Below, one piece after another: positions 1 to 64,000 of a stretch of 64,000 nt of DNA. The notes below the pieces were generated by a model that saw nothing but the letters and a program-made list of their open reading frames with translations, was not told where the DNA came from and did not search any database. The position numbers were made by a program, and so were the translations under genes. Source of the stretch: a virus; IMG/VR virus record IMGVR_UViG_3300019776_000212, positions 1 to 64,000 of that record, one strand, 5' to 3'. Positions within the stretch are counted from its first letter, which is position 1, and every line of letters begins with the position of its first letter.

Positions 1-138
1 CGGTGGACCTTGCCACTGCCCCACTCCGTTCTCAGAGTGCGAACTATTCCAGCCAGTTACGATGCCTTACCCCTGTGGTTGAGGCCCAACCTCCACATAC
101 CGAGTGGTCCGGGAAGACCTTGGCTGATCTTCTACTAT

Positions 139-225
139 TGGCAGAGAGAGCTAGAATCGAACTAGAACCGTTTCCAGTCAGAGCGCTTAGCAGGCGACTG
201 TAATCACCAGATTACATCACTCTCT
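139..225 (-). tRNA. tRNA-Ser (GCU)
   Basis: Reverse complement AGAGAGTG...GTCGC-CTGCTAA-GCGCT, long variable arm, GTTCGATT T-loop, ending CTCTCT-G-CCA with encoded CCA. Confidence 0.85.
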
Positions 226-229
226 ATGT

Positions 230-305
230 TGGTCGGGCGTCAGGGAATCGAACCCTGCAAAACTGGTTTAAAAGACCAGTACCTAATGCCGATCGGTCTA
301 CGCCC
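230..305 (-). tRNA. tRNA-Lys (UUU)
   Basis: GGGCGTA...CTGGT-CTTTTAA-ACCAG...GGTTCGATTCC...ACGCCCG-ACCA. Confidence 0.9.
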
Positions 306-678
306 AATTGTAAATCTGGCCCCTCGACTGATTATAGTGGACCTCCCTGTGGCAGTTTGAGCAAAGCAATACGCATTTCTCAAGCTCCTTGAGGATAGCC
401 TCGTCAGTCATGCTCCACCTTTTGTTGATCTGGAAGTCCTTCTGAGAAGGGTCCATGTGGTGGAATTCAAGGGCTGCTTGGCATTTGTCATATCCGCAGA
501 GACGACAAGAGCCACCTTTAAGACTTGTAATGAACTTTGCTCTTTCCTCGTAGCGGTCCATCATGCGTCTGTTAAAACAGACTTTGCATTCAGCCTTGAG
601 TCTACCCGAATCCTTACGTCCCTGAGAGTAAAACTCAGATTCGTCTTTGTGCTCGGAACATCCAGTGCATTGTTTCAT
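298..678 (-). CDS. HNH endonuclease with N-terminal Cys4 zinc finger (probable homing endonuclease)
   Basis: CxxC...CxxC N-terminus; CRLCG...LEFHH...LLCSNCHREVH HNH motif; lies between two tRNAs. Confidence 0.85.
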   Translation of the reverse strand: MKQCTGCSEHKDESEFYSQGRKDSGRLKAECKVCFNRRMMDRYEERAKFITSLKGGSCRLCGYDKCQAALEFHHMDPSQKDFQINKRWSMTDEAILKELEKCVLLCSNCHREVHYNQSRGQIYNWA

Positions 679-692
679 TTAGTCTCCATGTT

Positions 693-766
693 TGGTACTC
701 AGTGGTAGAATCGAACTACCGTCTGCTGCTTGTAAGACAGCGGCCTTCCCATTAGACGAACCGAGC
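693..766 (-). tRNA. tRNA-Val (UAC)
   Basis: GCTCGGT...GCTGT-CTTACAA-GCAGC...GGTAGTTCGATTCTACC-ACTGAGT-ACCA. Confidence 0.9.
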
Positions 767-767
767 T

Positions 768-1103
768 TTATTTCTTACCGCCGAACAGTGCAAAAACTGG
801 AGCTGGAGTTGAATCCGAATCTGGAAGCTCCCCATCACCACCTTCTGCCCTCTGTTCAGCTAGAATCAAAGCCTTATCAGCCTTGAGCATTTCCATATAT
901 AGTTTTGTTAGGTCCATGGCCATCTTGAATTCTTTCTCAGGTGTCATGTCCGTTGTTGTTTGTTGCAGTTCGATCATACGCTCAACAGCGGGACCGAAAG
1001 CCTTGCGTAGAAGGATCAGGCCCTTGGCAAGATCAGACTTCTTAACGCCTTTAGCAGCTTGCTCAGCTAGGGTAGGTCTTCCACCCTTGTTTGGAGTAGT
1101 CAT
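768..1103 (-). CDS. putative terminase small subunit
   Basis: N-terminal KGGRPT motif, helical body, acidic C-terminus, GGAG RBS, sits upstream of the tRNA cluster; inferred from motif and position only. Confidence 0.45.
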   Translation of the reverse strand: MTTPNKGGRPTLAEQAAKGVKKSDLAKGLILLRKAFGPAVERMIELQQTTTDMTPEKEFKMAMDLTKLYMEMLKADKALILAEQRAEGGDGELPDSDSTPAPVFALFGGKK

Positions 1104-1201
1104 TGCTACGCTCCTATATTTGGGTGTCTGGTCAGGTTAAAAAGGAGTAAAAACCCAACCAGACAAAACTTGTTAAGACGGTTTCTTGTCTTGATAAGCC
1201 T

Positions 1202-1230
1202 ATTGTACACCTGAAACCGCATGCTGTCAA
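1202..1230 (-). promoter_or_regulatory. sigma70-like promoter for the terminase/tRNA unit
   Basis: TTGACA-N17-TACAAT on the minus strand. Confidence 0.7.
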
Positions 1231-1258
1231 TCACTTTGTGATAACTATTATACACCAG

Positions 1259-1450
1259 TCACTCAGAAGCTTTCATGGCTGTCACGCCCTCCACTGGGTT
1301 GGTTCCACCAACATACTCCCGCTCTGTGTGCGAGTTGTATGCGAGGTAGATGCAAGTGGCACACAAGTCTTCTTCTAGCCCTGTGTGTATATTTCTTCTT
1401 GGTCTATGGTATTGAGTTAGTGGATTATTGCAGCAGATACATCTGGACAT
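1259..1450 (-). CDS. small Cys-rich (zinc-ribbon) hypothetical protein
   Basis: CICC...CATC; AAGGA RBS. Confidence 0.6.
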   Translation of the reverse strand: MSRCICCNNPLTQYHRPRRNIHTGLEEDLCATCIYLAYNSHTEREYVGGTNPVEGVTAMKASE

Positions 1451-1554
1451 TTCAAATCCTTATGCGGTAGGTGGGTTTATAAGACACAATAACCTATTCT
1501 TATTTTACAGTTATTGTTTTAGGAGGGTTTTATGGATGTTGTAGTAGATCTCTA

Positions 1555-1855
1555 CACTCCTGCGGATGAGTTTCACATTCGGAAGGTAGAACAACCCTAA
1601 GGGATTGCCATACTCAAAATGAGCCTAAGACAAAACCTTGGGTCTACCTTCCCTGTATTCTGCGGATCGAGAACACAATCGGCCAGCATGGGCTGGAGAC
1701 GCTTTCGCGTCAGGCTCCTGTCATTCCCACAACTCTGTGGTCCCTCTACGCTATAACAGGATTCGAACTCAGCTTGGGCGTGTAGAAACTCTTCGTACCC
1801 ATAATCTCAGTGGCCGGTGAGTGTGCCTTTCGGCTGACATATCTCTCCACTGACT
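1555..1855 (-). ncRNA. candidate structured non-coding RNA
   Basis: Directly downstream of a minus-strand TTGACA..TACTAT promoter (about 1860-1888); several stems, two GAAA tetraloops, no credible ORF. Confidence 0.55.
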
Positions 1856-1894
1856 TTCCAATAGTAACCCCGAACCTGTCCAGTGTCAAGGCTA

Positions 1895-1924
1895 TTGACA
1901 AGAATTACCACAGTGGTGTACAAT
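1895..1924 (+). promoter_or_regulatory. sigma70-like promoter, divergent from the leftward promoter at about 1860-1888
   Basis: TTGACA-N18-TACAAT. Confidence 0.65.
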
Positions 1925-1950
1925 GCGTAAATCAACCACAGGAGATTCAC

Positions 1951-2385
1951 ATGACTTCCCAAGTAAACACTATTCAGGTGGCAGAGGGCAACCCTATTGT
2001 CTTCTTCCAAGAGATCCAGAAGCACATTCAGAACGGGTTCTACGTCACACAAGACATTGCAGGTTATCCTGTGATGGGGTGGCCAAGCTACATTACTCTG
2101 TTTGAAATCGATGAACCAGAGCTTAAGAATAAGCTTGACGACAGCGTCCACACTGTCGTAGTGGAAGGCTGGAACATTCTGACGTTCCTGCTGGATCTGC
2201 AAAACGTTGTACAGCAAGGGTTTGAGATGGACCCAAACAAAGTTCTTTTTGGAGACTTCAAAAGCTTTGTATTCACAAAGCGACAAGCTGTAAAGATTGA
2301 CCTCAACCCAACCCCCAAGACTGAGGAGATTCCAACTGAGGAAGTCAAGCCAGTACGTAAAGCACGAGCTAAGAAAGGAGAGTAA
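1951..2385 (+). CDS. hypothetical protein
   Basis: AGGAG RBS before ATG 1951; Lys-rich tail. Confidence 0.7.
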   Translation: MTSQVNTIQVAEGNPIVFFQEIQKHIQNGFYVTQDIAGYPVMGWPSYITLFEIDEPELKNKLDDSVHTVVVEGWNILTFLLDLQNVVQQGFEMDPNKVLFGDFKSFVFTKRQAVKIDLNPTPKTEEIPTEEVKPVRKARAKKGE

Positions 2386-2387
2386 AT

Positions 2388-2777
2388 ATGTCTGATGTAA
2401 AAGTTACAAAAGCACAACAAGAGTTTTTCGCAGAGTTTTCCAAGGACAGCGTTAAGCAAATCCTCGGCCCAATCCTTGAGTTTCGTGGATTGGAGGGTGT
2501 AAACGATGAGATGCTGGAAGCTGTAGTAGCTCAGGTAGATCTGAAAGATCTGACTCTTGCTATTGCAAGAGGCTTCCTTGAGCGTGTAGAGTTCACAACA
2601 TTGAAGCGTGTAGACAAGTTCATGCGAGGTGAGGAATTTGCAGCTGTAGCTGAGGCTTCCCGTGAAGTTAATGCCCTTGTACAATCGGCGCTTATTGAGG
2701 TGATCGCTCCACTTATCCCGCTGACGCCAGAGGAGCAAGCGGAGAAGGATAAGCGAGAAGAAACTAAAGCTGAGTAA
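2388..2777 (+). CDS. hypothetical protein
   Basis: AAGGAG RBS; followed by terminator AGGGGC-TTAG-GCCCCTTTT. Confidence 0.7.
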   Translation: MSDVKVTKAQQEFFAEFSKDSVKQILGPILEFRGLEGVNDEMLEAVVAQVDLKDLTLAIARGFLERVEFTTLKRVDKFMRGEEFAAVAEASREVNALVQSALIEVIAPLIPLTPEEQAEKDKREETKAE

Positions 2778-2823
2778 TGACTAGGGGCTTAGGCCCCTTT
2801 TCTTTTGTCTAGAAGGAGGGTGT

Positions 2824-3405
2824 ATGGAACAAGAGGATATGAACATCATGGTGACAACCAAAGTCACCAGCACATACGACATTCGAATCAATCGAGATAT
2901 TGACACGCCAGAACACTTCACAAAAGAGCTTGTGGCAATCGAACAAGCTCAGCAAGAGGATGAAATCAATCTCCACCTCTGTACTGATGGAGGCAGCGTG
3001 CACACAGCTTTGCTGCTCCGTAAAGCTCTGGTTAAGAGTCCGGCAAAGACAAAGGCATTCATCGGACCAAACTGCTGCTCCGCTGGCTCTCTGCTTGCAC
3101 TGTCCTGCGATGAGTGGGAGATTGATGAATGGAGTACAATGATGGTGCACAGTGCTACGTTTGGTGTATTCGGTAAGCATCACGAACTCAAGGGTCAGTT
3201 TGAGTTTAAGGATCGCTACTTGACTCGGATGATCCAGACAGTGTATGCTGGGTTCCTTAGTGAGTCTGAGATTCAGCAGGTGTTGGATGGTAAGGACTTC
3301 TGGTTTGAAGCTGATGAGCTGTCAGAACGTCTCACATACTTTGCTGAGTACCGAAAAGCACTTTATGAAGCTGAAATGCTTGACACAGCAACGCCAGAGG
3401 CGTAA
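2824..3405 (+). CDS. ClpP-like serine protease
   Basis: LCTDGGSV, CCSAGSLL (Ser), MMVHS (His), KDFWFEA. Confidence 0.85.
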   Translation: MEQEDMNIMVTTKVTSTYDIRINRDIDTPEHFTKELVAIEQAQQEDEINLHLCTDGGSVHTALLLRKALVKSPAKTKAFIGPNCCSAGSLLALSCDEWEIDEWSTMMVHSATFGVFGKHHELKGQFEFKDRYLTRMIQTVYAGFLSESEIQQVLDGKDFWFEADELSERLTYFAEYRKALYEAEMLDTATPEA

Positions 3406-3424
3406 GCTTCACAAATACAAACAA

Positions 3425-3455
3425 GGCCCTGCTCACGCTGGGCCATTTTTACGCC
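3425..3455 (+). repeat. dispersed 31-bp hairpin/U-tract element, copy 1
   Basis: GGCCCTGCTCACGCTGGGCCATTTTTACGCC; near-identical copies at 7354, 12754 and 60711(-). Confidence 0.9.
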
Positions 3456-3466
3456 CGGAGGATAGT

Positions 3467-3715
3467 ATGCAAGCATACAAGCTTGGTGATCTACACAACC
3501 TGATGATGGGGCAGAAAGTGAAAGCCCCCTACATGCTTGGAAATGGCCACGATTGGAACCGTGGTTATGAGGCTGGGTATTATAAATCTCAGCAAGACAT
3601 GAGCCTTATTGCCATCCGTTATGAAGCCTACACAAAAGAGCTTGAAAAGATGTTGACGGCAGTTGGTGTACATGAGAACATTCTCGCACAAATTCAGAAG
3701 GAGCTTCTGCTGTGA
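3467..3715 (+). CDS. hypothetical protein
   Basis: GGAGG RBS; chained ORFs follow (3712-3930, 3927-4268, 4517-4729). Confidence 0.65.
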   Translation: MQAYKLGDLHNLMMGQKVKAPYMLGNGHDWNRGYEAGYYKSQQDMSLIAIRYEAYTKELEKMLTAVGVHENILAQIQKELLL

Positions 3716-3926
3716 CACTTCACAACGAGATCATGAATATCACCGTAATGAACGTCAAGATCCCAAGGGGTAAGTTTGGCGAAATGCCTTACAAGCTCGG
3801 CCACCGAGATGCGCGACATGCAGCGGCTGAGTTGTCATTGAAGTATGAACGGTACATCGAGCTTCTGGAGGATCATCTGGAAGACGTTGATGACCTGCTG
3901 TTTGATCTGCGTAAGGAGGCTGGCCT

Positions 3927-4268
3927 GTGAAGAAAGATTTGTTCACTCAGCGTCGTGAGCGTATCGCAGAAATTGGTGATCAACGTGGCGTGTATAACGT
4001 TGACGGGCAGAAGATTACCATCGTAGACTACGAAGAGTTTACTCGACTTGACCATGTACCAGCTGCCACTTGGTTTGTAAAGGATGCCTCGGGTATGTTC
4101 ATCTACATCCATACATCGAAGCGTGACAAGGCTCAAGAGTTTGTTGATGAAGAGTACGGAGTTGGTCGTTACACAGTGAATGCTTCCAAGATTCAGAAGG
4201 GTAAGCCACTGGGTGAGAACAGCAAGCCAGCATTCGGCACAGCAACTCGTCGGGGTCAGAAACGGTGA
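3927..4268 (+). CDS. hypothetical protein
   Basis: AAGGAGG RBS, GTG start overlapping the upstream stop. Confidence 0.65.
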   Translation: MKKDLFTQRRERIAEIGDQRGVYNVDGQKITIVDYEEFTRLDHVPAATWFVKDASGMFIYIHTSKRDKAQEFVDEEYGVGRYTVNASKIQKGKPLGENSKPAFGTATRRGQKR

Positions 4269-4725
4269 TATCTTGCATCTCGTGCAAGAAGCCTATGACG
4301 CTGTGGGGCACTTTCTGCTGGAAGTGTCATCACTGTAACAACACAATTTGGATTGGGAGGTTTGGGCCACAATGAAGATAATCCCAAACACACCGGGCGG
4401 CTGGATTGATTTCGTCCAGAAGGTGAAAGAACACATCGGCAGAGACTTGACAGACCTTGAGTACAAGGAGATCATGCAGCTCTACGTTAAAGGAAAGAAA
4501 CCGGAGGATTTTAAGAATGACACTGAATGAACTGGCTGTAATCATCGAGCGGGCCATCGGCAACGGACATGGTGAAGCACAGGTTGTGTACGGGGACGTA
4601 AATGGCTACGTCCGAGCTGGCAGTGACAGCGTAGGTATTGGGTTTGTAGAAGACCCTTCCGAGTATATAATGGAACCTTGTGATGAAGATTGCGAAACGG
4701 CCACGAAAGTGTTCGTAATCACCGA

Positions 4726-5142
4726 ATGAAGGCTAAGCACATCAGGGCATACATGGAGTGTGCCCATGCCTTTGCTCGTTGCAGCACAGCGACAAGACTT
4801 CAAGTTGGGGCTGTGCTCGTGAAGCAGAACCGCATCATCTCATGTGGCTATAATGCCCTCCCAGAGGCTCTGGATGGCCCCTGTGAAGACGAAAATGGCA
4901 ATACAAGACCTGAGGTACGTCATGCAGAGGAAAACGCTCTTAGGGCGCTTGTACGCTCCCCTGAGAGCGCTGTAGGGGCCACAATGTTCGTTACACACTG
5001 GTGCTGCTTGCAATGTGCAATTGATGTTGTTGACGCAGGTGTCGTAACCGTGTATGTTGACAATCCGTACCGAAGCCCTGATGGGCTGAGATATCTCAGG
5101 GATAACGAAGTGGAGGTGATTCACTATGAAGATCCAGTTTAA
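4726..5142 (+). CDS. dCMP deaminase
   Basis: VGAVLVK...GYN...HAEENA...THWCCLQCA zinc-deaminase motifs. Confidence 0.9.
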   Translation: MKAKHIRAYMECAHAFARCSTATRLQVGAVLVKQNRIISCGYNALPEALDGPCEDENGNTRPEVRHAEENALRALVRSPESAVGATMFVTHWCCLQCAIDVVDAGVVTVYVDNPYRSPDGLRYLRDNEVEVIHYEDPV

Positions 5143-5449
5143 TGTGGAGTTGGCAGATAAGCTCGGGCTCTCTGAGGAAACTCGGGAAGAGTTGAAGAAT
5201 GTGTACGATCACCTGTCGGATGCACTCACGAACCCAGATAACTACGAGAACGTGCCCGCGCACGTTACAGATCTGGAGTCCACGCTCCAGATGTTGTGGG
5301 GTTTCCCGACAGACAAGAAGTTCCACTATTACAACCTGCACATCAAGGGTTGTCGTTGCCCTGAGCTTGACAACATGGAAATGGTGGGGCACTCCGAGCG
5401 CCGTTTCGTTTCCGTTTCGTGTCCAATTCACAAAGGAGTAGCATGGTGA
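5126..5449 (+). CDS. hypothetical protein (Cys/His-rich C-terminus)
   Basis: GCRCPELDN...SCPIH; overlapping start/stop chain. Confidence 0.65.
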   Translation: MKIQFNVELADKLGLSEETREELKNVYDHLSDALTNPDNYENVPAHVTDLESTLQMLWGFPTDKKFHYYNLHIKGCRCPELDNMEMVGHSERRFVSVSCPIHKGVAW

Positions 5450-5681
5450 GTAAAGACGTATCTGGTAAAGAGTTGAATGTGGGCGATACCGTAGCGTATT
5501 GCCTTGGTGGCAAGGGGACGCAGATGCGGACTGGCAAAGTGTTGCGTATGACTGGCAAGTCTGTGATCATCGCAGCCAAAGACCTTCGGTATCGTTGGGA
5601 TGGTCGTGGTTACACTGAGTTCACTGATGACGTTGAAGTGATTCGTGCATTCGACGCTGTGTCGAAAGTGGAGGTGGTTCA

Positions 5682-6932
5682 ATGAGCGAGGTATTTCGTC
5701 AGAAGCTGTACGGTCTTGAGAAAGGTGGCAAGTACAAGGTGTGGGAGATTTTCGTCCTGAACCACGGTGATGAGTCTGAAATGACAATCTATCACGGTCA
5801 GGAAGGTGGGGCACAGACCCAAAAGACTGACATGTTTGACCTTGGCAATCAAGGTCGTGGGCACTACGAACAAGCTGTGTTCGAAGCTCGTGCACGCATC
5901 AAGAAGCAACTGGACAAGAACTACCGCGCCACCAAAGAAGAACTGACCGATCTGCCAGTGCTGGCGATGCTGTCTAAAGACCACACCAAAGATGGGAAGG
6001 ACGAAACTGTAGAGCAAGGCGTATACACCTCCCGTAAGTTGGATGGTGTGCGTTGCTTGGCCAAGTGCGTGAAAAAGCTGAGTGGTGTTGATATCATCAT
6101 TGAGTCTCGCACTGGACAGCCGTATGATGTTCCACATATTGTGGCAGAGCTTCGTAAGTTTATGAAGCCGGGTGACATTCTGGATGGCGAGCTTTACGTG
6201 CATGGACCAAGCCTGCAAGAAATCACCTCTGCGGTGAAGCGTACTGACGCCCAAGAGAAATACAGCAAGGCTTTCACGAAGCTGGAGAAAGCTATCACTG
6301 CCTTTGAGAAAACTGGCAAACCGTATGCGAACAAGCTGCGGGAAGATGCGGCAGAAGCCTTGCACATCGCCACGATTCGTGACATGCTTGAGTTCCACGT
6401 GTTTGACCTCGTGGAAATGGAGGTGCCGTTCAGCCATCGTGTGTTCCGTCTGAACAAGTATGCTGAGCAGAATTTTGTTGACTTCGTCCACATTGTTGTT
6501 GTACCTTACGACTACGCTGATAGCATTGAAGACCTCAATGATCTTCTGAAACGGTATGTGAACGAAGGCTACGAAGGCTTGATGTACCGCACACAAGATG
6601 GCCTGTACGAAAGCGGTAAGCGTTCGTCTGGTTTGTGGAAGTACAAGCTGTTCTTCGATGAAGAGTTCAAAATCATTGGAGTAGGTGTTGACAAGCAGGG
6701 GTACGCTGTGTTCCAATTGCTCAATAACGTAAACGATGAAGAGTTCAACTGCGTACTGGGCGACTACAACTGGCGTACAGAAGCAGCGAAGCAAAAAGAG
6801 CTTTACATCGGTAAGTGGATGACTGTACAATACCAGTCACGATACAAAGGAACACTGCTTCCGCAGTTTCCGAGTGGAAAAGTGATTCGAGAGGGCGTCG
6901 TCAAGAACGGCATCTTCACACCAACTGAATAA
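5682..6932 (+). CDS. ATP-dependent DNA ligase
   Basis: SRKLDGVRC (KxDG), LDGELY, FHVFDL, EGLMYR, KYK, PQFP. Confidence 0.93.
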   Translation: MSEVFRQKLYGLEKGGKYKVWEIFVLNHGDESEMTIYHGQEGGAQTQKTDMFDLGNQGRGHYEQAVFEARARIKKQLDKNYRATKEELTDLPVLAMLSKDHTKDGKDETVEQGVYTSRKLDGVRCLAKCVKKLSGVDIIIESRTGQPYDVPHIVAELRKFMKPGDILDGELYVHGPSLQEITSAVKRTDAQEKYSKAFTKLEKAITAFEKTGKPYANKLREDAAEALHIATIRDMLEFHVFDLVEMEVPFSHRVFRLNKYAEQNFVDFVHIVVVPYDYADSIEDLNDLLKRYVNEGYEGLMYRTQDGLYESGKRSSGLWKYKLFFDEEFKIIGVGVDKQGYAVFQLLNNVNDEEFNCVLGDYNWRTEAAKQKELYIGKWMTVQYQSRYKGTLLPQFPSGKVIREGVVKNGIFTPTE

Positions 6933-6943
6933 GGAGAAATAGA

Positions 6944-7345
6944 ATGACCCAATTTGTACTGAAAGACACCGTTCGTGCACAGATCCAATCTGTCATCAAC
7001 TTCATGAACGTTCTGGGCTTCCAGCCTCTGCGTAAAAACCTGAGCTTTGTTAACATTGCCGACGGTAATAGTGCAGCAGCTGTCGTAAGTCTGGCAACAG
7101 CCACCAAGCTGCACAACAGCACCCTGCAAGACTGGAATCTGGTTGACGGAACCGAGATTTGTGTGCACACTGGCACCAACCTGCAAATCGGCTGGAACAT
7201 TCAAACTGTCCTGCTGGCAGATGCATCTCGACTGGTTGAGAAGAGCAAAGTGTCTGTTGACCGACGTGGCAACATCATCATGAATAGCGAAAACGCTCAT
7301 CTTGTGAAAGCTGCAAACCAACGGGTACAGACCCTGCTGGGTTGA
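6944..7345 (+). CDS. hypothetical protein
   Basis: AAGGAG RBS, phage-like codon usage. Confidence 0.7.
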   Translation: MTQFVLKDTVRAQIQSVINFMNVLGFQPLRKNLSFVNIADGNSAAAVVSLATATKLHNSTLQDWNLVDGTEICVHTGTNLQIGWNIQTVLLADASRLVEKSKVSVDRRGNIIMNSENAHLVKAANQRVQTLLG

Positions 7346-7353
7346 CACTGAAA

Positions 7354-7384
7354 GGCCCTGCTCACGCGGGGCCATTTTTACGCC
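7354..7384 (+). repeat. dispersed 31-bp element, copy 2
   Basis: GGCCCTGCTCACGCGGGGCCATTTTTACGCC. Confidence 0.9.
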
Positions 7385-7403
7385 TGAATTAAAGGAGCAG
7401 TAG

Positions 7404-7895
7404 ATGAACACTCTTGGCATGAAGTATCAGAAACTCCCACTTTACGAGACCGCTTGCCGTATGGCAGTTAAATGGCACTCTGAGCAGACGTATGGAGATA
7501 GTGGTAAGCCTTACATCTACCACCTTGTGTGTGTAGCTCGAATTGTAATGGCTCGTAACTCTCACCTTCCTGACGAACAGCTTGATAAGCTGATGACACT
7601 TGCCATGCTTCATGATATTTTGGAAGACACCGAGTGCGATCTGTTCCACTTCCAAGAGAGTGGCATTCCAATCGAGATCGGCATTGCTGCTGTGGCTATC
7701 ACCAAACAAGAGGGAGAGAAGAAGCGCACCTATCTCAAGCGCTGTGCAAATGATTCGCTTGCACTGGAAGTGAAGATTTGCGATACTCTCACAAACTTGG
7801 AGCACAGTGTAAAGGCCCGGTCCTTTAAGCGTATTGACAAATACGCTGATCAACTCCGTTATCTGAACGAACGTCAACGACAGGAGCAGAAATGA
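7404..7895 (+). CDS. HD-domain hydrolase, SpoT/Mesh1-like small alarmone hydrolase family
   Basis: H..Q..GKPYIYHL, MLHDILEDT, VKICD..N. Confidence 0.8.
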   Translation: MNTLGMKYQKLPLYETACRMAVKWHSEQTYGDSGKPYIYHLVCVARIVMARNSHLPDEQLDKLMTLAMLHDILEDTECDLFHFQESGIPIEIGIAAVAITKQEGEKKRTYLKRCANDSLALEVKICDTLTNLEHSVKARSFKRIDKYADQLRYLNERQRQEQK

Positions 7896-8482
7896 GCATC
7901 ACAATCAAAGACGAAAGCACTGTGTTCTTCACCAGTGACCTGCACTTCCACCACAAGAACATCGTGGAATACTCGGGGCGCCCTTGGACAACTGAAACAC
8001 AGACCGAGGAAATCATCAAGCGTTGGAATGGTCGAGTAGGTCCAACTGACCACGTGTTCCACCTTGGGGATTTCAGCTTCTCCAGCTACAAACAGATTGG
8101 TCGTGTAACTGAAATCATCCGCGAGCTTCAAGGTGTACACTACTACATCAGCGGAAACCACTGCGACCATAAGATGTGGCGTGAGATTGGGGCTAAAGAG
8201 TTTCCTTGGGTAGAGTATGTTGGCCCGTATCTGGAAGCCCGCATCGGCGAAAATCGTCAGAAGGTGTGCATGTTCCACTATCCAATGGAGATTTGGAACG
8301 GTATGCACCACGGTGCTTGGCACCTGCACGGCCACTGCCACGGCTCTTTGCCAGCAGTTGGAAAACGTTTGGACGTTGGTCTTGACAACCACCCTGACTT
8401 CCAAGTATTTTCCTTCGAAGAAATTAAAGCACATATGGACAAACAGCCAATTGTGATCAAAGACCGCCACACAGGAGAATGA
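7892..8482 (+). CDS. calcineurin-like metallophosphoesterase
   Basis: TSDLHF, HLGDF, GNH, LHGHCH. Confidence 0.9.
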   Translation: MSITIKDESTVFFTSDLHFHHKNIVEYSGRPWTTETQTEEIIKRWNGRVGPTDHVFHLGDFSFSSYKQIGRVTEIIRELQGVHYYISGNHCDHKMWREIGAKEFPWVEYVGPYLEARIGENRQKVCMFHYPMEIWNGMHHGAWHLHGHCHGSLPAVGKRLDVGLDNHPDFQVFSFEEIKAHMDKQPIVIKDRHTGE

Positions 8483-8751
8483 TGATGATTAAAGTACGTG
8501 AAGCAGCAAAAATACTGGAGTACTTTTAATGGCTAAGCTCGTAATTGAAACCGGGATGCAACTCCCACCAGAGCTTGGGCCGGGAGTCCTTATGATCCAC
8601 AATGAACAACCTCCGATGGTCGTGATTGTTGACGAGGTGGTGGACGGAGGTGCTGCGTTCTTTGGGACAGCTCTTGATACTGGCCACCGAATCGAGTATG
8701 ATGCAAGCCAATTCAAACCATTCATCGGTAAACTGACTCTGGAGCAATGAC

Positions 8752-9666
8752 ATGAAACTGCATTTGAGCATGTACGCTGACCTGATTAGCCAAGGGCTTG
8801 TGAAGGCAAAGAAGGACGAGTCCACCGGACGAGTAATCATCAAGTATGCACGTAAGGTGTTCTACAACAACCTCTGGTTGCAACACCCTCTGTTGGTAGA
8901 GGCTCGCGGGCATGTCTTCGATGCAGAAACTGGCGAACTGATTGTGGCACCTCCAACCAAGGTGTTCAACCTGCACGAGAACGGAACGACTGTAGACCCA
9001 GCCTATCTTGTTGATGTTGTTCGTAAGGTTAACGGCTTCTTGGCCTGCGTGACGTTCATTGATGGTGAAATGTTGGTATCTACAACTGGCAGCCTTGAGA
9101 GTGACTTTGTACACATGGCACGTAAGCATCTCGATAAGTTGGACTGGGCTGCAATCGGGAAGCCAGAAGGCCAGACTTTCCACTTCGAGATTTGTGATGA
9201 AGGTGACCCACACATCACAGCCGAGATTCCGGGTGCATACCTCATCGGGCAACGTGCACATAGCGATCTGTCCTCTGCAATGGAGTTCCATCTGGACGAC
9301 ACTGCATATCATCTGAAAGCCATGCGACCGGGGTGGTGGTCTTGCTTGTTCGGTAAGGTTCTGGAAACTTTGAAGGATGTGAAGCACGAAGGTTTCATGA
9401 TTCGTCACGGCATCACCAGTGAAACTCTGGTGAAGCTGAAAAGCCCACACTACCTCACTAAGAAATTCCTGATGCGAATGAATAGCCTCAAGGTGGTTCA
9501 GATGTTCACAGACAAAGAGGGATTCCTGAAAACGGTTGATGAAGAGTTTTACAGCGTGGTTCACAAGATTACACGATACCACACCCTTGAGTCGTGGGGT
9601 GCAGCAATGGACGACCAAGAACGTCGTCGTTATATCGAAGATTACTTTGAGGATCGTCAATCATGA
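8752..9666 (+). CDS. RNA ligase (Rnl1-like)
   Basis: EARG, PPTKVFN, RKVNG (motif I variant), FEI, HEGF, KLKS. Confidence 0.8.
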   Translation: MKLHLSMYADLISQGLVKAKKDESTGRVIIKYARKVFYNNLWLQHPLLVEARGHVFDAETGELIVAPPTKVFNLHENGTTVDPAYLVDVVRKVNGFLACVTFIDGEMLVSTTGSLESDFVHMARKHLDKLDWAAIGKPEGQTFHFEICDEGDPHITAEIPGAYLIGQRAHSDLSSAMEFHLDDTAYHLKAMRPGWWSCLFGKVLETLKDVKHEGFMIRHGITSETLVKLKSPHYLTKKFLMRMNSLKVVQMFTDKEGFLKTVDEEFYSVVHKITRYHTLESWGAAMDDQERRRYIEDYFEDRQS

Positions 9667-10058
9667 GCAAAATGTTGTACCTTATCCGTGGCTTGCCCGG
9701 TAGCGGCAAGTCCACCTTCGCAGAAAACTTGGCTGATGCCCTTGGGGCTCACCATTTTGAAGCAGACATGTACCATATTCGTGATGGAGTCTACGATTGG
9801 AAGCCTGAGAACGTAAAAGCTTCACATGAGTGGTGCCAGAGGTGTGTCAGGTCGTCTATGGCTGGTGGTCACAACGTAGTGGTAAGCAACACCTTCACAA
9901 CTCCAAAAGAATTGGAACCCTACCTTGACTTGGCAATCCAGAACAGGTATCTTATCACCTCGTTGATCGTTGAGAACCGGCACGGTGGAGTAAACGTCCA
10001 CGACGTACCACAGGAAACCCTCGACAAGATGCGTAACCGATTCACTATTAAGCTTTAA
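9663..10058 (+). CDS. P-loop kinase (AAA_33/polynucleotide kinase-like)
   Basis: RGLPGSGKST, VSNTF, HDVP; directly after the RNA ligase. Confidence 0.85.
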   Translation: MSKMLYLIRGLPGSGKSTFAENLADALGAHHFEADMYHIRDGVYDWKPENVKASHEWCQRCVRSSMAGGHNVVVSNTFTTPKELEPYLDLAIQNRYLITSLIVENRHGGVNVHDVPQETLDKMRNRFTIKL

Positions 10059-10069
10059 AGGAGAGTAGG

Positions 10070-10909
10070 ATGATCTTTTACGAAATCAAAGATGTTAAAA
10101 CTCACGTAGACGTGGAAGTGCGTAAAGATGGCAGCGTCAACGTGAATATCAACGTTGGTAGCATGGAGCCACAATCTCACTGCTACAAGCACTCGATCTA
10201 CGTGACCGCACACCTGAATAGCGTCATCATGCAGGTGGCCCTGCCTCACGTGTTTGAAGCTCTTCGTCACTACTACCCTTATGCTGAGTTTTGCCTTGAA
10301 CTGCCATACCTTCCGTATGCCCGTCAGGATCGTCGTTGCAATGCGGGTGAAGCAGCAGGTGCCAAAGTGTTTGCACAGCAAATTAACGCGCTTGGTTGTC
10401 AATCAGTTGTAATCACTGACCCGCATTCGGAAGTGATCTCACAGTTGATCAATGGTGCGCAGGTGTGTCAACAGCATGAAGTATTCGGTCACATCAACTT
10501 TGCTGACTACATCATCGTAGCCCCTGACCTTGGAGCCTTGAAGAAGGCTGAGAAGTTTGCCTCGTATGTTGGTGCACGTGGTGTTGTTGGGTTCCACAAA
10601 ACCCGTGACATGGCCACTGGTGAAATCACCAACCATGTCCTGATCAACCACAATGGCGTGATCATCGGTCAAGGCGACAAGTTCTTGGTGTTGGACGATA
10701 TCTGTGATGGTGGCCGCACCTTCGTAGGTGTTGCCCACGAGCTTCGCAATTTCAGCCCTGAACGTCTGGAGTTGGCTATCACACACGGCATCTTCTCCTA
10801 CGGGGTTGAGGTGGTGACTGACGTGTATGACAAGGTGTACACCACAAACTCGTTCATCACTGGCCTCACCAACCGCAACAATCTGAAAGTTATTAAATCT
10901 TTCGAATAA
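10070..10909 (+). CDS. ribose-phosphate pyrophosphokinase-like protein (probable NARP1 Adps)
   Basis: PYLPYARQDRR, DPHS, APDLGA, LDDICDGGRTF, THGIFS. Confidence 0.88.
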   Translation: MIFYEIKDVKTHVDVEVRKDGSVNVNINVGSMEPQSHCYKHSIYVTAHLNSVIMQVALPHVFEALRHYYPYAEFCLELPYLPYARQDRRCNAGEAAGAKVFAQQINALGCQSVVITDPHSEVISQLINGAQVCQQHEVFGHINFADYIIVAPDLGALKKAEKFASYVGARGVVGFHKTRDMATGEITNHVLINHNGVIIGQGDKFLVLDDICDGGRTFVGVAHELRNFSPERLELAITHGIFSYGVEVVTDVYDKVYTTNSFITGLTNRNNLKVIKSFE

Positions 10910-10912
10910 CTG

Positions 10913-10947
10913 TTGACAGCTGTAGGGCCAGTCTGTAAGATGGCCCT
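10913..10947 (+). promoter_or_regulatory. sigma70-like promoter with the -10 inside an inverted repeat
   Basis: TTGACA-N17-TAAGAT; AGGGCCA/TGGCCCT arms. Confidence 0.6.
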
Positions 10948-10973
10948 CATCAAGACAAACAAAGGAGAGTGAT

Positions 10974-12737
10974 ATGTTTTTCGAAATGATGTTCGGTACT
11001 GATGGTTACAAACTTGGTCATGGTGGCATGAAGCGTAAAGGCACTACCCACAGCGTGGCCAACCTGACCCCACGCACTGACAAGATCTATCGCCGCACCT
11101 GCACTTCGTTCTACGACGGTAAGCTGGTTTGGGTTGGTGGTGAAGCTGCCGTTGCCGAGATTCACGAAAATTGGGAGATCTCGTTCTTTAACTTGCCTAA
11201 AAGTTTGGTAATTGATGAGTATGAGATCTTCATCAAGGGTTACCTCGGTATGGACCTGCCAACCAGCCAACAAATGGCAGACCTGCATGACCTTGGCTAC
11301 CTGCCACTGGAATTCCGTGGGCTGCCAGAAGGCTCTCTGGTCCCAATGGGTGTACCAGTGCTTACCATCGAAAACACTCACCCTGATTTCGAATGGCTGG
11401 TGAATTATCACGAAACCCCGGTGTCTTGTATGACTTGGAAGACTGCAACCAACGCCACCATTGCGCGTGAGTACAAGCTGATCTGTGAGCACTACCTTAA
11501 ACTTACTGGCAGTTATGATGCATTCACCCTGTCTGTGATGTGCCATGACTTCTCCATGCGTGGTATGTCTGGTCTGGAAGACGCTGCTCGCTCTGGTGTT
11601 GGTCACCTCACCAGCTTCATTGGCACTGACAGCCTGCTGTCCGACCGTTACGCAAAACGTTACTACGGCTGTGAAGGTGTTGTGTCGATTTCGGTTCCAG
11701 CAACTGAGCATGCAGTGACCAGTCAGAACATCATCAGCATCGAGCAAGAGTTGAAAGATAGCAGCTACGTCTTTGTTAATGAAGAACAAATGGCTATCTA
11801 CGGCGAAATGCTGGCAAACATGGAAGATAGCCGACTGATCGCTGAGGTGATGTTCGTCTATGTCCTGATCACCGTACTGGTTCCTAACGGTATTGTGTCG
11901 AACGTGTCTGACACCTACGACTTCTGGGGCATGACGGCACGAGGTTACCCATATCTGGTAGACGTGATCCGTGCACGTGGTCCGAATGGTTTGGCTCCGG
12001 GTAAAGTGGTTGTACGCCCAGATTCTGGTGATCCCGTCACTGTGATTTGTGGCATGAAGCCTGTATTGGACGACGAAGGCACTGGCAAAGCTTTTGACTT
12101 CCCTACCAAGGAAGACTTCAAGGCAACTCTCGAAGTGTTCGGTTGGGGTGCGATCCGTGACAAAGATTGTGTGAAAATTGATGGCAAGTTCTACTCTCTG
12201 GACGCCTCTGGTGCGTTCTTGAAGATTGGTACTGAGGAAATTCCATACGAAGTCGTAGCTGGTGCGGTTCGTACTCTGTGGAAAACCTTCGGTGGCACCA
12301 TCACTGAAACCGGGCACAAACTGCTTGACCCTTGCATCCGTTTGATCTATGGTGATAGCATCACCACCAAACGTGCAGAAGAGATCCTGCGTCGTCTGGC
12401 TGAGAACGGCTTTGCTGCTGCAAACGTTGTGTTTGGTGTCGGCTCGTACACCTATCAGTGCAATACCCGTGACACCTTTGGCTTTGCTGTGAAGGCAACC
12501 AATAGCACCATCAACGGCGTTGACGTAGCGATCTTCAAAGAGCCGAAAACCGACTCCAAGAAGAAGAGTGCGAAAGGTCGTCTGGTTGTGTACCAAGGTG
12601 AAAATACTTTCCGGCTTATCGACCAAGCACCAAAAGCGCTTGTACTGGACAAAGACAACATGTTGCAAGTGTTCCGTCGTGATGGTGAGGTGAAGCGTAA
12701 AACTTCGCTTGACACCATCCGCCAACGACTGGCATAA
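10974..12737 (+). CDS. nicotinamide phosphoribosyltransferase-like protein (probable NARP1 Namat)
   Basis: TDGYKLGH, HDFSMRG, PATEH, VSDTYD, RPDSGDP, IYGDSI, RDTFGFAVK, KKSAKG. Confidence 0.92.
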   Translation: MFFEMMFGTDGYKLGHGGMKRKGTTHSVANLTPRTDKIYRRTCTSFYDGKLVWVGGEAAVAEIHENWEISFFNLPKSLVIDEYEIFIKGYLGMDLPTSQQMADLHDLGYLPLEFRGLPEGSLVPMGVPVLTIENTHPDFEWLVNYHETPVSCMTWKTATNATIAREYKLICEHYLKLTGSYDAFTLSVMCHDFSMRGMSGLEDAARSGVGHLTSFIGTDSLLSDRYAKRYYGCEGVVSISVPATEHAVTSQNIISIEQELKDSSYVFVNEEQMAIYGEMLANMEDSRLIAEVMFVYVLITVLVPNGIVSNVSDTYDFWGMTARGYPYLVDVIRARGPNGLAPGKVVVRPDSGDPVTVICGMKPVLDDEGTGKAFDFPTKEDFKATLEVFGWGAIRDKDCVKIDGKFYSLDASGAFLKIGTEEIPYEVVAGAVRTLWKTFGGTITETGHKLLDPCIRLIYGDSITTKRAEEILRRLAENGFAAANVVFGVGSYTYQCNTRDTFGFAVKATNSTINGVDVAIFKEPKTDSKKKSAKGRLVVYQGENTFRLIDQAPKALVLDKDNMLQVFRRDGEVKRKTSLDTIRQRLA

Positions 12738-12753
12738 TCTTCGCACATTGAAC

Positions 12754-12784
12754 GGCCCTGCTCACGCGGGGCCATTTTTACGAC
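12754..12784 (+). repeat. dispersed 31-bp element, copy 3
   Basis: GGCCCTGCTCACGCGGGGCCATTTTTACGAC. Confidence 0.9.
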
Positions 12785-12798
12785 TAAAGGAGATAAGA

Positions 12799-13062
12799 GT
12801 GTCCAAATTCAATCTGATCGAAAAGCTGCGTAAACTCTTTGAGAAAGAGAAGCTGCCGACCCCAGAAAACAAGCACCGCATTAAAATGGTGCACAAGCAC
12901 CATGAAGTGAAGGCTCAGGTGTTCGAGAATGGTGACTGGCAAACCATAAAAACCATTAATCTCAACATCATGAGTGTCGAAATGGCAGTGGAACGTGCTA
13001 AATCTGCCTTGGAGTCTTACAAGGCCCTTGATATCCCAGAAGACGGAGTGATTAACCTGTGA
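12799..13062 (+). CDS. hypothetical protein
   Basis: AAGGAG RBS, GTG start. Confidence 0.6.
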   Translation: MSKFNLIEKLRKLFEKEKLPTPENKHRIKMVHKHHEVKAQVFENGDWQTIKTINLNIMSVEMAVERAKSALESYKALDIPEDGVINL

Positions 13063-13295
13063 TCTTCAAAAAGAACTACATCATGGAGTGGCACCTTGAT
13101 GGAGATAAACGGACCAGACAGCAGATTATTAGCATTTGGTTCTGGCAAAATCCGTCAATCATCATTGAATACTGGAAGAAGCTTCATGGCGAATTCCGTC
13201 TCGCAAATCTTCGGAGGTTGTAATGCTTTGGAGTTTCTTTATATTGATCCTTGTAGTTTTTATAGTGACGTCAATCGTGATTGGGGGTGTTTCAA

Positions 13296-13817
13296 ATGAC
13301 TGCAAACCTTAGCATCAAGCAGGGTTGTCTGGTAAAGGCGTTCAGAACCCACGAAGTGCAGGCCATCGCGCACCAAGCAAACTGCCAGAACACAATGGGC
13401 AGTGGCGTAGCCAAAGCAATTCGGGCAGCCTACCCAGAGGTGTACGAGGCTGACTGCGAAACAATCAAAGGTGCAACTGATAAGCTGGGCACGTTGAGTT
13501 GGGTGATCGCACCGCGAGATCGTCGTAAAAGCTTTGCAAAATGTATTGACATGGATGCGTATGCAGGCCCAATCTTCAACCTCTATGGACAGTTCAACTA
13601 CGGTCGTGATCCAGAGGTGGTGTACACTGACATTAATGCACTCCGATCAGCGATCAAGCAAATGAAACTTTTCCTTGACTCGATGGACATTAAAAGTGTA
13701 GGATTACCTAAGTTAGGGTGTGGATTGGGTGGCGAGAAGTGGGAGAATGTCTCCAAAGTTATCCAAGAAGAACTCGTTGACTGTGGCATCAAAGTAACCA
13801 TCTACGTAAAGGAGTAG
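13296..13817 (+). CDS. macrodomain (ADP-ribose binding/hydrolase) protein
   Basis: IAHQANC..MGSGVAKAI, NLYGQ, PKLGCGLGG. Confidence 0.9.
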   Translation: MTANLSIKQGCLVKAFRTHEVQAIAHQANCQNTMGSGVAKAIRAAYPEVYEADCETIKGATDKLGTLSWVIAPRDRRKSFAKCIDMDAYAGPIFNLYGQFNYGRDPEVVYTDINALRSAIKQMKLFLDSMDIKSVGLPKLGCGLGGEKWENVSKVIQEELVDCGIKVTIYVKE

Positions 13818-13819
13818 AG

Positions 13820-14446
13820 ATGAAATTCACTAAATTAGCTCTGGCAACTGCTGTAAGCTTCTCCATGATCTCGATTGCAGGTTGTAATGAGGTAGAAGAT
13901 CCAGACCTGCAAGTAAAGGCTCCAGCAACTGCTGCTGAGATTGATTCTGCAACCCGTACAGCCATCGCAAACGATGAACGAGAGCTGAAAGAAGAGCTTG
14001 CAAAGCTTCAAGCAAAAGACCCTGCTGTAAAAGACATGTACTACAAGATGGACGAACAGGGTCAGAAGGAGGTTGTGATTGTCCGTGAGGTGGTTGATAA
14101 AACCACTGGCCAAAGCTCCATGATGGAGAGTGTCTTCCCGATGATGGCCGGTATGATGCTTGGTCAAATGATGGCATCCAGCATGATGATGTCTGCAATG
14201 GCAATGGCCCAGATGGGCAACTACAACAGTGGTTATGGTCGTCACCAGTCGTACAACTCTCAGCAGTATCGTGCACGTAAGAACATGGCAACCTCTAGCT
14301 ATGCAGGTGGTATGCGAAGTAATACTCAGAAGAGCATGAACACTATCAAGCCAATGTCCCGTGCATCAAGCGTATCAAGCCGTAGCTCGGGTGCATTCTC
14401 TTCGTCGTCTTCGGCACGTAGCTCCGGCTACTCGGCTGGTGGCTGA
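13820..14446 (+). CDS. lipoprotein, YgiB/YjfM (DUF1190)-like
   Basis: Signal peptide with lipobox IAGC, PMMAGMMLGQMM segment, Ser/Gly/Arg-rich tail; upstream of the Gsp-synthase-like gene. Confidence 0.7.
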   Translation: MKFTKLALATAVSFSMISIAGCNEVEDPDLQVKAPATAAEIDSATRTAIANDERELKEELAKLQAKDPAVKDMYYKMDEQGQKEVVIVREVVDKTTGQSSMMESVFPMMAGMMLGQMMASSMMMSAMAMAQMGNYNSGYGRHQSYNSQQYRARKNMATSSYAGGMRSNTQKSMNTIKPMSRASSVSSRSSGAFSSSSSARSSGYSAGG

Positions 14447-14544
14447 CATGCTGATGTTCTTTAGCGGCCTGATGTGTGGAATCCTGCTGGTTGTGCTTCC
14501 AGTGGTCTATTTCTTAAACAAGATTAAGCTTTAAAGGAGGTGAT

Positions 14545-14745
14545 ATGAGAGCTTTGAAAATCGCGGCAATGTACACCTTGATTGCTGCCGTAGCTGTGGT
14601 CCTGATCTTCGGATCTCTTGTAGGCACGTTTCACGTGTTTAGTATGTTCGTCGTAATGACAGAGGGTTGGCAATTGATCGCCTCCGTTGTATGGTTTCTT
14701 GAGCTTGTGTTCATGCTGGTCTTCTGTCTTGAGCGGCTTGGTTAG
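14545..14745 (+). CDS. small membrane protein
   Basis: AAGGAGG RBS; two hydrophobic segments. Confidence 0.6.
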   Translation: MRALKIAAMYTLIAAVAVVLIFGSLVGTFHVFSMFVVMTEGWQLIASVVWFLELVFMLVFCLERLG

Positions 14746-14748
14746 TGC

Positions 14749-14778
14749 TTGACATACCCCGCTTCGGCGGGGTATCCT
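14749..14778 (+). promoter_or_regulatory. promoter overlapping a UUCG hairpin
   Basis: TTGACA..TATCCT overlapping ATACCCCGC-TTCG-GCGGGGTAT. Confidence 0.55.
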
Positions 14779-14810
14779 TTGCCCCATCATATACAAACAA
14801 GGATATAACC

Positions 14811-16088
14811 ATGAAAGTAGTGAACAAGCCGATCTCGTTCGATCTTGAAGAAGTTACCGCACAAGAGGTGCCATACCTGAATGCTTTCTACCGTGATGGA
14901 GAGGTGCTTAATAAGGATGTGCAAGACCTGTTGGCATTCCCACTGAAACACCAAGCAGCTATGCCGTTCTACACCATCAAGGACAGCACAACGTACAAAC
15001 TCAACCAACAGTTTGAGGCTTACTACGCAATGATGAAGGATGCCTTGAAGATTGCAATGGAAGACCGAGATCTTATGGATAAGTTCTTCGACTGCTCATT
15101 CTGGCGTGAACATGGTGATCGATTCCTTCCATACGCCAAGTACACGTTCCAGAAGAATCACCCTGCTTTGTATGGCCGTTATGACGCCTGTTTCGACCCT
15201 GAGACGGAAGAGCTTATTGGCGTATATGAATTCAACGGCGATACTCCGGTGATGCTGTTTGAGTCGGTAAACCTGCAAGCCCGTTACTCGGTAGAACTGG
15301 GCACTGACCAGTACAACAACTATCTTGACATTTTCAAGGAGCAGATGGGTAAACAGAGCTACAATGAAGTGGCTGTGGTCGTAGGCACAACCTACGTTGA
15401 AGACATGGCAACCGCTGACACTCTGTGCCAGATGTTCCGTCAAGCTATCCCGAAAGCTACTGTTCAATTCGGAGATATCAAGGAACTGGACTTCGACCAT
15501 GCTAATATCAACAAGCCCTTCATTCTGGCTGGTGACACTGAGCACTTGGACGCTGTGTTTATCCTGAGCCCTTGGGAAGAGATGGTGGATAATTTCCCGA
15601 AAATGCTTGACCACTGGGAACGTTGGGCTGATAATGTCCACCTGTACGAGCCTGCGTGGCGTTGGTTCTTTGCCCACAAGGGCATGACTGCCCTGTGCAG
15701 CTATTTGGCAGACATTGATAGTGACTTCTACCTGAGGCACTATGAAGCCACTCGAATCCTGCTGCCGACCTATCTGGAGAAGGATGCCTTGGCTCTGAAC
15801 CTGAAAGGGCAGTGGGTTGAGAAACCTGTAGTTGGTCGCTTGTCGAACAACATCAAAGTGTGGCACAATGGTTTCAAAGTGAGTGACACTGGAGGCTTCT
15901 ACACTGGGGAAAATACTGTATTCCAGCTGTACACAGATCCAAAGCAAGTGGAGGGGCGTAACAACTTCATCATGGGTATGTGGGTATGTGGTGATCATGC
16001 TGCCACCCTGTGCATGCGCGAGTTTGACAGTGAGGTGTTGAGCATCAGCAACGAACGCTACATTCCACATATTGTTCTGGAGGGCTGA
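14811..16088 (+). CDS. glutathionylspermidine-synthase-like ATP-grasp ligase (YgiC/YjfC-like)
   Basis: LYGRYD, YEFNGDTP..LFES, PWE, EPAW, KP..GR..N, RYIPH; ATG 14811 has an RBS. Confidence 0.85.
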   Translation: MKVVNKPISFDLEEVTAQEVPYLNAFYRDGEVLNKDVQDLLAFPLKHQAAMPFYTIKDSTTYKLNQQFEAYYAMMKDALKIAMEDRDLMDKFFDCSFWREHGDRFLPYAKYTFQKNHPALYGRYDACFDPETEELIGVYEFNGDTPVMLFESVNLQARYSVELGTDQYNNYLDIFKEQMGKQSYNEVAVVVGTTYVEDMATADTLCQMFRQAIPKATVQFGDIKELDFDHANINKPFILAGDTEHLDAVFILSPWEEMVDNFPKMLDHWERWADNVHLYEPAWRWFFAHKGMTALCSYLADIDSDFYLRHYEATRILLPTYLEKDALALNLKGQWVEKPVVGRLSNNIKVWHNGFKVSDTGGFYTGENTVFQLYTDPKQVEGRNNFIMGMWVCGDHAATLCMREFDSEVLSISNERYIPHIVLEG

Positions 16089-16407
16089 AATGGAATGGAA
16101 CACGATTAACAGCAACACCCTTGTGATTTTATTCCTCAACACACTGTTGTGGGTAGGGTCTGGGTTGTACTGCATGCACAACAACATTGACGCTTGCGGG
16201 GTGTTCCATGGACATATTGAAGCTCGCAGCTGATTTGGCAACACGTGGAGAAGGAGAAGCTGCTTGCGAAATGAGGCGGCTGTATGATAGAATCAACACA
16301 CTGGAGCGGGAGTTAAGGGATGTGAAGCGAGAGCGCCATCAACTCCAGCAACAGGTTGACTTCATGTACAGAGAAGCGAGAAACTGGTAATCAACTAGGA
16401 GGTACAT

Positions 16408-17181
16408 ATGGGTCGTAGCGTAGTGAAGGTGGATAGTGATGGGCGTGTCAATAAACCTCGCCCACGTAAAGGGAAGCGCCCTGCCCCTCTTGAACAAGAG
16501 CAGACATTCCAGAAAGTGTTGCCACCAATTCAAGCAAAGACCAAGAAACAACGAGAGTATCTTAAACACCTCTCTGACCCAGAAATCCAAGTGGTAATCG
16601 CACTGGGGTTCCATGGTACAGGTAAAACCTATTGTCCTTCTGCTGTTGCAGCTGACATGTTCAGGGACAAGGTGATCGAAAGTATCGTAGTGAGCCGTGC
16701 TTACGTTCAAACTGGTAAGACCTCTGGCTTCAAACCGGGGACGTCGATGGAAAAGCTGTATCCATACGTGCGTAACGTGCTTGACACGATCAAGCAACGT
16801 ATCGGGGACTCTGCATACGCTGGTGCCATCAAAGATGGCCAACATGGTGCAATTCAAGTACAAGAGGTGGAGTCTATCCGTGGTCGTAGCTTCGATGAAA
16901 AAGGCTTCCTGATCATTGATGAAGCCCAACAAACTACACCAGATGAAATGAAGAGTATTGTGACTCGCGTTTCTGACAACTGCAAACTTGTACTGTGTGG
17001 TGATATCAGGCAGTGTGATATTCAGGGTCAAAGTGGTTTGGAGTGGTTCATGAAGTTTGCTGAACGACATAATCTGAAAGGCGTGGCTATTGTCAACTTC
17101 GACAGCCCTGACGACATTGTTCGTGGTGGTCTGGTAAAAGACATTGCCATTGGCCTGATGAAGGATGAAAGGTCAAAATGA
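16408..17181 (+). CDS. phoH: PhoH-family ATPase
   Basis: GFHGTGKT, IRGRSF, IDEAQ, CGD..QCD, DIVR. Confidence 0.93.
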   Translation: MGRSVVKVDSDGRVNKPRPRKGKRPAPLEQEQTFQKVLPPIQAKTKKQREYLKHLSDPEIQVVIALGFHGTGKTYCPSAVAADMFRDKVIESIVVSRAYVQTGKTSGFKPGTSMEKLYPYVRNVLDTIKQRIGDSAYAGAIKDGQHGAIQVQEVESIRGRSFDEKGFLIIDEAQQTTPDEMKSIVTRVSDNCKLVLCGDIRQCDIQGQSGLEWFMKFAERHNLKGVAIVNFDSPDDIVRGGLVKDIAIGLMKDERSK

Positions 17182-17617
17182 AAGGTGTAATCTATCGTGG
17201 AATTCGGCTCATGCCGGGGAGTGTGAGCTTCGAACTCTACCAAGACAAGCACCTTAAAGAGCTTAACCGTAAATGGAACGAATATTTGGAGGCACACTGA
17301 TGGAAATGGTATTTCTGTTCATCATCGTCTGGTGGATGTGGATGATCATGCTGCAATCTGCTTACCGCTACTAAAGGAGGTTTTATGACTATTGAATTGA
17401 TTTTTGGCATCTACTGGCTGATTTGTTTCGCATTCCTGTTCATTTACGCACTTGTTGAGGAACGAATCCGACATGGCAAGGTAGATAAAGACGACTTTGC
17501 AGAAGCTTGCATGATGTTCTTCCCTGCTCCACTGCTTGCACCAATCGTTCTGGTTGGTGAGTTGTTCTGCCTGCTTCGTTGGGCTATCCTTTCATTGTTC
17601 AACATTGGTGCAAAGAA

Positions 17618-18229
17618 ATGAGCAAGTTTTACACTGGTGTAGGCTCACGCGAATCACCCTCAGTAGTTCTCGACCTTATGCGAGCAATGGCCTGCAAGTT
17701 TGCAGAAAAGGGGCTGATTCTCCGTTCTGGTGCTGCGGATGGGGCTGACCAAGCTTTCGAGCTTGGCTGGCTCGACTGGTATGTAAAGCAGACCCCTTGG
17801 CCGGGACCGGGTGATCAACGTGCAGAGCTTTACCTCCCTTGGAGTGGCTTCAACAAACATGATGACTTCGGGTGCTTTGGGGCTAATATGTCGCTGGGCA
17901 TCCTCCGTCAAGTTGAGAAAGCAACCGAGATTGCAAAATCCCTTCACCCAGCTTGGGATGCTGTAAAGAAGGATGGAACTCCTGTGCTGAGTCAAGCAGC
18001 TAAAAAGCTGCACACACGAAATGTGTACCAAGTGTTGGGCCAAGACCTTGACACTCCGAGTAGGTTCTTGGTAGGATACGCAAAGCTGGATAAAGCAGGC
18101 CAACCAAAAGGCGGCACTGCCACAGCAATGAAGCTTGCCGAAAGGTATGGCGTTACAGTGTACAACCTGTATAAGGATGAACACTTCATGAAGTTTGACA
18201 GCTGGGTGAACCAGCAGGAGGATAATTAA
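17618..18229 (+). CDS. SLOG superfamily (DprA/YspA-like) nucleotide-binding protein
   Basis: YTGVGSR, LRSGAADGAD.AFE, GGT..A. Confidence 0.75.
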   Translation: MSKFYTGVGSRESPSVVLDLMRAMACKFAEKGLILRSGAADGADQAFELGWLDWYVKQTPWPGPGDQRAELYLPWSGFNKHDDFGCFGANMSLGILRQVEKATEIAKSLHPAWDAVKKDGTPVLSQAAKKLHTRNVYQVLGQDLDTPSRFLVGYAKLDKAGQPKGGTATAMKLAERYGVTVYNLYKDEHFMKFDSWVNQQEDN

Positions 18230-18609
18230 TGTGTACACAAACGGGTCTTAACCCGAATAGACGCACAATCACAGCGGCCTTCGCTTGGGTTGTTGAGATG
18301 TACAATGGACAGAAAGTTCGAAGCCTCTGGGTTGATATGTCAGAATGTGGTCTTGAATACCTTGATGCCTTCCGGGCAGATCTTCTGGCTAATGCAAAGG
18401 TTGGTACCACTTTCCCTGTCAGCCAATATCACATCTACTTCCAAGATGGTGGTCATGCTCGCCCACGATCTCTGTACGACATTACTCAAGCAGAGAGCCT
18501 GTATAACCACTATTACCCAGAGCTTGGTGCTAAGATCCTTACACCAACTCCAGAGTATTGGGTTCAGGAAGGTATCACCGAAAACCCGTACTACACAGAG
18601 CCAGTGTAG
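18229..18609 (+). CDS. hypothetical protein
   Basis: AGGAGG RBS, coupled start/stop. Confidence 0.6.
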   Translation: MCTQTGLNPNRRTITAAFAWVVEMYNGQKVRSLWVDMSECGLEYLDAFRADLLANAKVGTTFPVSQYHIYFQDGGHARPRSLYDITQAESLYNHYYPELGAKILTPTPEYWVQEGITENPYYTEPV

Positions 18610-19109
18610 TGCTCAGCCCTGATGAGCTCCGTGCACTTGATGCACGCATCAGGGCGAACGCGGATCGTGCGATTAAGGCAGCCACAAGCGACCTTTACAC
18701 GTACAAAGGAGGGGCGGGACCAAAGCCCGCCTCTTTCTCTAACTGTGTTCAGCCTGAGATGACGGAAGTGCTGTACAACGATGAAGAAAAGTGGCCGTTG
18801 TGGGTTGACGACATTGTAAGTGGTGTGGCAAGATTGGATTGGTATGGTGAGCGGGAGCAACAGGTGCCGCTCAGCAAGAAGAAGATTGTGCAATGTTTCG
18901 CTTTACTTGATACAGTGAGTGCGAGTACAATCAGCCACCTGCTTAAGACTGGGAAGCGGATGGCACAGCGTTACTACAAGGCATGTGAACTTCTGCACCA
19001 AAAATTGATTGACGGTTACTGCAACAACGCTGTATACTCGCTGCACTACCCGGAGGTATTCATCTACCCACGGGAGCCAGCACAAACAGACATAAAGGAG
19101 AATTACTGA
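18609..19109 (+). CDS. hypothetical protein
   Basis: ORF fills the operon gap; start uncertain. Confidence 0.55.
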   Translation: MLSPDELRALDARIRANADRAIKAATSDLYTYKGGAGPKPASFSNCVQPEMTEVLYNDEEKWPLWVDDIVSGVARLDWYGEREQQVPLSKKKIVQCFALLDTVSASTISHLLKTGKRMAQRYYKACELLHQKLIDGYCNNAVYSLHYPEVFIYPREPAQTDIKENY

Positions 19110-19627
19110 TGTTCGGTTGCAAATTTGAATTGGGGCAGGAGGTTCGTCTGGTTGAGATGTATCAAGGCGTGCCACGTGGCGCCATCGGTCTGATCACCAA
19201 GATCACGGAATGTGCTCACTGGGATGGCGAGGGCAACAAATACCTCATCCGTATGGAGCTCAGAGATCCAGTAGCTGGACGGATACGGAATTACATTGAG
19301 GTCTTCAACAAGCGTGTTGAGTTGATTACTCAAGAGAAGACTGACGTTCTGTCCGAAGTGGCCCGAATCTCTAACCTGTTCGGCAAACGCCGCTCCCTTC
19401 CAGCTGTAATGCTGCAAATGCAGGAAGAGCTGGGTGAGCTGTCCACCGAAGTGGCAATCGCAACTGGCACCAAACGCCGTGAACCATCTCCTGATGGTGT
19501 TCTGGGTGAAGCGGTTGACGTAGCAATCGTTGCACTGGACATGGCCATGCTGGAAGCTGATGGTGATGTGGAAAAGGTGGTGGAAACCTTCAAGCGTAAG
19601 CTGGCGAAGTGGGAGTCCTACAAATGA
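19109..19627 (+). CDS. MazG-like NTP pyrophosphohydrolase with an N-terminal extra domain
   Basis: QEELGELSTE...GEAVDV. Confidence 0.75.
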   Translation: MFGCKFELGQEVRLVEMYQGVPRGAIGLITKITECAHWDGEGNKYLIRMELRDPVAGRIRNYIEVFNKRVELITQEKTDVLSEVARISNLFGKRRSLPAVMLQMQEELGELSTEVAIATGTKRREPSPDGVLGEAVDVAIVALDMAMLEADGDVEKVVETFKRKLAKWESYK

Positions 19628-20088
19628 GAGAAGCAGTGGCAATCTTCTTCTTTGGTATTTTACTGTTTGTCATTGGCATTGCGTTCCAGAGTGCAGCAAA
19701 ACCTTACACTGAAATGCGGACACGGACGATCACCCTGATCGACGCGTATGAGTCGTACAATGAGTATGGTGAGCGATCTCTGAAAGGTACAGCCCTTGAT
19801 AACAAGCTCAACCACGAGTTTGTTGTGAGTTTGTCAACTCAACACTACCAACAGTTTATGTCCAATCGACAGCCCATCAAAGGGTTAGAAGTGAAAACTA
19901 GCCTGCAACGGATGGAATATCCGGGTACACCAGATGGTAAAATCTTCTTTGGCATGTTCTTTGCTACTGTTGGTGTGATTTTGGCAATTATTGGTGTGAT
20001 TGTGTTCTTCTATAAACTCTCTGAGTATCGCAGAGAAAAAGCACACCGAGTAAAGCAAAAAGAGTATGAAAAACGCTTCGGATGGTGA
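19624..20088 (+). CDS. two-TM membrane protein
   Basis: N- and C-terminal hydrophobic helices; terminator at 20097-20120. Confidence 0.65.
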   Translation: MREAVAIFFFGILLFVIGIAFQSAAKPYTEMRTRTITLIDAYESYNEYGERSLKGTALDNKLNHEFVVSLSTQHYQQFMSNRQPIKGLEVKTSLQRMEYPGTPDGKIFFGMFFATVGVILAIIGVIVFFYKLSEYRREKAHRVKQKEYEKRFGW

Positions 20089-20138
20089 TACAATACAGGG
20101 CGCCCAAGTGGCGCCCTTTTCATTTACAGGAGAAACAT

Positions 20139-20450
20139 ATGACTTACGCCTCACCTTACGTAGACGTCTACGGACGCACAATCACAATGTATGTGGGAAA
20201 TATGCCGCTTAACGGTGATGAAACAGCCGCATATCAAGCCCTGCTCCAGAAGCTCCCTCCAGACCCAACTTGTGGGATTCAAATCAAAAAGTGGTTTGAC
20301 TACTATCCAACAGTACAGTTCTTTGGTATTATGATTGGACTCAGGGACATGACAGTAGCTCAAAGCACTGAGGTGCTTGTCCCTTACGCTGATTTCGACA
20401 TGAGGGCGGTGCCATGGGACAAACTGAACAGAATCAAGGAGTGTGTGTAA
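20139..20450 (+). CDS. hypothetical protein
   Basis: AGGAG RBS. Confidence 0.6.
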   Translation: MTYASPYVDVYGRTITMYVGNMPLNGDETAAYQALLQKLPPDPTCGIQIKKWFDYYPTVQFFGIMIGLRDMTVAQSTEVLVPYADFDMRAVPWDKLNRIKECV

Positions 20451-20800
20451 TCTGTGGTAATGTGGAGCCACCGTTTTGGTGGCTTTCCTATGAAATCAAC
20501 CCTACTATTCCTTGTGCACCAGATATGAAGCCAAGGGTATTTTACCCAAGCTTTGAAGCTGCATTGGATGTGTGGGGACAATTGGAGGGATGTACGAATG
20601 ATGTGGACGCTGATTTTGACGACCGTACTGCACAGCCCGTATTATCGGCAAAGTAGTGCAATCGAAACTGAGATGTTGCCGGGATTTTCCAGTGAACTTG
20701 CATGTAAAAACGCTGGCTACGCCTCTCCAACACCTAGTGGCGGGACTGAGAAGTACGTAGTGGAGAAGAAGTGGGCGTGCGTACCAATGGGTGAACTCCC

Positions 20801-21247
20801 ATGATGTACAAACCGGAGGATGATGGTAGGACACACATCAACATTTTCAGCAAAGGCAACACAGAGCTTGGGCGTTGGATGTCCAACTTCGCAAAGCAGA
20901 CGATGACGTGCCCAGAGCATGGAACGTTCGACTCGATGGAAGGATTCTGGTACTGGCTCAAGACTGGTAAGCAGCATGACGACCTTCGTTACTTGCATGG
21001 TGCTTTAGCCAAGCAGCTGGGGCGAACATTTGAACCTGTCTATTTTGACCCAGATGAATTCAACCGGCAGATTCTCCTGATGATCAACAAGAAAATCAGA
21101 GGCAATCCTAAAATGCGCATGCAACTTGCAAACTCCACCTTGCCATTCACCCATTACTACGTGTACAATGGCACCATCAAACAAGCTGGGTATGAGTGGA
21201 TTACTGAGCACTGGGAACGTATTAGGGGGAAGCTGCGTGGAGAGTAA
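20801..21247 (+). CDS. NADAR-like (T4 gp30.3-like) protein
   Basis: MSNF...FDSMEGFW..K...G..AKQLGR pattern recalled for NADAR/gp30.3. Confidence 0.55.
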   Translation: MMYKPEDDGRTHINIFSKGNTELGRWMSNFAKQTMTCPEHGTFDSMEGFWYWLKTGKQHDDLRYLHGALAKQLGRTFEPVYFDPDEFNRQILLMINKKIRGNPKMRMQLANSTLPFTHYYVYNGTIKQAGYEWITEHWERIRGKLRGE

Positions 21248-21700
21248 GTATTCTGTGAGGTCTGGCTGGGAAACTTTTAGGGACTTGATGGTGGCCTTTT
21301 GCATCATCGGGTTGGTGGCTTGGGTTGTGCTTACACCAAAGCACAAAGAAACGCCTGAACAGGCTTGCAAGAAGATTGGTGGTGTGGTAGCCTACACCGC
21401 TCTTAAAAACGAGAAAATCTGTATTAAAGGAGGTGTTCATGGGTAAGTTTGAAGCTGTTGTTTGTACTCTGTGTGCAGTCTGGCTGGTTGGGCTCATTGC
21501 CATGGGTGTTAATGGGGCTCGGGATCAGGCTGTATTCAAAGCAGTTTGCAAGGATCGTGGTGGTGTCGTAATGACCTACGAAGGTGACAGCATCTGCATG
21601 CCAGAAGCTGTTCTGGAAGTCCAGAGCAAGATCTAAACTAAGGCCGGGCGTGTCCCGGCTTTTTCACGCCAAAATTTTATCGCCCTAAGTAGGGCTAAGG

Positions 21701-22132
21701 ATGAATGTGCGGCCAACATATGAAAGACAGTATGATTTAGACAATGAAGCCCAAGTTGTGGCTAGAATTGAAAAGTGGGCTACCTGCAAGCTCACAAAGA
21801 CTGGCAAGTTTGCACACTGGGACTTTGAAGCCTACCGTGGGGTTGCCCAAGTGGCTGTGATAGAGTTCAAATGTCGCACAAACCCAAGGCTCAAGTATCC
21901 TACATACATGATCAGTGCACGGAAATGGGAGCACCTGCATACGTTCTCAAGACGGACCAAGAAACCTGCCATACTTGTAGTGCAATGGACCGACTACCTT
22001 GGTTACATTGTTGTGGGCAACCCACCAGTGCAAATTTCTACAGGTGGAAGGGTTGACAGAGGTGATGCGCAAGATATAGAATCTGTCGTACTGATTGACA
22101 TCAAACACTTTAAGGAGATACCTGATGGATAA
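21701..22132 (+). CDS. putative PD-(D/E)xK nuclease
   Basis: WDF...VIEFKCR motif. Confidence 0.6.
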   Translation: MNVRPTYERQYDLDNEAQVVARIEKWATCKLTKTGKFAHWDFEAYRGVAQVAVIEFKCRTNPRLKYPTYMISARKWEHLHTFSRRTKKPAILVVQWTDYLGYIVVGNPPVQISTGGRVDRGDAQDIESVVLIDIKHFKEIPDG

Positions 22133-22710
22133 AGTAGCTGAACTGCTGAGCCTTCCAAGCGTAGACGCTAAGGAAGTGGTGCACGATCTTCTTGTTGAGA
22201 TTGCGAGACTGCGGGGCAACAATGAGCAAATCTTGGAGCTGGTCAAGCGACAACGAGAGCAGAGCGAGGCTCTGGTTAAAGACATGAACCGTGTGCACCA
22301 AGAGGAAATTCAAAAGCACATGGCAAAACATGCAGAGCACCTTACACATCTGGAACAGATCAACGAAATCTGTGCAGGAACTACTATCATGGTGGATTGC
22401 CGCAAGTGCGGGTGTAAATATGAGCTGCCCTGTGACGTGTCTGAGTATGATCCAGAAATGTCTTACTGCGGTAAAGGAGGTCCAAGCCCATGTCTGCCTT
22501 GATCGGACTCCTCCTTGCTGCACTCTTTGGTGGGGTGGTCGCGGCCTTTGTCCCGTTCATCATGATTGCAATTGCATTTGGAGGTTGGTATGAGTGACTG
22601 GCCAGAACTTGAGGATGTAGACCGTCCTTGCGGACCCGGTAACGGATACTGTGGATGGTGCGGCAACTGTGCACAACATGCCGAAGACTTGAGAGAGCAG
22701 GAGGACGAAT

Positions 22711-23166
22711 ATGAGTAAAATCTTTGTGCACATGGATGAAGGCTGGCCCGGTGCTGTACGCACAAAGCGTGGAGGTGAGAATGGAGACTCAATCTGGCAT
22801 ATCCGTGCAGACCATCAGAGCGACGAGACAGCTGCTTATGCGTATGGCCTGTGTGGTGTGGAAGCACAGCTTGTAGCTTTCGAAGTACGCCCTGATGTTC
22901 GGTCTATCATGTACATGTTCTCAAGGCTCCGTCGTACACCGGGTTACGACGTAGAGGGTGCACCAATCTGTATCTGGTGGGAGCTTGACTACAAAGAACG
23001 TGCAGTGTCTTACATCCGTATCGGGTACCGCACACTGCAAGCCCCGTATTTCAGCCTGCCTATTGAGCGGCAAGAGTTTATCGAAAGAATTGAGGAAGAG
23101 CTTGACAAGGTGTTCCCACCAGAGTTATTCTCCCTCCCATACAACAACTGGAGAGACACTCTGTGA
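22711..23166 (+). CDS. hypothetical protein
   Basis: GGAGG RBS; chained with 23163-23477. Confidence 0.6.
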   Translation: MSKIFVHMDEGWPGAVRTKRGGENGDSIWHIRADHQSDETAAYAYGLCGVEAQLVAFEVRPDVRSIMYMFSRLRRTPGYDVEGAPICIWWELDYKERAVSYIRIGYRTLQAPYFSLPIERQEFIERIEEELDKVFPPELFSLPYNNWRDTL

Positions 23167-23477
23167 ACAAAGGAACAACAAATCGAGGCTTTGACATCTT
23201 CACCTTCACAGATCGTTATGGTGAGGGGTGTTCACTCCAGAAGAGCAGTCTCGTATCTGAGGACGCTATCTGGCTGGGCATTGATGACCCAAGCCCTAAG
23301 ATCATGGCATCGGAGGCTTCTTTGCACGGTGTAGATACAGATGCAACTGTTGGTTGGGTGGAGTACCCAATCCCCAAAGAAGTGCTTGTGAGTACGCGGA
23401 TGCACCTTACCCGTGAACAAGTGGCAGAGCTTCTGCCTGTGCTCCAACACTTCGCAGATACGGGTGAGCTTCCATGA
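23163..23477 (+). CDS. conserved phage hypothetical protein
   Basis: F.DRYG..CSLQKSS...IWLG...RMHL pattern common in phages. Confidence 0.65.
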   Translation: MNKGTTNRGFDIFTFTDRYGEGCSLQKSSLVSEDAIWLGIDDPSPKIMASEASLHGVDTDATVGWVEYPIPKEVLVSTRMHLTREQVAELLPVLQHFADTGELP

Positions 23478-24007
23478 CAAAGATCGAAGCTCTTGAATAT
23501 GCACTCCAACGTGTGCGAAACTACAACGACAGGGTGTACCTTCAATTCCTGATAGCCGTGGAGAAACGTAAATGAAACGGGAATTTGAATTCCGTGATGC
23601 AAAAGGCTTTTGCCGCTTGTGCGGATACACCAGTCATGATAAGATGGTTGTCATTCCAGCCAAGATGGCAGGAAAACATCTCAGCATTATCCTGTGCCAA
23701 GGATGCATCGTCTATCTGAAAGCCTATGTAGAAACGTCCAATACGGAGAACCCATAATGATTGAAGTTGGTACTAAGGTAAGAGTAAAAGAAGGTGCACA
23801 CATTAAAGACCTGTATGGCTTGAAAGTGGGTGACGTCATCACCACCTGTGATGCACCAGAAGGCTTGGAGAAGTTTGATATATGGATGAATCGTTTCGAA
23901 AACCTGCACGTGGCTTACGAGGGGGATTGGGACTTCTGTGAAACCTTCTGCATCGCCACCGACCAAGAGCAGTTTCACAGAGACTTTGAAATCTTGGAGG
24001 ACAAATA

Positions 24008-24436
24008 ATGCGTACACTGGTTGCAATCTTCACCCTCATCATTCTGATTATGGCCATCAAATCCACAAGCGACAATGCTTGGACGCAGAAGCGTTCTGTA
24101 AACGCTCTCATCACTGAGAAGTGGGAGGACTGGAGTGGTGAAGCCCGAAACCCCTACAAAGTACTGTTCGCAGTAACTATTGAGGATAACCGGTCCATCA
24201 CTGGCTCTGTAACAACCACATACTACGAGAAGGGTTACCTTGGTGCACTGGAGTACAGTAAAGCTGTGGCCGGAGAGACAACCCGAGTGTACACCACAAG
24301 CTTCAAAGACCTTGGTGTAACCCCTACATATGAACAAAAGGAAAAAGACTTCTGGAATAAGTTTTGGGTATTCTGGATGCTCATTTGGCCATTTTTCTGC
24401 CTCCTGATGCTCATGCACTGGTATGAAAACCGCTAA
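24008..24436 (+). CDS. two-TM membrane protein
   Basis: GGAGG RBS; terminal TM segments. Confidence 0.65.
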   Translation: MRTLVAIFTLIILIMAIKSTSDNAWTQKRSVNALITEKWEDWSGEARNPYKVLFAVTIEDNRSITGSVTTTYYEKGYLGALEYSKAVAGETTRVYTTSFKDLGVTPTYEQKEKDFWNKFWVFWMLIWPFFCLLMLMHWYENR

Positions 24437-24445
24437 CAGACAAGA

Positions 24446-24483
24446 GAAAGCCCCGGCACTCTAACGAGTCCGGGGCTCTTTTA
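24446..24483. terminator. bidirectional intrinsic terminator between convergent units
   Basis: AGCCCCGG...CCGGGGCT flanked by A-rich and T-rich tracts. Confidence 0.7.
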
Positions 24484-24509
24484 CATCTACTGATGTACAC
24501 CTTAAGGTA

Positions 24510-25145
24510 TTATTGGTACAACGACAAATCATCTTTAGAAGCGTAATTGATTTCAAAGCGGATCATGCTGAATCCAGCTGGAGTGGTTCCACCATCTCCT
24601 TGCCACTCTTCTGCACCACCAACACCAGCCTTCACCTTAAGCCACACTTGTTCTGGCATGATGAAGTAGTGTTGCCCAACTCCATCAATACTCCATTCCA
24701 AATACTGTGTGCACGCTTCATCAAGATAAAGGGCGACGGAGCTGTTCCCTGTTGGGCTTTCCTCTGAGCTAGTCCAGTTGCCTCCACTCAAATACGAGTA
24801 CCCAGCATGTGCACCAGCCATATACTCAGGTGCGTGCCACTTCAACACAAACTCTGTACCTTCTGGCGAGTCTTTTGGCAAGTGGTATGTGTTACGCCAG
24901 TATGTGTGCATGTAAGTGTTGCTTGGCGTCACCGACACAGGGAGACCTGTATCACCATCAAACACAACCATGTCATCCTCAGATCCACCACCCATGTAAT
25001 TCTGCATATGCACAATGGCCTGCCTTACATAAGGGTTTGGGATGGCTGATTCACCTGAACCGTCTAGGGCAAAATACCCTTCCTTAACAGCACCCAATAC
25101 ACCAAGCTTGGCTACTGATTCATACTGTGATAGTCTGTTAGACAT
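24510..25145 (-). CDS. hypothetical protein (stand-alone, possibly virion-associated)
   Basis: 211-aa ORF with GGAG RBS, opposite to the upstream operon. Confidence 0.7.
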   Translation of the reverse strand: MSNRLSQYESVAKLGVLGAVKEGYFALDGSGESAIPNPYVRQAIVHMQNYMGGGSEDDMVVFDGDTGLPVSVTPSNTYMHTYWRNTYHLPKDSPEGTEFVLKWHAPEYMAGAHAGYSYLSGGNWTSSEESPTGNSSVALYLDEACTQYLEWSIDGVGQHYFIMPEQVWLKVKAGVGGAEEWQGDGGTTPAGFSMIRFEINYASKDDLSLYQ

Positions 25146-25562
25146 TCTTTCTCTCCATAGAAAATAGGTTTACTTCATGTAAACCCTTTACCAAGTATAC
25201 CACATCCCGCCCCAGAGAGGCAACACCTCTTTTGCACGGAAATCCCAATCCCCGCCAGAAAAATAATCACTTCGTTCACCTTACCTCTGGCCCGCCCTCG
25301 GAAAGTAATCTTGTGAGAAGTGTGCGGCTTCTGTGTGAGGGTCAGAAAGTAATTCACTGCGTTCTTACTTTCTTGTGGTTCAAATTGGTGAGAATCTTGC
25401 GCGTCCCCCGAGGTGCTTAACCCATCACCCACACCCCACTTCGATCCCGTAGCAATCTGAAAATAATTAGCAAGCTCAGCAACTGATGGAATTAATGTGT
25501 TCTCCATCTGGGCACGGATTGTGCATTCCATTCACACCCGGCCTGTCAAACCTTCCACACTG

Positions 25563-25574
25563 TTAGCTTGCTAA
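25563..25574. promoter_or_regulatory. SlyA/MarR-type palindrome TTAGCAAGCTAA
   Basis: ttagcttgctaa is the reverse complement of the SlyA consensus; related sites at 25467, 28455, 36308, 36350. Confidence 0.5.
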
Positions 25575-25659
25575 TCAACAATCAGAAGCTGCACACAACA
25601 GGGCTTATTATTGTGAGGACGTTCCACCACTGTGAGGGTGTTCCACTAGCGGAAAGTGT

Positions 25660-25675
25660 TGTTCCACGTGGAACA
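25660..25675. promoter_or_regulatory. parS: chromosomal-type parS site
   Basis: Perfect palindrome TGTTCCACGTGGAACA; GTTCCAC half-sites at 25621 and 25640. Confidence 0.75.
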
Positions 25676-25860
25676 CTGTGCACCCAGCAAACCCTATCAA
25701 CACTACCCCAAAACTCTATACTTATTTTTGTATAGGATTGTGTATATAGAATTATGTATTAGCGACGCATAATATATAGAGGAACGTAGGTCTGTAATGT
25801 GAGGGTGTTTGTAACACTGTGAGAGGGTGTATTGACTGGTAGGGCGCATACTCTCAACCT

Positions 25861-25876
25861 TGGCACACCTTATGCA
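25861..25876 (+). promoter_or_regulatory. sigma54 -24/-12-like box
   Basis: TGGCACACCTTATGCA (GG-N10-GC). Confidence 0.45.
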
Positions 25877-26349
25877 GGGTACTATGTGTGCTGCCGCACA
25901 ATTATAGGCGCTAGAAAGGGGCTTCGCTTAGCACCCACGCTAGTCGCTCTCCGGGGCGTAGGGAGAAACAACCCATATAGCACGTTTTCGTAGTGTTTCA
26001 GCCCTTCTAACCGTAGGTTAGGCTAGTACCCTCAAAGCCACAAACTACGTGGCTTACAGCCTGTTTTAGAGCCTTTCAAAGCGTATGCTTTGGGTAGTAC
26101 ATTCCTTATGCCTTTGGCATAGAATTTTGAGGTTTATTTAGGGTTTTTGTTATATTTGTTTATATCAATTGTAAGCATACAATGAGGGCAAACAATGGCC
26201 TATCGGCCAGCCCGAACATACCCCTATCGCTTCGCTTTCCGTGTACAACCCTTTAGAGCCAGATGGCTCTAGATATTGTGTCTCACTCAAAGCTTACGCT
26301 TTGATCGTGTACAAAGAAAAGCCCCACCTTGTTAGGGGTGGGGTAGTGG

Positions 26350-26619
26350 TCATGGAATCATGTCCTCTTGGAAATGTTTGGTTTGGAATTCGATGCTCTC
26401 AATCACTTGAGGGCTTGCACCGATGTTGTAACGCTTGATCCAATCTAACAGTTGTTGCTCATCACCCCAAAGGGCGTAGAACTCTTGATCTTTGGCTTGA
26501 GTGTTCTTGTCAGCTTCCACTTGAGTGTAGGCATGATCGATTACGTAGTCGCTGCACTCCGTCTTATCAGTGGCGAAGCTGTAGGCACACACTAGGGCGA
26601 TGGTTGCAAAGATGGACAT
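26350..26619 (-). CDS. early-region protein with an N-terminal signal peptide
   Basis: MSIFATIALVCAYSFA; GGAG RBS; terminator downstream at about 26312-26345. Confidence 0.6.
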   Translation of the reverse strand: MSIFATIALVCAYSFATDKTECSDYVIDHAYTQVEADKNTQAKDQEFYALWGDEQQLLDWIKRYNIGASPQVIESIEFQTKHFQEDMIP

Positions 26620-27326
26620 TTCGAAACTCCAATGTTTTCTACTGCCAAAGCCCCAGTTAAGGGGCTTGTGGGTGGCGGGGTTTGCAATCAGCTCACGTAA
26701 ACCTTGTCTCCCGCATAGGTGGTCGCGTTGCTCGCGAGGCAATCCAAGGTGCTGACAAGCATAACGCCAGACACGATGCTTACCGTGCCGTCATTGTTGA
26801 CGCAAAAGATCGTGGAGTAGGAGACTTCGCCAGCAGGGATTGAGCATGTAGTGACTACGGCGCCTTCATGGTTCATGGTTGCTGCTTTCATCGTCTTGCC
26901 CTCCGGGGCTTTGATCGTTTCGATAGGTGCCATTCTACAGTGTTGGAATGAGCTGTCAACACCTAAATTCCACTTTTATTACGCCCTCTTCGTGCGTAAT
27001 CTTGACCAACGAAGCTATGGCGCTCCCATCGTGCTTGGCGTTGCTTTGGTGACCAATAGCCGTCAAGATACATGACAATCACAACAACTACAGACATCAG
27101 AAGCATAAAGCAGATTAGTACCATCAGGAATGGCTGCCAACTTGTACACATTATTTAGCTTCCTTAGCTTGCTTCCAAGCTTTGTCTAGGGCTTTGGTGT
27201 TACGTTGCATGACGATGGTTTCTTTGGTGTACAGGTCACGAAAGATGCGTTTGATGGTCATGGCGTTTGTCTCTGTGTTGGTGTGAGGGCATTCTATCAA
27301 GTGTGAATGCCCTGTGCAACCTTTGT

Positions 27327-27767
27327 TTATGCCTTTTTCAGGCTTTCGAGCAGTTGTTTTTGTTGCTCTACTTCGTACTTGAGCTGGCTGTATTTGCCAA
27401 CCACTTCACCCTTTTCACCCAAACCGTTTTGAACGCGGCTTGCGTAGTATTCAGCGTCTTCAAGGTGCATGTAGATTGGTGCGTTGAGAACGTTGGTAGA
27501 GTAACCCAGTTCGGCGTTACTGCAAATACGACCTTCACCAATCACGATGATGAAACCTTGTACTTGCTCATTGTCGAGCAATGCAGCTTCAAGCTTGGCA
27601 ATATAACTTTCGGTGTCGGTGATGATTTTAGCGAATGGGCTTTGCATGGCTTTGTACTCTTTGTGGAAGTGTTTCAGGCAGTGTTTAAAGATAGTGGCGT
27701 AGACACCACCCTCAGCGTTTGCCATTACGGTGCGGGTTAGTTCGTGTGCTTTGGCCATTACGTTCAT
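27327..27767 (-). CDS. early hypothetical protein
   Basis: Own promoter and AGGA RBS. Confidence 0.7.
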   Translation of the reverse strand: MNVMAKAHELTRTVMANAEGGVYATIFKHCLKHFHKEYKAMQSPFAKIITDTESYIAKLEAALLDNEQVQGFIIVIGEGRICSNAELGYSTNVLNAPIYMHLEDAEYYASRVQNGLGEKGEVVGKYSQLKYEVEQQKQLLESLKKA

Positions 27768-27867
27768 TGCTTTACTTCCTAGTTGTGAAAGGCTTTGTGC
27801 CTTTCGATGGGGTTATTCTATCAAACTGAACAACCCCGTCAACACATTTATGCATCTATTTTCAAAT

Positions 27868-28257
27868 TTATTCCACTACCAATGACCATGTTGCACGGTC
27901 ATTACCCTGTACAGTGTAGCCACCTTCACGCTCTACCCAATGCACAGGCATAGCGCTATCAGCTTCACGGGTAAGGCATACAGAGTCAAACACGGCAACG
28001 CCTTTAACATCATGCGGGCACTCGTACACACGCTTAGCTTTGAGCCACAACAGGCAACCATAATGACGGATTACATCACCCTCTTTGAGCTCATGAGTAT
28101 TGCGGTTTACAGTACCAGCTTTAGCCAGCTTGGCTAGGCGCTTGCCATGGGAGTGGCACAGGCTTAGAGCTGCACAGAACGCTACCTTGTAAGGCATCGG
28201 ACGCTTAGAGATCAGTTTGCGGGCTTGTTTGTGGGCTTCTTTCATGACGTTGTACAT
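27868..28257 (-). CDS. early hypothetical protein
   Basis: N-terminus similar to that of 27327-27767. Confidence 0.65.
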   Translation of the reverse strand: MYNVMKEAHKQARKLISKRPMPYKVAFCAALSLCHSHGKRLAKLAKAGTVNRNTHELKEGDVIRHYGCLLWLKAKRVYECPHDVKGVAVFDSVCLTREADSAMPVHWVEREGGYTVQGNDRATWSLVVE

Positions 28258-29572
28258 TGTGTGCATCCTGTTTGGTTTAGTGTGTCTTGCTATCCCCAAT
28301 CCGTGTATGCCCGGAAGCCTATTCCTTGGGGGAGAACTCGAAGTCATTTAAGCGTTTTAGTCTTCGATGCCGCTTTATGGTGTCCATTCTACAGGGATGG
28401 ATAGTGGAGTCAACAAGTATTTTCAATTATTTTCGTTAGGGTGCTAATGGGTGATTAGCTAGCTAAGTATTTTCAATTGGGATGAAAAAGCCCGCTCAAG
28501 GCGGGCTATTGTGATTACAGCGGTTTGAGCTTGTCGTCGGGCCCCCACGTACCACTCTCAAAGAACTTATCAGACTGGTTATCTGCGTACTCCCAACCTA
28601 AGTAGAAGCACTGCCACTTACCTTGCCACTTGGCGTACAGGTTGTTATCTGCTTTGTGTGTTGGTTCAAGCTGTTGCCAGCTAAGCTCTTCAAACACTTT
28701 AGGAACGACGTTGTAACCCTCTGATACTTGAGGGCAGCAGGTGCCGGAGCGCGTATATTCGGCGTCCACGCTGATCACCTTGCCGCTCTCACAATGGAAG
28801 TGTGTGACGTTGATTGAACTGGTGTCCACGCCAACAACAGTTTCACCAATGAAAGCCTCAAAACCACGCTCAATCTTTTGCATTTAGAAACCCCCATACG
28901 AAAGCATATTGAAGAACCAAACAATGGCACCAGAGCACCACACACCAGAGCCAAAACCTTTACTGACCATGCAGGTGACACCAGAGACAACAAACATTAC
29001 ACAAGACAAGAGAAGCATATATCACCTCACTAAATTAGATGTTTTGACCATATAGGCCGGGACGTTATCGCTTGGCTCATATGGCCAGCCTTGCTTTGCC
29101 CATGCCTCAAAGCGTTCTTTGATTTGTTTTGCATGGGCTTTGTCTAATGGTGTGGCCCTCACGAAGGGCGGATTACCGGTCTTTGCCACTGTCAGCCTCA
29201 GGTTGTGCTTTGCACGGCTATCATGGTGCAACCTGATTTCAAGCTTCACGGCTTCACCTTGAGCAACAGGCGGCAGCCGTAGGCGTAAACGTCCCCACCA
29301 ATCTCGCCACGGTCGTAACAATCCACAAGATCACGTATGGATTGGCGCCACACTTCGATGAATACGGGCTGACCTTTCATTGCTTCAAATTGCTGGATTA
29401 GGTGATGATCGTACATTAGTTAAGCTCCACGTGCCATTTGCCATTGTGTTTGAAGAGTTTGCAACGTTGACCAGCTTGGGCATGCGCCCCGGCCACTAGC
29501 CATGCTTCTTTGTAATCCATTCCTGCCGCTCCGTTTGTGTATGGCCCCATTTTACAGGGGCCAGCTTGAGAG

Positions 29573-30175
29573 TCAAGCGTTTTCGTGAATGAATTCTTCC
29601 ATATCCACTGTGCGAAGCTCGAAGTCATACAGCGATTCAATCAAGGCGTAGTTACTGCCAGCTTCGTGCATAATATCAACAGTGGTGGCCAAACCTTGCG
29701 GGATCTCTTCCTTATTGAACAGTGTATTATCCCAGACGCAAAGCAGGGCTGGGATACAGTCCCATTGATCAAAGGTTTCAGTGCGGATCTCTACAATCCA
29801 AGATGGATCAAAGCTTTCACATGCAATAGAACGTGCGTTAGGCATACGGTCGCTGTCACCATGGCAACTATAATCAAGATCTAGTTTGTCGTCTGGAATG
29901 TCACACACCAAAACAACAACCAAACCACCTTGACCTTTTGCAGCGTATTGCAGTCGGGCAGCTTCGAATGACTGGTTTGCAGCAGCCGTGCGGCAATCGT
30001 CAGCCTCGTCCTCTGGGCAGTACCCGTGATCACCGCCTGTAGAGTTGGCGTCGTAAAAGTACATGATGCCGTCGTTATCGCTGACAGTCCAAGGGGCGTG
30101 GACTAGGCTCTTGCCTTCTTTGGACATGATAGCTTTGAAGCCTGCCAGTGTAGTGCCGTGGGTGACGATTGCCAT
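29573..30175 (-). CDS. early acidic hypothetical protein
   Basis: Own promoter; N-terminal THGT motif. Confidence 0.65.
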   Translation of the reverse strand: MAIVTHGTTLAGFKAIMSKEGKSLVHAPWTVSDNDGIMYFYDANSTGGDHGYCPEDEADDCRTAAANQSFEAARLQYAAKGQGGLVVVLVCDIPDDKLDLDYSCHGDSDRMPNARSIACESFDPSWIVEIRTETFDQWDCIPALLCVWDNTLFNKEEIPQGLATTVDIMHEAGSNYALIESLYDFELRTVDMEEFIHENA

Positions 30176-30543
30176 GATACTCTGCCTTTTGGTGTAGGGA
30201 GCTTTGTGCTCCCTTGTGGCTGCCATTCTACGCTATCGGGGTGGCAAGTCAATAGGTCTATACAAAGAATCTGCATGTTTTGCTGCACAAGCTTTGATGG
30301 CCATATTCCACTCATAGCCCAGAAGGTTTTTAGTGCTTCTGACGCAGGCAAGGTAGATGCGCTTTGCCCTTTCGTGATCGGCGACTGGAACGTCTGGAGG
30401 GTTGGCCGGATTGAGTATTGAAAGCACAGCTTGCAAAGCAATCATGGCACCGCACAGTGCAAGGAATTCGGCCACACGTTTGCAATAGTGGCCCACAATG
30501 AACTCCAGTTCGCTAACATCGGTAGGTTTCTTGCTCATATCCA

Positions 30544-30735
30544 TTAGCTGATCCCCATAAGAGCGTGCTTGCAATGACACTGCAGATTTTTGATTGTCCG
30601 ATGATCACTCGGGCTTCGACTTGCAAACACTGGCTTGGCCGCGTTTGGGTGTGTGAGTTTCAAATGCTTTCGATTGCTTTCGTCCACGGTCCAACCCGGT
30701 AGAGTTGCTTTGATTTCTTTAACCCACTTACTCAT
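30544..30735 (-). CDS. HicA-like small protein
   Basis: GW......KHLKLTHP....V..S.SPSD. Confidence 0.55.
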   Translation of the reverse strand: MSKWVKEIKATLPGWTVDESNRKHLKLTHPNAAKPVFASRSPSDHRTIKNLQCHCKHALMGIS

Positions 30736-31076
30736 ACTTTCTCCTTATAACAGGCTGCACCTGCCTTAGTTTGATATTGTGAGGGATACCAACTTACACC
30801 CCACATGGTTAACATTGCTTGTAGTTGCCTTGTATATCCCTTTCCACGCATCGCGGGGCAAGTTTCTTTATAGTAGATTTCTCCGTCTGGCATTACAATT
30901 ATACCAGAGAATCCTACACTGTGCGCAACTGATTTAAAACCTACAACTCTATGCCAGCCCTTGTGATCCTTGAAAAGCCTGATAACACTGGCGTCTGGCA
31001 TGGTGGCTTGCTTTACCAGACGCTCAAGCCCAGTGGTGCTGCACTGGTTAAGCGCAGCATATACACTTTTGTTCAT
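30732..31076 (-). CDS. GNAT-like acetyltransferase
   Basis: PAMRGKGY acetyl-CoA-binding motif, T.AG..Y. Confidence 0.5.
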   Translation of the reverse strand: MNKSVYAALNQCSTTGLERLVKQATMPDASVIRLFKDHKGWHRVVGFKSVAHSVGFSGIIVMPDGEIYYKETCPAMRGKGYTRQLQAMLTMWGVSWYPSQYQTKAGAACYKEKV

Positions 31077-31291
31077 ACAACCTTATCCACCAAATCATCA
31101 TCAAACCACCACTTACGAGTTATGTGGCCCTCCACACTTTCAAGTGTAAGTTCGTTACTGTGAGCGTACCCGTAATCTTTACGTTCGATTTCAATGATAC
31201 GTAATTTAAACTTACATGGTCTGCTATCCCACAGCATTTGCACGTTAACTTCCTCACCAACTTTAAGATTTTGAACTTTAACTTTCATAAC

Positions 31292-32005
31292 TTACCCCTT
31301 GGCAATCAAAGATACATGTTTCTTGCTTACACCATGGGCTGTAAAGCCGATGATATAATACCTTTGGGACACTTGGCAAAGCCCGCAAGTTGCACAGCTT
31401 ACTTTGTCGTTGTATTCAGCCGGGCAACGTACAACTTTGTTGCCAGCTGGGGTGTAGCGTACCTTTGGATTATCCTCAGCCAATGGCATGATAACGACAA
31501 CCGGGGCGATATTCAAAGCTTTCAATTCGTCGGCATGTTGCATGTTGTTGCCGGAAAGGTTGACAGTGAAACCTTCGATGTTTGCGGACTTGATAACCTC
31601 TCGGTTCAAGTTGGCTACAGTGTCACCGTGGCCGCCAATCACATTGTAATGCGTGTAAGTGAAACCCTTGCGGCCTTTGTTCGCCCTTACCAGCTCGCCA
31701 ACCTTAGAGGCGTCGAGAGTGTCAACACCGTTGAATGTTTTGAAGCCCGGCAAGTCACCAGCCTGATTATGGCGCCACAGGCTACCCTTGCGAATGGCAC
31801 GCACTGCCAGTAGGAAGTGTCCCCAGTCGGTGCCACGTTTGCCCTCAGTCACTGCCTTCCAGTGGATGTTAGACGGACCGCCCGAGGCGTAGCAACCCTT
31901 TGCCTTTAGAGGGCAAGCATCTGGGCAAGTGTCTTTGTGAGAAGTGGACACTGGAATTGGACCGGTCTTAACGTTGCTGGAAACTGGAGTCAGATGGTAG
32001 TTCAT
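31292..32005 (-). CDS. Cys-rich conserved phage protein (gp88-like, possibly Fe-S binding)
   Basis: TCPDACP...GCYA, RHNQAGD, FTYTH, CPA...SCATCGLC. Confidence 0.6.
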   Translation of the reverse strand: MNYHLTPVSSNVKTGPIPVSTSHKDTCPDACPLKAKGCYASGGPSNIHWKAVTEGKRGTDWGHFLLAVRAIRKGSLWRHNQAGDLPGFKTFNGVDTLDASKVGELVRANKGRKGFTYTHYNVIGGHGDTVANLNREVIKSANIEGFTVNLSGNNMQHADELKALNIAPVVVIMPLAEDNPKVRYTPAGNKVVRCPAEYNDKVSCATCGLCQVSQRYYIIGFTAHGVSKKHVSLIAKG

Positions 32006-32531
32006 TGCGTCGTTCCTTTCAGTGGCTTGGGGCTTACCCCCTTTCTTGACGCCCATTCTACAGGATTGGTTTAGGACGTCAAGCACCTGTGCGAATTATT
32101 TTAGATATTTTTCTGTATAAACCAAAGCACAACCACACACCCCAGAGCCCACTTGAACTGGCTTGGGGTAAGCCTTGGCATCGCCATCCGTACACGGGCA
32201 GACCATGGCACCTTGTGCGTGCAATCAATCTGCACAGGCTCAGGCCCTTTGAGCTTGGCGATACGCTTAGCTAACGCCTGCTGCCTACCCTCTAAGATTG
32301 CCCTAAGGTCAAAGTAGTCATCCGCATCCATCTGGCCAGACTGAGACTCAAGCTCTGACAACAGCTTGTCTAAGTGGTCTGCCTGTTCTGCCGTTGGGTC
32401 TATCCGATAGCGTAGGGGCTTTGGTGGCTTGGGCTCTTTTGCATTCTCAACCCAACTGGGCAAGCGTTGACGTCTGGCCATACATAGTCCTCAGGTGTAA
32501 AAATGCCCCGGTGTTAACCGGGGCTTGGGCA

Positions 32532-32831
32532 TTATCGAGAGTTCAGCAGGTAGTTGATATGTTCGGCGGTTACCCAACCGGCCTCCACCTTTGGTGAGAC
32601 TTTAAAACCGTCCGTTGCATTGCACACGCTGGCATTGCTGACCCCCAAGGCTTCGACAAGGGACATGTAAATGTCCCCTTTCACAGGGTGAACCGAGCAT
32701 CCTGTCAGAATGACAAGCAGGGCCATCTGTTCAGCCGTAAGGCCCAGAATGTCGAAAGTTTCTGGCTTGGCTTCTGAGATAACCACCAACTCGGTTACCG
32801 CAGCACGGGCTTTGTTCTTGACTACTTCCAC
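32532..32831 (-). CDS. early protein, paralog of 32846-33157
   Basis: AVTE.V...EAKP.TFD..GL...Q.A.L shared. Confidence 0.7.
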   Translation of the reverse strand: MEVVKNKARAAVTELVVISEAKPETFDILGLTAEQMALLVILTGCSVHPVKGDIYMSLVEALGVSNASVCNATDGFKVSPKVEAGWVTAEHINYLLNSR

Positions 32832-32845
32832 ATTCTTTCTCCTTG

Positions 32846-33157
32846 TTAAAACTCTTTGCCGAATTCCGCCACGCAGTTATCCACGTGGGTTTTAGTGATT
32901 TCAAGATTCTGGCCTCCGTTACTGGGACTCTTGTTCAGGTCGAAAAAGAAGTTATTGGGAAGTCCCGCCAACTTCCTCATACCCTCATAAAGGGCATAGC
33001 TCTGCTTGTTGTCACCGCAAGTGCGTGCAACGGACATGATCAACACGGCCAACTGCGCTTCACTCAAACCTGTGAGGTCAAAGGTAGCGGGCTTGGCTTC
33101 TGTTACAGTTACAATTTCAGTTACTGCTGGAGTTGCTTGATGTTTGGTCAGTTGCAT
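32846..33157 (-). CDS. early protein, paralog of 32532-32831
   Basis: Shared N-terminal motif; GGAG RBS. Confidence 0.7.
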   Translation of the reverse strand: MQLTKHQATPAVTEIVTVTEAKPATFDLTGLSEAQLAVLIMSVARTCGDNKQSYALYEGMRKLAGLPNNFFFDLNKSPSNGGQNLEITKTHVDNCVAEFGKEF

Positions 33158-33629
33158 AATTACTCCCCTTGTTCAGTTTGGCGGCGAATGTCACGGCCAG
33201 CACGTTTCGACTTGTCAGCTTTACGCAGTTCTTTCTGTGCTGCGCGGTATTCACGGTCGCTTGCGAAGTCCGAGGCTTTGAGTTGACGCATTTTGTTTCT
33301 TCCTTTGTGTGTGTAGAGGTGTGTAGTATGTCTGCTATAAGGACTGCTGTCAAGCAATCCCTATAACAAATTTTCTACTTACGTGGTGCCAGTGTGAGGA
33401 CACCAGCATACTGCCCGGTATTGGCAAGTTGCACCTGCCAGCCCAAGCTTTTACGGCACACCCCAGCAGCGCGGAGGGCTTCATAGATGGCACTCATGCC
33501 GCCACCGTAGTTGAACTGACCCACCACATTAAGCAGCAATTCAGCTTCATGTGCGGACAGATTGAGTGTTACGCTGCCAGCTTCCACAACTACTGTACGA
33601 TCAGGGTTTTTGATTGCAGTTGCCATGTC

Positions 33630-33941
33630 TCAACCCTCTTTAGTTTGTTTGTCGAATCGATACTCAATACCGGCTACCTTTGCATAGGTGAGGGTGTCGA
33701 GATTGATAGTACGGAATGCGTCAGCCGCACCAACATCCGCTACAGTGTAAAGCTCTGGCTTGTGTGCAGTAGTGGACTTTTCACGCTTGTTCTTGTCACC
33801 GCTTGCGAGCATACGCTCTACAAACTTCTTGCACTGCATCTTACGGATGCTGCCGTCTTTCTTCACGAATTCAACAGCAAACATCTGACCTTTTGCAGAG
33901 TCGAGAATTGCGCGCTTACGTTCGATAGTTACGACTGCCAT
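33630..33941 (-). CDS. WYL/SH3-like phage protein
   Basis: F.VEFVKKDGSIRKM...D....FRTI. Confidence 0.55.
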   Translation of the reverse strand: MAVVTIERKRAILDSAKGQMFAVEFVKKDGSIRKMQCKKFVERMLASGDKNKREKSTTAHKPELYTVADVGAADAFRTINLDTLTYAKVAGIEYRFDKQTKEG

Positions 33942-34894
33942 TTTTTTTTTGTGTTACTCCGTTGCTTTCTGATGTTTGTCATTCTACAGCGTTGTGGCTA
34001 GGTGTCAAGCTTTTATTTGTGCCTTATTGCCCTCGGTTGTACAGTTGTTTGATCAGGACTTCGAACCACTGCACTTTGTAGGCATGGCATTTTGGGCAGG
34101 TAAGGCCACCTTCTGCCCTCATCTGTTTGAACTCTGGGTCAGTGCGAGCCAGAAGGCCACTAATGGAGATTGAGGTGTTCACCCCGCCCACTTTGTGTTC
34201 ATAGTGGGCGCCCATTTCATTTGAGATTTCACGCTTGGCGTTTTCACGCTCAGCGTTCGACAACTTACCTTCTGCAAACATACCGTCAAGTACGTGGCAC
34301 AGGTAGCTGCCCGGTCTGTAGGCTGGGCTTGAAAGGGCGGCACGCAGTACCTTGGAAGTGCGGCGAACTTTTGGGAGCGCCATTACTTAGCCCCCTTGCG
34401 GATCACCAGAACGGGTGAGCCACTGATATTGTGCACGGTGCTCATCACTTCTTTACGTTGGCGGCTGCTGGCGTGAACGTCTACACCCCAGCGACGTACG
34501 GCCATCGCACCGTTATCTACAGCTTTGCCGAACGCACGGGCAGCAGAACGGGATTTGAATTGAATTTGCATGATACTCTCCGTTGTAGGCTTGATTGCCT
34601 TGTGTGGTAAAGATTCTAATCAATGCTGCTAACCTTGTCAACAGCATTTGTTAAAAGCTTTACTCAACCGTACACCAATTGTCTGTTCCGTAGTACTGGT
34701 GCACGAACCATTCGCAATCGTCGAGGAAATCGGCCACTCCGTGCTCTTCCCAGTGAATCACGATCTTACCATCTTCACCACGTTTGATCGTATATACGAT
34801 CTCATGGTCGTCACCTTGTGCAGTGAAGCGGTAACCGTCTGGTACATGGCTATTGTCAATGTTTCGTGTCATGTTGTCAACTCCTTACTCAGAT

Positions 34895-35383
34895 TCATTT
34901 GTTTTCTACCCAGAAAAGGCGGTCAAGTGTTTCGTCCTTTGGACGGCTCAGCAGGTAACGGCCTGCCATATTGGTGCGGCGGTTCGTTGTCTTGCTAAGC
35001 AGCTCTACTGTACCATCTGGATTTTTGATTGCCAAGCGGTATTTGTTAGGCTTTACAACAAGGCCAACGTCTGGCCCCTTCCAACGTGCAACAGGGTGTG
35101 CACCAGTTTTAAGGCACCACTGTTTCCACACTGGCCCGTGACCGTGACCCGGCCCTGCCAGAGCGTGTGCCACTTCATGCTTGATCGTATCCACTACCAG
35201 CTCTTCGCTGTTGTTCTCAACGTAGAAGGTGCCAAGCTCGATTTGCTTCTTAGTGTAGCAGCACTGGCCCAGACGGCGAGTGGTGCGATTATTGAATACA
35301 CCTTTCCAACCTTGAGCCCGTAGTCCCCACTTTTCCAGCTCTTGGATGAGGATGCGAGCCGCGTCTGCCTTATTCATTTGCAT
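34895..35383 (-). CDS. SprT-like zinc metalloprotease
   Basis: RLGQC, DTIKHEVAH, GHGPVWK. Confidence 0.85.
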   Translation of the reverse strand: MQMNKADAARILIQELEKWGLRAQGWKGVFNNRTTRRLGQCCYTKKQIELGTFYVENNSEELVVDTIKHEVAHALAGPGHGHGPVWKQWCLKTGAHPVARWKGPDVGLVVKPNKYRLAIKNPDGTVELLSKTTNRRTNMAGRYLLSRPKDETLDRLFWVENK

Positions 35384-35429
35384 CTCCGTTGTCTTGATGA
35401 GGTATATTCTACAGGGTTCTGATAAGCTG

Positions 35430-35789
35430 TCAACCGATATCAAAGAAGATTTCGTCATTCTCTGCATAGATGGAACGTGGCCCCATCGCCTTTGCAATCT
35501 CGTGAAGCTTGTCGCCAACGTCACCCCAACCACGATCCCAAAAACCCGTCCCGTGCCCGTTACGGGAAAGCCAGAGGTTGTGACCGATATCCGACCAATC
35601 AAGGTCAAGACGTTCAAGGATTTCAGCAGCATCGGAAACAAACTTTGCAGCAACTTCCTTTGCCTCTTCGATTGCTGCGAGTGACCAGCTTGCACAAGTG
35701 TAGTCACCTTCACACCCGTCAGCCCATTCAGCAGTTTCACGATACTGAACAGCGATTGCGATGATTGCGGTGTCGTTGTAATGCTTCAT
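35430..35789 (-). CDS. conserved phage early protein
   Basis: GHNLWLSRNGHGTGFWDR motif; first gene of the early module. Confidence 0.7.
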   Translation of the reverse strand: MKHYNDTAIIAIAVQYRETAEWADGCEGDYTCASWSLAAIEEAKEVAAKFVSDAAEILERLDLDWSDIGHNLWLSRNGHGTGFWDRGWGDVGDKLHEIAKAMGPRSIYAENDEIFFDIG

Positions 35790-35906
35790 GTGATTTATTC
35801 CGTGTTCGTTTCTGATGTGGTCATTCTACACCGTCTAGAGAACACGTCAACAACTATTTTCAAAAAGATTTAGAGAATCTACCTATAAAGGAACGCGCAC
35901 ACGCGT

Positions 35907-36233
35907 AGCAAATACAATGCCAACATTTGTTTGCACAAAGGCTTGTTTTCGCTGTTTGTGCCTAGTATAATGGCCACAGCGGGCAACGGAGTACGGAGTA
36001 CGGAGTACGACCACCGGAGACAAACAGGGAGGGTGCCCGAGATTTAGTGTGGCACGGACTTTGCTAGGTCATAAAAATGAATGTGATTTGGTAGTTGACA
36101 GGGTATTCCGTTGGTGTAAACTGGCAGCACGTTTCAAAGCTGGCCCTCGACGGGGTCGGTGCCCATTCGCCTAAGCGCAGCCAATGCGAGGCTTGTTTGT
36201 GCCTGCCGTCTTTATGTTGGCACGAGACTTGCT
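35907..36233. promoter_or_regulatory. three sigma54 -24/-12 consensus boxes
   Basis: TGGCATTGTATTTGCT (35907-35922, -), TGGCACGGACTTTGCT (36050-36065, +), TGGCACGAGACTTGCT (36218-36233, +). Confidence 0.65.
35977..36060 (+). ncRNA. candidate GGA-rich (Rsm/Csr-binding) small RNA
   Basis: Downstream of TTGTTT-N17-TATAAT; six GGA motifs; CGGGCA/TGCCCG closing stem. Confidence 0.35.
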
Positions 36234-36870
36234 AGCTCCAAAGTGTGACTCGATCCTAGTTTCTGGTCGAAAACGTGGAACACTCAGGAATCTCCGTGGA
36301 ACAATGCTTAGCTCGCTAACTAAAATAGTTAGCCTCCTATCGAAATTGAGTAGCTCGCTAACTATCTCAACCCTCCCAGAAATATCTCCGCTCCCCCTGT
36401 GAAAAACTGTCCAGTTCCCAAATTTTAAAATCGCCCCAGTTCTAAAAATCTGTCGAGTTCCTAATTTTCCACAGACAAAGAAAAGCCCCACACTTGGCGG
36501 GGCTCCTTCTTTCAATGCAGTTGTTCACGAGGTTCCTGACTACCTCTTGCTGGCTTTCTTTACACTGTTGTCTACAGCACCTGCGGATGCTGGTATACCG
36601 ATGAACAGCCAGCACACCACGAAGAACAGGCGGCCTCCTGAACTCCAGAGCGTCAAGTCCCAGCTGAAAGGGATAAAGCCTACAACACCCCACAGGAACA
36701 GGAATACACCAAACAGCACTGAAACAAAGATAGCAAACTCACGCATCACAACTCTCCTTTTAAAATCAAGCTTATAGGGCCACCCCTAGAATCGCACGGA
36801 AAATAATCGCAGCGAATAAATAAGGGTGGCACCAATAATCGCACGGAAATAATTACAGTGCAACCAATAA

Positions 36871-37950
36871 TTAAGCTTTCTTGTACACCTTGCAGGAGTA
36901 AGTTGATTGAGTAAGTCCTTTGCGAGGCCCTTCGTAGCTGTTACGAATGCAGTCTTGTTTCTCGTACAGCTTCTTCACCCGCTCAGGGCAGTCACCTCGT
37001 CCATCATTGTAGTAGATGTGCTTGGACAGTGCAACATCCAAGTTTGCATACTCAGGGCCAACCACACCTTCACGGCGTTCAGTGATCTTGACGCTGTTGT
37101 TTTCGATCACAATACCCGGCTCTTTAGGCCCGTATTCATACTTAGGTTGGCCACCGGGGTACTCCCCAACTTTGATTTGGGTTGTCACGATGTCACTTGC
37201 AAACAAGCCAACCCACTGGCTGTCTTTCAGAGTCTCGGTGCCGTCATCACGGATGTTAACTTGTTGGGTATAACGGCCACCGTAGTAGCGGCTTTGGTTT
37301 CGTTGGTACTCAGTGTCATACAACTGTCGATGCTGAGTCCACTCAAGCTTCACCATGCCCAAGAACTGGACTTCCTTACTCTCACGGCCAAAGGTGTGTA
37401 ACTTCACCCAATCGCCCGGCATCAAATCTTTGATCTTCAAGGCTTCTTGCACTTTCTCGATCTTGACCACTGCCTTACGGTACTCTTCGGTGTGCACAGG
37501 AAGCAGTACATGCTTGTTGTCTGTACCCCATACGCACTCTTCCTGAATCACACCATTGATGATGGTGCAGTACTGCATCAGAGTGGTGAGGTTGCCCACT
37601 TCCACCTGCACCTTGAATCCACGCGGATCTTCAATTTCAATGTATGTGGCCTCAGTAGTCCAACGGCCCGCCTGCCCAACAACCTTAAAACCTTTCACTG
37701 GGATGTTGTCATAGAAGGTTTCAATACCTTCGTTTGCAGGGATTTTCGGGCCATCATACACCCACTTACCGTCCTCATACTTGGTCGGCTGGTGAGCACC
37801 GTTTCTTGCCCACTTACGCCCTGTCTCCATCTTCTTAGATGTGGCAGCATCAGGGCTGCCATCTTTCTTTGTAGTCACTTGGGTCATATACGCCAATGGC
37901 GTACGGTTCTGGTCAACTACACTCCAGATTTGGGATTCGATCTTGATCAT
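36871..37950 (-). CDS. hypothetical protein
   Basis: 359-aa ORF; IEDPRGF motif; GGAGG RBS. Confidence 0.75.
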   Translation of the reverse strand: MIKIESQIWSVVDQNRTPLAYMTQVTTKKDGSPDAATSKKMETGRKWARNGAHQPTKYEDGKWVYDGPKIPANEGIETFYDNIPVKGFKVVGQAGRWTTEATYIEIEDPRGFKVQVEVGNLTTLMQYCTIINGVIQEECVWGTDNKHVLLPVHTEEYRKAVVKIEKVQEALKIKDLMPGDWVKLHTFGRESKEVQFLGMVKLEWTQHRQLYDTEYQRNQSRYYGGRYTQQVNIRDDGTETLKDSQWVGLFASDIVTTQIKVGEYPGGQPKYEYGPKEPGIVIENNSVKITERREGVVGPEYANLDVALSKHIYYNDGRGDCPERVKKLYEKQDCIRNSYEGPRKGLTQSTYSCKVYKKA

Positions 37951-38357
37951 TTTGCGGCCTCCATTACAATGCGTTTGAATTCACGAAGTTTCTCCACTTC
38001 CTCACGAAGCTCTTGGAGTTCGGAATCCATTCGGATAATGCCTTTGGCGTAATCCACCATCTGACGATTTGATGGTGGCACAATTTCTGTCCGAGTAACG
38101 CCCCCAGAGGAGATGAGTACGAAGTTTGAGAGATGTGGGCCGTCCCCGTAAGGCTCCAAGCCAAGAATCAAAGTATCACCATCCTCGTGCCGTGTGAAGC
38201 CAACTACCTTGAATACCTCACCATCTTTGCATTGGTGGGACACCCCGCCGTCTGCCCAAGCTGCTGAAAACCCCATCCTTAAGGCTGCTCCCTTGTAAGT
38301 GGAGTAGCAGCGTCCCGAGTCAGTGACGGTAACGATATCGCCCTTTTGGTATTCCAT
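37947..38357 (-). CDS. hypothetical protein
   Basis: AAGGAG RBS, coiled-coil end. Confidence 0.65.
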   Translation of the reverse strand: MEYQKGDIVTVTDSGRCYSTYKGAALRMGFSAAWADGGVSHQCKDGEVFKVVGFTRHEDGDTLILGLEPYGDGPHLSNFVLISSGGVTRTEIVPPSNRQMVDYAKGIIRMDSELQELREEVEKLREFKRIVMEAAK

Positions 38358-38371
38358 AAAATTCTCCTTTA

Positions 38372-38893
38372 TTAGCTCCAGAATTTAGGTGAGATGCCCC
38401 ACCAGCTTTTGTTTTGAAGGGTGATCATACCACCAGCTTCCACCACTTGGCAAGGGATTGTTTTTCGGTGAGGTGCCTTTGTGATTTCACCCATCTTGTG
38501 CACCGGGTTGTGAAATTCTCCGACACGCTCTCGCATCATCTGATCGTGCAATGCGAAAGCCATAACCTCATGCGGATCTTTCTTAACCTTTACACCCTCA
38601 CGGCGCTTTCTGTCCCAGTGACGGCCACGTTGGTTGCCAGTAAACTGGCGTTCAGGGTACAGACCCGGTGCAATATCCCACTGCACTTCATCATGGTGGC
38701 TCATGCAGCGAAGTTCAAGATTGGAGAAGTCTGGGCTCTCAAGGCTGATGTAACCAATTCCGGTGCTCTTGGCCATAGCCATGCTTGCAGCACTTGCTGC
38801 AAGCTCTTCGATGTAAGCTTGCATAAAACTGCTCTTACCATTCATGCCGTAGTGAAGTCCGTACATGATGGTCTTCTGTGCTTGGCGGTCCAT
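38372..38893 (-). CDS. small protein made of DNA polymerase A motif fragments
   Basis: KTIMYGLHYGM (motif B), DFSNLELRCMSH (motif A), HDEVQW (motif C), DPHEVMA. Confidence 0.65.
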   Translation of the reverse strand: MDRQAQKTIMYGLHYGMNGKSSFMQAYIEELAASAASMAMAKSTGIGYISLESPDFSNLELRCMSHHDEVQWDIAPGLYPERQFTGNQRGRHWDRKRREGVKVKKDPHEVMAFALHDQMMRERVGEFHNPVHKMGEITKAPHRKTIPCQVVEAGGMITLQNKSWWGISPKFWS

Positions 38894-39560
38894 TACCATT
38901 TACCCTCGTAGAAGAACTTGTGAACTGGAGTTGATTCTGCGCCCTCTATACGTGGTGCTGCAAACAGTGTAACCTCTCCAGTCTCGTAGTTGGTGATCTT
39001 AACAGAGATTCTCTTGTCCTGTCTACTGTCTTCGATCAGAAACTTACCGCGTTGTGTGTAAGTTTTTACATCATAACAGATGCGGCCGCGCTTACCATTC
39101 GAGTAGAGGCCTCCTACACTCTCGCACCAACTACGTGCTTCCCACTCTACTGACTGAAATGCTGCTGCGTCCATTTGTGTAACTCCGTTGTTTGATTGAT
39201 GTACTCAGTTATCGCTTCGTTGTGTGGGTAGTATACAGGGTGCAGATATGTTGTCAACCACTAAATCACTTTTCTACAGGCAAAAGAAAGCCCGCACATG
39301 GCGGGCTAGGGGTTGGAACGTTCAGCTAGAAGAACCTCAATAAAAGCCATTCTGTCAGCAATCCATTGCCTACGTGGAGCCTTGTAAGTGACATCCATCT
39401 CAGCTTTAAGAGCCGAATATTCGGCCTTCAAATCCCTTGAACTTGTGTCCTCTAGGTGAGAGCGTTCTCTCTCATTGAGCATTAGTCATGCCTCCTATTG
39501 TTGTAAAGAGTAATCCTTTACTCTCACCATATAGTAGCACAGTCTAACGCTCAGTGTCAA

Positions 39561-40454
39561 TCACTTAATCACTCGCTTACCCACCAGATCAACCCACACC
39601 AATTCGTAATCATCGCCATCCCGATAACGAGGATCATCTGCGTTATCACGGAAATGGATCATATTGCTGTCGTCGGCATCGTCTGTGAGTGTGAACACGT
39701 CACCGATCTCGATATCAGTCTCGGAATCGTTTACACTCTTCACCTTCATACCGACCTTCCATTGACTTGGATCTTTGCTGATCTGGTAGATCTGCTCCAG
39801 AGTGTAATACTCGACCACCTCCGCAGGGGCAGTGGCAATCACCGCTTTCGCCTCAGCAATCTGTTGCTTAAGGGTTTCTTGCTCTTTCTGCAAGCCATCG
39901 AAGGCTTTATTCACCTCAGCCAGTCGCTTCTCTGCACGACCTTTCTTACTGCCAGTGCGAGTAAGACGTTTCTGTACCTTGTCCAGTACGCTCTGGAGAT
40001 TGCTCAACACCTTCTCTACTGATGTTGGGATAGGTTCCTGAGTTTCGGGGTATGCATTGATGTAAGGGCCAACCCACTCAAGTCCACGATCTTGGGTAAG
40101 GAATTTCTCCCGGTAGAAGTACCAGTTACCCTCTGCATCAAGCTTGTGCCAGCGATTAGTGTGACCAGCATAGCCGCTGTAATGGGTTGCACCATGTGGT
40201 GCATCGGACCATTTTACGTCCCGATTTGACTTAGGACCAACACTTTCATCAACCTTGGTTACACAGTCAAGGCGAACAAACCACTCATTCTTGCCGTCAG
40301 TGAACAATGGGGCGAAAGAGCCATCATCTCGTTTAAGGGTCACTACCTGACCAATTTTAAACTTGTGTACTGCAATGAGGTCTGCTGGCTTATGTTGGGC
40401 CGTGATCAGCACTTTAACGCCTTTTACGATACCCAGTTCAGATGCTTGAGACAT
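39561..40454 (-). CDS. multidomain hypothetical protein with a coiled coil
   Basis: WSDAPHGATHY module, central coiled coil; AAGGAG RBS. Confidence 0.7.
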   Translation of the reverse strand: MSQASELGIVKGVKVLITAQHKPADLIAVHKFKIGQVVTLKRDDGSFAPLFTDGKNEWFVRLDCVTKVDESVGPKSNRDVKWSDAPHGATHYSGYAGHTNRWHKLDAEGNWYFYREKFLTQDRGLEWVGPYINAYPETQEPIPTSVEKVLSNLQSVLDKVQKRLTRTGSKKGRAEKRLAEVNKAFDGLQKEQETLKQQIAEAKAVIATAPAEVVEYYTLEQIYQISKDPSQWKVGMKVKSVNDSETDIEIGDVFTLTDDADDSNMIHFRDNADDPRYRDGDDYELVWVDLVGKRVIK

Positions 40455-40463
40455 AACTACTCC

Positions 40464-40676
40464 TTATTCTATGTTAAGTGTTACAACGAAACCCAGCTCT
40501 TTGGTGTACATAAGAAGAGCATCAAGGCTGATGCCTTTGAGCTTGAGGTTTACGATCAGGTTTACCCGAGGCTGTGTGGTGTTAAGAAACACAGCCACCT
40601 CAGCCTGAGTCATATTGTTGTCTTTTGCCCACTGTGCAATGTTCTTTGCCAGTTGCACTTTCAGTGCGTCAATCAC
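40464..40676 (-). CDS. XRE-family HTH protein
   Basis: MTQAEVA..L.TTQPRV. Confidence 0.8.
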   Translation of the reverse strand: MIDALKVQLAKNIAQWAKDNNMTQAEVAVFLNTTQPRVNLIVNLKLKGISLDALLMYTKELGFVVTLNIE

Positions 40677-40930
40677 TTCAACTCAATCCGCAAAGCTTCA
40701 AGAGTCAGTGCGTAGTCACCTTCACCCTCAGGGAGGCCGAGGGCCCGTACGATGAACGGGAAGCTGCGTGGAGGGACGCACTCCAAAGTCTCGCACACAT
40801 CCATCAGATGCTCCATGTCGTAATCTTCGTCCAGCTTCATCACGTTGTGCTTCACACCTTTCTGCTCCATAAGACGTTGAGCTTGGTCGCAGGCGGCACA
40901 ATCCTTCTTACCGTAGATAATGTAAATCAC
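40673..40930 (-). CDS. glutaredoxin
   Basis: CAAC, RSFP; downstream of nrdAB. Confidence 0.8.
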   Translation of the reverse strand: MIYIIYGKKDCAACDQAQRLMEQKGVKHNVMKLDEDYDMEHLMDVCETLECVPPRSFPFIVRALGLPEGEGDYALTLEALRIELK

Positions 40931-41246
40931 AGCGATGCCTCCAATTCTTCGAGTTCTTCTTTCAGCTGTTGGATACGACGAAGCTTTTCAGTATTCTTGT
41001 TGTCGTAATGGTAGGCGAGCATATCACCCAGTGTATCGAAGTGCAACTCTTCTTTGGTGCTACCACGGAAGATATCGTCAAGGTCGAAAGTTACGAGGCC
41101 ACCCTCCATATCCTCTACCGAATCCTCTGCAAAGCTATAGAAGACAGTATAGCCGAGGTTGCGAAGGCACTCACGTGCGGCCATTGTCTCGCCACGGTTG
41201 CGGCAGGACACCGTGAACCGCTGGTGCAGTTGGAATTCAAACTTAC

Positions 41247-41732
41247 TCATTTCATTTCTCCTTGTTTGTTCAGTTGTTGCTGGGCATTATCCAGAGCTTT
41301 GTTTGCGTTGTCAAGTGCTTTCGTTGCACCTTCCACCGCAACACCGGCCTTCTCTTTCAACTTGGCAGCATCAGTTTCATTGATGTTCTCACGTGCCTTC
41401 TTGATCAGGTCACGGAACATGTCGTAGGTTTCACCAGCAATCTGCTTGGTTGCATCAGCGGTGGCCACTTTCTCAGCAGCGTAGGCACCGATCATATACC
41501 AAGTCACTTCCTTGTTCGGGGTCAATGCACCGATGATGACCAGAGCTACGCAAAGCTTCAACCAGCCGCTCTTGAACCAGAGCTTGATGTATTTGAGCTC
41601 ACCCTCACTGAACAACCAGAGCAACCCGAGAATAGCGGTGACAATCGCCGTCACGAAGAGTGCAGCACCGCCAAGCGAAATGATGAAGGGCATGACAACC
41701 ATAGTGAGGTAAACGATCAGGGCCAAGAACAT
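41247..41732 (-). CDS. membrane protein
   Basis: Three hydrophobic segments; AAGGAG RBS. Confidence 0.65.
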   Translation of the reverse strand: MFLALIVYLTMVVMPFIISLGGAALFVTAIVTAILGLLWLFSEGELKYIKLWFKSGWLKLCVALVIIGALTPNKEVTWYMIGAYAAEKVATADATKQIAGETYDMFRDLIKKARENINETDAAKLKEKAGVAVEGATKALDNANKALDNAQQQLNKQGEMK

Positions 41733-42728
41733 GAAACTCTCCTTATTTGATTACAATTTGACCCATAAGGGCGGTGAATGGGATAACTTTAGTCCCGAGG
41801 TGATCACTATTACGATCCTTGAGAATGTCGATTACAACGTGTCCGTCCTCTGTAAGCTTTACGATTCGGTAAACCATCCCAGCCCGCTTGGCATGATTGA
41901 ACTGATTACAATTCATTTGTTCACGCATCTGAATCCCCTGTCTGTGTTTGATGTTGTGTATCTTACTTTGCTGCTTTCACTGCGTCAAGCGCTTTTTGGA
42001 ATTTATCTCGTGCTTCGTGCAATTCAATAGCAGCTTGCACAAGCTCTTGTTCCAAGCTTGACAGGAAGCCCACTGGGACAGATTTTACGGGCTCGATCAA
42101 CTCAAGAGATGTTGCCAGCCATCGGGTAAAGTCTCCATCGCCAAGCTGCACCCGAACCATCTGCACACCTCCAGCCCCAATGGTGTTCTCGGCAACGACG
42201 CCAACTTTCCCGAAGAAAGTTGAAGGATAGATAATTTTCACTTTGTCGCCTACAGTAAATTTGTTCATTCCTTTTCTCCTTTATGCCCATGCCTTGAAGT
42301 AGTCTGTAGTGTATGTGGTGCCACCTCCGTCTGTCAAGCTCTTTAACACTTGGACAACACCCTTAAGTGTTACGTTGTTTCCGTCAACAAACAGTGCATC
42401 ACCCTCACGAGGTGCACAAAGTGTTATGTATTTGATGTTCTTGTCAGGCCAGAACATCAGTTGGAAGCCTGCCCGTTGGGTGACATTCAGGGTGAGGCTT
42501 GGCCTTACCAAGCACTGTCAACTCTACGAGTATGTTCCACTCCACCTTCCAAACAGGCGATCCATCTTCAATGTCACGCCAAGCTTTTACACATTTACCG
42601 GATGCAAGGAGGTGTGAGACACGCTCCGATGCGGCACTGAACATATAGTATTTCTCGAATACACCCATAAAAATAGCCTCCATTGTGGAAGACGTTGTGT
42701 CTTCGTAATGGAGGCTAGTCTACTCAGC

Positions 42729-43082
42729 TTACGGGTGGCCGTCAAGACCTTTTACGTAAGATTCGAAAGCAAGTTTTGTTGTCGTTTGCACGTAGTCGAA
42801 ATTGGCATCCTTGACAAGTGCTTGGCTGTTCCAAGCCAGAAGCTCTGCACCCATCTCAGTTTCGAAGTAGGCTTGGTTTGTACGCTTCGTTTCAAGGTCA
42901 CGGGCGTTTTCTCCTGTGTACATGCCGTTGGCGATTACACGGCTCTGTACAGGAGTCACATCGAAGTTGAAGTCAGGGATGGAAGCGTCCCCAAGCATCT
43001 TGAAGTTGGTGCCAGTGTCGCTTGTAGTGACTGTAAATAGGCCACTGGTTGGTAGGGTTGTTACTGTGATTACTGGAGTCAT
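42729..43082 (-). CDS. hypothetical protein
   Basis: AAGGA RBS. Confidence 0.6.
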   Translation of the reverse strand: MTPVITVTTLPTSGLFTVTTSDTGTNFKMLGDASIPDFNFDVTPVQSRVIANGMYTGENARDLETKRTNQAYFETEMGAELLAWNSQALVKDANFDYVQTTTKLAFESYVKGLDGHP

Positions 43083-43133
43083 TGTCTGTTCCTTGTGTGA
43101 AGGGGCAGTATTGCCTGCCCCAATTATACCACG

Positions 43134-44870
43134 TTACATACACATCTCGCAAGATTCAACACGAGAAATATCACCAGCCCCACGCTTGGAGTAGATGTAA
43201 TACAGGGAAAGAATTCCCTCATCTTCCATTGCCATCTTGTGAATGCGGCTGATGTATTCTTCACTGTCGTTTGAAGTGAAGTAGAGGTTGATACTTTGTG
43301 CTTGGTCGATGTATTTCTGACGTTGAGAGCACAGACGCAAGTGATCTTCCATTGGAATCTCAAACGCTGTACGGAACACAGCCTTCTCTTCATCGTCCAG
43401 CCAATCCACCTTCTGAACAGAGCCACCCGCATCAATGATTTGCTTGACGCATACGTCGAAATCAAGGCCACGCTCTTTGATGATCTCCAGCAACACCTTG
43501 TTCACACGGAAGAATTCGCCACCAGCAGATTGCTTGGTAAATGCCATGGCAACATCCAACCCAATGCCCTCAGAAGCCCCTGCCATCAGCTCTGCCGTCG
43601 ATTTGGTCGGAGGCATCATCATTGTAGTGGCATTACGTTGCCCCAGCCCTTTGCAGCCCTCAGGCTCTCCCAGCACCACTGCCAACCACTCTGTGGCTTC
43701 GTAGGCTTGCTTCTTCATGCCTTTGAAGATTTGGGTGTTCAAGAACATAGCCTCCATGCTCGACACACTCATACGCTCACGTTGGAGCAGTGTGTGGAAG
43801 CCAAGCACACCAGACCCAAGTGCACGGAATTCTTTAGTGAATTTCATGATCTTGGCCATTGCACGGCGGTCTTGCTCGGACAGAGTCTCTTCCATGGTTT
43901 CGATGTATTCACTGATGTTGCAGTCAGACATCACTTGACCAATGAACACCAAACGCTTAGGCCATGTACGGTACAGCTCAAGGTTGTAGTTGAGGATTAC
44001 GCAAGAGAACGTGTACAAGTCCGAAGACGGCAAGCAGGTTTCTTGGCAGAGGTTGCTTGCTTCGACGCGCAAGCCCATACGCTTAAACGCTTTCGCCAAG
44101 TGACGGTTCATCTTATCAATGAAGGTGAAATAGCCCTTACCCCTCACCATCTTGATCCAGAGGATTCGGTTCCAGAACTTCAACACTTTCGGGTTCTTGG
44201 CTTTCATCTCTTCTTGCCACTTATCGCACAGCAACCAACCTACGTTGTTACTCTCTGTACGGTTGTACAGGTGATCAGCCACTTTCTCAGCATCGCCATG
44301 GAATGGGCTGATAGAGTATGCACAGGAACCAGCACGCGGGCCTTGAGCCACGTCCTCCATCACATCAATAGTGTCGTGGACGATTGGCATTACACCTTTC
44401 GAATAGCCACCACGGATCTTCTGGCCTTCGTGTGGCCATGCGTTCAACGAGAATGACGTACCGTGAGAGTGCTTTGTAAGGATTGCAATCTCAGTCATCA
44501 TGTGGTAGCGGTCATACAGGTTGTTGTTGATTACACCACCAGCACAGCTCACTGTAGTGCCTTGATGACGCAAGCCAGCGTTCGCCAGCATTGGCGTAGA
44601 CGGGCTGATAAAGCCATCCCACAGGGTGTTAAAGAACACCTGCTCCCAACTCAAACCCTTGGTGTAAGGATCTTCATTCCACCATGTTGGTGTAATTGTT
44701 GGTGCGTGTTTTGCCATAGTCCTTGCAAGGGTTTGGAACCGGCTTCTCACCGATTCCCCCTTGTGGCTATAGCGTTTCATGAACAACTGGAATCCACCAG
44801 TGGTGTACCAGCTTGGGCACTCACCGTCAATGATTGCCTGTTTACGTTGTGCACTATAGTCTACTGTCAT
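43134..44870 (-). CDS. nrdA: ribonucleotide reductase class I alpha subunit
   Basis: STPMLAN, VSC, SNLCQE, PPTKS, QSIN, SLYY, C-terminal CEMC. Confidence 0.93.
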   Translation of the reverse strand: MTVDYSAQRKQAIIDGECPSWYTTGGFQLFMKRYSHKGESVRSRFQTLARTMAKHAPTITPTWWNEDPYTKGLSWEQVFFNTLWDGFISPSTPMLANAGLRHQGTTVSCAGGVINNNLYDRYHMMTEIAILTKHSHGTSFSLNAWPHEGQKIRGGYSKGVMPIVHDTIDVMEDVAQGPRAGSCAYSISPFHGDAEKVADHLYNRTESNNVGWLLCDKWQEEMKAKNPKVLKFWNRILWIKMVRGKGYFTFIDKMNRHLAKAFKRMGLRVEASNLCQETCLPSSDLYTFSCVILNYNLELYRTWPKRLVFIGQVMSDCNISEYIETMEETLSEQDRRAMAKIMKFTKEFRALGSGVLGFHTLLQRERMSVSSMEAMFLNTQIFKGMKKQAYEATEWLAVVLGEPEGCKGLGQRNATTMMMPPTKSTAELMAGASEGIGLDVAMAFTKQSAGGEFFRVNKVLLEIIKERGLDFDVCVKQIIDAGGSVQKVDWLDDEEKAVFRTAFEIPMEDHLRLCSQRQKYIDQAQSINLYFTSNDSEEYISRIHKMAMEDEGILSLYYIYSKRGAGDISRVESCEMCM

Positions 44871-45946
44871 TACTGTTCCTCTGTCCAAGCAGCCGAGAAG
44901 CATTCTTCCTTCCAGCCCATTTCGTATTCCATTCCCATGCCACTTGAGAAGAAGTCAACCATCTTATAGGCGTAGGTGTTCATTTCAAACCAATCTTTGA
45001 TTGGGGTTTCATCGTCCTCAAACGCAGGATCAAGTCCGATTCGAGTAAGGAAGATATTCAGACGATAGCGAACGAAGGCTTTGAAGTCTTCTTTTGTCAT
45101 GCCGTTCAGCTTATCAGTGAGGAACGCCATATCGATGATTCGGCATTCATGCTCGTAAGCATAATTCACAGCCTCGTAAATCTTGACCACACGTTCTGTA
45201 TCTTCTTTAAGTGGCCTTCCAAGCTCTCTGTACCGTTGGTTGATAATCTCAGCCGACATGACGCCGTGCAAGTCTTCGTCAACAGCACTCTGGTTTGCAC
45301 CACGAGCAATCACAGAGATTTCATTGTGACCATTTGACTGGAACGACTTAAGAATGGCGAACGAGGAGAACAACAGAGCTGTCTCTGTCATGCTGAACAC
45401 GATAGTGGACAACACTTTGTCTTCACCAGACAACACCTTATCAAGCCATTCTACACGTGCAGCAAGAACTGGATCGTCAGCGAACGCCAGATAATCCTCA
45501 TCCTTGTCCATTCCCAACACTTGGTTGATCTGGTTGTAGAATTCAGCGTGCACAGCAAGTTCCATCATGCCGAGGATGGAAGCAGCAAGCTTAACCTCTG
45601 GCCGTGGGAACTCACGAATTACCATACCGTTCCAGAACTCTTCACCAACAATCAACTCATAACGCAGGAAGAGCTGCAACACGGTCTTAACAGCGTGGAG
45701 TTGTTCAGGGCTAAGTTCGTACAGCAGCTGCATCTTATCACGCTCTACGATCATCTCGCTAGAGAACCACAGCTTTTCTTCAAGCTGTTGGTTTGCAAGC
45801 TTCACAATCTCAGGGTAGTGACGTGTGTAAGAGAGGGTTGGGGTTTGAATCTGTGTCTTGCGGTTCCAGTCAAACACTCCTGTGCTGTCGAGCACTGGTG
45901 TCTGAACAAGAGGGGCCTGTACGGCCCCAGTTGTTGCTTCTGTCAT
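44870..45946 (-). CDS. nrdB: ribonucleotide reductase beta subunit
   Basis: E.AVH..FY, LFSSF, DEDLH, DFF. Confidence 0.92.
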   Translation of the reverse strand: MTEATTGAVQAPLVQTPVLDSTGVFDWNRKTQIQTPTLSYTRHYPEIVKLANQQLEEKLWFSSEMIVERDKMQLLYELSPEQLHAVKTVLQLFLRYELIVGEEFWNGMVIREFPRPEVKLAASILGMMELAVHAEFYNQINQVLGMDKDEDYLAFADDPVLAARVEWLDKVLSGEDKVLSTIVFSMTETALLFSSFAILKSFQSNGHNEISVIARGANQSAVDEDLHGVMSAEIINQRYRELGRPLKEDTERVVKIYEAVNYAYEHECRIIDMAFLTDKLNGMTKEDFKAFVRYRLNIFLTRIGLDPAFEDDETPIKDWFEMNTYAYKMVDFFSSGMGMEYEMGWKEECFSAAWTEEQ

Positions 45947-46302
45947 TCGTAGCGCTCCGATGTTCCTTGGTAACTCATTACACGAAGATCTTTGCGGAGG
46001 TGCTTGTCACCTACAGCAGCGATACGTGCGTCCATACTTGCACAGCCAGTGGCCAGCCAAGCTTTATCAGTACGCTCAAAGCCCTGAACACGAATACCGG
46101 TAAACTCAATCCGGTTGATTGTTCTATGTGTGCAGCGGTGAAGTTCATACCCCTTAGTGAGGTCAAATCCGTTTGTATGAAGTGTGGCTTCTACAAACTT
46201 GGTGTTGCCGTTTTCGTAAGCTTCTTTGAATCCTGTAATCAAATACAGATCATGAAAACTCAGGGCATACTCTGGGCTATTATGTTGTTTATTGTCAGCC
46301 AT
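45943..46302 (-). CDS. hypothetical protein
   Basis: AGGAG RBS; between thyX and nrdB. Confidence 0.7.
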   Translation of the reverse strand: MADNKQHNSPEYALSFHDLYLITGFKEAYENGNTKFVEATLHTNGFDLTKGYELHRCTHRTINRIEFTGIRVQGFERTDKAWLATGCASMDARIAAVGDKHLRKDLRVMSYQGTSERYE

Positions 46303-46304
46303 AA

Positions 46305-47252
46305 TTACATCTCCTGCTTGACGTTATTCGGAATCAATTGACGATGTTGCACGAAGCCAAGCAAGTTACCAGACCAGAAACGCCCTTGTCGATCAAGGTG
46401 TGTTACACCAGCTGGCCAGTCAGCGTCTCCTGAACTTTGGCAGTCGAAGCAGAAGAACTCAAGGTCAATCGGAGTTGCTTGGTGTTCGAACGGGCTGGCA
46501 TGCACAGGTTCACTCTCAACCAGACGTTTGTAAATGTCCTTGGCTTTCTGCAAGTCATCATTCAATGCACGGAAACTTACCTGAGCACAACACGAAGCAC
46601 TCACCATCAAGGCGTCTTCAAGAGTGTACTCTGTCATCAGACCCAGTGGCTTGTCGAAGTAGCGGATACGCCCTTCAAGGTCACGCACGGTGTAGATGTA
46701 CGGAAGGTGCCAGTCACCCGGTTCAAGGTCGAATGGTTCAGCAGAATCCAGAGCTTCGATTGCAACACGGGCCAGCTCTTTGATCTCGGGTTGTGCATCC
46801 TTGTGGAAGCGAAGCCAGTTCCAGTTTTCCCAGCATGTCGATGTAACAACAGTCTTCATAATCTGGAAGGGTTCCAGAACACGATTCACCACCTGCTTGT
46901 GCAAACCGATACGATCCATACCCTCAGCAGCCCCAGCGGCAAGCTGGGCTGCGTTCTTCCACAGGTAGATGGCTACCTTACGGAGGATTGGGTTAAGCTC
47001 TTCCTGAGCTTGCATACCAGCCTGATTACGCCCCCAATGAATCGGGAATGCAGGGTTTGTCTTCACCTGTTCAATCATTTTCTTGATTGGAATGGCACGA
47101 GAGCTTGCAGCGTTACGGGAGAACAGACGATGAGTCATCAGTTCACCGTGAATGAAACGGGGGTAGTAGAACTCGAAGGTTGCGATCTTACGGCCTGTGC
47201 GTTTGCAGCGGCTGTAGGCAATTACTTTTGCTGTGATTTGTACCGGGGTCAT
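46305..47252 (-). CDS. thyX: FAD-dependent thymidylate synthase
   Basis: ELMTHRLFSRNAASSRAIP, AQPEI, HASPFEH. Confidence 0.9.
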   Translation of the reverse strand: MTPVQITAKVIAYSRCKRTGRKIATFEFYYPRFIHGELMTHRLFSRNAASSRAIPIKKMIEQVKTNPAFPIHWGRNQAGMQAQEELNPILRKVAIYLWKNAAQLAAGAAEGMDRIGLHKQVVNRVLEPFQIMKTVVTSTCWENWNWLRFHKDAQPEIKELARVAIEALDSAEPFDLEPGDWHLPYIYTVRDLEGRIRYFDKPLGLMTEYTLEDALMVSASCCAQVSFRALNDDLQKAKDIYKRLVESEPVHASPFEHQATPIDLEFFCFDCQSSGDADWPAGVTHLDRQGRFWSGNLLGFVQHRQLIPNNVKQEM

Positions 47253-47429
47253 GCCCAAACTCCAACATGGGAAAGAGCGATGGCCATGAAGCAATACAGC
47301 TCCATGATCTGAGTCATCAGAAATGGACCAATGGCACACTCGGTTTTAAATTCTTGCCACATGATTATCTCCTTGTGTTGTTGAGGGAGAAGATTGTACT
47401 CCAATCCTCCCCTATATGTCAACTACTTG

Positions 47430-48038
47430 TTAACGCTCCTCTGCAAACTCACCACGGAGCAGCAGTTCCAGCTGGGCCAGCACTCCGAATGCCTCGTGAG
47501 CCTTGTGCACGATCTTGCTTTCATGATCCACACAATCAGTTGGTGCAAGGCTGTCAACGATACGTTGCTTGATGTAGTCTGTACGGTGACGGCTTGCAGC
47601 GGCAGCAAGAGCCACCTCAGCGTTCGGAAGGTTCTGCCAGTCGTGGTCTTTGTAACCTTTGGCAGTTTGTGCCCAAGTCATCACTTTGGCCACTTCCCGA
47701 AGTGCCAGAGGGAATCCATCGTCTACAAGCTCCACCCTCACCTTACCAACTTTTCGGGTGGTCAGGTCAGGTCGATACACACCTTCTACATCAGCTGGTG
47801 TAATCGTATCTGGACAGTTGACAGTGTTGTCCACTTTTTGTGGGGATTCAATGATGGCCCATTCGCCATCATCAACAAAGCGAGTGACCTGATCAACTGT
47901 CCAGTCAATCTTATCGGTGGTTGTATGGCCCTCTGACTTATACCAACTTACAATGTACCCACCATCAAGAAGCTCTGCATGGTAAACTTCGTTGTCCCCA
48001 TAAAGGAACGAGAACGATTTTGGAAGATTATTACTCAT
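47430..48038 (-). CDS. dATP/dGTP diphosphohydrolase-domain protein (DUF5664-like)
   Basis: GK.R.EL...AL.EVAKVMT..A..Y...W...A..RH...D.ES...H.AH. Confidence 0.7.
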   Translation of the reverse strand: MSNNLPKSFSFLYGDNEVYHAELLDGGYIVSWYKSEGHTTTDKIDWTVDQVTRFVDDGEWAIIESPQKVDNTVNCPDTITPADVEGVYRPDLTTRKVGKVRVELVDDGFPLALREVAKVMTWAQTAKGYKDHDWQNLPNAEVALAAAASRHRTDYIKQRIVDSLAPTDCVDHESKIVHKAHEAFGVLAQLELLLRGEFAEER

Positions 48039-48567
48039 CTTTCACCTCCACTTCCACAGGTTTAATTCCAAGAGTCTCAAGCTCTTTTTCGATTGTCTGT
48101 GCTGCAACTTTGAGGCTCAGGTAGATGGACAAGGCTGCCTCATCATCTCCATCAAAGCGATCAAACAGTTCTGCAACTGTAGTGAGTACAGCTTGATATA
48201 CGTCAGGGCGGATAAGCCCGTCTCCATTTGCTTGGGTCATCATTTCTCCTTAACAAATTGCTGGTGGAATTCCAGTGTGAGTGTGACCAATTTTAGTCCA
48301 GTCAATTACCCTTGGTGGCATCCATCCGGGTGTAACCTCATCTTGCACAATTTTTGGCCATTTGAGATCCACTGGTTGTTGGACTCCATTATCTCGATTA
48401 GGGGTCTGCTTGTCAAACACTTTTGCAAGGTGATCTTTGATGATGAGCCACTGTACATCGTTCGGAGTTTGTCCATTAATCTCTACATAACCTTGGAGCC
48501 AGTATGCAAAATTAAGTGCTTCCATTTATATCTCCTATAAAGAAAGGGCGCTTAAGCGCCCTATTGG

Positions 48568-49359
48568 TTAGGCGTACTTCGCCTTGAGGTAGTTAAGGGA
48601 CACAGGCATTGGAAGGCCAAAGCCATCTTTCACTTCATGGATCAACGTGATGCCACGGAAATGGTCATTGCCCTGATGGCCTTTGTACTCTTCGTCATGA
48701 TCATAGCATGCACCGTTGATCAAGCCGAGCTTCATCTTACCACACAGTTGGTTGTCAAGGATAGCAATATCCAGAGTTTGACGATGACCCATCACGAAGC
48801 TGTCACCAACTTGCTTGAGGATGTTAAGAGCCTTGCCTCCCATAGCCTTGCCGTTCATTGGGTGTTGGATGTAATGTACATAGTGGATGCCGTCCACCTT
48901 TACAGGCTTCAAGAACTCGCCCACTTTCCAACCCATTTCTGAAAGTGGGAGGGTATCTACACCAACAAATCCATCAAGCTCTGGGTTGTCATTTGCGTAA
49001 CGGTTGAAGCGCTCTTCATGGTTGCCCGGAATGAAGATGAGTTCGGGATCATATACTTTCTTTCTGTTTGCACGCTGTCGTTCTTGAAGTGCACGAAGTG
49101 GAGCAAGCAGAAGTCGCATACCCTCGTTACCCGCTTCAATGTCGTCCTTCAAACGACGGCCTTCCATCACTCGCTTACCCTTATCGTAGCTCGACAGGCT
49201 TGGGAAGTCATAGTGATCACCGATGTGAATCCAGACGTCAGGACGCTTCTCAACAAGGTACTCACCAACCCAACGCATATAGTCAAGACTTACTCCGGGT
49301 TTTGCCTGTGTATCTGCAATTACAGCGTGTGTACGCCCAATCTTAACTTTCTTTGCCAC
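48568..49359 (-). CDS. metallophosphoesterase
   Basis: ADTQ, IGDHYD, GNHE, MGH. Confidence 0.85.
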   Translation of the reverse strand: MAKKVKIGRTHAVIADTQAKPGVSLDYMRWVGEYLVEKRPDVWIHIGDHYDFPSLSSYDKGKRVMEGRRLKDDIEAGNEGMRLLLAPLRALQERQRANRKKVYDPELIFIPGNHEERFNRYANDNPELDGFVGVDTLPLSEMGWKVGEFLKPVKVDGIHYVHYIQHPMNGKAMGGKALNILKQVGDSFVMGHRQTLDIAILDNQLCGKMKLGLINGACYDHDEEYKGHQGNDHFRGITLIHEVKDGFGLPMPVSLNYLKAKYA

Positions 49360-49767
49360 TATTGGTTCTCCTTTCTAAAACGGTTGGCCTCTGCAATGAG
49401 GTCAGGGTACTGAGACTCAATGTCTGTGTGGAACAAGGCGTCTTGGAGGTCGAAGATAAGCTCCAGAGCTTTCTTAAGCGAGCCCGGCTTCTCCAGTTTG
49501 TACTCCATCACCTCAACAATGTCAGACACTTTGTCAAATGGAATGCTGTTTCGATAGCTTTGGCGCCGCTCTTTAAGGTATGGGTGATCAGGGAAAACTT
49601 CAAGAAGTTCACGCATGCTGGAGTAGGACAGACCAGAGGTGGTCATGGAAGCCTTGGCGTGACCAGCAGCATTCCAGATATACTTACCACTGTTCATGTG
49701 CAGAAATTTGTCTGTACCTTTGATTCTGAGTTTGACTGGCATTACTTACCTCCTTTAGGATGAAGCC

Positions 49768-50310
49768 CTATTTCAGGGCTTCTACAATTTGCTTTCGGCG
49801 TTCAGCAACAGTTCGTGCTGGCTCTATGCCGCGTTGAAGAAGCCACGACTTTACCACAGCAGCAGGCTGTTTGCAAATGGCAATTGCTTCTTTTTCACGT
49901 GCAGCGTCTTCCTTACTCATCCCTTGACGTTCTGAGTAGGTTTTGATCTTGTGGCATGATTTGCAGAGGATTGCAAGGTCTTCCTTCCTGACGAACACAA
50001 TGCCCTCCACAAACGCCTGAATGTCAGATGACTTTCTGAGGCTGTGTTCACCTGTCTTGTGATCCACTTCAATCTCTTTCTGTGTTACAAGCTTATTACA
50101 CTCTTCGCACTGTGCACCCCATACCTGAGCCTTAGCGCCTTTACGTGTAGAGGGGTTTGGGATCATCACGCGACGGTCTTTCATAAACTCCAACTTCACT
50201 GGGTTCTTAGACCAGAGATACCTCCTAATCCCACCCCTGATCCAAGATAACCAAGCCGACTCTGTTTTCCAGATTTCAGGGTAAATTTCCCAAGGACGAT
50301 ACTCAGCCAT
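49768..50310 (-). CDS. HNH-type endonuclease
   Basis: CEEC..EVDH...LCKSCHK. Confidence 0.75.
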   Translation of the reverse strand: MAEYRPWEIYPEIWKTESAWLSWIRGGIRRYLWSKNPVKLEFMKDRRVMIPNPSTRKGAKAQVWGAQCEECNKLVTQKEIEVDHKTGEHSLRKSSDIQAFVEGIVFVRKEDLAILCKSCHKIKTYSERQGMSKEDAAREKEAIAICKQPAAVVKSWLLQRGIEPARTVAERRKQIVEALK

Positions 50311-50809
50311 GATTAAAATACCCCTTATGAGCCTTCTCACGGTAAGCTACCATAGCTTCACGTGCCTCTTCGATACTTGAAAAGAGTCCGATCTGTTTGT
50401 GCCTACCATTCTCAGAGATAGTGGCTCGCCATTTTGAAGTGGCCTTGTGCCAGCTGACACCTTTGACGCCAGATGTGTTCCTTTTTGTGAGCTTCATATT
50501 GTACATGTTCTGCCTGTTTGTTGCCAGCCTCAGATTATCAATCCTATTGTCCTCCCCATTACCGTTGATATGGTCAATGAGTCTTGGCGCTGGTTCGCCG
50601 TAATACAGGAGCCAGCAAACCCTGTGTACATAGTATTGGACTTTATTGTAGTGCAACCTGAGGTGCCCCTTACCGTTCGAATTTCCGGCGACAGAGCCTG
50701 CAAGACACTTACCTGCACGAACCTTTCTGATAAGGTTTCCAGTTGTGCTGTCGTAAGAGAAGAGTTTATCAGCCTCTTCAAAGCTCAAGTCATTAACCCC
50801 ATTCGGCAT
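50303..50809 (-). CDS. HNH-AP2 homing endonuclease
   Basis: VHR...IDHING...DNRIDNLR, NTSGVKGV, AP2-like C-terminus. Confidence 0.9.
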   Translation of the reverse strand: MPNGVNDLSFEEADKLFSYDSTTGNLIRKVRAGKCLAGSVAGNSNGKGHLRLHYNKVQYYVHRVCWLLYYGEPAPRLIDHINGNGEDNRIDNLRLATNRQNMYNMKLTKRNTSGVKGVSWHKATSKWRATISENGRHKQIGLFSSIEEAREAMVAYREKAHKGYFNHG

Positions 50810-51185
50810 GATATGCCTCCTCCGGTGTCATCCCACATTCATGATAGTCTTCATACATGAATGGTGAGTTTACAATAAGGTCGGTAATGCCACAGGTGCC
50901 AGATTGACTGGAATAATCCACAAGTGCAAAGAACCACTCTTCAAAGCTCACTCGTGGTACTCCTTACATAGGCTTTGGATGCCTCATACAAACACGCAAT
51001 CAAATCAATTTTCATTGGGTCACCAGCCTTCACAAGTTGGTGAGGGTTGTTGGTGTAGAGGATGGCCCAATTAATCCACTCAAATGGTATATGTTGAATT
51101 GCGTACTCGCCTGTTGCCAACCTGAACATAACATCACTGTTTGGCTTGGAAACCCAAGTGTCTTCCCCTACTATACGTTTAGACA

Positions 51186-52241
51186 TCACAACACCCCCAT
51201 CTTGGCCAACATCTCTTGTACATTAATCCGATCACCACTCCAACGTCTCATATGTGCACAGTCAAAATACACTTGCATGATTTCAATGTAATCTTTGAGT
51301 TGTGTTTGTCCGAAGCAGTCTTTGTACAGTACCGGTTCTGGATACCACTCTTCAAACTGTGCGGCAAGAGTTCTGAGGGCTTCACGGTCATTTGTGCAAT
51401 CCTTGAGGAGGTTGTAAGCAGCAACTTCCCCAAACTGTGCCTTCCTTCCTTGCCTATCCTCTTCAATCTTCCAGAGGTCTGCGGCGTGGTAACAGTCAAC
51501 GTCGTCACCGTACAGCACTTGGAAGTAGAGCCAGAGACGCCCTGTACCCTTAACATCAGCTTCTTTACCCTTCTTAATTTCACGGTGAAGCTCACCGAAC
51601 CCTTGGATAAACCGTGGGGCTTTGTCTTTGTCAGGGTTGAACAGCCAGCCAGAGCATTGCAGGGCATCTTTGTCAGAGGTCACTTGGACAATCTTCCCTT
51701 CGCCCTTAAAGCCGCTGTAAGCGCGAATAGAGGACATATCATCCACCTCCTGCCCATGTACAGGCTTAGCACCCAACTCACGCTGCATGAAGTCTCTGAG
51801 CTCTTTGAGCTGTACAGGTCGAATGTTGCCCTCTCGCTTGCCTTTGTATGCACCAGCCCAAACAGGGTCAGTGCCCTTCTTCTTATTCACTTCGCTAGGC
51901 TTGTAAGCCTCTGGAAGTGGGATCAGGTCACGGAAGTTGTCATCACCGCTGATGTAGATCTCCCTACGGGAGATGCCTGTACGCATGCTGTAGCCCTTGA
52001 GCATATCACGGATAAGGTTTTCACCATAACTCAAGTGCTTTGGCTCTTGGATATCCTCAATGGTGTACATGTCTTCTGTGTGGTTTGTTGTGGACAGATA
52101 CTGTCGGAATGCTGTGCGATGGTCCCATGTTTCAGGGATGCCAGTGTCTTGGTGCACAGTTCGGATACGACGTCGTTCGTTTGCAGCGGCTGCCTTGTAT
52201 GCAATGCTATCTGCGTCACAAATCAGAGCATCATTATTCAC
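51186..52241 (-). CDS. 5'-3' exonuclease / RNase H
   Basis: DADS, NFR, YKGKR, EVDD, DKD, GDDVD. Confidence 0.85.
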   Translation of the reverse strand: MNNDALICDADSIAYKAAAANERRRIRTVHQDTGIPETWDHRTAFRQYLSTTNHTEDMYTIEDIQEPKHLSYGENLIRDMLKGYSMRTGISRREIYISGDDNFRDLIPLPEAYKPSEVNKKKGTDPVWAGAYKGKREGNIRPVQLKELRDFMQRELGAKPVHGQEVDDMSSIRAYSGFKGEGKIVQVTSDKDALQCSGWLFNPDKDKAPRFIQGFGELHREIKKGKEADVKGTGRLWLYFQVLYGDDVDCYHAADLWKIEEDRQGRKAQFGEVAAYNLLKDCTNDREALRTLAAQFEEWYPEPVLYKDCFGQTQLKDYIEIMQVYFDCAHMRRWSGDRINVQEMLAKMGVL

Positions 52242-52471
52242 CCATCACCTCCAGTTTGGTGAAACCGATCAAACCCTCTTCGTAAACCTCTTCGTAGGTC
52301 ATTTCACACTCAACCTCAAGCCAGTTGTTGAATTGTTCTCTTGCCCACGCAACAGCAGACTCTCGGGTGACCCACACGCGGTCTTGCTGACCAATCTCCC
52401 ATTCACACCAGATTGAATACATTTCATTACCTCCAGATGCAAGAAGGGGCGCACGAAGCGCCCCTTGTTAA

Positions 52472-52738
52472 TCACTTATTGTAGCCGGTCAGTCGTTCGT
52501 ATGTGTTCTGGATATCACCAGTACGTTCTGCATACTCTTCATACTGAGCGTCAGCTTCGATCTTTGCACAAGTGGCAACGATACTCACTCGGGCTGCGGG
52601 AAGGCCCTCGGGGTTGTCTTTCTTGTGATATTTTGCTGCATCTTTAGCGCCTTTGACAGCGTCATTGGCTGCCATTTGAGCAGTGATCAGCGGGACCAGT
52701 GCATCAAACAGTGCCTGCTCTTGTTCGTTAAATTGCAT
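52472..52738 (-). CDS. putative dsDNA-binding protein (DsbA/GapR-like)
   Basis: Helical 88-aa protein; resemblance only. Confidence 0.35.
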   Translation of the reverse strand: MQFNEQEQALFDALVPLITAQMAANDAVKGAKDAAKYHKKDNPEGLPAARVSIVATCAKIEADAQYEEYAERTGDIQNTYERLTGYNK

Positions 52739-53267
52739 TTTTACTCCTTACCGGCGACGACGGTGAATTTTACTATCTGCCACAGCTACGAAAGCTGCAC
52801 CCAGACAAATGAAAACGATCCAGATGATTGGGATAATCCAGAATGGGGCCAACACCCAAACCCAGCTAAGGGCAATCAACCCACAAAGCTTCAAGATCAC
52901 CAGCACAACTCCAATTACACCAAGCAGGCTCATTTCAGCCATCCCAGCTCTTTGGCTTTCTGGAGAGCTTTGATCAAGTTGTCTGCGTGTTCAGCAGAGC
53001 TGATAACAACATAATCACCACCATCAGAGATGGCTACACTATTCTCGCCTTTACTTCGTTGCTTCCAACGCTCGATTGAAAATCCTTGGATGTAGTTAGG
53101 GCCTTCGCCTCGGTTGAAATCTCGTTCTGCGAATTGAATTGTGTGAATCTCAGCCTCTGGCTTACGTACGTCGAAATTCATTCTAGTCTCCTTGTTTGTT
53201 TAGATGGGGCCAATGCCCGAGGAACGAGGGCCACTTTACCAGCTGGCCCTTCCTGAGTCAAGCCCTA

Positions 53268-54293
53268 TTAAAAGGGAATATCCTCATCAAACTCGTCTTC
53301 CTTCTGAGGAATCGGAGTCACCTCTGGCTTCGGAACAGCTTGTTCAGCTGGCTTGTCGCCTTGTGGCTTGTAACCTTCACCGATTACTGCTTTCAGAGGG
53401 CTGTCAGTGACGACGCCTTGTTCTTCACGGGTGAAGTTCAGAGCTTTACGCTGGTGGTTCTTGATCGAAGCACGGGCTTCAAGAGCCGCGTTCTTGTCAA
53501 GATTGGTGTCCCACATTTGCACCAGAGCCAGAGTTACATCAGCTGGCAGCTCAGGAATCGGCAAGCCTTCTGGCACCATACCAGCGAGGTTGATTCGCTC
53601 GGTGTAGAAGCCTTTGGCGTTGTTGAACACCTGAATCTGGAACTGTACAGTTTTGCCAAGCAGCTCGTCAATACGCTCCGCCTTGAACAGACCATCAGCA
53701 TCCAGCAGACCAGCAGCTTCTGCCAACTTGTGGATACCGTTGTTCTTGGCCAGTGCCCACTTTGCAGCACCCGGTTTGCCTTGGTTGTGGTTCATCGAAC
53801 GCAGGTTGTAGGGGCGTTGCACCAGACGATTGAACTCACCGTTCAGAATCAGGCGAAGTGGCATTGGCTTGGATTCACCAGTGATGAACGAGCCTTTGTC
53901 AACCATGATCTGAGGGAAGTCAGCAGCAATAGCGATTTGCTGAACAGGTTTTTGCTTGTAGCGGAAGCACATATTACCTTCGAACATCTCGAAGCGAGCA
54001 TCTTCACGCTTGCTTTCAGAGATGATTCTCTGGGCATCAGCCCCAGCCACATCACCGTCGAATGGGCCAACACGTTTCAGCCACTCAGCATCAGTGATCT
54101 GGATTGCTGCATCTGCAAGCTCTTGCAGACCCAAGTCGTAAATGCCGGTGATTGTGCCGGGCAGAGAACGTGGTTTGCTCTGAGTATTGGCAGCGTCGAT
54201 GACGTGCTGATTCATTGCCTTGTAATCAACTTGACGGCGTGGAGCCTGCTCGCTGCCGGAAGTTTGTGCGTTACCTGCTGTCATGAAAGCCAT
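53268..54293 (-). CDS. putative single-stranded DNA-binding protein
   Basis: IYDLG.Q motif; acidic C-tail ending EDIPF; located in the replication block. Confidence 0.6.
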   Translation of the reverse strand: MAFMTAGNAQTSGSEQAPRRQVDYKAMNQHVIDAANTQSKPRSLPGTITGIYDLGLQELADAAIQITDAEWLKRVGPFDGDVAGADAQRIISESKREDARFEMFEGNMCFRYKQKPVQQIAIAADFPQIMVDKGSFITGESKPMPLRLILNGEFNRLVQRPYNLRSMNHNQGKPGAAKWALAKNNGIHKLAEAAGLLDADGLFKAERIDELLGKTVQFQIQVFNNAKGFYTERINLAGMVPEGLPIPELPADVTLALVQMWDTNLDKNAALEARASIKNHQRKALNFTREEQGVVTDSPLKAVIGEGYKPQGDKPAEQAVPKPEVTPIPQKEDEFDEDIPF

Positions 54294-54377
54294 TTGCTTC
54301 TCCTATCTAAATTGCCCACTTACTGGGGCTGAAATGAAAAGGGAACCTTTTCGGGTTCCCTTATTTATTGGAAGCTC

Positions 54378-55088
54378 TTACCGAACTTCTTTGTGTGCGT
54401 TGTACTGGATGATGACAACGCCTTTCTCTTTACCGCCGAGGGTGGCCTTGATAGCCCGAGCCCGCTTACGGTTCTTTGTGAGCAGAATGGATGTGCCATC
54501 GCTCAGCTGCACTTCGTAAACAACCTTGGTGCGTGGCTTCACTTCCTCTGCCTTATGTTTGACAGTGTACTGCGGTTTCTGTTCTGTGTCAACAGCCTTC
54601 TCAAGCTTTTTCACACGGAAGAAAGTGGCTACTTTGAGATGCCGCTGCACAAACCACAAACCATTATCGAAGGTTTCACCAAACTGGAGGTGATAGTGTT
54701 CAGAGCCATTGTCGATGGCGAGCACAGTGAATACCCCACCAGCCACAACACCATACTGACTGTTCTCAGATCCATCTTCTGCAATGTTACTTGGGAGATA
54801 GTTTTTGGTGTAGGCTACATCACCTACCCCCAGCTTGTCAAGGCTGACGATCTCCATCTCAACAACGTCACAGGCGTGGAGACATTGTGAGTAGTTGTCG
54901 GACTTAGCCCACTTAGACTCCGAGCACGCCGGACGTCCGAAGACCAGCTCGGCTGTGGTGGCGCCGCTGAGGTATACGTTTCTACTGTCGGCGTAGCCAG
55001 TCAGAATCTGGCCAGCTTTGTAACCGTGCATGATTCGTGGGCGTTGTTCGGATTGGTAGTCACGAAGTACCATGAAATACTGAGTCAT
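54378..55088 (-). CDS. hypothetical protein
   Basis: 236-aa ORF, GGAG RBS, terminator downstream. Confidence 0.7.
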   Translation of the reverse strand: MTQYFMVLRDYQSEQRPRIMHGYKAGQILTGYADSRNVYLSGATTAELVFGRPACSESKWAKSDNYSQCLHACDVVEMEIVSLDKLGVGDVAYTKNYLPSNIAEDGSENSQYGVVAGGVFTVLAIDNGSEHYHLQFGETFDNGLWFVQRHLKVATFFRVKKLEKAVDTEQKPQYTVKHKAEEVKPRTKVVYEVQLSDGTSILLTKNRKRARAIKATLGGKEKGVVIIQYNAHKEVR

Positions 55089-55577
55089 TATTTACTCTCC
55101 TTTTTGAGATGATCTTTCTTCACGTAGCTTTGAATACCACGTGCATTCTGGCAAAGATAACCCTCGAAGATGAAATTGTAATTGGCGATGGCTGTTACAA
55201 CCTCACCATGCTGGAACAGGTGGTCAAACTTATTTCCACCCACTACAACGTATTTATCCATCAGCCTTCGCCTCGATCAATTGCTTCCTGAGCTTTAGCG
55301 GCTTCCTCAAATTTCTTCAAGGCTTTGCGAAGCTTCTTCGACCCTTCTACGTCGAGGATGACGTTATCGCCGGTGAGGTTGATGGCGAATGATGCATACT
55401 GCTTACCTTTGAAGCCTCCCTTAATGACGTCCAAATCGACACCAAGGGTATCTCCGTAGATATCTGTGAATTCGAGACGATGTTCTTGTTCCATATTACT
55501 CTCCTTTGTTTGTTGTGCTTCGATGAGGTGAATAATACATACTTCACCTCACCTTGTCAACACCTAAAATACCTAAA

Positions 55578-57845
55578 TTAGTGAATGTCGCTGTATCTTG
55601 GGCCGAATTGAGTTTCGCAGTCAAGCTTACGACGCAGACCATAGTCCTCATTCACCTTGTGTACAGCATCCTTGATCATCTTTGCGATGATCAGGCGGTT
55701 TGCCTCAGTGTCACCCATGCAGATGATGCATTCGTCGTGGAACGAGCCCGACAGCCGCTTCACACCCCATTTAGCTTTCATTGCAGTCAGGATGTTATCC
55801 ACCCACATATCGAAGAAGAACGAGCCAGTGCCTTGGGCCAGTGTAGAGAATCGGTCACTCTCCTTACGAAGAGAGTAGCAGAAGCCGTTGATTGGGTTTA
55901 CCAACCACTTCGCACCACGTGCATCCCGAATCACCACCTGCTCTTCTGCAATAGCCTTAACGCTCCAGTTCAGCTCCCAGTAAGCTTTGTGCAGAATGAT
56001 GCCCTCAGCCTCAGGAACACCTGCTGCTTGAGCAATCTTAGCAGCGCCAGCGTTGTACACGGAAGCGTAGTTTGTAGTCTTACCCTTCTTACGTGCTGCT
56101 ACAGCGTTCTTACTCTTCTTACCAGCCTTGAAGTCGTCAAACTCTTGCTGGGTCACCATCTTGGCGATAAGCGCCATCAGGATGTGTGGATCGAAGTCAT
56201 CAGCCTGCATCGTCTCAACATACTCTGGGTCATGCGGGAGCATGAAGTGGTGCTTCACACGGTCTTCAAGAGACGACATGTCAGAGCCTACCAGAATCTT
56301 CTTCAAGCCTGCAATCAACCCGCCACGAATGTCATAGCCATAAGCCTTGTCCACGCCCGGCAGGTTTACCAGCTCACGGTGCTTAACACGCAGGGTGTTA
56401 GTGAATCCACCAATGCGCGCCTTCAACCATTCTCCATCCTCCAGAGCTTCAAGGAAGCCCTCAAGAACACCCAGACGGTTTTTGGCCACAGTGTAGTCAG
56501 CATACACCTTAATCTGTGGAACCTCTTCTGCCAAGTCTTCCAGAGAAGGGCAAAGCTCCTTGCCGTCATCACCAGCTCGGGTTACTTGTGGAATCTCACG
56601 TTCTTTCGGACGGTTCTCCTTCCACTCTGCCCAAGCTCTTTGGTTCTTTGCATTCTTGCCTTTTGGCTTGCTGGCCACCCATTTGTTGAAAGCCTCTTCG
56701 TCTTTCTCGTATTTGAAGGTTTGAGGAATCCAACCCATCGCAAACAAGAAGTCTTTCACCTGTGCAGGGGAGCCACAGTTTGGTTCTTCGTTCTTGTTCC
56801 ACACACGATAATACTGCTCACCACGCTCATCCACTCCATCTTCTGGGTTGATGTAGACAAGCACCTTACCCGTTTCTGGGTCTGTTGCTTGATCTGCGTA
56901 GTCAGCCATTACACCGTCCCACTTAATCCAGTGGGATGCCCTGTCGCCGTTCTTTTTGAACGGGTCGATCTTCGGTGAACTCTTCTTGACATACTTTGGC
57001 ACCTTTGGCATTACGCTTTCCAGCTCTGCCTTGGCAGCCTCTACGATCTTTGCGAGCTTGTCACGGCTAGCGATCACAGTGGGAACATCCACCTGCCAGC
57101 GAGTCTTCTCCTGCAACCGTGCACAATCCATTTTGAACATCAGGAATGTGAGGATACTGTCAACTGCACTGTCAACCGAACGTCCAACCATATCGTCAAT
57201 TGGAATCCACTCATCAGCATGCTGACGTCGGCCACCGACGTTCAACCAGTTGCCCGTCTTTTGATCTTCAACACCATTGTCAATAGCATCTTGAGCAATC
57301 GTGTAGATGTTCTCAAGTCGAGCCATGTGGTCGTCCCACAGTGCCCAGTTGATCTTAACGTCCTCTTGGCATCGGTGAGTCATAGAGTCCAAGAACTCTT
57401 CAAGGGTTTCACCCTCTTGTTGCTCCCAGTGCTCGATAGCTGGCTTGGCAATGCCGTAGTCGGCAAAGAACGAATCCAAGCCGTGCATGTTACGGTCTGG
57501 GCTCAAGTACCAGCTAGTTGCCAGAGTGTCGATCACCATCAAATTGGTGAGATCAATTCCAAACAGCTTTTCCAAAGCTGGTGCGTCGTAGCCGATACCG
57601 TTGTGCATTACAATTGGAATGCCATTCTTGATGTGGTAGTCAAGGAAGGCAACCACTTGGGCCTTATAGTCACGGCCCTTTGCATCCAGACGATCACGAC
57701 GAATGGTTTTTTCGATGAATGCACCTTCCAGACCGGGGCTGTGCATCTTGTAAGACAACACGTGCATCTCAGTTACTGCGTACAACAGGCCATTGGCCTC
57801 GACGTCAGCTACAGTGGCCTTACGCCAGTTTGTCACCTGTTTCAT
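55578..57845 (-). CDS. family A DNA polymerase with a 3'-5' exonuclease domain
   Basis: DVE, HNGIGYD, CQED (exo); DMSSLEDR (A), KTTNYASVY (B), FHDE (C). Confidence 0.93.
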   Translation of the reverse strand: MKQVTNWRKATVADVEANGLLYAVTEMHVLSYKMHSPGLEGAFIEKTIRRDRLDAKGRDYKAQVVAFLDYHIKNGIPIVMHNGIGYDAPALEKLFGIDLTNLMVIDTLATSWYLSPDRNMHGLDSFFADYGIAKPAIEHWEQQEGETLEEFLDSMTHRCQEDVKINWALWDDHMARLENIYTIAQDAIDNGVEDQKTGNWLNVGGRRQHADEWIPIDDMVGRSVDSAVDSILTFLMFKMDCARLQEKTRWQVDVPTVIASRDKLAKIVEAAKAELESVMPKVPKYVKKSSPKIDPFKKNGDRASHWIKWDGVMADYADQATDPETGKVLVYINPEDGVDERGEQYYRVWNKNEEPNCGSPAQVKDFLFAMGWIPQTFKYEKDEEAFNKWVASKPKGKNAKNQRAWAEWKENRPKEREIPQVTRAGDDGKELCPSLEDLAEEVPQIKVYADYTVAKNRLGVLEGFLEALEDGEWLKARIGGFTNTLRVKHRELVNLPGVDKAYGYDIRGGLIAGLKKILVGSDMSSLEDRVKHHFMLPHDPEYVETMQADDFDPHILMALIAKMVTQQEFDDFKAGKKSKNAVAARKKGKTTNYASVYNAGAAKIAQAAGVPEAEGIILHKAYWELNWSVKAIAEEQVVIRDARGAKWLVNPINGFCYSLRKESDRFSTLAQGTGSFFFDMWVDNILTAMKAKWGVKRLSGSFHDECIICMGDTEANRLIIAKMIKDAVHKVNEDYGLRRKLDCETQFGPRYSDIH

Positions 57846-57907
57846 TTTCGCCTCCTTTAAAATGACGAAAGGGAGAGTACCCTAAGGCACCCTCCCATGT
57901 CAACTAC

Positions 57908-59791
57908 TCAGTCCTCGCTACCTTCGGCAGCAAGCTTGTTTGCTTCCCACTCTTGCCTCACCTTCGGATGACGGTCCATATAATCCTCAAGATCATGGAT
58001 GGTGTGGGTTTCGTTATCGTAATAATACTCGCCCGCCTTGGGGCTCGTATTGCCAGTCCAACGGCACTTGGTCATCTTCATGCGAGTGATGTTACGCTCG
58101 ATTGGGCACTCAGCCTCTTTGTTACGGGTGAACAGCAGGTTGCATGCACCAGACTTGAAGATTGCAGAAGACCCTTGGAAGTCCTCTTCGCTCAGGTCTG
58201 CACCTTGCGAGTTCTGCTTGCCGCCACCAGCACTCTTACGGACGTGGTTGATGTTGATGAACGTCACCTTGTGGGATTTGTTCATACCCTTCTGCCAACG
58301 CATGAATACAGCTTGCTCTTCGTTCGACATTCCGTCAAGGATATCTTGCAGAGGGTCAAGGATGATCACCTTGCAATCACAGGCAACAATCAGCTCCATG
58401 ATCTTCGCTTTCAGGTCATCCAATCCACCATCACGCTCATCCATCAGGTAGTAGCGGTGGCTGCCATCTGGGAGGAATTCGATATCAGTTTGTTGAGCTT
58501 CAACCTCTGGACGGCACAGATACTCATACTTGTCCTGAGGCGATTCGATAAGGTCAATCTTCAACCCCATCTTACGAGACAGCAGTTTGATGCCGTATTC
58601 GTCAACGTCCGACTCCAGAGACACAACACCAATCTTGTGCGGAGACTCATAAATCCAGAACAACACACATTCGTCAACGATGGTTGATTTACCAGTACCA
58701 GATGCAGAACCCAAGTTGATGATACGCCCAAGTGGGAAACCACCAGCAGTCATCTTTTGCAGCTTCTTCATGAACGGAGGCAGTGGAATCTTTGGAACCA
58801 GAACACTCTGCTTCATACGGTCCATCATGCCACCACTACCAACAATACCGTTTGGTGTATGTGGAAGTGCACGGAAGACACGGTTTACGAAGTCTTCATG
58901 CTTACCCTTCACAAGGTATTCGTTAGGATCTTTCAGGTCCATAGACATGATGTGGCACTTGCCCTTCGGCATTGCCTTCACCAGCTTCTCAGCGGCATCT
59001 TTGCCAGCTTCGTCACTGTCCATGCAGATGATGATCTTCTCGAAACGGTCAAACCACTGGTAGTGCTTGACAGCTTGTTTGTGTGCACCAGCCTCACCGA
59101 TGGTGGACGATACAACAGGAATCGGATCATACTGAGTGCCGTTACGGGCGTTAGCTTTGTCTTGGTAGTCTTTCAGCATCTGGAATGCTGACAGTTGATC
59201 CACCTCACCGCCGACAACGATTACTCGGCTGCCCTTGCCACCCATATGGTTTTTGAAACGGAAGTAGCCAAACAGGTCGGCGTCCTTACCAGTTTCACCC
59301 AATGGAGGTTGACTGAAATCCTTGGGGATACGACGGATTTTGTAGCCGGTCAATGCACCGTCAGTCGTGCAAGGATAGTATTGTTTTGCGACTTCACCAG
59401 TCTTTGTGTCGATCTCATGTCGTACACCAAAGAACGTGGTAATTTCAGCACGGATGCCACGGAAGCCTTTGCTATCAGTTGTTGTGATAGCTTTCAGGTC
59501 TTCGTGGATCTGCGGATTGAATGCTGTACCCACTACATCAAACTCCTCTTCATGTGGCTCTTCGCCACGTGCTTCAATCTCTTCTTCGCTCAGGAGGGTG
59601 TATCCACAACGGCCACCCCAACAGAACGCTCCTTTGTGCTTACCAGTGGAGTGATCAGTGCCATACACCATAAGGTTGTCGCCACTACTGTCTCCACCTT
59701 TCTGTGCACACTTCGGACACTGCACTTTACCCTCTTGGTAAAGATCAATGCCGTACAACCTCAACACTTTTTCGTGAAGCTTTTCTTTCAT
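57908..59791 (-). CDS. primase-helicase
   Basis: CPKC zinc finger, GEVD, DSDEAG TOPRIM, SASGTGKS, ILDP, HVRK, KCR. Confidence 0.93.
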   Translation of the reverse strand: MKEKLHEKVLRLYGIDLYQEGKVQCPKCAQKGGDSSGDNLMVYGTDHSTGKHKGAFCWGGRCGYTLLSEEEIEARGEEPHEEEFDVVGTAFNPQIHEDLKAITTTDSKGFRGIRAEITTFFGVRHEIDTKTGEVAKQYYPCTTDGALTGYKIRRIPKDFSQPPLGETGKDADLFGYFRFKNHMGGKGSRVIVVGGEVDQLSAFQMLKDYQDKANARNGTQYDPIPVVSSTIGEAGAHKQAVKHYQWFDRFEKIIICMDSDEAGKDAAEKLVKAMPKGKCHIMSMDLKDPNEYLVKGKHEDFVNRVFRALPHTPNGIVGSGGMMDRMKQSVLVPKIPLPPFMKKLQKMTAGGFPLGRIINLGSASGTGKSTIVDECVLFWIYESPHKIGVVSLESDVDEYGIKLLSRKMGLKIDLIESPQDKYEYLCRPEVEAQQTDIEFLPDGSHRYYLMDERDGGLDDLKAKIMELIVACDCKVIILDPLQDILDGMSNEEQAVFMRWQKGMNKSHKVTFININHVRKSAGGGKQNSQGADLSEEDFQGSSAIFKSGACNLLFTRNKEAECPIERNITRMKMTKCRWTGNTSPKAGEYYYDNETHTIHDLEDYMDRHPKVRQEWEANKLAAEGSED

Positions 59792-60710
59792 ACCAACTCC
59801 AGTTCAGACGCATTGAACCACAATGCGGTTGCGTCCACTTCATTGTACTCAGAGTCTTCTATTACTCCGAGATTCACTTCGTACTCTGGACAGTCAGGAT
59901 CATCCCAAGTTTCCTTAGCATACACCTTAGTGATGGTGCCGATCATACCATAGAACGGCCCACTGTCAAGCACCCTTACCTGATTTCCACGCTTCACTTC
60001 AACACCTCCACATAACCTTTTTCTGCCCAGATGTGATCCACTCCGTATCCAAGCTCATCGTGGTATGTGCACATACCCATGAACTCTACGTAAGCCGGGT
60101 CGTTGTCAGTAATGGTTTTGACAGTGAACTGATAACCACTCTTAAGCCCAGTATTGTCGCTATCGACCACAACAAGCTTAGTTCCAATCTTAAGGATATC
60201 CATCACATTTTCACCAGAGTAATCTGGAGCTTGTCGTCACGGGAAGCGGCATGTTCGATGGCCAGCTTGGCTCGGTCACGTTCAGGTACGGAGGCAAACT
60301 CCACAACGGAGGTGGACCCGCCTTCAAGCTCCCAGCCATTTTTCATGAATTTTATGATGATGAGCAGTTTGTACATTATTCATCTCCTTTGTGTTTGTGC
60401 TTTGGTTTTCTACGGTACACACCCTTCTTAGGTGTTTCCACCTTGTGCTTGTTAACTCTCCGATTTGGAGCTGCAAGTGGGTTTCTGTTCAAATCTGTCT
60501 CACCCATGTCCACTGAGATTCAATAGGGTTGCTGTGGTTTACCCAGTATTTGTCTTCACGGCCTTTGGCATCAAAAACCACGACAACAGACTCACAATTT
60601 AAGGATGGATAGATTTTTACGTCATACACACACCCTCGTGGTCATCATACAGCTTCTTCGCAAACTCCACAAGCCTTTCAGTGACCTTATCCATGCTTCC
60701 TCCAAATTCA

Positions 60711-60741
60711 GGCGTAAAAATGGCCCCGCGTGAGCAGGGCC
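60711..60741 (-). repeat. dispersed 31-bp element, copy 4
   Basis: Reverse complement GGCCCTGCTCACGCGGGGCCATTTTTACGCC. Confidence 0.9.
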
Positions 60742-61336
60742 GATAAGCTTAGAAGCGTTTGATGCTCAGGGTAAACTCACCGTGCTCGACAATACGGCCA
60801 TACTCCAGCACTTCGTAATGACCAGTGTCGTAAGCAAGGAGCAGGGAGCACCCGTCGAAGCGGTCAAGGCCGCTCAGCAGCTTGAAGTCACAGCTGTGGA
60901 AGACTACACCAGCATCACCGATGTTTTCCCAGCCATCATAACTTTTCAGGAAAGCTTTTTCAACACCCATTTCACGTTCAAAAATACGCATTCATCTCCC
61001 CTTATTTAAAATATTCGTCGATATAAACCAGAGCCTCAGCCTTAGTCATTGGCTTGCCCTCAACTTCGATGCAAGAGCGTTTGATCTCAGAGACAGCTAC
61101 CACAAATTTTGGAACACCCTCTTCATGGGGCTGTTCCCTCCAGTAACTGAGGGTGTCACCTACCGTGATGCTGCCATTGCGCTCTGTGTAGAAATAGAGA
61201 CGGTCAAGATTGCGCATGCCATCACCCCCGCTAGCCCAAGTGTAACCAAGGCTGAACAGGTGGCGAAGAAGAGCTTCCGCCTCATCGCGAGTGCTCACTT
61301 TGAATTTCAGGCGTTTAAAGTTCATAAACTGCTCCT

Positions 61337-61744
61337 TTAATGTTTGCTTGCTCGTTTGCCAGCCGTGAATATACAGCCCTGTTCCTTGTTGGGTGCATCG
61401 TTGTCAACAGCCCAAGGGTTGTCGTCAATCCAAATTGCCACTTCAATGCCTTGGGACTTCATGTATTCACGTTTGGCTTGCAGTGAAGTATAGAACACAA
61501 CGAATCCCGCGTCAACAAGAAATTGGAGGTCTTCTGGATACACATCTGGTGCCCGCCAAGTGCAAATCACCACGTGGTAGCCAATACGCTCCAAATTGCG
61601 GAGGATCTGGAGCCAGCCAGATTCATTATCGCTGATTGTTTCGTCGAAGTCCACAGCAACAACCTTCGGCTCTTGCATCATGAAATCAGTACGAGCCCAC
61701 GGATCAATATTCCGTGGTGGTTTAAATCCAGCCAGTGTTTCCAT
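61337..61744 (-). CDS. HAD-superfamily phosphatase
   Basis: VDFDETI, CTWR, K, IDD. Confidence 0.8.
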   Translation of the reverse strand: METLAGFKPPRNIDPWARTDFMMQEPKVVAVDFDETISDNESGWLQILRNLERIGYHVVICTWRAPDVYPEDLQFLVDAGFVVFYTSLQAKREYMKSQGIEVAIWIDDNPWAVDNDAPNKEQGCIFTAGKRASKH

Positions 61745-61947
61745 CAGTTGCTCCTTTAGCGAACCTGTAAATGTAGTTTTTAACAACCTCACAACCCCAT
61801 CCATCGACAACGGCCAACCCTTTAATGTGGGACGGGATGGCATAGTAGGCCATGTCAATCACGAAGTCTTTTGGGCTATCGTTACCGGCAGCAACGAACG
61901 CATCATAGATGGTGTCGTAAGCTGCCTTTGGTGCTTGTAAAGCCATA

Positions 61948-62223
61948 TTACCTCCCGTAGTACTGCCACATGACAGCGTTACAATAAGCGTGGACTGCAC
62001 CCTCTGTCAGCCCGGTTTTGTGGTCGTGTTGCAGATGTACAGGATATTTAAGGAAGTTCGGTGGAAGCCGCTTCCAATTGATATCCAGCAATGCTACAGC
62101 TCTTGGCACTGGTTTGTCAAGTGGTGATGAGCAAAAGAGGCAGATGCCCTTCTGGTACTTTACATACTCTTCCCGCTTAAGACGTCTCTCATAAGGTGTG
62201 AGGTTATCGTAGATTACGTGCAT
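61948..62223 (-). CDS. endonuclease VII-like protein
   Basis: Q.GICLFC...HDHKTG..G.VH..CN. Confidence 0.7.
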   Translation of the reverse strand: MHVIYDNLTPYERRLKREEYVKYQKGICLFCSSPLDKPVPRAVALLDINWKRLPPNFLKYPVHLQHDHKTGLTEGAVHAYCNAVMWQYYGR

Positions 62224-62891
62224 ATTTCTCTCCTTTATTGCTTGCTTTTGATCTTGCTCTTAAATCCACAATGGGTTTCGCAGCAGAAGGCACATCTATC
62301 CCAAGGAACGCCATACACAGTGAAGTGCCTAAGACGTACCTTTGGATGTACCTCATGTCATCGTTCCACAATTGGGATCGCTGGCAGCCTACATGTGTAG
62401 GAATTGGCTGAGAGCCTTCCCTCGTCAGAGGTCATCACTACGCTGTTCTCTCATAAACATCTCAGCTTGGCCAGTAGCCCACTCTTCATAGCCATACACT
62501 GTCAGGTCGGTGAGGGATGGCTTACGCCGCGACATATCTCCCCTGACACATGAGCGATATTACCATAGAAAATTCTTTCGTCAAGGGGGTTGACTGGTTT
62601 GTTCGATGGTGTATGATGGCCTCACATTCAACAGTAAGGAGTAACTATGAAATACGAATTCCACATCCCAACAGACAAGAACACCGACTTCTTCAACGGG
62701 CCTGTAATCTTCCGTGAAGACGGTAGCTTCATGGCATTCTGCAACATGCATGGTCGTGGCCAAGCTTGTGTGGACGAAGTGTCTACTGCTATTAGCTGGG
62801 GCGACGGCTGGCTGCCAGCCGAAGAAGACAAAGACGTCCGTAAGCAAGTGGCCGTTGAGGGTATGTTTGAGATTTTCGTTTTGGAGGTGAA

Positions 62892-63290
62892 GTGATGACT
62901 GTTATGACCAACACCCAAGTGCGGGAAGGCCAGCTGCTGCAAGCTGCCATTTACGAAGGTAATGTGAAAGCAGGCTGGTGGACAAACCTGCTCACTGGTG
63001 AGCCAAAACCACGTGGTGATGTTGAGCAGATTCTCTCCAAGCTTGCACTGGTGCACAGCGAAGTTAGTGAGGCGTTGGAGGGTGCTCGTAAAGGTCTGAT
63101 GGATGACAAGCTCCCGCATCGTAAGATGATTGAGGTTGAACTGGCAGACGCCGTCATTCGTATCCTTGATCTCGCACATCATGAATGTCTCGATGTGTTT
63201 GGTGCAATGCAGGAGAAGCTGGCGTATAATGCTGTACGTGCAGACCACAAAATCGAAAACCGTCTCGCTGATGGCGGCAAGAAGGCATAA
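62892..63290 (+). CDS. MazG-like NTP pyrophosphohydrolase
   Basis: LVHSEVSEALEG.RK...ELADAVIRILD...K..YN. Confidence 0.85.
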   Translation: MMTVMTNTQVREGQLLQAAIYEGNVKAGWWTNLLTGEPKPRGDVEQILSKLALVHSEVSEALEGARKGLMDDKLPHRKMIEVELADAVIRILDLAHHECLDVFGAMQEKLAYNAVRADHKIENRLADGGKKA

Positions 63291-63300
63291 GGAGAAAGAA

Positions 63301-63720
63301 ATGGTACACAGTATTATCAAGTATAAAATTCAGGAAATCCGTGAAACCCGTGAGATGTCAATCCTCACGGATAACCGTGATCAACTTGTAGAGCTTAAAC
63401 GTATGTTCTCAGAGGCTGGAATTCCTGCAACCTCTGGAAGTTCGGAGCTTCGCTTACACTTCCGTTACGCCAACTGTCTCGGTTATTACTGGACTTCCGA
63501 CTTCCGTGGTGGCGGCGGCACTTTGGTGATTAGCTTCACAGACTTTATCCGCCGATACTGTGAGCTTCCGGCAGAAGAGCCACCAAAACTGCCTAAGCTG
63601 CATGACAAGCAGGTACTCCAACTGGCCGCCTTGATCGGAGTTCAAGACTCTCTTGTCGAGCAGCTGAAAGCCAACGGTAATGCAATCAAGGCCCTTAAGG
63701 CCGAGATGGGTATTGCCTAA
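63301..63720 (+). CDS. hypothetical protein
   Basis: AAGGAG RBS; bidirectional terminator at 63732-63765. Confidence 0.65.
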   Translation: MVHSIIKYKIQEIRETREMSILTDNRDQLVELKRMFSEAGIPATSGSSELRLHFRYANCLGYYWTSDFRGGGGTLVISFTDFIRRYCELPAEEPPKLPKLHDKQVLQLAALIGVQDSLVEQLKANGNAIKALKAEMGIA

Positions 63721-63749
63721 CGAGTGGATACAAAGAAGCCCCGTACCAA

Positions 63750-64000
63750 TTAGGTCGGGGCTTTTAGTCTTGCTCGCAAATCATCAATTTCACGTTTCAA
63801 TCCTTTGATATCGTCATCCGTAGCCTCAGTGCGTTTACGGTGCACAAACTCAAGAGAGTTGATTTGTTCTTGTAGTCTATTAATGGCATCAGTGTATCTC
63901 CTGTCCTGATCAGCCATATCTCTCTTGTGTTGTTGCTGGGCAACTTCTATCTGCATTTGTATATTCTTGTTTTTATTGTCAGGAGCAGCCAGTAGCATCA
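63750..64000 (-). CDS. C-terminal coiled-coil end of a gene running off the window
   Basis: Open frame reaching the window edge. Confidence 0.5.
   Translation of the reverse strand, partial: MLLAAPDNKNKNIQMQIEVAQQQHKRDMADQDRRYTDAINRLQEQINSLEFVHRKRTEATDDDIKGLKREIDDLRARLKAPT

Follow-up and report, generated by a model that had tools for sequence, protein, structure and literature searches.

What occupies the 500-nt gap that separates plus-strand from minus-strand genes near the left end of this phage genome, and what could it do there? The window analyzed here comprises the first 64 kb (64,000 nucleotides) of a virus record that is 96,211 bp long and carries direct terminal repeats. The source genome is an Otagovirus-like Pseudomonas myovirus, and its closest annotated relatives are the vB_PpuM phages of P. 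putida, with ~86% identity across the locus. A preliminary description, made from the sequence alone, had proposed that the gap specifies a highly structured RNA of about 300 nt with its own minus-strand promoter. Both parts of that proposal stand: fold z-score, conservation and covariation agree on the structured RNA, and a promoter scan found TTGACA-17-TACTAT, which is conserved in 14 phages. The features of the locus, from right to left, are these:

From 1951, plus strand: the plus-strand genes, on the right side of the gap.
1895-1924, plus strand: opposing promoter TTGACA-18-TACAAT, back to back with the promoter of the RNA.
1889..1861, minus strand: promoter of the RNA, TTGACA-17-TACTAT (promoter scan; 10/12 and 11/12 matches for the back-to-back pair).
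1853..1560, minus strand: RNA copy 1, ~295 nt, conserved, directly behind the sigma-70-type promoter.
1450..1259, minus strand: zinc-ribbon ORF of 63 aa (CxxC...CxxC), PHROG 10364, with no Pfam match.
1103..768, minus strand: ORF of 111 aa.

The minus-strand order to the left of the gap continues from the zinc-ribbon and 111-aa ORFs to tRNA-Val, an HNH endonuclease ORF and tRNA-Lys. The HNH endonuclease-like ORF (298-678, minus) lies between tRNA-Val and tRNA-Lys (230-306, minus), with its stop end reaching a few bases into the tRNA-Lys gene. The downstream genes had also been read as a terminase unit, and here the preliminary description was mistaken: the 111-aa ORF carries no terminase signature. 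Gene order is constant in the relatives: leftward genes come first, then the gap and a small ORF, and beyond these an ORF of ~106 aa and the tRNA cluster.

The gap is not a protein gene. Stops fall in all six frames in each of the 16 sequences printed, no stop-free stretch exceeds 98 of ~100 codons in any of 32 homologues, and 411 of the 505 gap runs inside the alignment have a length that is not a multiple of three. These stops and frame-breaking gaps rule out a coding sequence and uphold the earlier judgment that no credible ORF is present. Several GenBank records draw hypothetical CDSs across the RNA, a point that matters for annotation; in three of them these CDSs disagree in strand and place. 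Nor is the element a catalogued RNA. The Rfam 15 covariance models gave no match at E<=10 in 1300-2100, only tRNAs at gathering score in the whole window, and nothing inside the element at E<=1 in 12 diverse homologues. The preliminary description, which recognized no family and proposed this comparison, was right on the point. The candidates set aside for want of an Rfam 15 match include tmRNA, RNase P, 6S, T-box, riboswitches, known ribozymes, GOLLD, ROOL and HEARO, and ARAGORN reports only tRNA-Lys and tRNA-Val, both elsewhere in the window. A literature search likewise found no description of such an RNA. With no covering family, model or paper found, the RNA class is new.

Conservation delimits the element closely. 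A blastn search of 50,697 phage records found the copy 1 segment in 46 Pseudomonas-phage records at 69-90% identity, with similarity bounded at ~1849 and ~1567 and the flanks not included in most records. In an alignment of 14 phages both hexamers of the copy 1 promoter and the opposing -35 are kept, and sequence conservation starts a few bases past the -10 element. At two loci, the second of which is described below, the first helix, P1, coincides at its 5' end with the predicted +1 of a conserved, strong promoter of the host (sigma-70) type. At both of these loci (1861-1924; 62557-62617) the -35 hexamers of the back-to-back, near-consensus sigma-70 promoters lie ~5 bp apart, and the back-to-back layout is kept in relatives, L055 included.

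The transcript is predicted to fold elaborately. The minus strand folds with a z-score of -3.6 (0 of 100 shuffles fold as well), compared with -2.9 for the plus strand, and RNAalifold on the 14-phage alignment predicts 61 pairs, 23 of them with compensatory changes. The parts of copy 1 are as follows:

1683..1853, minus strand: 5' domain, comprising P1-P7 and the pseudoknot, which carries the family's invariant words.
1853-1847/1813-1807, minus strand: P1, the 5' stem.
1834-1825, minus strand: P2, a GAAA hairpin.
1786-1782/1749-1745, minus strand: pseudoknot, the first of two crossing helices.
1768-1760, minus strand: T-loop-like word.
1761-1753/1724-1716, minus strand: P4, the second crossing helix.
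1740-1727 and 1696-1683, minus strand: hairpins P5 and P7.
1711-1698, minus strand: P6, a GAAA hairpin.
1653..1678, minus strand: hairpin P8, whose stem covaries and whose apical part holds repeat copy X1.
1581..1652, minus strand: long hairpin P9, with a basal 10-bp helix (1652-1643/1590-1581).
1560..1580, minus strand: 3' linker and repeat copy X2, the end point of family conservation.

Covariation was counted over 15 curated helices (P1 to P10 plus the pseudoknot) in 32 distinct homologues. Standard pairs fill 86.4% of cells, compared with 38-43% when the partners are slid by 1-3 columns. Two-sided changes occur at 46 of 78 pairs (31.6 in shuffles); the covariation score is 0.356 (0.131 in shuffles), and none of 500 shuffles reaches any of the five measures. 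P1, P3, P4, P6, P7 and P9 are 92-100% paired, and helices 1, 3, 4, 5, 7 and 8 of the 5' domain, likewise paired in 92-100% of cells, each have 3-6 pairs with two-sided changes. P5 and P8 scored weakly in the count over 32 homologues because MAFFT misaligned these variable hairpins; their covariation is visible by eye in the 14-phage alignment. The hairpin around X2 is poorly supported, with 52% of cells paired in the 32 homologues. U-G and G-U pairs that are near-invariant, present in 28 to 31 of 32 sequences, identify the minus strand as the RNA strand. We regard it as practically certain that this is a genuine structured RNA family.

The helices read in the first inspection (5' stem, GAAA hairpins, other hairpins and 10-bp helix) are all where it had placed them. 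The proposal that two crossing helices form a pseudoknot is borne out by covariation in the pseudoknot helix, which links the P3 loop to the P4 loop, is 97.5% paired and covaries at four of its five pairs; of the longer first crossing helix originally drawn, the 5-bp core covaries but the remainder does not. Similarly, the T-loop-like word is present at 1768-1760 but is conserved only as a looser U-C-N-A-A-U-C pattern. P2 and P6 are often capped by GAAA, and the internal loop of P9 is invariant, with CUUAGG (~1629-1624) facing UAUGG (1612-1608). We take this loop to resemble the 11-nt GAAA-tetraloop receptor, and together with the GAAA loops such a resemblance would mean that P9 docks on the 5' domain.

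The RNA is not confined to the gap. The preliminary description overlooked a second copy at 62.5 kb, with the following surroundings:

62590-62617, plus strand: opposing promoter, back to back with the promoter of copy 2.
62557..62584, minus strand: copy 2 promoter TTGACG-16-TAATAT with a TG extension.
62547..62265, minus strand: RNA copy 2, a paralogue of copy 1 (62541..62267 in a profile search with 32 sequences, nhmmer E 2e-37).
62372-62365 and 62272-62265, minus strand: repeat word ATTGTGGA of copy 2.
62223..61948, minus strand: endonuclease-VII-like ORF of 91 aa (Pfam PF02945), preceded by a ribosome-binding site, the first gene past copy 2.

No further copy occurs in the 96,211-bp genome, whose two copies share the minus strand. 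Phage KoPa-4 has the same two, at 88.3 kb, where the copy precedes the tRNA cluster and structural genes, and at 26.6 kb, where it precedes a 39-kb block with primase/helicase and polymerase. Two copies on one strand are also found in each of phiPsa374, PE09, Pyxpy01 and XD2, and in four of five related complete genomes checked the two same-strand copies each stand behind back-to-back divergent promoters. When copy 2 was used as the blastn query, 39 records matched, of which ~29 hold a copy-2 homologue; the other matches fall on copy 1. Elsewhere in the window, at ~42640-42730 on the minus strand, a promoter-like TTGACG-17-TAGACT is followed by a 10-bp stem enclosing a second hairpin and a U-run. 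This site may be a small RNA or an intergenic terminator, and at the homologous site KoPa-4 has an intergenic terminator only.

Pattern scans followed by a profile extended the family to soil, freshwater and marine phage contigs, with members in 20 contigs of IMG/VR and in some two dozen from metagenomes. It also occurs in two MAG-binned contigs, L040 and L041, the only profile-confirmed ones from a GTDB pattern scan whose six matches compare with ~6.5 expected by chance. The most distant members align in the 5' domain alone, and its core words persist in marine and freshwater contigs as well as in Pseudomonas phages, a breadth that points to a universal partner. In L041, L057 and L061 a GC-rich hairpin with a U-run stands 15-20 nt before P1, with no recognizable sigma-70 promoter between this hairpin and P1.

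What happens downstream of the RNA bears most directly on its function. Neither copy 1 nor copy 2 is followed by an intrinsic terminator, and the same holds for more than 40 Pseudomonas-phage copies. What comes next in these >40 copies is a linker of ~30-85 nt, rich in A and poor in G, and then a ribosome-binding site with an ORF. With no terminator, and with the predicted transcript of copy 1 entering the zinc-ribbon ORF, the RNA starts out, at the least, as a 5' leader. The 70 nt past the RNA are 44% A, 14.5% G and 19% C (~67% A+T), and a strong Shine-Dalgarno sequence comes after them; a Rho-loading site past X2 was considered and set aside, since the tail is A-rich and G-poor but not C-rich. 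Further sigma-70-like promoters lie downstream of copy 1 (1230..1202) and of copy 2 (62120, 61515, 60963).

The zinc-ribbon ORF accompanies copy 1 in nearly all relatives, the distant L040 included; it is left unannotated in phiPsa374, Y1-MI, UAVern, PHB09 and PPSC2. In many type-1 relatives (L005, L006, L011, L012, L019 and others; L002:2840-2865) a strong, conserved Shine-Dalgarno sequence, AAGGAG, stands before this ORF, and 5 nt past it comes a conserved mini-ORF or start-stop element, an ATG with one or two codons and a stop, that is absent from the window's own lineage. The first gene past copy 2 varies among phages. It is the endonuclease-VII-like ORF in the window, a 65-aa ORF in L014-L022, and in KoPa-4 (L034:26925-27227) and L028 an unrelated protein of ~100-105 aa, which by eye we take to be DUF4326-like. 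The idea that related endonuclease-VII-like proteins follow both paralogues was discarded on this variation and a BLASTP E of 0.33. Neighbours in distant lineages include helicases, a lytic transglycosylase and terminase. The large terminase downstream of the RNA in L041, a contig from a Marinobacter MAG (4712-7156, plus strand), appears to carry an intein-like insertion, with weak Pfam matches. Given the variable first gene behind copy 2 and in distant lineages, the RNA is not tied to one protein.

These observations lead us to favor, tentatively and at a little under an even chance, the view that the RNA represents a new class of cis-acting leader acting on its own transcription unit. The conserved promoter, P1 at the predicted start and the strong covariation with a pseudoknot argue for it, as do the linker into a ribosome-binding site and ORF without a terminator, and the two same-strand paralogues at back-to-back promoters with a varying first gene. 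More specifically, and with clearly less confidence, we suggest by analogy with HK022 put RNA that it might control RNA polymerase elongation or termination. We envision a scenario in which the conserved 5' domain would engage machinery common to all hosts, with RNA polymerase in the act of transcription as the most plausible partner, as for put; the 3' module (X1-P9-X2) would then decide what becomes of the complex or transcript on entry into the first gene. Several points weigh against this proposal. The marine relative L041 has an intrinsic terminator, a stem with a U-run, ~35 nt past X2, and several marine and freshwater relatives with an upstream terminator-like hairpin and no clear sigma-70 promoter better fit a free-standing RNA. 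With further promoters downstream, there is no obvious need for read-through of a long operon. The GNRA loops, the receptor-like loop and the pseudoknot are features seen more typically in ribozymes or RNP scaffolds than in the small put element, and a put-like model gives no reason for X occurring twice.

A leader could also be a riboswitch, in which the 5' domain would bind a metabolite or ion reporting host state and so gate the first early genes. Its position in a 5' UTR, its pseudoknotted core of ~170 nt and its invariant junction nucleotides speak for this reading. The genes downstream are, however, functionally incoherent, there is neither a terminator nor an expression platform that sequesters the Shine-Dalgarno sequence, which lies in the unstructured tail, and the repeat X is left unexplained. 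We consider a riboswitch very improbable.

Any account of a cis-acting leader has to deal with X. The preliminary description had listed a duplicated ATCCGCAG, which is indeed present at 1667-1660 and 1567-1560, without recognizing it as the key anomaly. Each RNA carries a word of 7-14 nt twice, in identical form, flanking the long hairpin P9: X1 in the apical part of P8 and X2 12-14 nt past P9, where conservation stops. Among 45 distinct full-length copies, 44 have X twice over at least 7 nt and 43 over at least 8 nt, with up to 14 identical bases and a spacing of 75-116 nt between the two. The word itself is arbitrary. Across 47 copies (three added to the first 45) there are 21 different 7-nt cores, and close relatives show single-base differences that are changed in both copies, as in AGCGTCA, AGCTTCA and AGTGTCA or in the copy-2 words AGCAGCACA of phiPsa374 and AACAGCACA of XD2. 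L018, a lineage that first seemed to be without the repeat, has GCGGACATG twice at a shifted position, and L061, L055, L058 and L041 each have their own X word, likewise shifted. L029 is the case in which the two copies have diverged, by two bases. The paralogues within one genome differ as well, with ATCCGCAG in copy 1 and ATTGTGGA in copy 2 of the window, and AGCGTCAT and AGCAGCACA in phiPsa374. We know of no counterpart in any RNA to such a concerted, sequence-arbitrary internal repeat.

Since X is matched within each RNA yet different between the two paralogues, no single sequence-specific trans factor can read X; the same pattern argues for action in cis, and whatever requires the match would have to act within one locus or one molecule. 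X does not appear to have a pairing partner. No exact 8-mer complement lies nearby, no complement of at least 6 nt (one G-U allowed) lies at a consistent place within -300..+600 of 45 copies, and complements sought genome-wide in the window and in KoPa-4 are no more frequent than chance predicts and do not lie at homologous sites. A helix between the 5' arm of P8 and sequence past X2 was also discarded: its -5.6 kcal/mol is no better than the -5.7 kcal/mol of cross-lineage controls. Models that need only two identical direct repeats may apply instead: template re-pairing, polymerase slippage across P9, or a homology-checked strand exchange or splicing-like step. We think it rather unlikely, though worth stating, that the matched X is a self-addressing device in which one copy would re-pair with template DNA, or exchange strands with the RNA, at the other.

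One form of this idea is an RNA-primed replication origin or R-loop anchor. X1, displayed in the P8 loop beside the base of P9, would pair with the DNA template strand under X2 in the immediate wake of RNA polymerase, and a persistent RNA-DNA hybrid would be seeded in the AT-rich downstream stretch, as with ColE1 RNA II; this hybrid would serve the phage's T7-like primase-helicase and PolA by priming or opening an origin. The attraction of the model is that it needs only the identity of two direct repeats, of any sequence, in cis, which is exactly what is seen, and ColE1 RNA II offers a precedent (PMC4412123). In addition, in KoPa-4 the cumulative GC skew reaches its minimum and gene orientation switches where copy 1 lies (~88 kb), both copies stand at divergent promoter pairs, the tail past X2 is rich in A+T, and the phage encodes primase/helicase, PolA and an RNase H-like gene (KoPa-4 annotation). 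However, GC skew tracks gene orientation in any case and has no feature at copy 2, stable R-loops are disfavored by the A-rich, G-poor composition of the RNA-like strand downstream, and a translated ORF begins 30-85 nt past X2. Distant members adjoin unrelated modules, and the model does not need the extra similarity 5' of X described below. An origin or R-loop anchor is distinctly unlikely in our estimate.

The repeat could instead be a DNA-level phenomenon, with X having no role in the RNA: a slippage or recombination cassette X-P9-X, or the scar of a small insertion kept alike by gene conversion. Direct repeats flanking a palindrome are the classic substrate for precise excision, and the length of X is within the range of target-site duplications. 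The 15 nt before X also resemble each other within an RNA, with a likeness score of 3.6 compared with 0.9 between lineages (44 of 47 copies), so that the repeat is ~25 nt long with identity concentrated at its 3' end; this degenerate extension 5' of X fits a DNA-level origin. So do extra partial copies. L017, L062 and L066 have a 15-nt insert just after X1 that resembles the pre-X2 linker plus another lineage's repeat word, and L014 and L028 have a third copy of X inside the P8 loop; the site is thus prone to copy errors, and these inserts suggest template switching or recombination there. Against a DNA-level account, P9 and both repeats occur in every lineage, very distant ones included, and P9 covaries as RNA; there is no copy without the unit and none in tandem, and no recombinase or transposase is annotated in KoPa-4. 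A passive scar would also drift apart; L029 has two mismatches, but 43 of 45 copies keep at least 8 identical bases. We regard this explanation as improbable.

In a further alternative, a stable trans-acting RNA (a decoy, scaffold or ribozyme) would be cut from the leader, and the identical X sites would be matched sites for processing, ligation or strand exchange, for example releasing or circularizing an X-to-X unit. Cuts at equivalent points of X1 and X2 would regenerate the same local sequence in both products. The pseudoknot, the GAAA loops and the receptor-like invariant loop of P9 are hallmarks of such folds, an intrinsic terminator closes the L041 copy, a terminator-like hairpin precedes marine copies, and GOLLD and ROOL are precedents for large phage RNAs adjoining tRNA genes. 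The >40 Pseudomonas-phage copies without a terminator speak against it, as do the failure to find a known ribozyme match and the pairing of the hairpin around X2 in barely half of the cells. Moreover, with X different between paralogues, a sequence-specific processing factor cannot serve both, and the chemistry would have to be structure-guided. We judge a processed RNA of this kind unlikely, and our preference, tentative as it is, stays with the cis-acting leader.

New classes of large RNAs supported by covariation are rare, and several earlier ones proved to be new ribozymes, riboswitches or RNP scaffolds. The RNA described here occurs widely among tailed phages of soil, plant, freshwater and marine origin; it occupies the positions of the genome that are transcribed first, with two copies per genome, and it bears on the start of replication and on the control of early transcription by the host polymerase in these phages. 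Its sequence-arbitrary matched repeat provides a genetic handle on whether the RNA re-pairs with its own template or with itself. Should X prove to be a self-addressing device, the RNA would be the first structured RNA-primed origin or R-loop anchor common to many tailed phages or, alternatively, a new ribozyme or RNP class with homology-checked strand exchange and a freely drifting specificity word.

Several known systems resemble the family in part. In the DRT2 ncRNA, a unit flanked by short direct repeats that are brought together by a stem serves as a rolling-circle template, and the RNA described here shares the repeat-flanked unit. A DRT2- or retron-type template was rejected since there is no reverse transcriptase near the RNA in the lineages examined and none is annotated in KoPa-4; a DRT2-like coding concatemer was rejected since 27 of 44 copies have no open frame (the unit is not a multiple of three) and the others are inconsistent. 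A nick motif reported for other Pseudomonas phages proved unrelated to the RNA. P4 CI RNA and P1/P7 c4 have direct repeats in the leader that flank a small folded RNA and carry lineage-specific specificity words, and in both respects, direct repeats in a leader and lineage-specific words, our family is similar. An immunity RNA of the P4 CI/P1 c4 type needs an internal complement of the repeats, and this candidate fell because none of at least 6 nt lies at a consistent place within -300..+600 of the 45 copies and none is conserved genome-wide. GOLLD and ROOL are large, ornate phage-borne RNAs of unknown function that often adjoin tRNA genes. Copy 1 likewise heads a tRNA cluster region; the RNA does not match the Rfam models of GOLLD and ROOL, however, and it is much smaller than they are, forms part of a 5' leader and, as copy 2, stands away from tRNA genes.

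To our knowledge, ColE1 RNA II is the only precedent for template re-pairing. There, formation of the primer hybrid requires that a run of rG in the RNA pair with a run of dC in the template (PMC4412123). In our family X1 equals X2 over 7-14 bases in 44 of 45 copies, and X1 is thus complementary to the template under X2. As in RNA II, where the match acts in cis, an upstream segment matches the downstream transcript, and a sigma-70 promoter drives a folded RNA of several hundred nucleotides; unlike RNA II, X is arbitrary rather than a G run, an ORF lies downstream, there is no likeness of sequence or fold, and the hybrid is hypothetical. HK022 put RNA, the analogy on which we rest the proposal of polymerase control, is ~70 nt long with two hairpins, lies directly behind the early promoters of two transcription units per genome and acts without a dedicated phage protein. 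Our RNA differs in its length of ~295 nt, its pseudoknot, its long hairpin and its matched X; it has no sequence likeness to put, and its effect on RNA polymerase is hypothetical. Like put, it is encoded directly behind the promoter of its own unit, in cis, at two transcription units per genome.

Follow-up and report, generated by a model that had tools for sequence, protein, structure and literature searches.

Genome ends have been mapped in three relatives of the phage described here. PhageTerm identified a direct terminal repeat (DTR) in phiPsa315, whose record places the two 529-bp copies at 1-529 and 98211-98739, 391 bp past the last early gene. The end repeat of UNO-G1W1 spans 551 bp by self-alignment (544 bp in its paper, from a Nanopore pipeline), and run-off sequencing gave a 1190-bp repeat for PaP1. 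In Pseudomonas aeruginosa, GTTCCAC half-sites are bound by ParB, which represses parS-adjacent genes, and published work on phage YuA sets a precedent for phage promoters of the sigma-54 type.

The window, a stretch of 64,000 nucleotides, belongs to a virulent, roughly 96-kb Otagovirus-like Pseudomonas myophage (genome size 96,211 bp). An earlier note had listed putative host-protein sites in two non-coding blocks flanking an early gene module and had suggested that the module may be a long terminal repeat with the blocks at its ends. Every motif listed for the two blocks is present where the note placed it. The left block covers about 25146 (or 25532)-26349 and the right block 35790-36441, together 1,856 bp or 1.9% of the genome. 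Apart from the short motifs and half of a terminator (a 17-mer), the blocks share no extended homology. We consider it fairly probable that the left block contains a DTR with the genome ends, that the right block is an internal control hub, and that cis-sites read by the host extend over both.

Predicted genome ends and the early module

The left block and the module contain the following features (coordinates in the window).

25410-25422, no strand: outer DTR boundary motif, GAGGTGCT followed by TAACC; predicted physical terminus at 25418
25418-25928, no strand: predicted DTR of about 511 bp, homologous to the DTRs of phiPsa315 and UNO-G1W1
25460-25478, no strand: AAAATAAT, then palindrome TTAGCAAGCTCA, 50 nt from the predicted end
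25510-25525, plus: sigma-54-like box GGGCACGGATTGTGCA, imperfect, a weak match
25563-25574, no strand: exact palindrome TTAGCTTGCTAA, one of three exact TTAGCNNGCTAA sites in the genome
25621-25675, no strand: host-type parS cluster, GTTCCAC at 25621 and 25640 and parS at 25660-25675, phased 19 and 21 bp
25766-25781, plus: CGCATAATATATAGAG box, the family-wide DTR element CGCAYWATATATA
25861-25876, plus: sigma-54-like box TGGCACACCTTATGCA, imperfect, pointing inward
25921-25932, no strand: inner DTR boundary motif, GCTTCGCT followed by TAGC
25929-26321, no strand: hairpin-rich non-coding spacer from DTR to early module
26322-26343, minus: intrinsic terminator closing the early module, with a 17-mer in common with the terminator at 36481-36507
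26350-35789, minus: early gene module of small ORFs, at least 13 strong sigma-70 promoters (TTGAC-N16/17-TAGAAT)
28436-28466, no strand: TTAGC palindrome pair TTAGGGTGCTAA and TTAGCTAGCTAA, just upstream of the early promoter at 28413

The 13-mer of the outer boundary spans the annotated DTR edge in phiPsa315 and lies 11 nt outside the repeat in UNO-G1W1. XD2 and KoPa-4 have it too, and UAVern, ventosus and JG004 have variants of it. In 6/6 sequences (window, XD2, KoPa-4, UAVern, phiPsa315 and UNO-G1W1), AAAATAAT follows TAAC at a spacing of exactly 42 nt, and JG004 also has the boundary motifs at this spacing. At the other edge, the inner motif occurs in the window, XD2, ventosus, phiPsa315 and UNO-G1W1; the phiPsa315 DTR terminates after GCTTCGCT, that of UNO-G1W1 4-12 nt earlier. 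An anchor at 26051-26130 of the window sits 110-124 bp inside the inner DTR edge of these two phages. In the relatives, the mapped DTR is found some 390 bp past the 3' end of the module, a position that matches the left block only. Homology to these relatives thus predicts both physical genome ends within the left block, on a linear genome with a short, non-permuted DTR, where terminase would cut between GCT and TA(A/G)C. The contig of this phage closes on a 20-bp overlap, so its termini are given here as predictions. The UAVern and PE09 records are also linearised inside the left block.

Several elements of the left block keep their place in relatives. A TTAGC palindrome occupies the matching +50 position in XD2 and KoPa-4; UNO-G1W1 and UAVern carry a perfect sigma-54 box at the position of the 25460-25478 palindrome, and in ventosus such a box is located 54 nt from the predicted end. 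The window, XD2, ventosus and UAVern have one copy each of the element CGCAYWATATATA; phiPsa315 has two or three copies and UNO-G1W1 has three. XD2, KoPa-4, ventosus, UAVern and UNO-G1W1 have a plus-strand TGGCAY-N5-DTGCA, or something close to it, in the inner half of the DTR or left block; the phiPsa315 counterpart of the 25861 box is a looser, shifted match. The only two AAAGC-N-GCTTT palindromes of the genome (26078 and 26289) both fall in the 25929-26321 spacer and recur in phiPsa315 and UNO-G1W1. An Rfam search of this spacer gave no match.

We call the module early because of its 13 or more strong sigma-70 promoters. It is syntenic in XD2, KoPa-4, ventosus, UAVern, phiPsa315 and JG004. 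Among the ORFs tested, one is SprT-like, one belongs to DUF7227 and the remainder fall in unknown-function PHROGs. This 9.4-kb minus-strand unit would be the host-takeover region, transcribed by host sigma-70 RNA polymerase from its many promoters toward the genome end.

Host-type motifs in the two blocks and in relatives

The perfect 16-bp parS at 25660-25675, TGTTCCACGTGGAACA, is identical to the parS of P. aeruginosa and P. putida (PMC4368675, PMC7022226) and is the sole site within three mismatches in the 96,211 bp scanned. We obtained expected counts from first-order Markov shuffles of the genome and assessed concentration in the blocks by a binomial test. In the genome, parS within one mismatch was observed once (0.00 expected), the strict sigma-54 pattern five times (0.48 expected) and TTAGCNNGCTAA three times (0.07 expected). 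Inside the two blocks lie 6/28 genome copies of GTTCCAC (p 1e-5), 4/4 copies of the 9-mer half-parS TGTTCCACG (p 1e-7), three of the five strict sigma-54 boxes (p 7e-5) and 4/7 palindromes within one mismatch (p 5e-6).

The earlier list of palindromes gave correct positions, with two adjustments. Exact TTAGC-N2-GCTAA copies stand at 25563, 36308 and 28455, the last of which had gone unlisted; those at 25467, 36350 and 28436 have one mismatch, and 36329 is weaker, with two. The sigma-54 boxes are likewise where they had been placed, with 25510 and 25861 imperfect and 35907 not conserved. The genome has just two perfect copies of TGGCAC-N5-TTGC, at 36050 and 36218 on the plus strand.

Of 13 related genomes, 10 have host-type parS with no more than 1-2 mismatches, at one to five sites each, mostly in DTR, spacer or intergenic early DNA; reversed-pattern controls gave 0. 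Within one mismatch, XD2, KoPa-4, ventosus, UAVern, phiPsa315 and PE09 have it in the left block or DTR. The scan found none in UNO-G1W1, JG004 and Bobbio, so parS can be dispensed with and does not belong to packaging. In phiPMW, three copies of a centre-variant site, TGTTCCACATGGAACA, hint that a reader other than ParB may be involved. Ten relatives have 42 strict sigma-54 boxes between them, vs 2 in controls. Both motif types are kept in relatives that infect other Pseudomonas species.

Promoters, small RNAs and repeats of the right block

The right block and its borders contain the following features.

35823-35850, minus: first early promoter TTGACG-N16-TAGAAT, -35 region invariant in 6/6 aligned phages
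35907-35922, minus: sigma-54 box TGGCATTGTATTTGCT, facing the early module
35943-36048, plus: sigma-70 promoter (TTGTTT-17-TATAAT) and structured small RNA 1 with GGA repeats
36050-36065, plus: sigma-54 box 1, TGGCACGGACTTTGCT
36095-36215, plus: sigma-70 promoter (TTGACA-16-TAAACT) and structured small RNA 2
36218-36233, plus: sigma-54 box 2, TGGCACGAGACTTGCT, with a conserved hairpin downstream
36274-36303, no strand: two 9-bp half-parS sites CGTGGAACA, 21 bp apart, GTGGAAC at 36275 and 36296
36308-36361, no strand: three TAGC-N2-GCTA-type palindromes at 36308, 36329 and 36350, in 21-bp phase
36396-36472, no strand: three iterons (CTGTCSAGTTCC type) with A/T-rich spacers between
36481-36507, minus: intrinsic terminator, perhaps bidirectional, of the minus-strand unit upstream

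The core of the small RNA 1 region, at 36002-36056, is 84-91% conserved in 46 phage records, Pakpunavirus included. Small RNA 1 shows four compensatory base pairs; small RNA 2 shows two within a 9-bp stem and is 80% identical to ventosus. Conserved promoters and these compensatory pairs support putative plus-strand transcription of the block. Conservation in relatives extends to parS and to sigma-54 boxes 1 and 2, and stops short of the 35907 box, which is not kept in the five relatives aligned at that position. At the box 1 position, TGGCAY-N5-TTGC is also found in XD2, KoPa-4, ventosus and UAVern. In box 2, five phages have identical TGGCAC and TTGCT elements, each around a 5-nt spacer of its own. 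XD2, ventosus and UAVern resemble the window in having two tandem boxes of the same orientation, 168-180 bp apart, in the right block; in KoPa-4 one match is strict and the other partial. The TGGCA of box 1 could alternatively pair with a downstream TGCCA in four relatives, and the box may be partly an RNA or DNA hairpin.

The half-parS pair is kept in XD2 and KoPa-4, and ventosus and UAVern have the palindrome ATAGCTCCCTAT instead. Palindromes 36308 and 36329 are partly conserved in five phages. The iterons, present in 6/6 phages, are the most conserved non-RNA stretch of the block and form a candidate origin or operator array. Overall, the right block would serve as an internal control hub of the early region, with tandem sigma-54-type promoters reading away from the early genes and across the protein-binding repeats.

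Candidate readers and alternative explanations

The 10.9-kb module could instead be a long terminal repeat of the T5 kind, with a copy at each genome end and the blocks as its edges. It takes up about 11% of the genome and combines many strong sigma-70 promoters with small unknown genes, much like the first-step-transfer repeat of T5, and a collapsed repeat would assemble just as this contig does. However, the three end-mapped relatives have repeats of 0.53-1.19 kb (529, 551 and 1190 bp) that map to the left block alone, and we reject the long repeat, rating its chances as minimal. The boundary motifs of short-DTR relatives are conserved in the window, the blocks lack extended homology, and the packaged DNA would exceed that of relatives sharing this virion by about 9% in length. 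The idea that the module edges are physical ends thus holds by DTR homology for the left block; the right block is internal. T5 suggests a second parallel, since its repeat region 3 has an injection stop signal with host DnaA boxes. If the DTR end and the early module entered first, then ParB, sigma-54 polymerase and palindrome or iteron binders at the right block would pause transfer until early proteins were made. A conserved, repeat-rich, gene-free block 10.9 kb from a physical end that the early module adjoins would suit such a checkpoint. Yet the early genes point toward the genome end, no A1/A2/dmp-like genes were found among the ORFs tested, and promoters, small RNAs and a possible origin are ordinary explanations for the block. 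We regard a checkpoint with two-step entry from this end as quite improbable.

That the clusters are functionless chance matches in AT-balanced non-coding DNA seems very improbable. Sites 25510, 25467, 36329 and 35907, all imperfect, are weakly or not conserved, which speaks for chance. Against this stand the enrichment over shuffles, the concentration in 1.9% of the genome (p 1e-5 to 1e-7) and conservation across phages whose flanking DNA cannot be aligned; for parS, box 1 and box 2, chance is already contradicted. The motifs might also be real and read by phage proteins of unrecognised fold (an early repressor, small terminase or phage promoter-specificity factor), their likeness to host sites being convergence or coincidence. 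About 75% of genes in the family are hypothetical, and the annotations of relatives include a small HTH protein and another that is anti-sigma-like. Fixed positions swap motif types (palindrome or sigma-54 box at +50, half-parS or palindrome in the right block), and the triple variant of phiPMW fits as well. Nevertheless, we find phage readers rather unlikely: the 16-mer equals the host consensus, its variants (GGAACA vs GAAACA) mirror natural parS variation, and a conserved -24/-12 with a free spacer is the sigma-54 signature. The domain search of the phage genome found no ParB_N or HTH_ParB, and a search for sigma-54 and enhancer-binding protein genes or domains found none. Bobbio (Dickeya), the sole relative from a host order without chromosomal ParABS, has no parS, an argument weakened by two Pseudomonas phages that also lack it.

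Because no phage protein is predicted as their reader, it is a reasonable proposal that these putative sites would recruit proteins of the host close to the genome end. For the sigma-54 boxes, the only candidate activator site is at 25793, where a CbrB-like match is weak and has two mismatches. The TTAGC-N2-GCTAA palindromes have the appearance of operators for some dimeric helix-turn-helix protein; the SlyA-type label once given to them reflects sequence resemblance and nothing beyond it. Beyond what is directly observed (motif positions, enrichment, conservation, DTR-boundary homology and the lack of phage ParB, sigma-54 and enhancer-binding-protein genes), host ParB and sigma-54 RNA polymerase most likely occupy the end-proximal 11 kb. 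The host-consensus parS and half-parS sites most likely load ParB, and the -24/-12 boxes most likely bind the polymerase. Our preferred guess is that ParB might modulate or silence transcription of the early region, or organise entering and replicating DNA, and that sigma-54 might give conditional non-coding transcription or stable closed complexes.

Genome ends and the predicted short terminal repeat

The window covers bases 1-64000 of a contig that is 96,211 bp long and was assembled as a circle. Comparing its ends revealed a single repeat, a 20-bp overlap, which we rejected as a terminal repeat because it is an assembly overlap. The nearest cultured relatives are the 95-101-kb Pseudomonas myophages XD2, ventosus and UAVern and the phiPsa374-like Otagovirus group, together with the P. 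putida phages KoPa-4, NoPa, Kassivere, Roomu-2 and Amme-3; the Pakpunavirus phages (JG004, PaP1) are more distant. Plus-strand genes in the window extend to approximately 24.4 kb. The early module, a run of small minus-strand ORFs at 26350-35789, lies between two gene-free stretches, the left block (from ~25146 or 25532 to 26349) and the right block (35790-36441). These ORFs sit behind at least 13 near-consensus sigma-70 promoters (TTGAC-N16/17-TAGAAT), indicating that host polymerase drives the module. Among the seven ORFs tested, including the largest, one is SprT-like, one matches DUF7227 and the rest belong to PHROGs of unknown function. None of the seven matched a pre-early gene of the dmp/A1/A2 type. 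No tRNAs occur near either block, and the sole Rfam match across 24-38 kb (E up to 1) was a sub-threshold Trp-leader on a terminator.

The earlier note proposed that the early module may be a long terminal repeat (LTR) with a genome end at each edge, which would make it a T5-type repeat of about 10.9 kb. Mapped termini in related phages point to a much shorter direct terminal repeat (DTR) confined to the left block. In phiPsa315, DTRs called with PhageTerm are annotated at 1-529 and 98211-98739, 391 bp past the last early gene; repeat lengths of 526-529 bp are reported for phiPsa374 and phiPsa315. In UNO-G1W1, assembled through a Nanopore DTR pipeline, the two ends are identical over 551 bases (544 bp in its paper). 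In PaP1, restriction mapping and run-off sequencing gave a terminal redundancy of 1190 bp with two unknown genes inside.

The boundary motifs of these repeats are conserved in the window, as laid out below (a caret marks the predicted cut).

Features of the left block, from the predicted end inward
25410-25422: outer DTR boundary motif GAGGTGCT^TAACC, also in XD2, KoPa-4, UNO-G1W1 and phiPsa315
Outermost part: 50-nt terminal element
+50 nt from the predicted end: palindrome TTAGCAAGCTCA; in XD2 and KoPa-4, too, this position holds a TTAGC palindrome
25563: second palindrome
Up to 25660-25675: three GTTCCAC elements in the same orientation, spaced by 19 and 21 bp; the last belongs to the full parS at these coordinates
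After parS: CGCAYWATATATA box, common across these related phages
25861: sigma-54-like box, pointing inward
25921-25932, after box 25861: inner DTR boundary motif GCTTCGCT^TAGC
25929-26321: spacer of ~390 bp with short hairpins, up to the early-module terminator

The outer motif takes variant forms in UAVern, ventosus and JG004, and the distance from its TAAC to a AAAATAAT box is exactly 42 nt in all six sequences compared. Additionally, the counterparts of an 80-bp anchor (window 26051-26130) in phiPsa315 and UNO-G1W1 are 110-124 bp inside the inner edge of the repeat. From the shared boundary motifs, the 42-nt spacing and the anchor position, we predict a 511-bp DTR at 25418-25928, with cuts at GCT^TA(A/G)C. 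Its position, with the late-side genes on one side and the 3' end of the early module on the other, would match that of the Otagovirus and Pakpunavirus DTRs, and it shares with them the boundary motifs, the terminal spacing and the internal CGCAYWATATATA boxes. Apart from the two genes inside the PaP1 repeat, the published descriptions consulted give only the presence and length of those DTRs and do not refer to parS, sigma-54 boxes or boundary motifs.

Homology to the relatives' DTRs thus upholds one half of the proposal, that the left block is probably a physical genome end. The other half fails: we found no evidence of an end at the right block, and, judged from the relatives' termini and the window's boundary motifs, the module does not stand whole at both ends as a T5-type LTR does. 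Were the repeat 10.9 kb long, the packaged DNA would also exceed that of the relatives by ~9%. We therefore reject the LTR mechanism. The layout itself, with a short DTR, an early module near the end and a control block, is ordinary for these phages, and the correction averts a wrong annotation.

Several other records bear on the ends. Those of UAVern and PE09 are linearised within the left-block homologue; no end repeat was found in UAVern, PE09 or JG004, so these are linearisation points only. The KoPa-4 record begins at the terminase gene and is uninformative. In phiPsa315, a further copy of the outermost 79 bp of the DTR, with its GAGGTGTTTAACC cut motif, is found ~120 bp outside the repeat (L010 645-723). 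A minus-strand ORF in the window (25175-25531, 118 aa) is probably not a gene, since it lacks any Pfam or PHROG match and crosses the predicted outer boundary at 25418; the neighboring 211-aa ORF (24510-25145) also has no match.

Within the hairpin spacer are the only two AAAGC-N-GCTTT palindromes of the genome (26078 and 26289). The same place holds four in phiPsa315 and at least two in UNO-G1W1.

parS sites without a phage-encoded ParB

Every motif listed in the earlier note stands at the position given there. The parS at 25660-25675 is identical over all 16 bp to the P. aeruginosa and P. putida sequence TGTTCCACGTGGAACA and is unique in the genome, even at up to 3 mismatches. This 16-mer is the chromosomal parS of Pseudomonas, with GTTCCAC/GTTTCAC as half-sites; P. 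aeruginosa ParB binds these half-sites and represses genes adjoining intergenic parS (PMC4368675, PMC7022226). We counted parS at no more than 2 mismatches in each of 13 genomes, with the reversed pattern as a control.

parS sites at no more than 2 mismatches in 13 genomes
Window: 1
XD2: 4
KoPa-4: 3
ventosus: 5
UAVern: 4
phiPsa315: 1 per DTR copy
PE09: 1
Bitten: 3
Pyxpy01: 1
phiPMW: 3, centre variant
UNO-G1W1: 0
JG004: 0
Bobbio (Dickeya host): 0

The control returned 0 in every genome, and chance would yield ~0.01 sites in the 13 genomes together. Most sites are found within the DTR or spacer, or between genes of the early module; for instance, a common 487-aa gene has one 21 bp upstream of it in ventosus as well as in UAVern. 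The DNA flanking the sites cannot be aligned between phages. In phiPMW (KU862660.1, a Plaisancevirus of P. putida), the centre-variant TGTTCCACATGGAACA occurs at 15422, 20515 and 20735, with the same mismatch each time. We considered whether parS might be the terminase recognition site and rejected this, because UNO-G1W1 and JG004 lack the site yet have the same ends.

No ParB_N or HTH_ParB domain was found in the 96-kb genome, so any reader of parS would have to be the host's. The phage sites resemble Pseudomonas ParABS in the identical 16-mer, the same natural variants, the clustered half-sites and the intergenic location. They differ in residing on a virulent phage without parA or parB and, in some cases, in their distance of ~240 bp to a free DNA end, at which ParB clamps could slide off. 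Our literature search found no description of host parS on virulent Pseudomonas phages. Perfect parS turned up in more than 119 IMG/VR contigs; as blastn related none of them to the window phage, the scan is silent on this clade. Several large contigs among them (45-105 kb) have parS ~80-530 bp from a contig end (loci L020, L094, L086, L072, L074 and L080).

Sigma-54 boxes, palindromes and small RNAs

The elements of the right block were delineated from a six-phage alignment.

Features of the right block
Minus strand: first early promoter, with an invariant -35 region
35978-36056, plus strand: small RNA 1, GGA-rich and structured, behind a TATAAT promoter; 4 compensatory pairs
36050, plus strand: sigma-54 box 1, after small RNA 1
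36130-36215, plus strand: small RNA 2, structured, behind a conserved TTGACA-16-TAAACT promoter
36218, plus strand: sigma-54 box 2, followed by a conserved hairpin
Two CGTGGAACA half-parS sites, 21 bp apart, kept in XD2 and KoPa-4
Three phased TAGC-N2-GCTA palindromes
36396-36472: three CTGTCSAGTTCC-type iterons with A/T-rich spacers, conserved in six of six phages
Block end: terminator

The block thus encodes plus-strand small RNAs. A 55-nt core of small RNA 1 is 84-91% identical in 46 phage records, including those of the Pakpunavirus phages JG004, C11 and PaYy-2; several of the 46 annotate the region as a hypothetical protein. In small RNA 2, a 9-bp stem shows 2 compensatory changes among five phages. 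The iterons are the best-conserved DNA element of the block in the six phages and are candidates for a replication origin or an operator array. No perfect DnaA box was found in our scan; two relaxed matches in the right block (36398 and 36465) are not conserved.

Sequences matching the sigma-54 consensus TGGCAC-N5-TTGCW, with GG and GC 10 bp apart, are perfect at 36050 and 36218, and perfect TGGCAC-N5-TTGC occurs nowhere else in the genome. For box 2, at the orthologous position in five phages, TGGCAC and TTGCT are invariant while the 5 spacer bases are different in each. Ten relatives contain 21 + 21 strict boxes, compared to 1 + 1 in controls. These cluster in the right-block homologue and near record ends or the DTR, JG004 and Bobbio included. 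In UNO-G1W1, UAVern and ventosus, a perfect inward box stands 51-54 nt from the end, in place of the palindrome. The expectation that the motifs would be conserved in relatives holds for parS and the sigma-54 boxes, and only in part for the palindrome; it does not hold for the minus-strand box at 35907, which is near-consensus (TGGCAT) and not conserved in the alignment.

No Sigma54_activat or Sigma54_DBD domain and no enhancer-binding protein was found in the phage genome. Our search for activator sites returned no NtrC-type site and one weak CbrB-like half-site pair, TGTAAT-N12-GTAACA with 2 mismatches, at 25793-25816, 68 bp upstream of box 25861; along with GGTGTTAC repeats in the homologous spacer of JG004, it is a weak lead to a carbon-status activator. 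YuA is described in a preprint as a virulent Pseudomonas phage that lacks its own RNA polymerase and has a host sigma-54-type promoter (Ceyssens 2008, as cited in bioRxiv 10.1101/2023.10.13.562163), which makes it a precedent. Compared with YuA, the boxes of this clade are clustered in the DTR and early control block, point into gene-free DNA and recur across at least three genera. We found no description of such boxes in the literature on RpoN with PaP1, JG004 or PAK_P3.

The palindromes are less easily assigned. The SlyA/MarR operator consensus is TTAGCAAGCTAA, which the site at 25563 matches exactly on the reverse strand; sequences of this type occur at 25563, 28455 and 36308, and the sites form 21-bp phased arrays. 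Among five relatives, TTAGCNNGCTAA is exact only in XD2 and KoPa-4, with a looser TAGC-N2-GCTA pattern elsewhere. Any dimeric helix-turn-helix protein could be the reader.

These motifs are not randomly placed. Against shuffled sequence, TTAGCNNGCTAA was observed 3 times with 0.07 expected; allowing up to 1 mismatch, six of seven sites lie in the blocks or in the early intergenic promoter region at 28.44 kb. All four genome copies of the half-parS 9-mer TGTTCCACG are in the two blocks. Although the blocks make up 1.9% of the genome, they concentrate every motif class (binomial p 1e-5 to 1e-7). The claim that both blocks share one motif set thus stands for the short motifs, with the qualification that two palindromes (25467 and 36329) and both left-block sigma-54 boxes (25510 and 25861) match imperfectly. 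No longer homology between the blocks was detected by blast; they have in common only short motifs, parS halves and a 17-mer terminator half. That 17-mer, ACAAAGAAAAGCCCCAC, is identical in the terminators closing the early module (26311-26327) and preceding minus-strand unit (36475-36491). Elsewhere, eight GTTCCAC heptamers lie at window 1302-10591, all on the plus strand inside structural-region coding DNA, and the genome holds 28 versus ~15.6 expected from shuffles.

Possible roles of the host-type sites

On either side of the early module stands a conserved non-coding hub, and one of the two holds the predicted terminal repeat. In that repeat and the early region, host-consensus parS and -24/-12 sigma-54 boxes are conserved and non-random and have no phage-encoded reader, which is new; the papers on these phages that we searched and consulted do not mention them. 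We infer that host ParB and the sigma-54 holoenzyme bind these sites, and recruitment of host proteins near the genome end is plausible. ParB might silence or time the early module, as its known spreading range would cover it. Alternatively, it might position genomes, or bring SMC onto incoming DNA or concatemers. For sigma-54, closed complexes or conditional transcription might act on the iteron region, as when an origin is activated, or produce non-coding RNA.

A more ambitious reading is that this clade of virulent Pseudomonas myophages deliberately seats ParB and sigma-54 RNA polymerase on the DTR, early module and control hub, using the sites as interchangeable docking pads at fixed positions. 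Through these pads the phage would govern how the first 11 kb enters, is positioned or is silenced, in a single-copy analogue of T5 first-step transfer. We consider this less likely than not. Motif types do swap at fixed positions: a palindrome or a sigma-54 box occupies +50 nt, and in the right block ventosus and UAVern carry a ATAGCTCCCTAT palindrome in place of the half-parS sites. Such swaps fit docking pads and equally allow phage-encoded readers.

The closest analogy is the T5 first-step-transfer region, with its 10.1-kb LTR, repeat regions 1-3 and an injection stop signal containing host DnaA boxes (bioRxiv 10.1101/866236). Both phages have a ~10-kb end-proximal block of host-takeover genes under host sigma-70 promoters, and conserved gene-free regions packed with repeats and palindromes matching the sites of host proteins. 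In both, the non-coding blocks are conserved while coding DNA is poorly so. Unlike that of T5, the window module is predicted to be single-copy with only ~0.5 kb terminally repeated, and its host sites are parS and sigma-54 boxes rather than paired DnaA boxes.

For these related phages, the comparison yields predicted terminase cut sites, GCT^TAAC and GCT^TAGC. Phages with such host-type sites infect P. aeruginosa, P. putida, P. syringae, P. protegens and an Antarctic Pseudomonas, and cultured, genetically tractable pairs exist in phiPsa374 with P. syringae pv. actinidiae and KoPa-4 with KT2440. If ParB or sigma-54 polymerase does bind, these pairs would permit direct tests of how lytic phages use the chromosome-segregation and alternative-sigma machinery of their hosts.

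Follow-up and report, generated by a model that had tools for sequence, protein, structure and literature searches.

The locus analysed here raises the question of why a phage that already encodes a complete family A DNA polymerase (PolA) should also carry a small gene whose product, hereafter the mini-protein, presents short stretches resembling the active-site motifs of that enzyme family, close together and in an order that the enzyme does not have. The gene lies in a window of 64,000 nucleotides that comprises positions 1 to 64,000 of the IMG/VR record IMGVR_UViG_3300019776_000212, a complete virus genome of 96,211 bp with direct terminal repeats. The virus is a Tartuvirus-like Pseudomonas phage of the family Vandenendeviridae, to which the cultured phage KoPa-4 (genus Tartuvirus) has been assigned (PMC12451628). 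An earlier sequence-only reading of this DNA had taken the mini-protein to be stitched together from four PolA-like peptides and had proposed that it misleads a polymerase-sensing defence system of the host.

The phage polymerase and the operon of the mini-protein gene

The phage's own PolA, encoded at 55578-57845, is a complete T7-like enzyme with an N-terminal 3'-5' exonuclease domain and intact motifs A, B and C, and the window also encodes a primase-helicase, ribonucleotide reductase (RNR), ThyX, NAPRTase and a ligase. Since all motifs and the exonuclease domain are present in the real PolA, we can rule out that the mini-protein complements a defective polymerase in trans. A BLASTP comparison of the mini-protein with this PolA detected no similarity, which excludes a recent duplicate of the phage's own polymerase, as the sequence-only reading had already argued.

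The mini-protein gene occupies 38372-38893 on the minus strand, the strand on which all features described below are located. In the list of open reading frames the corresponding entry spans 38372-38899 (175 aa) because of an alternative in-frame ATG at 38899; however, the homologues begin with MDRQA, and the ATG at 38893 is thus the likely start, giving a protein of 173 aa. This ATG overlaps the TAA stop codon of an upstream 93-aa ORF as TAATG and is preceded by GAGGG at a distance of 8-9 nt, in agreement with the ribosome-binding site that had been assigned to the gene.

The proposed placement of the gene in an operon likewise proved correct. The operon starts at a sigma-70-type promoter (39230-39257; TTGACA-16 nt-TATACT, 11 of 12 matches in a consensus scan), directly upstream of which a scan and the sequence itself place the terminator of a preceding 58-aa gene (39289-39307). 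The promoter is followed by the 93-aa ORF (38893-39174), which heads the operon in this phage alone and for which neither phage records nor PHROG and Pfam gave any match, then by the mini-protein gene, a 136-aa gene (37947-38357) and finally a 359-aa gene (36871-37950) that overlaps the 136-aa gene by 4 nt; a terminator found by scanning at 36481-36507 closes the operon. Searches of Pfam, PHROG, PADLOC, the PDB and the ESM Atlas returned no informative match for the neighbouring genes, the 359-aa gene being assigned to phrog_6266, a group of unknown function.

Distribution and divergence of the family

About 20 sequences of the mini-protein family were recovered. Their sources are contigs of phage size and six cultured Pseudomonas phages (XD2, NoPa, Kassivere, Roomu-2, KoPa-4 and Amme-3), and all are annotated as hypothetical and, apart from P0008 with 112 aa, between 150 and 193 aa long. 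The homologue search found no longer or fused relatives. None of 185,579 prokaryote genomes contained a match, the search of a representative set of 1.84 billion proteins returned only three clusters, and the family profile matched nothing in IMG/VR and a single locus, L007, in the JGI metagenomes. PHROGs and PADLOC gave no match, no named homologue was found in NCBI, and in the literature we found no paper on this gene or on permuted PolA pieces. Clusters of 91 aa and 233 aa in the ESM Atlas that carry PF00476 represent other small phage ORFs with PolA fragments, and their sequences are unrelated to the mini-protein family.

In the Tartuviruses a terminator and a sigma-70-type promoter immediately precede the mini-protein gene, and their sequences are near-identical to those in the window. 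The 136-aa gene always adjoins it, being confined to exactly the six phage records that contain the mini-protein gene and occurring again beside it at the metagenome locus L007, and both genes are jointly missing from three IMG/VR relatives. In the relative examined in detail (L011) the 359-aa gene comes immediately after the 58-aa gene, and it is thus present also in relatives without the mini-protein gene. Since the 58-aa and 359-aa genes adjoin each other in these relatives, the mini-protein gene and the 136-aa gene form an accessory cassette of two genes.

The mini-protein is under purifying selection and yet diverges fast. Its dN/dS ratio is 0.22-0.26 at a dS of about 0.9, compared with 0.11-0.17 for the neighbouring genes, and between the window and the Tartuviruses it shares only 45-49% identity, while PolA shares 85%. 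A full ORF in about 20 genomes and a dN/dS ratio in this range confirm that the gene is intact, as had been stated from the single sequence. They also rule out, together with the missing PolA-like flanks and the non-colinear order of the motifs, that the mini-protein is a decaying colinear remnant of a PolA gene (dN/dS about 0.25). We conclude that the mini-protein gene is a real accessory gene of Tartuvirus-like Pseudomonas phages.

Resemblance to the motifs of family A polymerases

The stretches that resemble PolA motifs all fall within residues 2-72, in the order B-A-C, and their coordinates were verified by translation. Residues 2-21 (38831-38890) correspond to motif B, the O-helix, whose definition R-x3-K-x3-[FY]-G-x2-Y-G is reproduced with exact spacing as R3-x3-K7-x3-Y11-G12-x2-Y15-G16; the likeness was detected by Pfam, by alignment to Pol theta, by hhalign and by a block HMM. 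Residues 22-47 (38753-38830), with the words YIEE and SMA, form a conserved segment without significant PolA counterpart, which was delimited by its conservation and by a helix predicted by AlphaFold at residues 22-44. The motif A look-alike at residues 48-66 (38696-38752) consists of a hydrophobic stretch followed by D55-F-S-N-L-E60-L-R62-C-M-S-H, so that DFSNLELR after YISL takes the place of the defining D-Y-S-Q-[IL]-E-L-R after a hydrophobic strand; in its general form, D-[FY]-S-x-L-E-L-R-x-x-x-H, it was found by Pfam, the Pol theta alignment and a block HMM. It is followed immediately by HDEVQW (residues 67-72; 38678-38695), for which there are two readings, a T7-type motif C (VHDE[IV]Q) or the end of motif A with its AHLSxDE word. 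The second is the one that HMMER adopts in its alignment to motif A of Pol theta; against this, in P0008 the word HFHDEFVF lies some 15-20 residues downstream of motif A, and the HDE.Q word conserved in the family, HDE[VI]Q in its fuller form, matches the T7-type motif C and is shared with a T7-like PolA. The motifs A and C are T7-like in flavour, the N-terminal motif B is nearer to the Pol I/T5 type, and none of them resembles the phage's own PolA.

Beyond these motifs, in the C-terminal 100 residues, the mini-protein is unrelated to family A polymerases. This part contains a basic patch, NQRGRHWDRKRRE (residues 87-99; 38597-38635), which is not PolA-like and is the most conserved segment by entropy, and DPHEVMA (residues 106-112; 38558-38578), the fourth of the peptides named in the sequence-only reading.

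In a Pfam search DNA_pol_A was the sole family listed, with residues 4-35 aligned to profile positions 206-237 at an E-value of 0.045 and 13.1 bits, which lies below the gathering threshold of 34.3 bits for PF00476. The same profile was matched separately by 9 of 15 family members, the best with an E-value of 0.022 and all of them below the family cut-off, and no other Pfam family was matched by more than one of the 15. When the whole 96-kb genome was scanned in six frames, PF00476 found only the true PolA and the mini-protein ORF, the latter with motif B at profile positions 206-236 and motif A at 154-170, that is, out of order. A profile of five homologues searched against the PDB likewise retrieved Pol theta (E-value 5e-4) with query residues 2-47 on motif B and 53-76 on motif A, again out of order, although this match weakened to an E-value of 0.011 with a broader family profile. 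The motif B segment alone matched Pol theta chains only (E-values 0.017-0.25), the profile of the motif A segment alone matched no polymerase in the PDB, and hhalign against an alignment of 10 independent PolAs aligned motif B only (P 1.7e-4, probability 50%). The scrambled motif order claimed from the single sequence is thus seen in both the PF00476 and the Pol theta matches, and the short, out-of-order hits that had been predicted for an HMM search were indeed what the PF00476 scan and the PDB profile search produced.

Block HMMs, each representing a single PolA block from the 10 independent PolAs, were scored on every member of the family and, for comparison, on 3000 shuffled versions of each. 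On the mini-protein of the window block B reached 13.3 bits, a score attained by 0 of 3000 shuffles, and in the 14 of 15 members that possess the segment it reached 9-19.5 bits, values that shuffles never attained. Block A scored 6.9 bits (0 of 3000 shuffles), its best match in the family was always the DFSxLELR site and its median p across members was about 1e-3. Block C gave 3.5 bits (7 of 3000 shuffles), with the HDE site as best match in most members. In a ranking of 928 real six-frame ORF pieces, only the true PolAs came ahead of the family for blocks A and B, whereas for block C the family was only third of the non-PolA pieces, and regular expressions for motifs A and B matched only true PolAs and this family. 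As judged from these sequence scores, the likeness to motifs B and A is more than chance, and the likeness to motif C is suggestive. The claim of four PolA-like peptides thus stands for motifs B and A and, less firmly, for HDE, whereas DPHEVMA drops out: its PolA likeness is unsupported (block D HMM 0.1 bits, 136 of 3000 shuffles), and it occurs in only 2 of 15 members, P0001, the protein of the window, and P0002, while the other members carry a different segment at this position.

Family A polymerases such as Klenow, Taq, T7 gp5 and Pol theta (PF00476) display the motifs in the order A-B-C over about 180 residues, whereas the mini-protein has B-A-C within 70. Control blocks for the DIH region, the P-helix/GYVxTLxGRR region and helix Q gave no match in the mini-protein, which indicates that the intervening polymerase sequence is absent, as had been proposed; since control blocks P and Q score nothing, a colinear map in which GYVxTLxGRR would lie between motifs B and C was rejected. 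Nor does the mini-protein match the thumb, motifs 1, 2 and 6 or the exonuclease, and its sequence is also without the remaining fingers and the blocks that bind primer and template. Given its small size and these missing blocks, the mini-protein cannot work as a polymerase. A PolA-like part of only 70 residues would not accommodate the complete right-hand fold of palm, fingers and thumb.

Conservation and natural variants

The sequence-only reading had expected motif islands that are conserved between variable linkers. This is not what the alignment shows, as residues 1-70 are conserved throughout and the helix between the motifs equals the motifs themselves in conservation, so that the family possesses one conserved domain of 70 residues. 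Within it D55, E60 and R62 are invariant in 15 of 15 members, and the five closest homologues all share R3, K7, Y15 and G16, which are also nearly invariant in the members that carry motif B, the exception being P0016 with a gap of one residue in motif B and, in addition, G in place of D68. In the basic patch (NQRGRHW..R) N87, R89, R91, W93 and R97 are nearly invariant, while the protein is more variable from residue 100 on and most variable in its last 15 residues.

Two kinds of variants bear on motif B. The viable Tartuviruses Roomu-2, KoPa-4 and Amme-3 have lost it by a clean in-frame deletion of 21 codons, while Kassivere, which is 94% identical to them, retains it. P0007, in turn, has an unrelated N-terminus and a T7-type motif B (a word of the FGFAYGAGP type; 11.8 bits, 0 of 3000 shuffles) directly after motif A, and is therefore the sole member with A before B, the native order of PolA. 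That P0007 keeps one motif B, at a position after motif A, suggests selection for both motifs regardless of their order.

Structure prediction

AlphaFold2 models of the full mini-protein, calculated with 15 homologues, and of residues 1-86 had pLDDT values of 52 and 57, respectively. Only helices were defined, at residues 3-15, 22-44 and 57-65, and no usable tertiary structure resulted, so that a PolA-like arrangement of the motifs is putative. The predicted helices 3-15 and 57-65 would fit the O-helix of PolA and the helix that follows the motif A aspartate. The ESM Atlas model had a pLDDT of 0.36, and feature matches in the ESM Atlas to PolA-bearing clusters, at about 0.9 with few shared features, constitute a weak lead.

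A tentative reading as a PolA-derived binding module

The reading that we prefer, with a probability of roughly 0.4, is that the mini-protein is a PolA-derived, non-polymerising binding module that would serve as an early accessory protein together with the 136-aa protein. Its core would be residues 1-70, which we take to descend from, or closely copy, the active-site elements of a family A polymerase, compressed into the order B-A-C. The mini-protein carries the triphosphate-binding and base-stacking residues of the O-helix (R3, K7, Y11 and Y15), the acid pair of motif A (D55 and E60) and HDE, and the invariance of just those residues that hold catalytic and dNTP-contact positions in PolA speaks for such an origin. 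The role as an early accessory module is favoured by the accessory, phage-only distribution, the presence of a sigma-70 promoter of its own and the strict co-occurrence with the 136-aa gene. On the other side, all PolA matches are below the family thresholds, motif A alone finds no PolA in the PDB and motif C is only suggestive, and the viability of Roomu-2, KoPa-4 and Amme-3 makes it doubtful that the triphosphate-binding helix is strictly required.

From its host-type sigma-70 promoter the mini-protein would be made early, and it would act as a small binding module in one of two ways. The module might hold a ligand of the PolA site, such as a nucleoside triphosphate or a related nucleotide with metal, or it might itself be bound by something that recognises the PolA active site. 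In either case its probable partner would be the 136-aa protein that is inherited along with it, and its role would probably lie in taking over the host or in countering host defences. Predicted early expression, accessory spread and rapid divergence, which are typical of but not specific to counter-defence genes, are all found for this gene.

The catalytically dead PolB module of eukaryotic Pol epsilon is an inactivated polymerase-derived module that has been kept as a non-catalytic part. Both would have in common a polymerase-derived sequence under selection for a role other than polymerisation; however, the dead PolB module keeps its fold and has lost the catalytic residues, while in the mini-protein the catalytic residues appear to have been kept and almost the entire fold lost.

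Alternative explanations

The likeness might be due to chance or convergence, the mini-protein then being an unrelated small phage protein that resembles PolA motifs without shared ancestry or chemistry. This explanation retains its weight because every match is short and below the thresholds and because the candidate emerged from a screen of millions of ORFs, in which rare coincidences are expected; moreover, the conserved domain includes parts that are not PolA-like, namely residues 22-47 and the basic patch. Nevertheless, it would have to account for three motifs of one enzyme family within 70 residues (p below about 3e-4, below about 3e-4 and about 2e-3), for regular expressions of motifs A and B that among the 928 ORF pieces pick out nothing besides true PolAs and the family, for a T7-type motif B at another place in P0007, and for the independent PF00476 matches of 9 of the 15 members. 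We thus consider chance unlikely, though of appreciable weight.

Rather improbable in our view is that the B-A-C module is a minimal handler of nucleotides, which binds dNTP or NTP with Mg2+ and acts as a sponge, a sensor or even a rudimentary nucleotidyltransferase, while nucleic acid would be bound by the basic patch. In Klenow, Taq and T7 polymerase the counterparts of the conserved residues contact the triphosphate, the base and the metals, and the family shows little or no variation at these positions; nucleic acid could bind to the conserved basic segment 87-99, and the phage is rich in genes of nucleotide and NAD metabolism (RNR, ThyX and NAPRTase). However, three phages do without motif B, which would bind the triphosphate, D68 is replaced by G in P0016, the AlphaFold models are unconfident at the pLDDT values given above, and we know of no precedent for a PolA-type active site of 70 residues. 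To a similar extent we doubt that the motifs face each other in a permuted miniature active site which, as a mimic, would block an Avs19-like receptor or soak up nucleotide.

The proposal of the sequence-only reading, an immune decoy, would now take the form of a mini-protein that shows PolA active-site elements to an Avs19-type STAND NTPase, occupies the sensor without activating it and thereby shields the real polymerase. Its premise that defence systems are triggered by phage replication proteins is well founded, since a family of STAND receptors, Avs19, senses family A DNA polymerases (PMC13581612). The gene is also accessory, fast-evolving, restricted to phages and predicted to be expressed early, like many counter-defence genes, its motifs are conserved across the family, and their flavours (T7-like A and C, Pol I/T5-like B) are unlike those of the phage's own PolA. 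DSAD1, which blocks DSR2, is a competitor for the trigger site of a phage-sensing immune receptor and offers a conceptual match, in that a sensor could be occupied by a small phage protein made early; to our knowledge, however, the known trigger-site competitors are not sequence mimics of the trigger. Sensing by Avs19 is reported to require the whole core polymerase domain but not the catalytic aspartate (PMC13581612), which points to recognition of a fold and not of linear motifs, and a segment of 70 residues is unlikely to reproduce the fold that Avs19 sees. The AlphaFold models (pLDDT 52 and 57) gave no confident fold. A mimic could equally well trigger the sensor. Furthermore, motif B is deleted in three viable phages, the linker between B and A matches the motifs in conservation, and the phage's own PolA retains the canonical motif residues, which speaks against the drift of the true polymerase from a recognised pattern that the proposal had invoked. 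A decoy of this kind is therefore quite improbable.

Very improbable, finally, is a modulator of family A polymerases, a fragment that competes with or docks on host Pol I, the phage PolA or their partners and redirects early replication or repair, since the active-site motifs of PolA are buried and not known as surfaces for partner binding and there is no co-variation with the phage PolA, even though motif B is closest to the Pol I/T5 type rather than to the phage's own PolA and early expression is predicted from the promoter.

Implications for phage biology

If the preferred reading as a PolA-derived binding module is correct, the mini-protein would represent such a module in a miniature and permuted architecture; we found no described family of mini-proteins with permuted PolA motifs. 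Should the motifs prove functional, no smaller setting would be known in which a protein keeps the active-site elements of family A polymerases together, and the mini-protein would be an unusual example of catalytic residues outliving the fold of their enzyme. If, on the other hand, the likeness is functionally empty, the family would provide a calibration of how far a resemblance in short motifs can mislead. The cultured Pseudomonas putida phages supply a natural experiment, as motif B is present in NoPa and Kassivere and absent from Roomu-2, KoPa-4 and Amme-3. The mini-protein also offers a concrete test of whether phages counter polymerase-sensing receptors, which were first described in 2026, and if it should prove to be a mimic, all that the phage has kept of an enzyme would be its conserved recognition surface, put to use in counter-defence.

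Genomic setting of the mini-protein gene

Upstream of the cassette lies a terminator-plus-promoter block (39225-39310, minus strand; counterparts at 2870-2960 in both of the Tartuvirus loci L002 and L003), the DNA of which is nearly identical between the window phage and the Tartuviruses, while the proteins encoded by the genes flanking it share only 41-66% identity between the same phages. The leader ahead of the first operon gene contains ATCAAACAACGGAG. The promoter is separated from the mini-protein gene by a 93-aa orphan ORF (38893-39174, minus strand), which occurs at that place in the window phage only and for which no homologue was found among 50,697 phage records.

The mini-protein gene is accompanied by a minus-strand gene for a 136-aa protein (37947-38357), and the two genes were co-distributed in all genomes of known context, being jointly absent from the related IMG/VR phages. 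The N-terminus of the 136-aa protein gave a faint SH3-like match (Pfam E 0.042), and its tail resembles a coiled coil upon inspection by eye.

Other genes, located in the plus-strand block and assigned by Pfam match only, encode an ATP-dependent DNA ligase (5682-6932), a NAPRTase-family protein (10974-12737) and a glutathionylspermidine-synthase-like protein (14745-16088).

In a relative, vB_PsyM_KIL1 (KU130126.1, 58434-61685), the PolA match is split into two pieces across 3.2 kb. Interruption of PolA can therefore occur in this phage group, with an intron or a homing endonuclease as a possible cause.

Order and loss of motif B

In P0007, a metagenomic family member of 193 aa, a T7-type motif B directly follows motif A (residues 71-105), which corresponds to the native PolA order, and the N-terminus is unrelated to the motif B usually found there. 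Among the cultured phages, Roomu-2, KoPa-4 and Amme-3 carry a clean in-frame deletion of 21 codons in the mini-protein gene, as seen when the deleted forms (L002:2989-3441, L009:2989-3441 and L010:2989-3441) were compared with the longer ones (L008:2992-3507 and L003:2992-3501). The segment lost is exactly motif B, which is retained in Kassivere, 94% identical to these three phages. The cultured phages with and without motif B represent a natural deletion series.
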